Assembly (NCBI RefSeq): GCF_000307025.1
Contig: NC_018584.1
Coordinates: 2,861,174 to 2,885,173 of the forward strand
Source of the DNA: Listeria monocytogenes ATCC 19117
GTDB taxonomy: Bacteria; Bacillota; Bacilli; Lactobacillales; Listeriaceae
Direction: 5' to 3'
Length of the DNA: 24,000 bases
Shown in pieces: positions 1-24,000 of this stretch. The translations under genes and the position numbers were made by a program. The notes under the pieces are model-generated. The model worked only from the letters and a program-made list of their open reading frames with translations, was not told where the DNA came from and ran no database searches. Numbering within the stretch: the stretch's first letter is position 1; every line of letters begins with the position of its first letter.

Positions 1-707
1 TTATTTTTCACAAAATCAGGTATTTTTTTCGTTTTAAATGCAACTTGTATTTTCACCGCATCGGTCCGCATATCTTCTAAATAATAATCCAGTTCCACGC
101 TCGCGCCCTTTAGAACAATCACTCGATCCGCAATAGCCTCGAGTTCTTCCAAACGATGAGACGCAATCACTACACTTGTTCCTCGTTTTTTCACCGTGTC
201 CTTTATCGTTGCTAAAATCTGCTTTTTAATAATGATATCTAGCCCATCCATCGGTTCATCTAGCAGCAAGAATCGAACATTAAGTGAAACAGCTAAAATA
301 ATAAAAAATAAGGCTTTCCGTCCCTTTGAAAAAGACATTAACTTAGCCTTCATTGGCAGTTCAAATCGCTGCATTAATTCATTAAAAAAAGCCTCATCAA
401 AAGTCGTATAAATTTGTCGATATATCTTAACAACCGTCTGTACACTATATGTATTAAAATGATTCATATTATCTTCCAAGAAAAACAGCTGTTGCTTCAC
501 TTCCGGGTGCTTAAAAATACTCTCTTCACCTAAGAAAACATCGCCCTCATCAGGCAAATAAATTCCCGTCATCGTTGAAAATAGAGTTGTTTTCCCAACG
601 CCATTGCGGCCAATTAATGCAGTAATCTCCCCTGCTTTTAAATCAAATGAAACATCCTTCAAAACCAAGTTATCGTCCATCTTTTTAGTTAAGTTCCGAA
701 TTTTCAT
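1..707 (-). CDS. ABC transporter ATP-binding protein, 5' part only (C-terminus lies beyond the window start)
   Basis: Absent from the ORF track because it has no in-window stop. Hand translation from ATG at 707-705 reads MKIRNLTKKMDDNLVLKDVSFDLKAGEITALIGRNGVGKTTLF..., with Walker A GRNGVGKT, a degenerate signature FSKGRK and Walker B FLLLDEP. The frame stays open to position 1. RBS AAGAGGTGGA at 711-720. Confidence 0.85.
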   Translation of the reverse strand, partial: MKIRNLTKKMDDNLVLKDVSFDLKAGEITALIGRNGVGKTTLFSTMTGIYLPDEGDVFLGEESIFKHPEVKQQLFFLEDNMNHFNTYSVQTVVKIYRQIYTTFDEAFFNELMQRFELPMKAKLMSFSKGRKALFFIILAVSLNVRFLLLDEPMDGLDIIIKKQILATIKDTVKKRGTSVVIASHRLEELEAIADRVIVLKGASVELDYYLEDMRTDAVKIQVAFKTKKIPDFVKN

Positions 708-876
708 TATTCCACCTCTTTCACTCATTATATAAGCTCCGGAATATTTTTTCTACATTTTTAAAAATTTTCTACCAATTCGCTATAAAAAGTTACAAAC
801 CAATCATTATACTAATTTCACATATTGCGGTAAAATATCCCTATATGAACTTATTTAAAACCCCTGAGGTGAAAAC

Positions 877-3207
877 ATGATAAAACTTGATATGACCATG
901 CTTGATTCTTTTAAAGAAGACCCTAAGCTCCGGAAGCTTTTATTTTCTGGACATTTTGGTTTAGAAAAAGAAAATATTCGCGTAACTTCTGATGGAAAAT
1001 TGGCTCTTACGCCACATCCCGCTATTTTTGGTCCAAAAGAGGATAACCCATATATTAAAACCGATTTTTCGGAAAGTCAGATTGAAATGATTACCCCGGT
1101 AACGGACTCGATTGACTCTGTATATGAATGGCTTGAAAATCTTCATAATATCGTTTCGTTGCGCTCAGAAAACGAACTACTTTGGCCGTCTAGTAATCCA
1201 CCCATTTTACCAGCCGAAGAAGATATTCCAATTGCTGAATATAAAACGCCTGATAGCCCGGACAGAAAATACCGCGAACATTTAGCAAAAGGCTACGGTA
1301 AAAAAATCCAATTATTATCTGGCATTCATTATAACTTCTCATTCCCAGAAGCTTTAATTGACGGGCTTTATGACAAAATTAGTCTTCCAGAAGAATCAAA
1401 GCAAGATTTTAAAAATCGGCTATATTTAAAAGTCGCAAAATACTTTATGAAAAATCGCTGGTTGCTTATTTATTTAACTGGCGCAAGTCCGGTTTACCTT
1501 GCTGATTTCTCGAAAACGAAGCACGATGAATCCCTTCCGGACGGTAGTAGCGCGCTTCGTGATGGAATTTCTCTTCGAAATAGTAATGCTGGTTATAAAA
1601 ACAAAGAAGCTCTTTACGTTGATTACAATTCTTTCGACGCTTATATTTCTAGCATCTCTAACTATATCGAAGCAGGGAAAATCGAGAGTATGCGTGAATT
1701 TTACAACCCGATTCGTTTGAAAAATGCGCATACCGACCAAACAGTCGAAAGTTTAGCGGAGCACGGCGTGGAATATTTAGAAATTCGCTCTATTGATCTG
1801 AATCCATTAGAGTCGAATGGTATTTCTAAAGACGAGCTTGCTTTTATTCACCTATTTTTAATTAAAGGTTTGCTTTCAGAAGATCGCGAATTATGCTCCA
1901 ACAACCAACAATTAGCCGATGAAAATGAAAATAATATTGCGCTAAATGGTCTCGCGCAACCTGCCCTTAAAAATTGTGATAATGAAGAAATATCTGTCGT
2001 AGAGGCCGGGCTTTTAGAGCTTAATAAGATGAGCGATTTCATCCAAAGCTTGCGACCAGAAGACACCAAACTCCAAGCAATCATCGAAAAACAAAAAGAA
2101 CGTCTGCTACACCCTGAAAAAACGATTGCTGCACAAGTGAAACAACAAGTAACAAAAGAAGGCTACGTTGACTTCCATTTAAACCAAGCCAAAACTTACA
2201 TGGAAGAAACCGAAGCTTTAGCCTACAAATTGATTGGCGCAGAAGACATGGAGCTTTCCACCCAAATCATTTGGAAAGACGCCATCGCGCGCGGCATCAA
2301 AGTCGATGTATTAGACCGGGCCGAAAACTTCCTTCGCTTCCAAAAAGGCGACCATGTGGAGTATGTAAAACAAGCGAGCAAAACATCCAAAGACAACTAC
2401 GTTTCCGTTTTAATGATGGAAAATAAAGTAGTTACTAAACTTGTACTTGCAGAACATGATATTCGCGTTCCATTTGGCGACAGTTTTAGCGACCAAGCCC
2501 TTGCACTAGAAGCTTTCTCCCTATTTGAGGATAAACAAATTGTCGTTAAACCAAAATCCACCAACTACGGGTGGGGTATCAGTATTTTTAAAAATAAATT
2601 CACGCTGGAAGATTACCAAGAAGCTTTAAATATCGCATTTAGCTATGATAGCTCCGTTATTATCGAAGAGTTCATTCCTGGCGACGAATTCCGCTTCTTA
2701 GTTATTAACGACAAAGTTGAAGCTGTACTAAAACGTGTCCCCGCTAACGTAACCGGCGACGGAATCCATACAGTGCGCGAGCTGGTTGAAGAAAAGAACA
2801 CTGATCCTTTGCGCGGAACAGACCATTTGAAACCACTTGAAAAAATCCGTACTGGTCCAGAAGAAACGCTCATGCTCTCTATGCAAAACCTTTCTTGGGA
2901 CAGCATACCTAAAGCAGAAGAGATTATCTACCTTCGCGAAAACTCCAACGTCAGCACAGGTGGCGACAGCATTGACTATACTGAAGAGATGGACGATTAC
3001 TTCAAAGAGATAGCTATTCGTGCGACACAAGTACTTGACGCCAAAATTTGCGGCGTAGACATAATTGTTCCACGTGAAACAATCGACCGTGATAAGCATG
3101 CTATCATCGAGCTTAATTTCAATCCCGCGATGCACATGCACTGCTTCCCTTATCAAGGGGAGAAGAAAAAAATTGGTGATAAGATTTTAGATTTCTTATT
3201 TGAATAA
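877..3207 (+). CDS. gshF: Bifunctional glutamate-cysteine ligase / glutathione synthetase (GshF/GshAB)
   Basis: 776-aa ORF with RBS GAGGTGA at 866-872. The N-terminal ~450 aa are GshA-like. The C-terminal ~300 aa form an ATP-grasp module (VVKPKSTNYGWGISIF, IIELNFNPAMHMH). This fused architecture is the one described for Listeria and streptococcal GshF. Confidence 0.93.
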   Translation: MIKLDMTMLDSFKEDPKLRKLLFSGHFGLEKENIRVTSDGKLALTPHPAIFGPKEDNPYIKTDFSESQIEMITPVTDSIDSVYEWLENLHNIVSLRSENELLWPSSNPPILPAEEDIPIAEYKTPDSPDRKYREHLAKGYGKKIQLLSGIHYNFSFPEALIDGLYDKISLPEESKQDFKNRLYLKVAKYFMKNRWLLIYLTGASPVYLADFSKTKHDESLPDGSSALRDGISLRNSNAGYKNKEALYVDYNSFDAYISSISNYIEAGKIESMREFYNPIRLKNAHTDQTVESLAEHGVEYLEIRSIDLNPLESNGISKDELAFIHLFLIKGLLSEDRELCSNNQQLADENENNIALNGLAQPALKNCDNEEISVVEAGLLELNKMSDFIQSLRPEDTKLQAIIEKQKERLLHPEKTIAAQVKQQVTKEGYVDFHLNQAKTYMEETEALAYKLIGAEDMELSTQIIWKDAIARGIKVDVLDRAENFLRFQKGDHVEYVKQASKTSKDNYVSVLMMENKVVTKLVLAEHDIRVPFGDSFSDQALALEAFSLFEDKQIVVKPKSTNYGWGISIFKNKFTLEDYQEALNIAFSYDSSVIIEEFIPGDEFRFLVINDKVEAVLKRVPANVTGDGIHTVRELVEEKNTDPLRGTDHLKPLEKIRTGPEETLMLSMQNLSWDSIPKAEEIIYLRENSNVSTGGDSIDYTEEMDDYFKEIAIRATQVLDAKICGVDIIVPRETIDRDKHAIIELNFNPAMHMHCFPYQGEKKKIGDKILDFLFE
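3066..3081. other. parS-type site inside gshF (TGTTCCACGTGAAACA)
   Basis: Exact match to the Bacillus subtilis parS sequence as I recall it (TGTTCCACGTGAAACA). It lies in the codons for ..VPRET.. Confidence 0.7.
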
Positions 3208-3208
3208 A

Positions 3209-3246
3209 AAAATCCCAGCTACTAGTTTCGTAGCTGGGATTTTATA
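3209..3246. terminator. Bidirectional rho-independent terminator between convergent gshF and the GH1 gene
   Basis: Perfect 12-bp stem AATCCCAGCTAC (3211-3222) / GTAGCTGGGATT (3230-3241) with a 7-nt loop. It is flanked by an A-run upstream and a T-run downstream, so it can work on both strands. Confidence 0.85.
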
Positions 3247-6541
<3,295 letters not shown>

Positions 6542-6562
6542 GCTAATCCTCCTAAATATAAT

Positions 6563-6611
6563 AGAAAAACCTGAATGAAATGCACCTAAAAAAGCATACA
6601 ATCATCCAGGT
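6563..6611 (-). terminator. Conditional terminator of the second bgl riboregulator (between the antiterminator gene and the PTS gene)
   Basis: On the minus strand, an imperfect stem ACCTGGATGATTGTATGC ... GCATTTCATTCAGGT is followed by TTTTTC. Its 5' arm overlaps the 3' end of the RAT, which is the classical mutually exclusive arrangement. Confidence 0.7.
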
Positions 6612-6638
6612 ATTGCCCGCAAATCGCGGTAACAAGCC
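6609..6638 (-). promoter_or_regulatory. RAT (ribonucleic antiterminator) element 2
   Basis: The minus strand reads GGCTTGTTACCGCGATTTGCGGGCAATACC. This fits the BglG/LicT/SacY RAT pattern (GGnTTGTTACnG...GCnGGCAAnACC) and lies directly after the antiterminator stop codon. Confidence 0.8.
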
Positions 6639-6640
6639 TA

Positions 6641-7477
6641 TTAGTTATTTTTTCTTTTTAAAAGCCGTTCAATATGAAGCGCCAGATAAAACTGTTCCGA
6701 ATGACTCATCGTAAATTGATAATTCTTTTCCAAAAACACACCAATTTTATCAATACATTCGAAAATAGCGCCTCTACTTTTCTTCACTGTTTGATAAAGA
6801 AATTCATCCATTTCGTCAATTGTCTCGCCAATAATTACGCGTTGACAGAAAAACTTCAGATGGGTCATAAAACGATAATAATTCGTACTTTCTTCATCAA
6901 ATTCAATGTTAAAATGATATTTAATAATAGAAATAATTTCTTGAATTAACTGCATAATGTGTGTGACGTCGTTCATATCACTATCTACTTCCGCATTAAC
7001 AAAATGTAGCGCTATATTAGAAATTTCTGCATCAGGAAGCTCTATTTCAAGCTTACTTTCCACCATTTTCGCAGCCTCTTTGGCCACTGCGTATTCTTCC
7101 TGATAAAAGCGTTTCACTTCCCACGAGAGCGGATTTTCGATAACCACGTTTTCTTGCAAACGTTGCGTGGCAAAGTACAGATGATCCGAAAGAGAAATAT
7201 AGATGACATCACTAATATCTTTCGTCGTTTTCATTTTGAAAAGCTTCACAATATCGTCAGTTACTTCTAAAAATTGTATTGGAATTTCATTTACAATCAT
7301 TTTAAACTTATCCATTGTGTCATCTTTCAACTCAAAAACTTTTTCGATTTTCGATTCATTAATTGGATCGCCAACTTTAGAATTAAAGCCAAGCCCCTTT
7401 CCCAAAATCAGCAATTCCTGCGCATCCTCGTCAATCGCACTTACAATATTATTATTTAAAATCCTCTCAATTCTCAA
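6641..7477 (-). CDS. BglG/LicT-family PRD transcription antiterminator
   Basis: N-terminal CAT RNA-binding domain (RIERILNNNIVSAIDEDAQELLILGKGLGF) followed by two PRDs (...ALHFVNAE..., ...YLALHIERL). The track ORF begins at GTG 7489, which sits inside the RBS-like AGGTGGTGA. TTG at 7477, 5 nt after that RBS, is the more likely start; the start remains uncertain. Confidence 0.9.
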   Translation of the reverse strand: MRIERILNNNIVSAIDEDAQELLILGKGLGFNSKVGDPINESKIEKVFELKDDTMDKFKMIVNEIPIQFLEVTDDIVKLFKMKTTKDISDVIYISLSDHLYFATQRLQENVVIENPLSWEVKRFYQEEYAVAKEAAKMVESKLEIELPDAEISNIALHFVNAEVDSDMNDVTHIMQLIQEIISIIKYHFNIEFDEESTNYYRFMTHLKFFCQRVIIGETIDEMDEFLYQTVKKSRGAIFECIDKIGVFLEKNYQFTMSHSEQFYLALHIERLLKRKNN

Positions 7478-7499
7478 ACAAATCACCACCTATTTGAAG

Positions 7500-7557
7500 C
7501 AAAATAAAAAGAGCAATACCACACATATCAGCCAAAAAAACTAATATCTGGTATTGC
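7500..7557 (-). terminator. Conditional leader terminator of the bgl operon
   Basis: On the minus strand, GCAATACC (complement of 7550-7557) pairs with GGTATTGC (complement of 7513-7520) and is followed by TCTTTTTATTTT. The 5' arm is shared with RAT 1. Confidence 0.75.
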
Positions 7558-7579
7558 CCGCATTACCGGTAACAAGCCT
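7550..7579 (-). promoter_or_regulatory. RAT (ribonucleic antiterminator) element 1
   Basis: The minus strand reads GGCTTGTTACCGGTAATGCGGGCAATACC. It is nearly identical to RAT 2 and starts about where transcription from the upstream promoter should begin. Confidence 0.8.
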
Positions 7580-7586
7580 CATGGAT

Positions 7587-7615
7587 ATAGTACCACCATA
7601 TGAAATCGCTGTCAA
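7587..7615 (-). promoter_or_regulatory. Sigma-A-type promoter of the bgl operon
   Basis: On the minus strand: TTGACA (7615-7610), a 17-nt spacer, then TACTAT (7592-7587). The RAT begins about 7 nt downstream of the -10 element. Confidence 0.7.
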
Positions 7616-7641
7616 TGGGTTTTGTTAAAACCATTCTACCC

Positions 7642-7845
7642 TTAACTATTTTCGATTATTCCTCCCCTAGGTAACAGTATCTTATTTGTAATTAAATTTA
7701 AAATGAAATAGATTAAAACAAAGGAGCCCCAATAGATAACCAAGTTTTCATATCCAAGCAATAATACCCTAAAGAAAATTTTATGAATAAGCACCACTAA
7801 GAGTATTAAAAGACTATTTACTAAAGAAATACCGATAATTTTCAT
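7642..7845 (-). CDS. Small (67 aa) predicted two-TM membrane protein, last gene of the bacteriocin operon
   Basis: ATG overlaps the ABC ATPase stop in an ATGA junction (7845-7842). Strong RBS AAGGAGG lies 9 nt upstream. The sequence has two hydrophobic stretches (IIGISLVNSLLILLVVLI and VIYWGSFVLIYFILNLI). I recognise no family. Confidence 0.6.
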   Translation of the reverse strand: MKIIGISLVNSLLILLVVLIHKIFFRVLLLGYENLVIYWGSFVLIYFILNLITNKILLPRGGIIENS

Positions 7846-8465
7846 CTTATTTCGCCTCCTTCAATGTAAATGATTCGATCTGCTTTTGCAGATATTTCTG
7901 GGTCATGTGTGACACAAATGATTGTTTTACCTTGTTTTTTCAACGCTAAAAATAATTCAATGATTTTGTGTTTGTTTTTATCATCCAAGTTGCCTGTTGG
8001 TTCGTCCGCAAGTAATAACTGAAATGGTTTGAGTAAAATGCGCACAATAGCAATCCGTTGTTTTTCTCCACCGCTTAATTGGTATACTTTTTTTGCTAAA
8101 TAGCTTTCATCCATTCCTACTTCTTCTAAATGCTCTATCATCAGCTTGCGATTTTTTCCACCTGTAATGGATAAGTTTTCTAACACTGTTTCATTTTCCA
8201 TCAATAGATAATTTTGGAATATAAAACCTAACACCTCTTTTTTTAGAGTCATAACCTCTTTTTTCGGCTGATATTCCATCTCGTTAATAATAACTTGCCC
8301 ACTATCTTTTGAATCTAGGTGTCCGATAACATTCAGCAGCGTGGTCTTCCCACTACCACTCTCGCCGACGACTGCAATAAATTCACCAGCTCCAATAGAA
8401 AGAGAGACTTTTTCCAAAATCAATTTATCTTGTATCTTTTTACTGACATTAACTAATTCAATCAT
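7842..8465 (-). CDS. ABC transporter ATP-binding protein of the lactococcin-972 group (putative bacteriocin export/immunity)
   Basis: Walker A GESGSGKTT, signature LSGGEKQR, Walker B LLLADEPTGNLD and H-loop VTHD are present. The preferred start is ATG 8465 (RBS AAAGGTGA 5 nt upstream), which overlaps the upstream gene's stop. The track start at 8474 is a GTG inside that RBS. Confidence 0.9.
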   Translation of the reverse strand: MIELVNVSKKIQDKLILEKVSLSIGAGEFIAVVGESGSGKTTLLNVIGHLDSKDSGQVIINEMEYQPKKEVMTLKKEVLGFIFQNYLLMENETVLENLSITGGKNRKLMIEHLEEVGMDESYLAKKVYQLSGGEKQRIAIVRILLKPFQLLLADEPTGNLDDKNKHKIIELFLALKKQGKTIICVTHDPEISAKADRIIYIEGGEIR

Positions 8466-10626
8466 ATTTTTCACCTTTTAGTATGGCTTTAAAATCTTTA
8501 TAAATCGCTTTTTCCTTTATGAAATAAATGGCACATAGTTCTATTATGAGAATAACAACGCTAAAATATAGGGCAACCGGTTCTTTGCTAAGAATAAAAA
8601 TGAGGATTCCAGAAAAAACACTCACAAACAAATTGCTTATACTAAACCATTTACTACTTTTCCAAAACGAATAGCCAAATACATGATAAATTAGTTGCTT
8701 ATATAAGTTCTCCCCGTAATAGGACAGTACAAGAAGTACCATAAAAGAGCATAAGCATAGGGCTAAGATAATCGTACCTATCAATTGCTGATATATTTGC
8801 CATTTCAAAGTAGTTATTTCGCTTGAAACTTCTTGATAAACACTCCTTACATGGGTAATTTCTCTTGCATTTGAATTACTAATAAGTGGTAAGATAGCGT
8901 TAAAAGCGTCACCATTCGATTTATCAATAAAATATACAGAAGAAGTTACATGAGCGCCAATACTAGATGAGTCAATATTTCCCGTATATACAATCGCAAT
9001 TGGATCCGTGATATTTCCAGTCCTAAAATCCCCAGTATTACTATCATAGGAAAAATAATCTTGATTATTTTCTGCATAAATAATATTAACACTTAAGTCT
9101 TCCTTACTTAGCGCCACAGCAGGCAGGTCTAAAGCTTTGTTATAAATATTCGCCACTTCTACTTTTTGAAAATAGAAGTAATCGAGAAAAGTGTTTTTTA
9201 TATCTTTCTCTAGTCCCTTCTTACTATTAGGAACAATAATATTCAAAACTTTATCACTGATTATCGCTTCTTTTTCCACGTTCTGACCTTTTATACTTTT
9301 AATCGGATTTAATTTTAAGTAATTAAAATCAATTTCTACGCTATTACCCTCAGGTGAGTTTATTTCAGAGTCCTTTTTCAAATAAGTTTCATAGAAAAAA
9401 GTATTAGTTTCACTTCGCTGAAAATTATTCGAATACATTAAAAACATCTCTTTCTTAGATGTACCTTCTTCATAAAAAGCACTTAAATTGTTGTTTAGCT
9501 CTTTATCAGCTTTTAAGTTATCTTGAATCCCCTCAGGTAAAACCCCTACTTTTACTTTAAAAATGTCCTTTGTAGCTTCCCATACATCAATATTAGCTAG
9601 TCTTGTATTTAATGTCTGAAGTGATTGATAAGAAGCAATAAAAGTACCTATAAATAAGCAGAGCAGCACAAATTTAATAACTAGATTGATTGCCAAATGC
9701 TGTCTTGATGATTGCATACGCTGGTCTGATTTTGCTTGATCAATTTTCTTTATTCTAAGTAATCCAAAGAAATACATTGGAAACAGAATAAAAATAAATA
9801 AAAGTACATTAAATAAAAGCAACTTCCACACTATCTCCACTAAGTACGTGGCTAGCCCATTTGCTAAAACAATACTAACAAAAGTTATCAGAATTGCTAA
9901 CACACTAAACAAAGTAAATATTATAGTTTTATTGAACAAAGACATTAATGTAACTAATTCAGAATTCCCCCATATACGATTAACTAATAACCGTTGTTTA
10001 GAGTATCTTAAATAGTAATATGTAAAAACAAACAAAATAGCAAAACACAAAAGCAAAGTCATAAGTAACGGGATATTAATATATTTCCACCAGCTCACAT
10101 CAACACTTTTCGTAGTTATTTCCCCGTACTGTTCAAATTCCTTTAAAAAAGCCTGATACGTATCCTGGTTATCTAAGCCGCTTACATAAAAAGTATCACT
10201 TAGACCCACATTTTTAATCTGTCCAAAGTCATAAACCTTTAAAGACCAATACTTAGAAGGATGATAAATCACACCCGATTGTTTTTCATCGCCACTTTCC
10301 CGATTCACCAAAAACCGATTTTTATCGGGATAATCTCCTTTTTCAAGCTTTATATTTGGTGAATACTGGGGATTAGAGGCATAAATATTCAAATCGCGTT
10401 CATCTAAAAATGTATACTGCGCTATGTTAATATTGTTCGCTTCTGAAAATTGCTTTATAGAATTATTAACTTCTAAAACCTGAAAGTCATCTTTATATTT
10501 AAACTGCACTTCTGTCTGGTCTTTAAAAAGAAAATCACGCGACAAAGTATTACTAATAAAAGTAAAAAACATTATATTACCAATGACAAGTGTTACTAAT
10601 ATGATAATGGAAAGAAATTTTTTCAT
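8458..10626 (-). CDS. Bacteriocin-associated integral membrane protein (putative immunity/permease partner; TIGR01654/DUF1430-like)
   Basis: 722 aa. The layout is an N-terminal TM helix, a ~160-aa extracytoplasmic region, a cluster of TM helices, a second ~250-aa soluble region, then C-terminal TM helices. It sits between a Lcn972-type structural gene and an ABC ATPase, as in Lcn972-type loci. RBS TAAGGATGA precedes the ATG. Confidence 0.8.
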   Translation of the reverse strand: MKKFLSIIILVTLVIGNIMFFTFISNTLSRDFLFKDQTEVQFKYKDDFQVLEVNNSIKQFSEANNINIAQYTFLDERDLNIYASNPQYSPNIKLEKGDYPDKNRFLVNRESGDEKQSGVIYHPSKYWSLKVYDFGQIKNVGLSDTFYVSGLDNQDTYQAFLKEFEQYGEITTKSVDVSWWKYINIPLLMTLLLCFAILFVFTYYYLRYSKQRLLVNRIWGNSELVTLMSLFNKTIIFTLFSVLAILITFVSIVLANGLATYLVEIVWKLLLFNVLLFIFILFPMYFFGLLRIKKIDQAKSDQRMQSSRQHLAINLVIKFVLLCLFIGTFIASYQSLQTLNTRLANIDVWEATKDIFKVKVGVLPEGIQDNLKADKELNNNLSAFYEEGTSKKEMFLMYSNNFQRSETNTFFYETYLKKDSEINSPEGNSVEIDFNYLKLNPIKSIKGQNVEKEAIISDKVLNIIVPNSKKGLEKDIKNTFLDYFYFQKVEVANIYNKALDLPAVALSKEDLSVNIIYAENNQDYFSYDSNTGDFRTGNITDPIAIVYTGNIDSSSIGAHVTSSVYFIDKSNGDAFNAILPLISNSNAREITHVRSVYQEVSSEITTLKWQIYQQLIGTIILALCLCSFMVLLVLSYYGENLYKQLIYHVFGYSFWKSSKWFSISNLFVSVFSGILIFILSKEPVALYFSVVILIIELCAIYFIKEKAIYKDFKAILKGEKYD

Positions 10627-10645
10627 TAAATCATCCTTAGTTTAA

Positions 10646-10685
10646 CTATAAAGCTAAGAAACATAATAATTTCTTAGCTTTATAG
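10646..10685 (-). promoter_or_regulatory. Intercistronic stem-loop between the bacteriocin gene and the membrane-protein gene (partial terminator or mRNA stabiliser)
   Basis: Perfect 16-bp stem CTATAAAGCTAAGAAA (10646-10661) / TTTCTTAGCTTTATAG (10670-10685) with an 8-nt loop. It begins 3 nt after the bacteriocin stop. No clear T-tract follows on the minus strand. Confidence 0.6.
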
Positions 10686-10688
10686 GAA

Positions 10689-11084
10689 TTATTTTGTAGC
10701 CCAATTAGCTTTATTACCCCATAGCGATGATTTAATCCAAACACTTGCTAGATTGCTCTTTGGTTCCCACCTACTTCTTACTGTCGTCCTGAAATTAGAG
10801 GCACTTGATCTATGCATTTTTTTATAATGCTGATAATTTGAATAATGTCTATCTTGTCCCCATGTAACCCAGAAAGTACCGCCTCCAGCTGATTGCGCTG
10901 CTTTTAATAGAGGTTTTTTTCCTGTTGTGGTCTCAGAAAAAATCACTTTTTCACCTGTTTTATTTGCGCTCATTAGTGAATCTAAGCTAGTCTCTCCTTC
11001 ATTTAGATTTTGAGCAGCTAAGGCGCCCATCGGTGATAACACTGTAGGCAATGCTATCGCTAAAACACATACTTTTCTCTTCAT
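10689..11084 (-). CDS. Lactococcin-972-family bacteriocin precursor (Lmo2776-like)
   Basis: 131 aa. Sec-type signal peptide MKRKVCVLAIALPTVLSPMGALA/AQ. The C-terminal ~65 aa (GGGTFWVTWGQDRHYSNYQHYKKMHRSSAS...ASVWIKSSLWGNKANW) share the GTW / YSNY-H / H-S-A / VW-K landmarks I recall from mature Lcn972. RBS AGAGGGGGAGAA at 11089-11100. Confidence 0.85.
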   Translation of the reverse strand: MKRKVCVLAIALPTVLSPMGALAAQNLNEGETSLDSLMSANKTGEKVIFSETTTGKKPLLKAAQSAGGGTFWVTWGQDRHYSNYQHYKKMHRSSASNFRTTVRSRWEPKSNLASVWIKSSLWGNKANWATK

Positions 11085-11588
11085 TGTATTCTCCCCCTCT
11101 TTCCAATTAATAGTTATATTGCATAACCAAATAAACAGGTTAGAATATATCCTTCCCTATGAAACCTCCAAATTTTTACTTTTATAATATTCCAACTATT
11201 CCCAATGTAACACAAAAAAGTAATGTATAACCAAAATGTAATGAACGACTCCATTCTTATCCTAAATAGCTAAAGTTATAGTGTCTTAGTGCATTTTCTA
11301 CACATATCGTGTTACAAAAACTCCATTTTCAGAATAAAAAAGCGCTAGACAGCTCATTATACATGTTTCTATTCAGCCTCAAGCTTGATAGTCACAAAAG
11401 TTTCATATACCAGCTTAACTTAACCACATATATTTGAACTTGTTCACTTAAATGCTGAATTCAAGTAAATATCAGTGTATATTTATTCAATCGTCCACCA
11501 ACACTTTATCTTTCCACCCATTTATACTACAATAAACTTTAACGAAAAAACGGAACCTTCTCCGTTTAAAATAGAAAGGGGTGACTGC

Positions 11589-11660
11589 ATGCTTTTTTAC
11601 GAGCGTATTAAAATCATGGTCCCACCATTTCCCTGTGAAAGATGTTTTTTTCCCAGATAA
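11589..11660 (+). CDS. Candidate 23-codon leader peptide (MLFYERIKIMVPPFPCERCFFPR) upstream of the MFS gene
   Basis: ATG at 11589 is preceded by AAAGGGGTGA with 4-nt spacing. The stop lies 24 nt before the MFS start. The peptide contains a PPFP motif, and its last codons overlap a T7 run (11645-11651). Speculative. Confidence 0.3.
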   Translation: MLFYERIKIMVPPFPCERCFFPR

Positions 11661-11684
11661 ATAACTTATTCAGGAGAGAATTTT

Positions 11685-12875
11685 ATGGAAAAAAACATCG
11701 AAACAAAGAAAATAAATTTAGCATTACTTGTGTGCCTTGTGGGGTTTCCACAAATTAGCGAAACTATTTATACGCCTTCTTTAACGGAGATTGCTACGAG
11801 CTACGGCGTCTCATTAAATTTGGCTCAAATGACTTTAAGCATCTACTTTCTTGCTTTTGCAGTTGGTGTCTTCTTTTGGGGCGTTAGTTCCGATTTTTTA
11901 GGTCGACGAAAAGCAATGAACTTTGGGATATTTATCTATATTCTTGGTTGCTTCGTCTGCCTTTTTTCAAATAATATTACAATGCTTTTTATCGGACGCT
12001 TTGTTCAAGCATTTGGCGCAAGTACGGGTTCTGTTACAACACAGACCATTTTGCGTGACAACTACCACGGTAATGATCGCCACCATTTATTTGCAAAAAT
12101 CTCAGCCGCTTTGGCATTTTCACCGGCAATTGGGCCATTAATTGGTGGATTTATCGGACAATATTACGGCTTTCGCGTGGTTTTTTTATTTTTAGTAGTT
12201 ATGGGAATGATATTGCTGTTCTGGAGTTTAAAACGACTACCAGAAACAAAAACAGCGAACGCCACCCCATTCAGTGTGCAGAAAATGGTAGTAATTGGTA
12301 AAAAAATGATTTTTGACCGCTATACAATTGCTTTTGGAGTGCTAATTGGTATTTTTAATGGAATATTGTTTAGTTACTACTCTGAAGCTCCTACTATTTT
12401 TATTGAGAGGTTTCATTTTAATCAGAGTCAGTATGGCTTCATGGGGTGCGCAGTGGCTACGGCAACTATTTTAGGAGCTTGGCTATCGAACTGGCGCTTA
12501 AAGCAGAATTCACCTCATAAAATCATTAAAGAAGGAATTTTGCTAGCTCTTATTGGCACTCTATTTCTTAGCATGGTTGCCCTATTCCCGCTTACTATCC
12601 AAGTTATATTCTACATCTTCTTCATTTCTATTATCTTAGTAGGAATTGGCATGTCTTTACCAAATTGTTTAAGTCTAGCACTAGTGAAATTTCAAGAAGT
12701 TGCCGGTACAGCTGGCGCCTTTTTAAGCTTAGGATATTATGTAATTGTCAGTCTTTGTACTTTCTTCATTGGCGTTTTGCATTCAGGATCAATACTTGTA
12801 TTTCCCGCATTCTGCCTAGTATTACTTCTAATTGCCTTGCTCTGTATAAAAATAGCTGCTAGAAATAACCCTTAG
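11685..12875 (+). CDS. MFS transporter, Bcr/CflA-type drug efflux family
   Basis: 396 aa with about 12 TM segments. MFS motif A is present between TM2 and TM3 (SDFLGRRKAMNFG). RBS AGGAGAG lies 6-7 nt upstream of the ATG. Confidence 0.88.
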   Translation: MEKNIETKKINLALLVCLVGFPQISETIYTPSLTEIATSYGVSLNLAQMTLSIYFLAFAVGVFFWGVSSDFLGRRKAMNFGIFIYILGCFVCLFSNNITMLFIGRFVQAFGASTGSVTTQTILRDNYHGNDRHHLFAKISAALAFSPAIGPLIGGFIGQYYGFRVVFLFLVVMGMILLFWSLKRLPETKTANATPFSVQKMVVIGKKMIFDRYTIAFGVLIGIFNGILFSYYSEAPTIFIERFHFNQSQYGFMGCAVATATILGAWLSNWRLKQNSPHKIIKEGILLALIGTLFLSMVALFPLTIQVIFYIFFISIILVGIGMSLPNCLSLALVKFQEVAGTAGAFLSLGYYVIVSLCTFFIGVLHSGSILVFPAFCLVLLLIALLCIKIAARNNP

Positions 12876-12876
12876 C

Positions 12877-12923
12877 AAAAAACTGGCACCGTTTCTATCT
12901 TGAAACGGTGCCAGTTTTATTTT
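12877..12923 (+). terminator. Rho-independent terminator of the MFS gene
   Basis: Stem AAAACTGGCACCGTTTC / GAAACGGTGCCAGTTTT (about 12879-12918) is followed by TTTTATTTT. Confidence 0.88.
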
Positions 12924-12964
12924 AAATGTTATCACAATATAAAATACTATTTATTTCCCGGGGA

Positions 12965-13001
12965 ATAAAAAAAGTATTAAACCTCTAAAAGTCTAATACT
13001 T
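12965..13001 (-). terminator. Possible terminator of the 172-aa membrane protein gene
   Basis: On the minus strand, AAGTATTA (13001-12994) and TAATACTT (12979-12972) form an 8-bp, AT-only stem with a 14-nt loop, followed by TTTTTTTATT. This is a weak stem. Confidence 0.4.
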
Positions 13002-13007
13002 CTCTGA

Positions 13008-13517
13008 TTATGCTAATTGTTCGTTCATACTTTCCATTTGAGCAAGGAAGGCTTTTTGCCATTTCTTCTCATTTAGGAATTCAACGGGAAACTGAGGGTC
13101 AATTGTGGTTAAGATTTTAGCCCATGCGTCTGTACGTAATGAAGATGCTTGGCGAATCGCTATTACAAACATTATTATTGTTCCGGCAATTAAAAATAAA
13201 GTTAAAATAATACCTACAATGATTGTAGCTGTGATATTTCGGTTTATTCCAAAAAAGTACGTTAGATAACCTAAAATAAATGCGATTACAAAAAAACTAC
13301 CAATAAAAATAAAGGTTTTCTTACGGCTACCTCTATAAGTAGAAATACCTAGCGCTACTTCCAGCAATGCCATTTGACGAACCGGATTATTCTTCTTTGC
13401 AACTTGAATACCATATTTATCAATTAGTAAATGAGCTGCTTTTCTTTCTTCTTTGTTATTCTTTGGCATAATTACTAGAAGAATAACAAAAAATGCTATA
13501 ACCATTAACTGTATCAA
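13008..13517 (-). CDS. Hypothetical membrane protein (about 170 aa, 3-4 TM)
   Basis: Hydrophobic segments are LMVIAFFVILLVI, FIFIGSFFVIAFILGYLTYFF and IIVGIILTLFLIAGTIIMFVIAI, with a charged C-terminal tail. I recognise no family. The start is ambiguous: GTG 13526 (track), TTG 13517 (8 nt after AGGAG, preferred) or ATG 13505. Confidence 0.65.
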   Translation of the reverse strand: MIQLMVIAFFVILLVIMPKNNKEERKAAHLLIDKYGIQVAKKNNPVRQMALLEVALGISTYRGSRKKTFIFIGSFFVIAFILGYLTYFFGINRNITATIIVGIILTLFLIAGTIIMFVIAIRQASSLRTDAWAKILTTIDPQFPVEFLNEKKWQKAFLAQMESMNEQLA

Positions 13518-13549
13518 AAAAAACACTCCTATAATAAAATTTATAGTTA

Positions 13550-13577
13550 ATTATAGCATCATTCCGCTCTCTGCAAA
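13550..13577 (-). promoter_or_regulatory. Candidate promoter of the 172-aa membrane protein gene
   Basis: On the minus strand: TTTGCA / TTGCAG (13577-13571), a 15-16-nt spacer, then TATAAT (13555-13550). Confidence 0.4.
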
Positions 13578-13658
13578 TTGTATATTTTGTGAATTAATTA
13601 GTGCAAATAAATTAAACATTCCCTTATATATATTGACAAAATCGCTTAATTGATTGTT

Positions 13659-13674
13659 TGTTTCACGTGAAACA
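13659..13674. other. parS site (perfect 16-bp palindrome TGTTTCACGTGAAACA)
   Basis: Perfect palindrome in the non-coding region between the membrane-protein gene and ychF. Confidence 0.8.
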
Positions 13675-13780
13675 TATTTATTATTATTTTCACTTTCTAT
13701 ATTAAAAGTATAAATCTGTTCAAAAATTAGCTTAATACTCTTTTGAAGTATATCAGTAACGCAGAATTTATGAACTAACC

Positions 13781-13824
13781 TAAAAAACAATCTTTTGACA
13801 TACTTACTTGTCAAAAGATTGTTT
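13781..13824 (-). terminator. Rho-independent terminator of ychF
   Basis: Perfect 16-bp stem AAACAATCTTTTGACA (13785-13800) / TGTCAAAAGATTGTTT (13809-13824) with an 8-nt loop. On the minus strand the stem runs into GTTTTTTAGG. Confidence 0.8.
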
Positions 13825-13835
13825 CACGTGAAACA
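13820..13835. other. parS site (perfect 16-bp palindrome TGTTTCACGTGAAACA)
   Basis: Lies 2 nt downstream of the ychF stop codon. Its first 5 nt are part of the ychF terminator stem. Confidence 0.8.
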
Positions 13836-13837
13836 TA

Positions 13838-14938
13838 TTAAACGTTAAAGCGGAAATGAACAACATCTCCATCTTTCATTTCGTATTCTTTACCTTCCAA
13901 GCGTACTTTTCCCGCTTCTTTGGCTGCTTGCTCTGAGCCGTATTCAAGTAAAGCGTCATATGCAACAACTTCAGCGCGAATGAATCCACGTTCGAAATCA
14001 GTATGAATGATTCCGGCACATTGTGGAGCTTTCATACCTTTGATGAAGGTCCAAGCGCGAACTTCTTGAACGCCTGCTGTGAAGTAAGTCGCTAAGCCAA
14101 GCAATGTATACGCAGAACGAATCAATTGGTCTAAACCAGATTCTTCAATTCCAAGCGCTTCTAAAAACTCTAGCTTATCTTCGTCTTCAAGTTCAGCAAT
14201 TTCTTCCTCAGCGCGAGCACATACTACGATAACTTCAGAGTTCTCGCTCGCAGCGAATTCGCGTACTTGCTGTACATATTTGTTATCGTCCGGACTAGAA
14301 ACATCTTCTTCACTTACATTTGCTACATATAAAACTGGTTTTCTTGTAAGTAAGAAAAGGTTGCGAACGATTTTCTCTTCTTCTTCGTTAAATTCAATCG
14401 CACGAGCTGGTTTGTCATTTTCGAAAGCCTCACGTAGTTTAACTAAAACGTTATATTCAGCCACAGCATCTTTATCTTTTTGTTTAGATAGCTTCTCAAC
14501 GCGTCCAATGCGCTTCTCTACTGTTTCTAAGTCCGCTAAGATAAGTTCTAAGTTGATTGTAGAAATATCGTCTAGCGGGTCTACTCGGCCTTCTACGTGG
14601 GTGATATTTTCGTCATCAAAACAACGAGTTACATGGCATATTGCATCCACTTGACGAATATGGGATAAGAATTTGTTTCCAAGTCCTTCCCCTTTACTAG
14701 CACCTTTTACAATTCCGGCGATATCTGTAAATTCAAAAGTTGTTGGAACGGTCTTTTTCGGTTTTACAAGTTCCGTTAGTTTGTTTAATCTGTGGTCAGG
14801 AACTTCAACAATTCCTACGTTCGGGTCAATCGTCGCAAACGGATAATTCGCAGCCTCTGCTCCTGCTTTTGTGATTGCATTAAAAAGTGTCGATTTCCCA
14901 ACATTAGGAAGCCCGACAATACCAGCTGTAAGTGCCAT
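13838..14938 (-). CDS. ychF: Redox-regulated ATPase / GTP-binding protein YchF
   Basis: P-loop GIVGLPNVGKSTLFNA, G-domain motifs, and a C-terminal TGS-like domain ending DGDVVHFRFNV. The preferred start is MALTAGIVG (ATG 14938) with RBS AAAGGAG 8 nt upstream. The track ORF adds 16 unlikely N-terminal codons. Confidence 0.95.
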   Translation of the reverse strand: MALTAGIVGLPNVGKSTLFNAITKAGAEAANYPFATIDPNVGIVEVPDHRLNKLTELVKPKKTVPTTFEFTDIAGIVKGASKGEGLGNKFLSHIRQVDAICHVTRCFDDENITHVEGRVDPLDDISTINLELILADLETVEKRIGRVEKLSKQKDKDAVAEYNVLVKLREAFENDKPARAIEFNEEEEKIVRNLFLLTRKPVLYVANVSEEDVSSPDDNKYVQQVREFAASENSEVIVVCARAEEEIAELEDEDKLEFLEALGIEESGLDQLIRSAYTLLGLATYFTAGVQEVRAWTFIKGMKAPQCAGIIHTDFERGFIRAEVVAYDALLEYGSEQAAKEAGKVRLEGKEYEMKDGDVVHFRFNV

Positions 14939-15040
14939 TATATATAAACTCCTTTTCATTAACTTCATTTTGAAAATGCCTGTCAAATAGACATTTTTTC
15001 ACTAACGTATATTATAAAGGTTTTTCAAACAAAAAGCCAC

Positions 15041-15087
15041 CCACCAAAAAACGAAAACCCTTTAATCAGTAAAGGATTTTCGTTTTA
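15041..15087 (-). terminator. Rho-independent terminator of the cellobiose-type PTS/GH3 operon
   Basis: On the minus strand: AAAACGAAAATCCTTTA, loop, TAAAGGGTTTTCGTTTT, followed by TTGGTGGG. The ~17-bp stem has one G-U pair and a T-run, and starts 1-2 nt after the IIA stop. Confidence 0.85.
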
Positions 15088-15088
15088 A

Positions 15089-15397
15089 TTACTTCATCTC
15101 TTTCCAAATAGCAATCATCTCATAAGCTACATCGCGTAATGTATAAGTTGTCATAAATTGATCTTCCGCGTGCATGAAGAGGATAGAAATTTGTACGTCT
15201 CCGCCATCTGCCTCTTTTTGAATTAGTTGCACATGATTTTTATGACCTTCGCTAAGAAATTCATTAGCCTCGTCAATTTTTTTATATGCTTCTGTGAATT
15301 TTCTTTGTCTTCCGAATTTCATCGCCTCAATAATGCAACTTCTTGCGGCGCCAACAGAACTAATTATTTGAAATGATGCGAGTTCCATTCCTTCCAT
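15089..15397 (-). CDS. PTS lactose/cellobiose-family EIIA component
   Basis: 102 aa, helical. The conserved His context is FMHAEDQFM. RBS GGAGG lies 9 nt upstream, within the last codons of the GH3 gene. Confidence 0.9.
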   Translation of the reverse strand: MEGMELASFQIISSVGAARSCIIEAMKFGRQRKFTEAYKKIDEANEFLSEGHKNHVQLIQKEADGGDVQISILFMHAEDQFMTTYTLRDVAYEMIAIWKEMK

Positions 15398-15402
15398 TTT
15401 CG

Positions 15403-17673
15403 CTAGCCTCCTATGATTGAAACTCGCCCTGTTAATTTAGTATCAGAACTTCCACCAACGAAAATTTCTATACCACCGGGCTCCACCTCATATTTATTGT
15501 TAATTGACCATATTTCAAAACTTGATTTATCTAGCTTAAATGTCACTGTAGCTGTTTGTTTCGCTGCAATACGAACCTTTTTAAATGCTTTTAATTCTTT
15601 TTTTCTTCTAGTAATACTTGCTTCCATATCATGAAGATAAAGTTGCACAACTTCTTCACCGGCTACATTAGAGGTGTTTTTTAAAGTTACTTTCACTTCT
15701 ACAGATTGCCCGCCAAGGAGTTCTGCTATTTTTATAGATTCTTGTTTTATCTGTAAATCTTGATATTCAAAAGTGCTATAACTTAAACCATAACCAAATG
15801 GATAGAGCGGCTTACCAGTTAAATCAAAGTAGTCTTCTTTATACTCCACTGCCTTTTGATTGTAGTAAATAGGAATCTGCCCGGAGGATCTTGGTATGCT
15901 GACTGGTAATTTACCTGAAGGATTGTAATGACCGAAAAGAACCTCAGCAATCGCCGTTCCACCAACACTTCCTGGATACCAAGCTGTGAGAATCGCATCC
16001 GCTGTCGAACTAATTTCTGGGATAGCGATTGGTCTACCTTGAATCATTACGACAATTACAGGCTTTCCAGTACGCTTCATTGCGTAAAACAAATCTAATT
16101 GCGGTTGTGGAAGCGTGATATCAGCAACATCCACATTTTCACCGGCATCCATGTTCGGGCCCTTAGAGCTTACCGCGCCATTATTTAAAAATTCCATGTC
16201 AAAATTCCGCGCACTTGAACCACCGAGCACCATAACAATGGCGTCTGCCTCTTTAGCAACCACTTCTGCTCTTTGAATGCCATCCGGAAGCTCTTCACGA
16301 ATTTCAGTACCTTTTTCAGAAACGACTTCCCAATTTTTAGGAAGCAGTTTTTTTATCCCTTCTAACACAGTGACACATTCTGATTCATTTTGCGGAGCTG
16401 TATAATCTCCCAACTGATTATAAAGCGCATCTATGCTAGGACCAACAACAGCTATTTTTTTCCGTTCGCCTACTAGAGGTAATGTTTCGAAGTCGTTTTT
16501 CAAAAGACAAATACCCTCTCTAGCGGCTTGTAAATTTAGTTGTTTCCAATCAGACTTCGGTGCTTGAATTTCTTCTTCTACAAACGGTTGTTCAAATAGC
16601 CCTAATTGGAATTTCACTTGAAGCACTCGCCTCACAGCATCATCAACGACCTTTTCATCAAGGATGCCTTTTTCCACGCTTTCTTCAAGAAATGGAAACA
16701 CTTCATCCCACAAACTCAAATCCACACCGGCTTCAAGAGCCATTTTTGCGGCTTTTTTTGGATCAGGATTTAGTTTTAATAATCTATCAAGGGCACACCC
16801 ATCTGCCATAACAATCCCGGAGAATCCCATTTCTTCTCGCAAAATAGTTGTTAAAAGCTCTTTGTTCGCGTGGCATGGCACCCCGTCAATCTCGTTGTAA
16901 GCTGCCATGACGCCAAGAGCACCACTTCTAATTCCCGCGCGCATTGGTTCCAAGAAAATTTCTCTAAGTTCCCTTACGCCAATAGAAACTGGTCCAGAAT
17001 TATGCCCGCCAATCGGCTCGCCTTGTGCCGCAAAATGTTTTAAAATAACAGCAATCTTCCCACTCGCTTGAAAGCCTTCTGTAATTGCCGCTGTTAATTC
17101 CGCTGCAAGGTATGGATCTTCACCGTAACACTCTTCAGCGCGTCCCCAACGTGGGTCTCGAAGTATGTCTAATGCTGAAGCAAGTGCTAGATGAACTCCC
17201 TTTTCGGAAATTTCTTCTGTAATCGCACTTGCGACCTGTTTTTGCAACTCTGGATTAAAAGAAGCAGCACGAGCTAAATTTACCGGATAAGATTCGCTAT
17301 CTAACGCTTGGTGACCGTGCGGAACTTCCTCAGCTAATAGTACAGGAATCCCTAGGCGCGTATTTTCTATCACATAGCGTTGAATTTTATTAGCTACTTT
17401 GCCAGCATTTTTCCGACTTACACCCGTGTCCTTATTCATTTTGGACCATGGATCAGCGCGGAACAGACCGTATAAAGCGCCTATACCTTCAAATCTAGTT
17501 ACTTCCTCTTTAAATTTTTCCGTGATATGAAACGTTTCGCCATCTCTTGAAAAAGCTTCCCAGCCATACATTCTTTGGTTTAGTTGACCACATTTTTCTG
17601 CTAAGGTCATCTTGGAAAGTAAGTCTTCTACACGTTCTGAAACTGGTTTCTCCTTATCCAAATAAACAGCCAT
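15403..17673 (-). CDS. Glycoside hydrolase family 3 beta-glucosidase (BglX-like), cytoplasmic
   Basis: 756 aa with no signal peptide. GH3 landmarks are present: KHFAAQGEPIGGHNSG and GFSGIVMADG (nucleophile Asp region). There is a C-terminal fibronectin-III-like domain. RBS AAGGAGGAGAA precedes the ATG. Confidence 0.9.
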   Translation of the reverse strand: MAVYLDKEKPVSERVEDLLSKMTLAEKCGQLNQRMYGWEAFSRDGETFHITEKFKEEVTRFEGIGALYGLFRADPWSKMNKDTGVSRKNAGKVANKIQRYVIENTRLGIPVLLAEEVPHGHQALDSESYPVNLARAASFNPELQKQVASAITEEISEKGVHLALASALDILRDPRWGRAEECYGEDPYLAAELTAAITEGFQASGKIAVILKHFAAQGEPIGGHNSGPVSIGVRELREIFLEPMRAGIRSGALGVMAAYNEIDGVPCHANKELLTTILREEMGFSGIVMADGCALDRLLKLNPDPKKAAKMALEAGVDLSLWDEVFPFLEESVEKGILDEKVVDDAVRRVLQVKFQLGLFEQPFVEEEIQAPKSDWKQLNLQAAREGICLLKNDFETLPLVGERKKIAVVGPSIDALYNQLGDYTAPQNESECVTVLEGIKKLLPKNWEVVSEKGTEIREELPDGIQRAEVVAKEADAIVMVLGGSSARNFDMEFLNNGAVSSKGPNMDAGENVDVADITLPQPQLDLFYAMKRTGKPVIVVMIQGRPIAIPEISSTADAILTAWYPGSVGGTAIAEVLFGHYNPSGKLPVSIPRSSGQIPIYYNQKAVEYKEDYFDLTGKPLYPFGYGLSYSTFEYQDLQIKQESIKIAELLGGQSVEVKVTLKNTSNVAGEEVVQLYLHDMEASITRRKKELKAFKKVRIAAKQTATVTFKLDKSSFEIWSINNKYEVEPGGIEIFVGGSSDTKLTGRVSIIGG

Positions 17674-17707
17674 ATTCTTTCTCCTCCTTGCTAAAAAACT
17701 AAGAATG

Positions 17708-18007
17708 TCACAATAAACTAATTGCTAAATCTAATACTTTTTCACCATTCATTCGACCATAATCAACGATATCAATAACTGCCACCGATACATTATCACC
17801 AACTGTTTCTATAACCTTATCTTTCATATAATTCACTTGCGGTCCAAGTAAAATCGCATCAGCTTTACGCCAATTTTTTTCGAAATCCGTTTCTGAAATA
17901 GCCCAGATAGTCAGTTCTAAATTACGTTCTTCTACAACGCGTTCCATTTTCCTCACTAAAACGCTTGTAGACATTCCCGCATTACACATCAACATAATAT
18001 TTTTCAT
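17708..18007 (-). CDS. PTS lactose/cellobiose-family EIIB component
   Basis: 99 aa with the active-site Cys motif MLMCNAGMSTS. RBS GGAGGG precedes the ATG. Confidence 0.92.
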   Translation of the reverse strand: MKNIMLMCNAGMSTSVLVRKMERVVEERNLELTIWAISETDFEKNWRKADAILLGPQVNYMKDKVIETVGDNVSVAVIDIVDYGRMNGEKVLDLAISLL

Positions 18008-18021
18008 AAAAATCCCTCCAA

Positions 18022-19317
18022 TTAGGCTTTAATTCTGTCATTGGCTTTTAAGAATGGTAGGTAAAGAAGTACGCAGACGCCAATCAAGAAAATTTGGAAT
18101 ACTGCAGCACGCCAGTCCCCACCTGTTGCAAGGAAGCCGGAAGCAACAACTGGTGTCGTCCACGGAACCATTACGACTACTTCTGAAATCATATGCAGCT
18201 TTGTCGCGAAGTAGGCTAAACATAAGCAAAGCGGTGTTGAAATAATGAACGGAATCATCAAACTCAAGTTATAAACAATCGGAAGGCCAAATACTACCGG
18301 TTCATTGATATTAAATAGACCAGGAGCTGCCGATAAAGTAGCTATTTCGCGATAATCTTTTCGTTTTGACCAAATAAAAATTGCTATTAACAGCGCAATA
18401 GTATTTCCGCCGCCGCCCATAACGCCAAAAACATCACGGAAAGTAGTATTAATAATATGCGGAATCTCTGTGTGATTCGCAAATGCTGTCATATTTTCTT
18501 GCATATTTGCCAAAAGAACTGGGTCCATAATCGGCCCTAAAATCCCACTTCCAGCAATACCGATAGAATAAAGCATTTGTGAAATCGTCATTAACGTTAG
18601 GAACCCTGGAACACTTGTAACTAAGAATGTTAATGGTTCTTGAATAATTGCGCTAATTAAAGAATACAAATTCAAGCTGAATAATGTCACTACTAAGAAT
18701 GAAATAAACGCAAAAATAAGTATTGTTAACATTGTCGGAATAAGCACATTGAATGATTTAATTACGGCTGGAGGTACGCTATCCCCAGAAATATGGATTT
18801 TCATTTTCTCACTCTTAGAAAGACGAATGAATACTTCTGTTGCAAGAAGCGCCGTTACAATCCCAACGAACATGCCCGCCGAACCCATCAAGGCTATTGG
18901 TAATACTCCAGCAACTTCCACAGATTTCTCTGCACCAATCGGCACAATTTCTGTTACAGCTGGGATAAAAATAACAATCAGTGCAATGGTCATTAACGCT
19001 GGTGCAAACGGATTTTCAAACTTCCGGTTTTGCGCTAAAAAGTAAGCAACTGAAGCTCCAATCAAAATAGTAATAATTCCTAAAGTCCCGTTCACAATAC
19101 TGTTACCTAGCCCCTGCCAAGTCGTAAGTGTTTCGGAACTGATGATCGCCGACATAAAACCATCCGGCTTAATAATCACGTTATTAATTAAAACCATGAA
19201 TCCTGCTAACATAATAAAAGGTAAAATAGTAGCAAATGCATCACGCATAGACTTTAAATGAATTTGATTTCCAAGCTTCTGCGATAACCAACTTAATTTC
19301 TCGATGAACTTTTTCAA
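18022..19317 (-). CDS. PTS lactose/cellobiose-family EIIC permease
   Basis: 431 aa with about 10 TM segments and typical EIIC-cel architecture. RBS AAAGGAGG precedes the ATG. Confidence 0.92.
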   Translation of the reverse strand: MKKFIEKLSWLSQKLGNQIHLKSMRDAFATILPFIMLAGFMVLINNVIIKPDGFMSAIISSETLTTWQGLGNSIVNGTLGIITILIGASVAYFLAQNRKFENPFAPALMTIALIVIFIPAVTEIVPIGAEKSVEVAGVLPIALMGSAGMFVGIVTALLATEVFIRLSKSEKMKIHISGDSVPPAVIKSFNVLIPTMLTILIFAFISFLVVTLFSLNLYSLISAIIQEPLTFLVTSVPGFLTLMTISQMLYSIGIAGSGILGPIMDPVLLANMQENMTAFANHTEIPHIINTTFRDVFGVMGGGGNTIALLIAIFIWSKRKDYREIATLSAAPGLFNINEPVVFGLPIVYNLSLMIPFIISTPLCLCLAYFATKLHMISEVVVMVPWTTPVVASGFLATGGDWRAAVFQIFLIGVCVLLYLPFLKANDRIKA

Positions 19318-19347
19318 TTTTTTATACCTCCTTTGATATTACAATAA

Positions 19348-19361
19348 GTGTAGCGCTTTCT
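19348..19361. promoter_or_regulatory. Candidate catabolite-responsive element (cre) in the PTS operon promoter region
   Basis: The minus strand reads AGAAAGCGCTACAC, against the cre consensus TGWAANCGNTNWCA. The central AAGCGCT core is intact but the flanks are imperfect. Confidence 0.35.
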
Positions 19362-19384
19362 TTTTGTTAAATAAATCTAGTCTT

Positions 19385-19413
19385 TTTCCGCATCTGTATT
19401 TTACATGCGGAAA
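19385..19413. promoter_or_regulatory. Inverted repeat upstream of the PTS IIC gene (candidate operator for the adjacent LicR-type regulator)
   Basis: TTTCCGCAT (19385-19393), 11 nt, ATGCGGAAA (19405-19413). The arms are perfect 9-bp repeats. No T-tract follows on either strand, so it is not an obvious terminator. Confidence 0.4.
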
Positions 19414-19460
19414 TAAAAAAAGGCCCGTTAACTTTTCTCTCTAAGAAAGTCTAACGAACC
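19414..19460 (-). terminator. Rho-independent terminator of the LicR-type regulator gene
   Basis: On the minus strand, GGUUCGUUA (19460-19452) pairs with UAACGGGCC (19430-19422) using two G-U pairs. There is an inner helix, and the stem is followed by TTTTTTT. Confidence 0.7.
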
Positions 19461-19466
19461 TTTTGG

Positions 19467-21383
19467 TTATATCGTTTGTAACACACGCATAAATTCTTCA
19501 AAACTTGTCACACGTTTTAGCTCTCCCATTGCTTTTGGACTTTCTACTAAATTGCTAATAAGCTCATACACCGTCGCAAGCTGCTGTTGTTGCTTGTTTT
19601 TTACCGCTAACATGAAAATCACTTGTGCCTGATCTTCCTCATTCCACTTTACCCCACCGCCAGTAAAAATACATACTCCAATAGCTGTTTCTTGGACGTT
19701 TGCTTCAATTGGGTGTGGTGCCGCAAGTCCATTACCTAAATAAGTCGGCACAATTTCTTCGCGCTCAAAAAGTGATGGTAAATAGTCCTCGCCAACAATA
19801 TTATTTTCCAGCAAAAGACTCGCTAAATCTACCAGAACTTGCTCTTTGTCCTTTTTATCACTAATTAAGAATAACGATTCCTTAAAAACCTTGTCCACTT
19901 CAAATTGGTTCTTCGTCTCATCTTGCTTCATTAACGCAGTGATATTACGAATATCCGCCTTTGTCAAAAATGGCGATACTTGAATAAATGGATGTAACTT
20001 CATTCGCAGTGGTACTGTAGAGATAACAAAGTCACATGCCGTTCCACTCTGCTCATATTCTTTAAATGAGTACACGCCGACTATTTCAAGCGTATTCTCA
20101 AACTCTTTTCGTACTTTAGATTCCAAAAGTTGCGACGTCCCTAAACCAGAAGCACAAACAATCAATACTTTTTGCTTCTCAGACCCTATTTCCTTATCTA
20201 AGCCATACAAAAAGTGAATAGCCAAATATCCTACTTCCGCTTCGTCTACATTTGTTTTTAACTCCTGCTCAAGGACTTCTTTAGCAACCAACCCTAATTC
20301 AAAAGCTAGTGGATAATTAGCTTTTAGATTTTTTAAATACGGGTTTTGTATATTCATATTAAATTTAATTCTGTTAATAGCTGGCTTTAAATGCAAAGCG
20401 ATATTGGAAATCATTTTCTGGTCTTGCTTAAAATCATAACCGTACAGCTCTTTAATCTTTTCTAACATCTTATCCACGATGATATATTCTCGGTAATTAT
20501 TAAAGTCACTTTTTCTGTTTTTCGAACTAAGGTGTAGCAGCAGATAGGCAGTCTCACTTTCCGGGAAACGAATTCCTTCTGAAAGATCTATTTCTTTTAT
20601 AATACCTTGAGCCGCCCTTAATTCCGGCATACTAAATTCAATATCCTCCAAATCTGTTGCAGGTACATAACAATTATCTTTTACACGACATACAGCAATT
20701 GCGATATGAATAATCAAATTTTTAACTGAAATGTCCGTCATGTGAATATTATATTTCGCTATATTAGAAACGACAATCTGCTCCATCATTTCCAAATTAA
20801 CTTCTCCAAAAAAATTTATTTCTGTTTCTGTAATAAGCGGGCTTGTAGATTCCACTAACAAATATCTTGAAAAGCAAAATCGGATAGCAAGTTCTGCACC
20901 AGTAATTCTAATGCCATAGCCAGCCCGTTTTTCCACTTTCAACTCATTTTCTTTGAGTTTTCGTTTCACTTCTAAAATATCCAAGTTTATCGTAGACTTA
21001 CTAACAAAAAGCTCTTCTGACAACGTCTCCAGCTTTACATAGTCATTTTTGAGTAATAAATATCGAATAATATAATCTGCTCTATCCTCTGCAAACATCG
21101 GTACAATATTCATATTAGCTCTTCCTATCGAATCGTCCAAAAGAGCTTCACGCAGCGCTTTTTCATCACCAATGACCAGACGATATCCTACACCAGGAAG
21201 TGATTCGATTCTGTTTCCGCCTATCATCAGTATTTGATTAATTACTTTAATATCATTTCTAATTGTCCGAGGGTTAACAGCTAATGCCTCCCCTAATTCT
21301 CCACCGCTAATAAACTCCATCTTCAAATAAAGCATATGAACTATTTGTTTCCATCTAGGTAATGATAATTTTGAAGCACTCAC
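19467..21383 (-). CDS. LicR/CelR-type PRD-containing transcriptional regulator (HTH, 2 PRDs, EIIB-like and EIIA-like domains)
   Basis: 638 aa. N-terminal winged HTH (GGELGEALAVNPRTIRNDIKVIN), two PRDs (..LIIHIAIAV.., ..YLAIHFL..), an EIIB-like Cys motif (VLIVCASGLGTSQLL) and an EIIA(Mtl/Fru)-like His motif (GNGLAAPHP). GTG start with RBS GAGGAGTGGAG upstream. Confidence 0.9.
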   Translation of the reverse strand: MSASKLSLPRWKQIVHMLYLKMEFISGGELGEALAVNPRTIRNDIKVINQILMIGGNRIESLPGVGYRLVIGDEKALREALLDDSIGRANMNIVPMFAEDRADYIIRYLLLKNDYVKLETLSEELFVSKSTINLDILEVKRKLKENELKVEKRAGYGIRITGAELAIRFCFSRYLLVESTSPLITETEINFFGEVNLEMMEQIVVSNIAKYNIHMTDISVKNLIIHIAIAVCRVKDNCYVPATDLEDIEFSMPELRAAQGIIKEIDLSEGIRFPESETAYLLLHLSSKNRKSDFNNYREYIIVDKMLEKIKELYGYDFKQDQKMISNIALHLKPAINRIKFNMNIQNPYLKNLKANYPLAFELGLVAKEVLEQELKTNVDEAEVGYLAIHFLYGLDKEIGSEKQKVLIVCASGLGTSQLLESKVRKEFENTLEIVGVYSFKEYEQSGTACDFVISTVPLRMKLHPFIQVSPFLTKADIRNITALMKQDETKNQFEVDKVFKESLFLISDKKDKEQVLVDLASLLLENNIVGEDYLPSLFEREEIVPTYLGNGLAAPHPIEANVQETAIGVCIFTGGGVKWNEEDQAQVIFMLAVKNKQQQQLATVYELISNLVESPKAMGELKRVTSFEEFMRVLQTI

Positions 21384-21428
21384 GCAGCTCCACTCCTCAC
21401 GACAATTAATTTAAGCTATTTCATCTTG

Positions 21429-21457
21429 ATTATAAGCCTATCACCTGATAACGACAA
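21429..21457 (-). promoter_or_regulatory. Candidate sigma-A promoter of the LicR-type regulator gene
   Basis: On the minus strand: TTGTCG (21457-21452), a 17-nt spacer, then a consensus TATAAT (21434-21429). Confidence 0.55.
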
Positions 21458-21538
21458 GTCTTCCAGAAATAGTAGCAAGTATTTCGATAAAAAGCAATAT
21501 CGTTAAAAATGCCTTTACTCCAATCTTCTAGTCCAAAA

Positions 21539-21554
21539 AGTTTCACGTGAAACA
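21539..21554. other. parS-type site (AGTTTCACGTGAAACA; 14-bp palindromic core intact)
   Basis: 15 of 16 matches to the perfect sites at 13659 and 13820. It lies immediately next to the kat terminator. Confidence 0.7.
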
Positions 21555-21590
21555 TAAAAAAGCGAAAACCCTAAAAAGGATTTTCGCTTT
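21555..21590 (-). terminator. Rho-independent terminator of kat
   Basis: On the minus strand: AAAGCGAAAA, loop, TTTTCGCTTT, followed by TTTATG. The 10-bp stem starts 3 nt after the kat stop. Confidence 0.8.
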
Positions 21591-21593
21591 GAT

Positions 21594-23060
21594 TTATTTT
21601 AAATCTGCTACATGTGCTTCGAGATTAACACCAGTTCCCGCAGCCACTCGACTAGCGAATTCCGGATCTACTTGATAGAAATTACGTAAGTTGCGGATTT
21701 TAATATCATCACGTACTTGTGACCAATCATCGACAATGTTTTTCACGAGTGCAGCACGTTCTGCATCTGAATAACGATCCCATACTTCTTTTGCATGGCC
21801 AAAGTTATTTGGTTTTTCTGCAATCAGGCGCCCAGAAATATCACCACGGATTTCTTGCTCTGGCTCGATAAACGCTGGATTTTCTTTTGGTTCTGTATCG
21901 TAACTATTTGGCTCATAATTAATCGAACTTGTTTGTTGTTTAAACGGCATATGACCGTCACGTTGGTTGTTCGCGACAGGCGCTTTCGGACTGTTAATTG
22001 GGAGTTGTAAGTAGTTTGGCCCTACACGATGTCTTTGCGTATCTGAGTAAGAGAATAAACGACCTTGCAATAAACGGTCTTCAGAAGGAAGCATTCCACG
22101 TACAAGTACCCCAGGATTAAAACCAACCGATTCTGTCTCCGCAAAAATATTATCTGGGTTGCGGTCAAGCGTCATTGTTCCTACGTGTTCATAAGGAAAT
22201 ACATCTTCAAACCAATCTTTTGTTGCATCTAATGGATTAAAATCAAAGTTATCCAAGTCTTTCGGATCCAACACTTGCACATATAAATCCCACTCTGGAT
22301 AGTCTCCATTTTCAATTGCTTCATACAAATCACGACTTGCATGGTTAAATTCTTTTGCTTGAATTTGAGAAGCTTGCTCCGTCGAAAGGTTCACTATTCC
22401 CGCTTTTGGAATCCAGCGCAGTTTTACATAAACTGTTTTGCCTTCTTCGTTAATCCATTTGAACGCATGAACACTAGAGCCACGTATTTCGCGGTAAGAA
22501 GCCGGCGTTCCTTCATCACTGAATAAGTACATAATCATCGTCGTAGCTTCCGGTGTAAGGCTAAAGAAATCCCAGTAACGGTTGCCATCTTGAATATTTG
22601 TGCGTGGATCAGGCTTCAAGGAATGAATAACATCCGGAAACTTAATCGCATCACGAATGAAGAATACCGGCAAATTATTTCCGACAAAATCATAATTCCC
22701 TTCTTCTGTATAAAACTTAACGGAGAAACCGCGTGGATCACGTAATGTTTCTGGAGAATGTTGCCCATGAATTACTGTTGAAAAACGAGCAAAAACCTCC
22801 GTTTCCGTTCCTTCTTCTTGCAAAAATTTAGCCATTGTATATTTTTTCATGCTTTTCTTAGTGACAAATTTCCCGTGAGCACCAGCACCACGAGCATGTA
22901 CAACCCGTTCTGGTACTCGCTCTCTATCAAAATGTGCCAATTTCTCAATAAGCACATAATCTTCTATCAAAGTTGGTCCTTTACGTCCCGCTGTCATCGA
23001 ATTTTGGTTATCACCAACTGGCACACCTTGATTCGTCGTTAAATTTTTTCTATCTGTCAT
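21594..23060 (-). CDS. kat: Monofunctional heme catalase
   Basis: Catalase active-site signature FDRERVPERVVHARGAGAHG and proximal heme-ligand signature RLFSYSDTQRHRVGPNY are present. The preferred start is MTDRKNL (ATG 23060) with RBS GGAGG 9 nt upstream. The track ORF adds 7 codons. Confidence 0.96.
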   Translation of the reverse strand: MTDRKNLTTNQGVPVGDNQNSMTAGRKGPTLIEDYVLIEKLAHFDRERVPERVVHARGAGAHGKFVTKKSMKKYTMAKFLQEEGTETEVFARFSTVIHGQHSPETLRDPRGFSVKFYTEEGNYDFVGNNLPVFFIRDAIKFPDVIHSLKPDPRTNIQDGNRYWDFFSLTPEATTMIMYLFSDEGTPASYREIRGSSVHAFKWINEEGKTVYVKLRWIPKAGIVNLSTEQASQIQAKEFNHASRDLYEAIENGDYPEWDLYVQVLDPKDLDNFDFNPLDATKDWFEDVFPYEHVGTMTLDRNPDNIFAETESVGFNPGVLVRGMLPSEDRLLQGRLFSYSDTQRHRVGPNYLQLPINSPKAPVANNQRDGHMPFKQQTSSINYEPNSYDTEPKENPAFIEPEQEIRGDISGRLIAEKPNNFGHAKEVWDRYSDAERAALVKNIVDDWSQVRDDIKIRNLRNFYQVDPEFASRVAAGTGVNLEAHVADLK

Positions 23061-23099
23061 ATGTATATACCTCCATAACAATTCTATATCATTTTTTAT

Positions 23100-23114
23100 T
23101 TGTAATAATTATTA
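23100..23114. promoter_or_regulatory. Candidate PerR/Fur-family box in the kat promoter
   Basis: TTGTAATAATTATTA against the 7-1-7 PerR box TTATAATNATTATAA, with 2 mismatches. It lies about 40 nt upstream of the kat start, and a TATAAAT -10-like element sits just upstream on the minus strand. Confidence 0.5.
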
Positions 23115-23168
23115 AATGATACTATTTATATTTTAAAGAAGGAAGAGACAAACTTCAACTAAAAGGCT

Positions 23169-23204
23169 TAAAAAAGAACAGACGACCTAATTCATCGTCT
23201 GTTC
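23169..23204 (-). terminator. Rho-independent terminator of the DUF951 gene
   Basis: On the minus strand: GAACAGACGA, 9-nt loop, TCGTCTGTTC, followed by TTTTTTAA. Arms are at 23176-23185 and 23195-23204. Confidence 0.85.
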
Positions 23205-23208
23205 CCTA

Positions 23209-23412
23209 TTATTGTTCAGCTTTAACTAAAATTTTCTTCACTTTTCGTTCGAACTCGCGGCGGGGGATCATCACACTATGACCACAACCTTCGCACTTAA
23301 TCCGAATATCCATCCCCATGCGTATAATCTTAAATCGATTGGTACCACAAGGATGAGGCTTTTTCATTTCCACAATATCATTTAAATCGAAATGCTTTTT
23401 TTCCATAAACAT
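23209..23412 (-). CDS. DUF951-family small protein (YyzM-like), CxxC...CxxC zinc-ribbon-like
   Basis: About 66 aa. It contains HPCGTNRF and CEGCGH motifs typical of the small conserved protein found next to parB in Bacilli. The start is ambiguous among GTG 23415, ATG 23412 and ATG 23406. Confidence 0.8.
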   Translation of the reverse strand: MFMEKKHFDLNDIVEMKKPHPCGTNRFKIIRMGMDIRIKCEGCGHSVMIPRREFERKVKKILVKAEQ

Positions 23413-23418
23413 CACAAC

Positions 23419-24000
23419 CTATTCATCATCAAACTGAATATCTAAAATCTCTAAAATGCGATCTAAATCATCATCAGATAAAAATTCAATTTCAATTTTA
23501 CCTTTTTTATCGCGACGTTTAATCGAGACAGCCGTACCAAATTTATCACGTAATTGGCTTTCGCTTTCACGGATAAAGATAGGAACTCTAGCCGGCTTAA
23601 TTGTTTCACGTGAAACATTTTCATTTAGATTATTAACCACATCTTCTAATTGTCGTACTGTCAGCCCTTGCGCCACAGCTTTTTTAGCCGTTGGGATAAT
23701 ATTTTTCTTAAGTTTCAAACCTAGTAACACTCGGCCATGTCCAGCTGACAATGAGCCATCACGTAACATTACTTGAACTTCTTCAGGTAATGTCAAAAGA
23801 CGAACAAAGTTAGCGATATATGGTCTACTTTTCCCAACGCGTTCTGCTAATTTTGCTTGCGTTAAGCCCAATTTTTTCATAAGGAACTGATATGATTCCG
23901 CTTCTTCAAGTGGAGATAAATCTTCGCGTTGTAAGTTTTCAATGACAGAAAGCTCCATCATTTCTTCTTCCGTTAAATCACGTACAACTGCTGGGATTTC
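23419..24000 (-). CDS. parB: Chromosome partitioning protein ParB/Spo0J, 3' part (N-terminus lies beyond the window end)
   Basis: The frame is open to position 24000 (..EIPAVVRDLTEEEMMELSVIENLQREDLSPLEEA..). It has the ParB HTH GLTQAKLAERVGKSRPYIANFVRLL and a C-terminal dimerisation region KGKIEIEF. It carries an internal parS, as spo0J does. Noc cannot be fully excluded from the partial sequence. Confidence 0.85.
   Translation of the reverse strand, partial: EIPAVVRDLTEEEMMELSVIENLQREDLSPLEEAESYQFLMKKLGLTQAKLAERVGKSRPYIANFVRLLTLPEEVQVMLRDGSLSAGHGRVLLGLKLKKNIIPTAKKAVAQGLTVRQLEDVVNNLNENVSRETIKPARVPIFIRESESQLRDKFGTAVSIKRRDKKGKIEIEFLSDDDLDRILEILDIQFDDE
23602..23617. other. parS site inside parB (perfect TGTTTCACGTGAAACA)
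   Basis: Perfect 16-bp palindrome encoding ..NVSRET.. of ParB. This parallels the intragenic parS of B. subtilis spo0J. Confidence 0.85.

Follow-up and report, generated by a model that had tools for sequence, protein, structure and literature searches.

The locus at positions 7642-11084 (minus strand) of the window, the 24,000-nt stretch of the Listeria monocytogenes ATCC 19117 chromosome that we analysed, is probably (roughly 0.78) the Lmo2776 bacteriocin operon, a four-gene producer/immunity cassette of the lactococcin 972 (Lcn972) family. An earlier note on this DNA had described four co-directional, tightly packed open reading frames (ORFs) forming an Lcn972-type system. The ORFs lie exactly where it placed them (Table 1), and all four proteins match curated lactococcin 972-system models in NCBIfam: the precursor TIGR01653 (116.5 bits, cutoff 32.1), the 722-aa protein TIGR01654 (758.6 bits, cutoff 189.35), the ATPase TIGR03608 (253.3 bits, 1.5 under the cutoff of 254.85 and 96 bits over the next family) and the 67-aa protein NF037932, 'bacteriocin-like WGxF protein' (90.7 bits, cutoff 40). 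Pfam agrees, with DUF1430 in the permease (81.5 bits) and ABC_tran in the ATPase (105.8 bits). The family assignment had been staked on a match of the precursor to an Lcn972 model, and the precursor is recognised both by TIGR01653 and by Lactococcin_972 (PF09683; 22.4 bits, cutoff 22). The 67-aa membrane ORF is present, but it is not the unnamed extra of the earlier note: it belongs to the recognised WGxF family and recurs as the module's fourth gene, conserved across Listeria, Bacillus plasmids and SPbeta phages.

Our comparisons bear out the proposed identity with lmo2774-lmo2776 of EGD-e. The proteins have exact matches in thousands of L. monocytogenes assemblies, and in a sister allele (L027, L038, L059) the mature domain matches the EGD-e peptide of Rolhion 2019 at every residue. 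The system is thus already known. The original study described the locus with three genes (Rolhion 2019, PMC6854461), and the WGxF gene is drawn only in a later review figure (PMC7076858). The window and EGD-e loci share species, chromosomal position, genes and gene order, with about 96% nucleotide identity over the region, and both encode a 131-aa precursor with the same signal peptide and pro-region. The window nevertheless holds another allele of this locus, in which 11 of the 63 putative mature toxin residues are unlike those of the tested EGD-e peptide. A further 12 differences fall among the first 75 permease residues, and WGxF is 67 aa long, compared with 62 or 65 aa.

The toxin and permease differences stem from a tract of about 480 bp that resembles L. 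innocua. Mismatches to the EGD-e type number 61 in the 481 nt of the tract and 57 in the 2999 nt outside it (Fisher p 1.7e-23). Within the tract, identity to L. innocua L029 is 93-100%, and dS is far higher to L027 (0.47) than to L. innocua (0.056); the pro-region shares 97.5% of its nucleotides with the EGD-e-type allele and 83% with L. innocua. This pattern of divergence indicates that the tract was introduced by recombination. One could instead attribute the mature-toxin changes to positive diversifying selection in situ, as they cluster in the toxin domain, with only 2 of 68 leader and pro-region residues changed. However, synonymous divergence is equally raised (dS is 0.04 alongside the tract), dN/dS in the tract is 0.18, and the tract, which is 97-100% identical to L. 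innocua, extends over the non-coding hairpin into the 5' end of the permease gene. Selection of this kind is hardly a credible account.

Table 1. Features of the bacteriocin locus, in window coordinates.
Feature	Position	Strand	Description
Upstream motif, copy 1	11221..11233	-	TGGTTATACATTA, copy 1 of TGGTTATRCAWTA; candidate regulator-binding site (predicted)
Candidate sigma-70-type operon promoter	11184..11211	-	-35 GTTACA, 16-nt spacer, -10 TATTAT; consensus scan only
Upstream motif, copy 2	11117..11129	-	TGGTTATGCAATA; between candidate promoter and ribosome-binding site (RBS)
Bacteriocin precursor ORF	10689-11084	-	131 aa; good RBS GGGGGAG
Sec-type signal peptide	11013..11084	-	codons 1-24; MKRK, hydrophobic core, ALA|A; sequence inspection
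Pro-region	10881..11012	-	codons 25-68, 44 aa; precursor alignment
Lactococcin 972 core domain	10689..10880	-	codons 69-131 + stop; putative mature toxin Gly69-Lys131; TIGR01653/PF09683
Recombinant tract	10400..10880		toxin core domain, hairpin and first ~75 permease codons; sets allele apart from EGD-e type
Intercistronic hairpin	10646..10685	-	16-17 bp stem, 6-8 nt loop; between toxin and permease genes
DUF1430 membrane protein (permease) ORF	8458-10626	-	722 aa, TIGR01654/DUF1430; modelled as fused double FtsX-type permease; 8 predicted transmembrane (TM) helices, two extracytoplasmic domains
ABC ATPase ORF	7842-8474	-	210 aa if started at GTG
WGxF ORF	7642-7845	-	67 aa, two-helix membrane protein

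The toxin gene is followed by a 62-nt spacer that holds the hairpin and then by the permease gene, which overlaps the ATPase gene; the ATPase stop and the WGxF start have an ATGA in common. In databases the ATPase is a 207-aa protein (7842..8465, minus strand) that starts at the ATG at 8465. The flanking landmarks reported earlier are also accurate: the upstream intergenic region of ~600 bp measures exactly 600 bp (11085-11684), and 26 nt separate the sugar-operon -35 element TTGACA at 7615 from the stop codon at 7642-7644. Just upstream of the candidate operon promoter is a block that is conserved across all Listeria loci, and alignment of L. monocytogenes, L. innocua, L. welshimeri, L. seeligeri and L. 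ivanovii places motif copy 1 inside that block. The toxin-less L. innocua Clip11262 still has this copy, ~50 bp upstream of its permease gene. The window holds two exact copies of the motif and one single-mismatch match, where 0.14 matches are expected.

As RNA, the hairpin is stable, with a free energy of -21.6 kcal/mol (z -5.5). L. seeligeri and L. ivanovii have a hairpin of different sequence at the equivalent position, and a B. subtilis plasmid has a canonical terminator with a U tract there. In L. monocytogenes the hairpin has no U tract, which leaves a role as an attenuator uncertain. It may cut read-through or stabilise the toxin message, so that the toxin transcript would exceed the immunity transcript; the three genes 3' of it (permease, ATPase and WGxF) are translationally coupled.

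Removal of the 24-residue signal peptide from the 131-aa precursor would leave 107 aa, the length of the 'secreted bacteriocin of 107 aa' of Rolhion 2019 (PMC6854461). The pro-region is conserved in the Listeria/Bacillus subfamily, with L34, D35, G44 and G68 invariant in the alignment, and is missing from lactococcin 972 itself. The Lcn972 precursor is 91 aa long. The match to its 66-aa mature chain starts at Lmo2776 residue 69, and the core domain aligns with residues 2-55 of the Lcn972 chain 2LGN (E 0.1, a weak sequence match). We propose that the toxin leaves the cell through Sec rather than through the ABC system and that it would act on lipid II, a cell-envelope precursor, of target bacteria. 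The lipid II step is an analogy with Lcn972 only, because the toxin is modelled poorly by AF2 (pLDDT 50.5) and the 2LGN match is weak. The published target, P. copri, is Gram-negative, which sits uneasily with a simple lipid II model.

The AF2 model of the permease (pLDDT 81.9) has two modules, each comprising a TM helix, an extracytoplasmic domain and three TM helices. Foldseek matches it to YbbP, Spr0694-5, MacB, LolE, BceB, YtrF, HrtB and FtsX (E-values 2.9e-10 for YbbAP, 4e-5 for Spr0693-5, 9e-5 for MacB, 4.5e-4 for LolCDE and 8e-4 for BceAB), with TM-scores (0.2-0.45) so low that only the fold class, and not the domain arrangement, is clear; sequence similarity of the permease to solved structures is not detectable. 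As modelled, then, the permease is a fused double FtsX-type module of the MacB/BceB/YbbP kind. Its predicted fold is shared with the type VII (MacB/FtsX-fold) ABC systems YbbAP, BceAB, MacB, LolCDE, HrtBA and FtsEX, to whose subfamily the ATPase also belongs: its Walker A, signature, Walker B and H-loop motifs are all intact, and after TIGR03608 its families rank FtsE, DarD, MacB and LolD, with DevA 6th and YbbA 11th. Like YbbP and BceB, the permease is a single fused polypeptide, for which two ATPase copies are expected as partners. It differs from the type VII systems in its 8 predicted TM helices and in two extracytoplasmic domains of its own kind, and, unlike the BceAB setting, the locus has no adjacent BceRS-like two-component system.

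This fold favours immunity at the cell surface over export. The permease and two ATPase copies would form a type VII 'mechanotransmission' ABC complex, in which cytoplasmic ATP hydrolysis may detach the toxin from the external side of the producer's membrane and so confer self-immunity, by analogy with the action of BceAB against bacitracin. In the literature consulted, immunity is not assigned individually to lmo2774, lmo2775 or WGxF; in L. lactis, carriage of the Lcn972 cluster lifts the MIC from 12.5 to 800-1600 AU/ml (PMC4055356). Alternatively, the permease/ATPase pair could be a dedicated bacteriocin exporter, with immunity encoded elsewhere, as the curated name of TIGR03608, 'putative bacteriocin export ABC transporter', would have it. 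Many class II bacteriocins are exported by ABC transporters. However, the precursor carries a classical Sec signal peptide rather than a double-glycine leader, a peptidase domain is missing from the permease, characterised MacB/FtsX-fold members work on the membrane's outer face without translocating across it, and toxin-less L. innocua keep the permease and ATPase genes intact under purifying selection. The mediterrocin study argues likewise (PMC12345188), and we regard an exporter as distinctly unlikely.

WGxF may be an additional membrane immunity or accessory component. That it is instead a small hydrophobic bacteriocin-like peptide, as its NCBI family name, small size and place in a bacteriocin operon might imply, is highly improbable. 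It has two long hydrophobic stretches (Kyte-Doolittle 19-residue means 2.0-2.66), lacks a signal or leader peptide, and is translationally coupled to the ATPase gene. It is also the sole gene kept behind the operon promoter where toxin, permease and ATPase have been lost, and a toxin retained without its immunity genes would be unexpected.

Related systems lie well beyond this site. The plasmid-borne lactococcin 972 operon (lcn972-orf2-orf3; pBL1, Lactococcus lactis IPLA972) has family models in common with the window locus. It encodes a Sec-dependent precursor, as the window does, and a DUF1430-type membrane protein and ABC ATPase tied to immunity (PMC4055356). It differs in lacking the 44-aa pro-region, in the weak similarity of its toxin, in having no reported WGxF gene and in being active on lactococci only. 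The mediterrocin cluster of Mediterraneibacter gnavus also encodes a Sec-secreted bacteriocin of the Lcn972 family, in which a DUF1430 protein is the proposed immunity factor and the ABC protein is dispensable for export; it is a larger, distant homologue, with a regulator and mobile elements, likened here by description (PMC12345188). Bacillus plasmids (for example B. mycoides p10720 and those of B. subtilis/velezensis) and the SPbeta-like phages SPbetaL6/L7 show the same gene order (long Lcn972-family precursor, DUF1430 permease, ABC ATPase, WGxF), with a hairpin or terminator 3' of the toxin gene as in the window. Their protein identity to the window is only 31-58%, their carriers are mobilisable plasmids or temperate phages, and their annotation goes no further than the family name or 'hypothetical'. 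In L. seeligeri and L. ivanovii, the same four-gene module occupies a second chromosomal site. Horizontal mobility of the module over a longer time scale is supported, and to this extent the horizontal acquisition suggested earlier stands; a recent gain is unlikely.

The spot GC counts behind that suggestion are right (28.3% at 9301-9360, 41.7% at 22021-22080). The whole island has 31.9% GC, compared with 37.6% in the rest of the window, and is lower than any other stretch of equal length (34.9-40.8% in non-overlapping stretches). GC3 differs little (0.27-0.31 in island genes, 0.25-0.38 in flanking genes), and codon positions 1 and 2 carry much of the drop, which points to amino-acid composition. 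The drop is real but modest. Variable presence and lower GC do set the locus apart from a universally conserved one with flank-like composition. The bgl sugar operon, in turn, is not the core neighbour it was taken for: it is missing from L. innocua, L. welshimeri and a subset of L. monocytogenes, and some genomes without it still hold the bacteriocin locus or a remnant.

At every 'empty' site examined, what is left is the promoter, codons 1-5 and ~46-62 of lcn, the 3' end of the ABC gene and a WGxF gene that is still intact, joined at 7-8 nt microhomologies; in many L. monocytogenes, the promoter, a 32-aa fusion ORF and WGxF are all that remains. What looks like absence at this site is a deletion scar, and loss explains presence and absence better than recent gain. 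In toxin-less L. innocua loci, including Clip11262, the toxin gene is gone and the permease, ATPase and WGxF genes are intact. Between two diverged toxin-less haplotypes, dN/dS is 0.28 for the permease, 0.06 for the ATPase and 0 for WGxF (0 nonsynonymous versus 4-7 synonymous differences within L. innocua). A recently acquired island between core genes, with strains lacking it as the ancestral empty site, would accord with the lowest GC of the window, with variable presence in L. monocytogenes (Rolhion 2019, PMC6854461), with the module's occurrence in L. seeligeri, L. ivanovii, Bacillus plasmids and phages, and with an adjoining IS3 transposase in L032. It is unlikely, given the remnants, the near-flank GC3, the shared position beside an MFS gene in L. 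monocytogenes, L. innocua and L. welshimeri, and a locus that bears no tRNA, flanking repeats or integrase signatures.

As a discovery the system is ordinary, and new detail lies only in allele swapping and the forms of decay. The cassette would have long occupied this chromosomal site in the monocytogenes/innocua/welshimeri group. Homologous recombination would reshuffle it, as in the innocua-like toxin domain of the window, and decay would proceed by deletions in which the toxin goes first and the immunity genes, above all WGxF, are spared.

The four minus-strand ORFs lie where the earlier note had placed them, and its other landmarks were recovered as well: the upstream intergenic region, put at ~600 bp, measures 600 bp, and 26 nt separate the TTGACA -35 element of the promoter of the neighboring sugar (bgl) operon from the final stop codon of the locus. 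The toxin, DUF1430 permease and ABC ATPase genes are linked, being adjacent, co-directional and overlapping. The permease, ATPase and WGxF genes overlap one another, with an ATGA common to the ATPase and 67-aa genes.

Features of the bacteriocin locus and its surroundings (window positions)
Feature	Position	Strand	Description
Toxin precursor gene (lcn)	10689-11084	-	131 aa
Permease gene	8458-10626	-	722 aa
ATPase gene	7842-8474	-	210 aa from GTG; 207 aa in public annotations, ATG at 8465
WGxF gene	7642-7845	-	67 aa
Recombinant tract	~10400-10880		toxin core domain, hairpin and first ~75 permease codons; sharp bounds in nucleotide comparison
Inverted repeat after toxin gene	10646-10685		perfect, 16 bp
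Upstream motif, first copy	11221-11233		TGGTTATRCAWTA, 13 nt
Upstream motif, second copy	11117-11129		TGGTTATRCAWTA, 13 nt
G-run near WGxF 3' end	7661-7670		CTAGGGGAGG
bgl operon	3244-7665		BglG/LicT antiterminator, beta-glucoside PTS EIIBCA, 6-phospho-beta-glucosidase
bgl promoter -35	7615		TTGACA
bgl leader, RAT-like sequence	7550-7578
bgl leader, T run	7532-7540
MFS gene leader	11504-11684	+
MFS leader hairpin	11548-11567
MFS leader upstream ORF	11589-11660		23 aa with RBS, proline-rich, MLFYERIKIMVPPFPCERCFFPR
MFS gene, 3' two-thirds	11950-12900
DUF6097 gene	12968-13613
PTS/glycosidase operon	15089-21383		cellobiose-type PTS, GH3 glycosidase and PRD regulator; between ychF and kat

Profile searches identify a lactococcin-972 system, as the earlier note had proposed: all four proteins match models built for such systems. 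The toxin precursor scores 116.5 bits against TIGR01653, above the curated cutoff of 32.1, and 22.4 bits against PF09683 (Lactococcin_972; cutoff 22). The permease covers profile positions 2-681 of 681 in TIGR01654 with residues 11-718 (758.6 bits, cutoff 189.35) and scores 81.5 bits against the Pfam DUF1430 family, PF07242. The ATPase, which also matches ABC_tran (Pfam), aligns over its full length to TIGR03608 with 253.3 bits, 1.5 bits short of the 254.85 cutoff and 96 bits over the next family, FtsE (157.1 bits); DarD, MacB and LolD follow, with DevA and YbbA lower down. The 67-aa membrane ORF is not anonymous. It belongs to a named family because it matches NF037932, the 'bacteriocin-like WGxF protein' model, with 90.7 bits (cutoff 40; profile positions 1-58 of 59), and W39, G40 and F42 are invariant in our alignment of the family. 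An Rfam scan of the whole window returned no match. Identical copies of the 131-aa, 722-aa and 67-aa proteins occur in L. monocytogenes, on thousands of contigs, and the earlier note's identification as lmo2774-lmo2776 is correct: this is the EGD-e locus described under those names (Rolhion et al. 2019, PMC6854461). The original finding was thus accurate and well read, and the locus belongs to a system already described from this species rather than to a new kind of system. Four points may add to what is known: an innocua-like, mosaic allele of the toxin; decayed loci that lack the toxin or keep WGxF alone; the occurrence of the four genes as a module on plasmids and SPbeta phages of Bacillus; and the double FtsX fold of the permease.

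By inspection, the toxin begins with MKRK, a hydrophobic core and ALA/A at residues 22-25, which is a Sec signal peptide and not a double-glycine leader. Removal of 24 residues from the 131-aa precursor leaves 107 aa, in agreement with the secreted form of Lmo2776, the EGD-e toxin (107 aa; PMC6854461). Activity on Prevotella copri and Bacillus subtilis has been shown for a synthetic Gly69-Lys131 peptide, of the EGD-e allele only (PMC6854461). Residues of the 44-aa pro-region are invariant from Listeria to Bacillus in our alignment, and the active form could therefore be either the 107-aa or the 63-aa species. The AF2 model of the precursor is unreliable (pLDDT 50.5), with residues 69-116 all-beta; a phmmer comparison with 2LGN, the beta-sandwich structure of Lcn972 from Lactococcus lactis, gave a weak match over residues 69-125 (E 0.1). 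Within the family, binding to lipid II has been established only for Lcn972.

The window does not carry the EGD-e allele. Its Gly69-Lys131 segment, GTFWVTWGQDRHYSNYQHYKKMHRSSASNFRTTVRSRWEPKSNLASVWIKSSLWGNKANWATK, differs from the published EGD-e peptide at 11 of 63 positions, while residues 1-68 show two or three differences from the EGD-e type (two against P0047, a protein compared with the window precursor). The mature domain is identical to the published peptide in three other L. monocytogenes loci (L027, L038 and L059). The functional work on Lmo2776 considered here used the EGD-e peptide throughout, and specificity for P. copri should not be assumed for the window allele because of the 11 differing mature residues. 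In the public assembly collection, this allele is indexed in >10,000 blocks.

The differences are concentrated in the tract defined in the table. Between the window and L027, 61 of 481 nt mismatch inside the tract and 57 of 2999 nt outside it (Fisher p 1.7e-23); in the permease, the first 75 residues include 12 differences and the other 647 include 13 (p 1e-6). Inside the tract the window is 93-100% identical to an L. innocua locus (L029). Outside it, identity of the window is 77-90% with L. innocua and 96-100% with L027. One could envision in situ diversifying, or positive, selection on the toxin as the source of this pattern. We reject this explanation in favor of recombination, because synonymous divergence is raised along with the amino acid differences (dS 0.47 in the tract vs 0.04 next to it; dN/dS 0.18). 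Reshuffling of the locus has occurred more than once, as a third L. monocytogenes haplotype shows. That of strain FDAARGOS_57 (L050) is 98.5-100% identical to the window at the permease start, in the hairpin and in the toxin, ATPase and WGxF genes, but only 84-92% identical in permease codons 76-722.

Decayed forms of the locus occur in L. innocua and L. monocytogenes. A 735-bp deletion in L. innocua Clip11262 (AL592022.1) and its relatives took out the toxin gene together with the promoter-proximal region and the hairpin. Their permease, ATPase and WGxF genes are intact, and a conserved upstream element lies ~50 bp from the permease start. Between two diverged toxin-less haplotypes, dN/dS is 0.28 for the permease, 0.06 for the ATPase and 0 for WGxF, and the L. 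innocua WGxF protein is indexed in 1893 blocks of the collection vs 691 for the L. innocua toxin. In many L. monocytogenes, an identical double-deletion scar retains the intact upstream region, lcn codons 1-5 and ~46-62, the final 13 codons of the ATPase gene and a complete copy of WGxF. Its junctions fall at microhomologies of 7 nt (AAAAAGT) and 8 nt (AAAAGCAG), its product is a 32-aa fusion ORF (MKKKVIFSETTTGKKPLLKADRIIY...) coupled to WGxF, and it is seen with and without the bgl operon. In L. ivanovii (L033, 10479-12643), the permease is called as two ORFs of 147 and 580 aa beside an intact toxin gene, and is probably a frameshifted pseudogene.

The AF2 model of the permease (pLDDT 81.9) contains two repeats of a TM helix, an extracytoplasmic domain and three TM helices. 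Every significant Foldseek match is a type VII, MacB/FtsX-fold ABC permease (YbbP, E 2.9e-10; Spr0694-5, 4e-5; MacB, 9e-5; LolE, 4.5e-4; BceB, 8e-4; also YtrF, HrtB and FtsX). Sequence and profile searches against the PDB gave chance matches only, and the fold search alone was informative; Pfam groups DUF1430 with FtsX in a clan (PMC6588880). As modeled, the permease is two modules, each an FtsX-type helical bundle with an extracytoplasmic domain between TM1 and TM2. A complex of this fold class would be predicted to function by mechanotransmission, with the permease and ATPase performing work outside the membrane without transmembrane transport. By analogy with BceAB, it probably confers self-immunity, using ATP to strip toxin from the outer face of the membrane, rather than exporting the toxin. 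We infer immunity because the toxin has its own Sec signal peptide, because the permease, ATPase and WGxF genes are kept where the toxin is lost, and because the Lcn972 cluster raises the MIC 64- to 128-fold in L. lactis (PMC4055356). Similar reasoning for immunity over export has been put forward for mediterrocin (PMC12345188).

WGxF encodes two hydrophobic helices and, on the substitution pattern, is a real, constrained gene: within L. innocua there are 0 nonsynonymous and 4-7 synonymous changes. The bgl junction falls within its last codons, which accounts for tail variants of 61, 62, 65 and 67 aa. Indels between strains in the nearby G-run also yield C-terminal tails (62, 65 and 67 aa) beyond the conserved 58-residue core. 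From its survival alone in scar strains, one may speculate that WGxF has a role independent of the ABC complex; as an autonomous immunity factor, it would explain its lone survival there behind the operon promoter. The toxin core, hairpin and ~75 permease residues could, in turn, form one exchangeable specificity cassette. We consider this combined reading, of a cassette together with an autonomous WGxF immunity factor, unlikely, at roughly one chance in four. Such a cassette may shuttle between L. innocua and L. monocytogenes via homologous recombination. If so, there would be two toxin types, window/innocua and EGD-e, with different target spectra and no cross-immunity.

Expression of lmo2774-lmo2776 is higher in stationary phase (PMC6854461). 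The 62-nt spacer after the toxin gene holds a perfect inverted repeat, a hairpin conserved in position but not in sequence, with a U tract in L. seeligeri and Bacillus. The simplest reading is that of a leaky terminator, or of a stabilizer, that would set the ratio of toxin to immunity transcript. The upstream motif TGGTTATRCAWTA occurs twice, with 0.14 matches expected in the window. Of the upstream sequence, just one block is conserved across all the Listeria loci, the toxin-less one included, and it contains the first copy. The motif is a candidate operator for a stationary-phase regulator; our literature search for regulators of lmo2774-2776 found none.

The description of the locus as an AT-rich accessory island held in part. 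It is variably present and differs in composition, with 31.9% GC vs 37.6% in the rest of the window, the lowest among all 3.4-kb windows. The drop is real, but compositional evidence for foreign origin is weak because GC3 is only about 4 points lower than in the flanks. The window has no tRNA, flanking or direct repeats, integrase or transposase at the borders of the locus; an IS3 transposase is beside the module only in L. seeligeri (L032). The four genes occupy the same place in L. monocytogenes, L. innocua and L. welshimeri, adjoining the divergently transcribed MFS gene, an lmo2777 homologue. No clean empty site was found in relatives: every examined site without the full locus is a deletion derivative with remnants, so absence at this site reflects loss. 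Nor was the sugar operon borne out as a core neighbor, because it is missing at the site in L. innocua, L. welshimeri and some L. monocytogenes, and its neighbors in L. immobilis, L. costaricensis and L. ilorinensis are unrelated. A contig scan with the BglG flank returned only these last three species and non-Listeria genera, in which other genes surround bgl, and no empty site; decayed sites were found via WGxF variants instead. The bgl operon is thus itself a variable insert that moves independently.

Other features of the neighborhood are recorded here. A strong terminator follows WGxF in L. innocua, shared with gshF, and the same terminator follows bglA in the window. Without a strong terminator between WGxF and bgl, transcription running on from the bacteriocin genes would reach the LicT-controlled terminator in the bgl leader, where a RAT-like sequence is followed by a T run. 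The 3' two-thirds of the MFS gene is 73-86% identical to the EGD-e-type locus and the DUF6097 gene ~79%; both are closer to L. innocua and L. welshimeri (90-97% identity). SUKH-family and other extra genes are variably present among strains, and this is a second zone of recombination and variation beside the bacteriocin locus. The MFS leader is 92-97% conserved across species, against 84-91% for the gene itself, and with its hairpin and upstream ORF may be a leader-peptide attenuator of the efflux gene. At the corresponding loci of L. innocua and L. welshimeri, kat adjoins ychF and the PTS/glycosidase operon is missing.

Over a longer time scale, the module is mobile. L. seeligeri and L. ivanovii carry the same four genes between a metallophosphoesterase gene and feoAB, with ~69% nucleotide identity over window 7668-11125. 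The same gene order occurs in Bacillus on a 10.7-kb MOBV plasmid, larger plasmids and SPbeta-like phages, and WGxF is present in 11 of 11 Bacillus plasmids having an Lmo2776-like toxin gene. WGxF was not found in the one S. epidermidis plasmid examined; the E. faecium record ends within the ATPase gene and does not extend downstream of it. The temperate SPbeta-like phage SPbetaL7 (L053, 3544-7015) has a complete Lcn972-type four-gene module annotated as hypothetical proteins. We rejected 'Listeria phage LM 4-11-1/4-14-1' as a case of phage carriage, as the LM 4-11-1 record (OR846756.1) is an UNVERIFIED chromosomal contig, a host contig containing this locus; the LM 4-14-1 record gives the same 99.9% match. 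Similarly, the plasmid entries of PLSDB include an L. monocytogenes chromosome of 2.9 Mb and a fragment of 594 kb (NZ_CP030101.1, the L050 record, and NZ_LR134400.1).

Only two L. monocytogenes bacteriocins, Lmo2776 among them, have been shown to shape infection via the gut microbiota. The details added here leave the classification of the system unchanged and provide testable leads on immunity and specificity. For the question of the immunity determinant, which the earlier note had rightly raised, toxin-less L. innocua loci and WGxF-only scars are natural genotypes for assigning immunity gene by gene.
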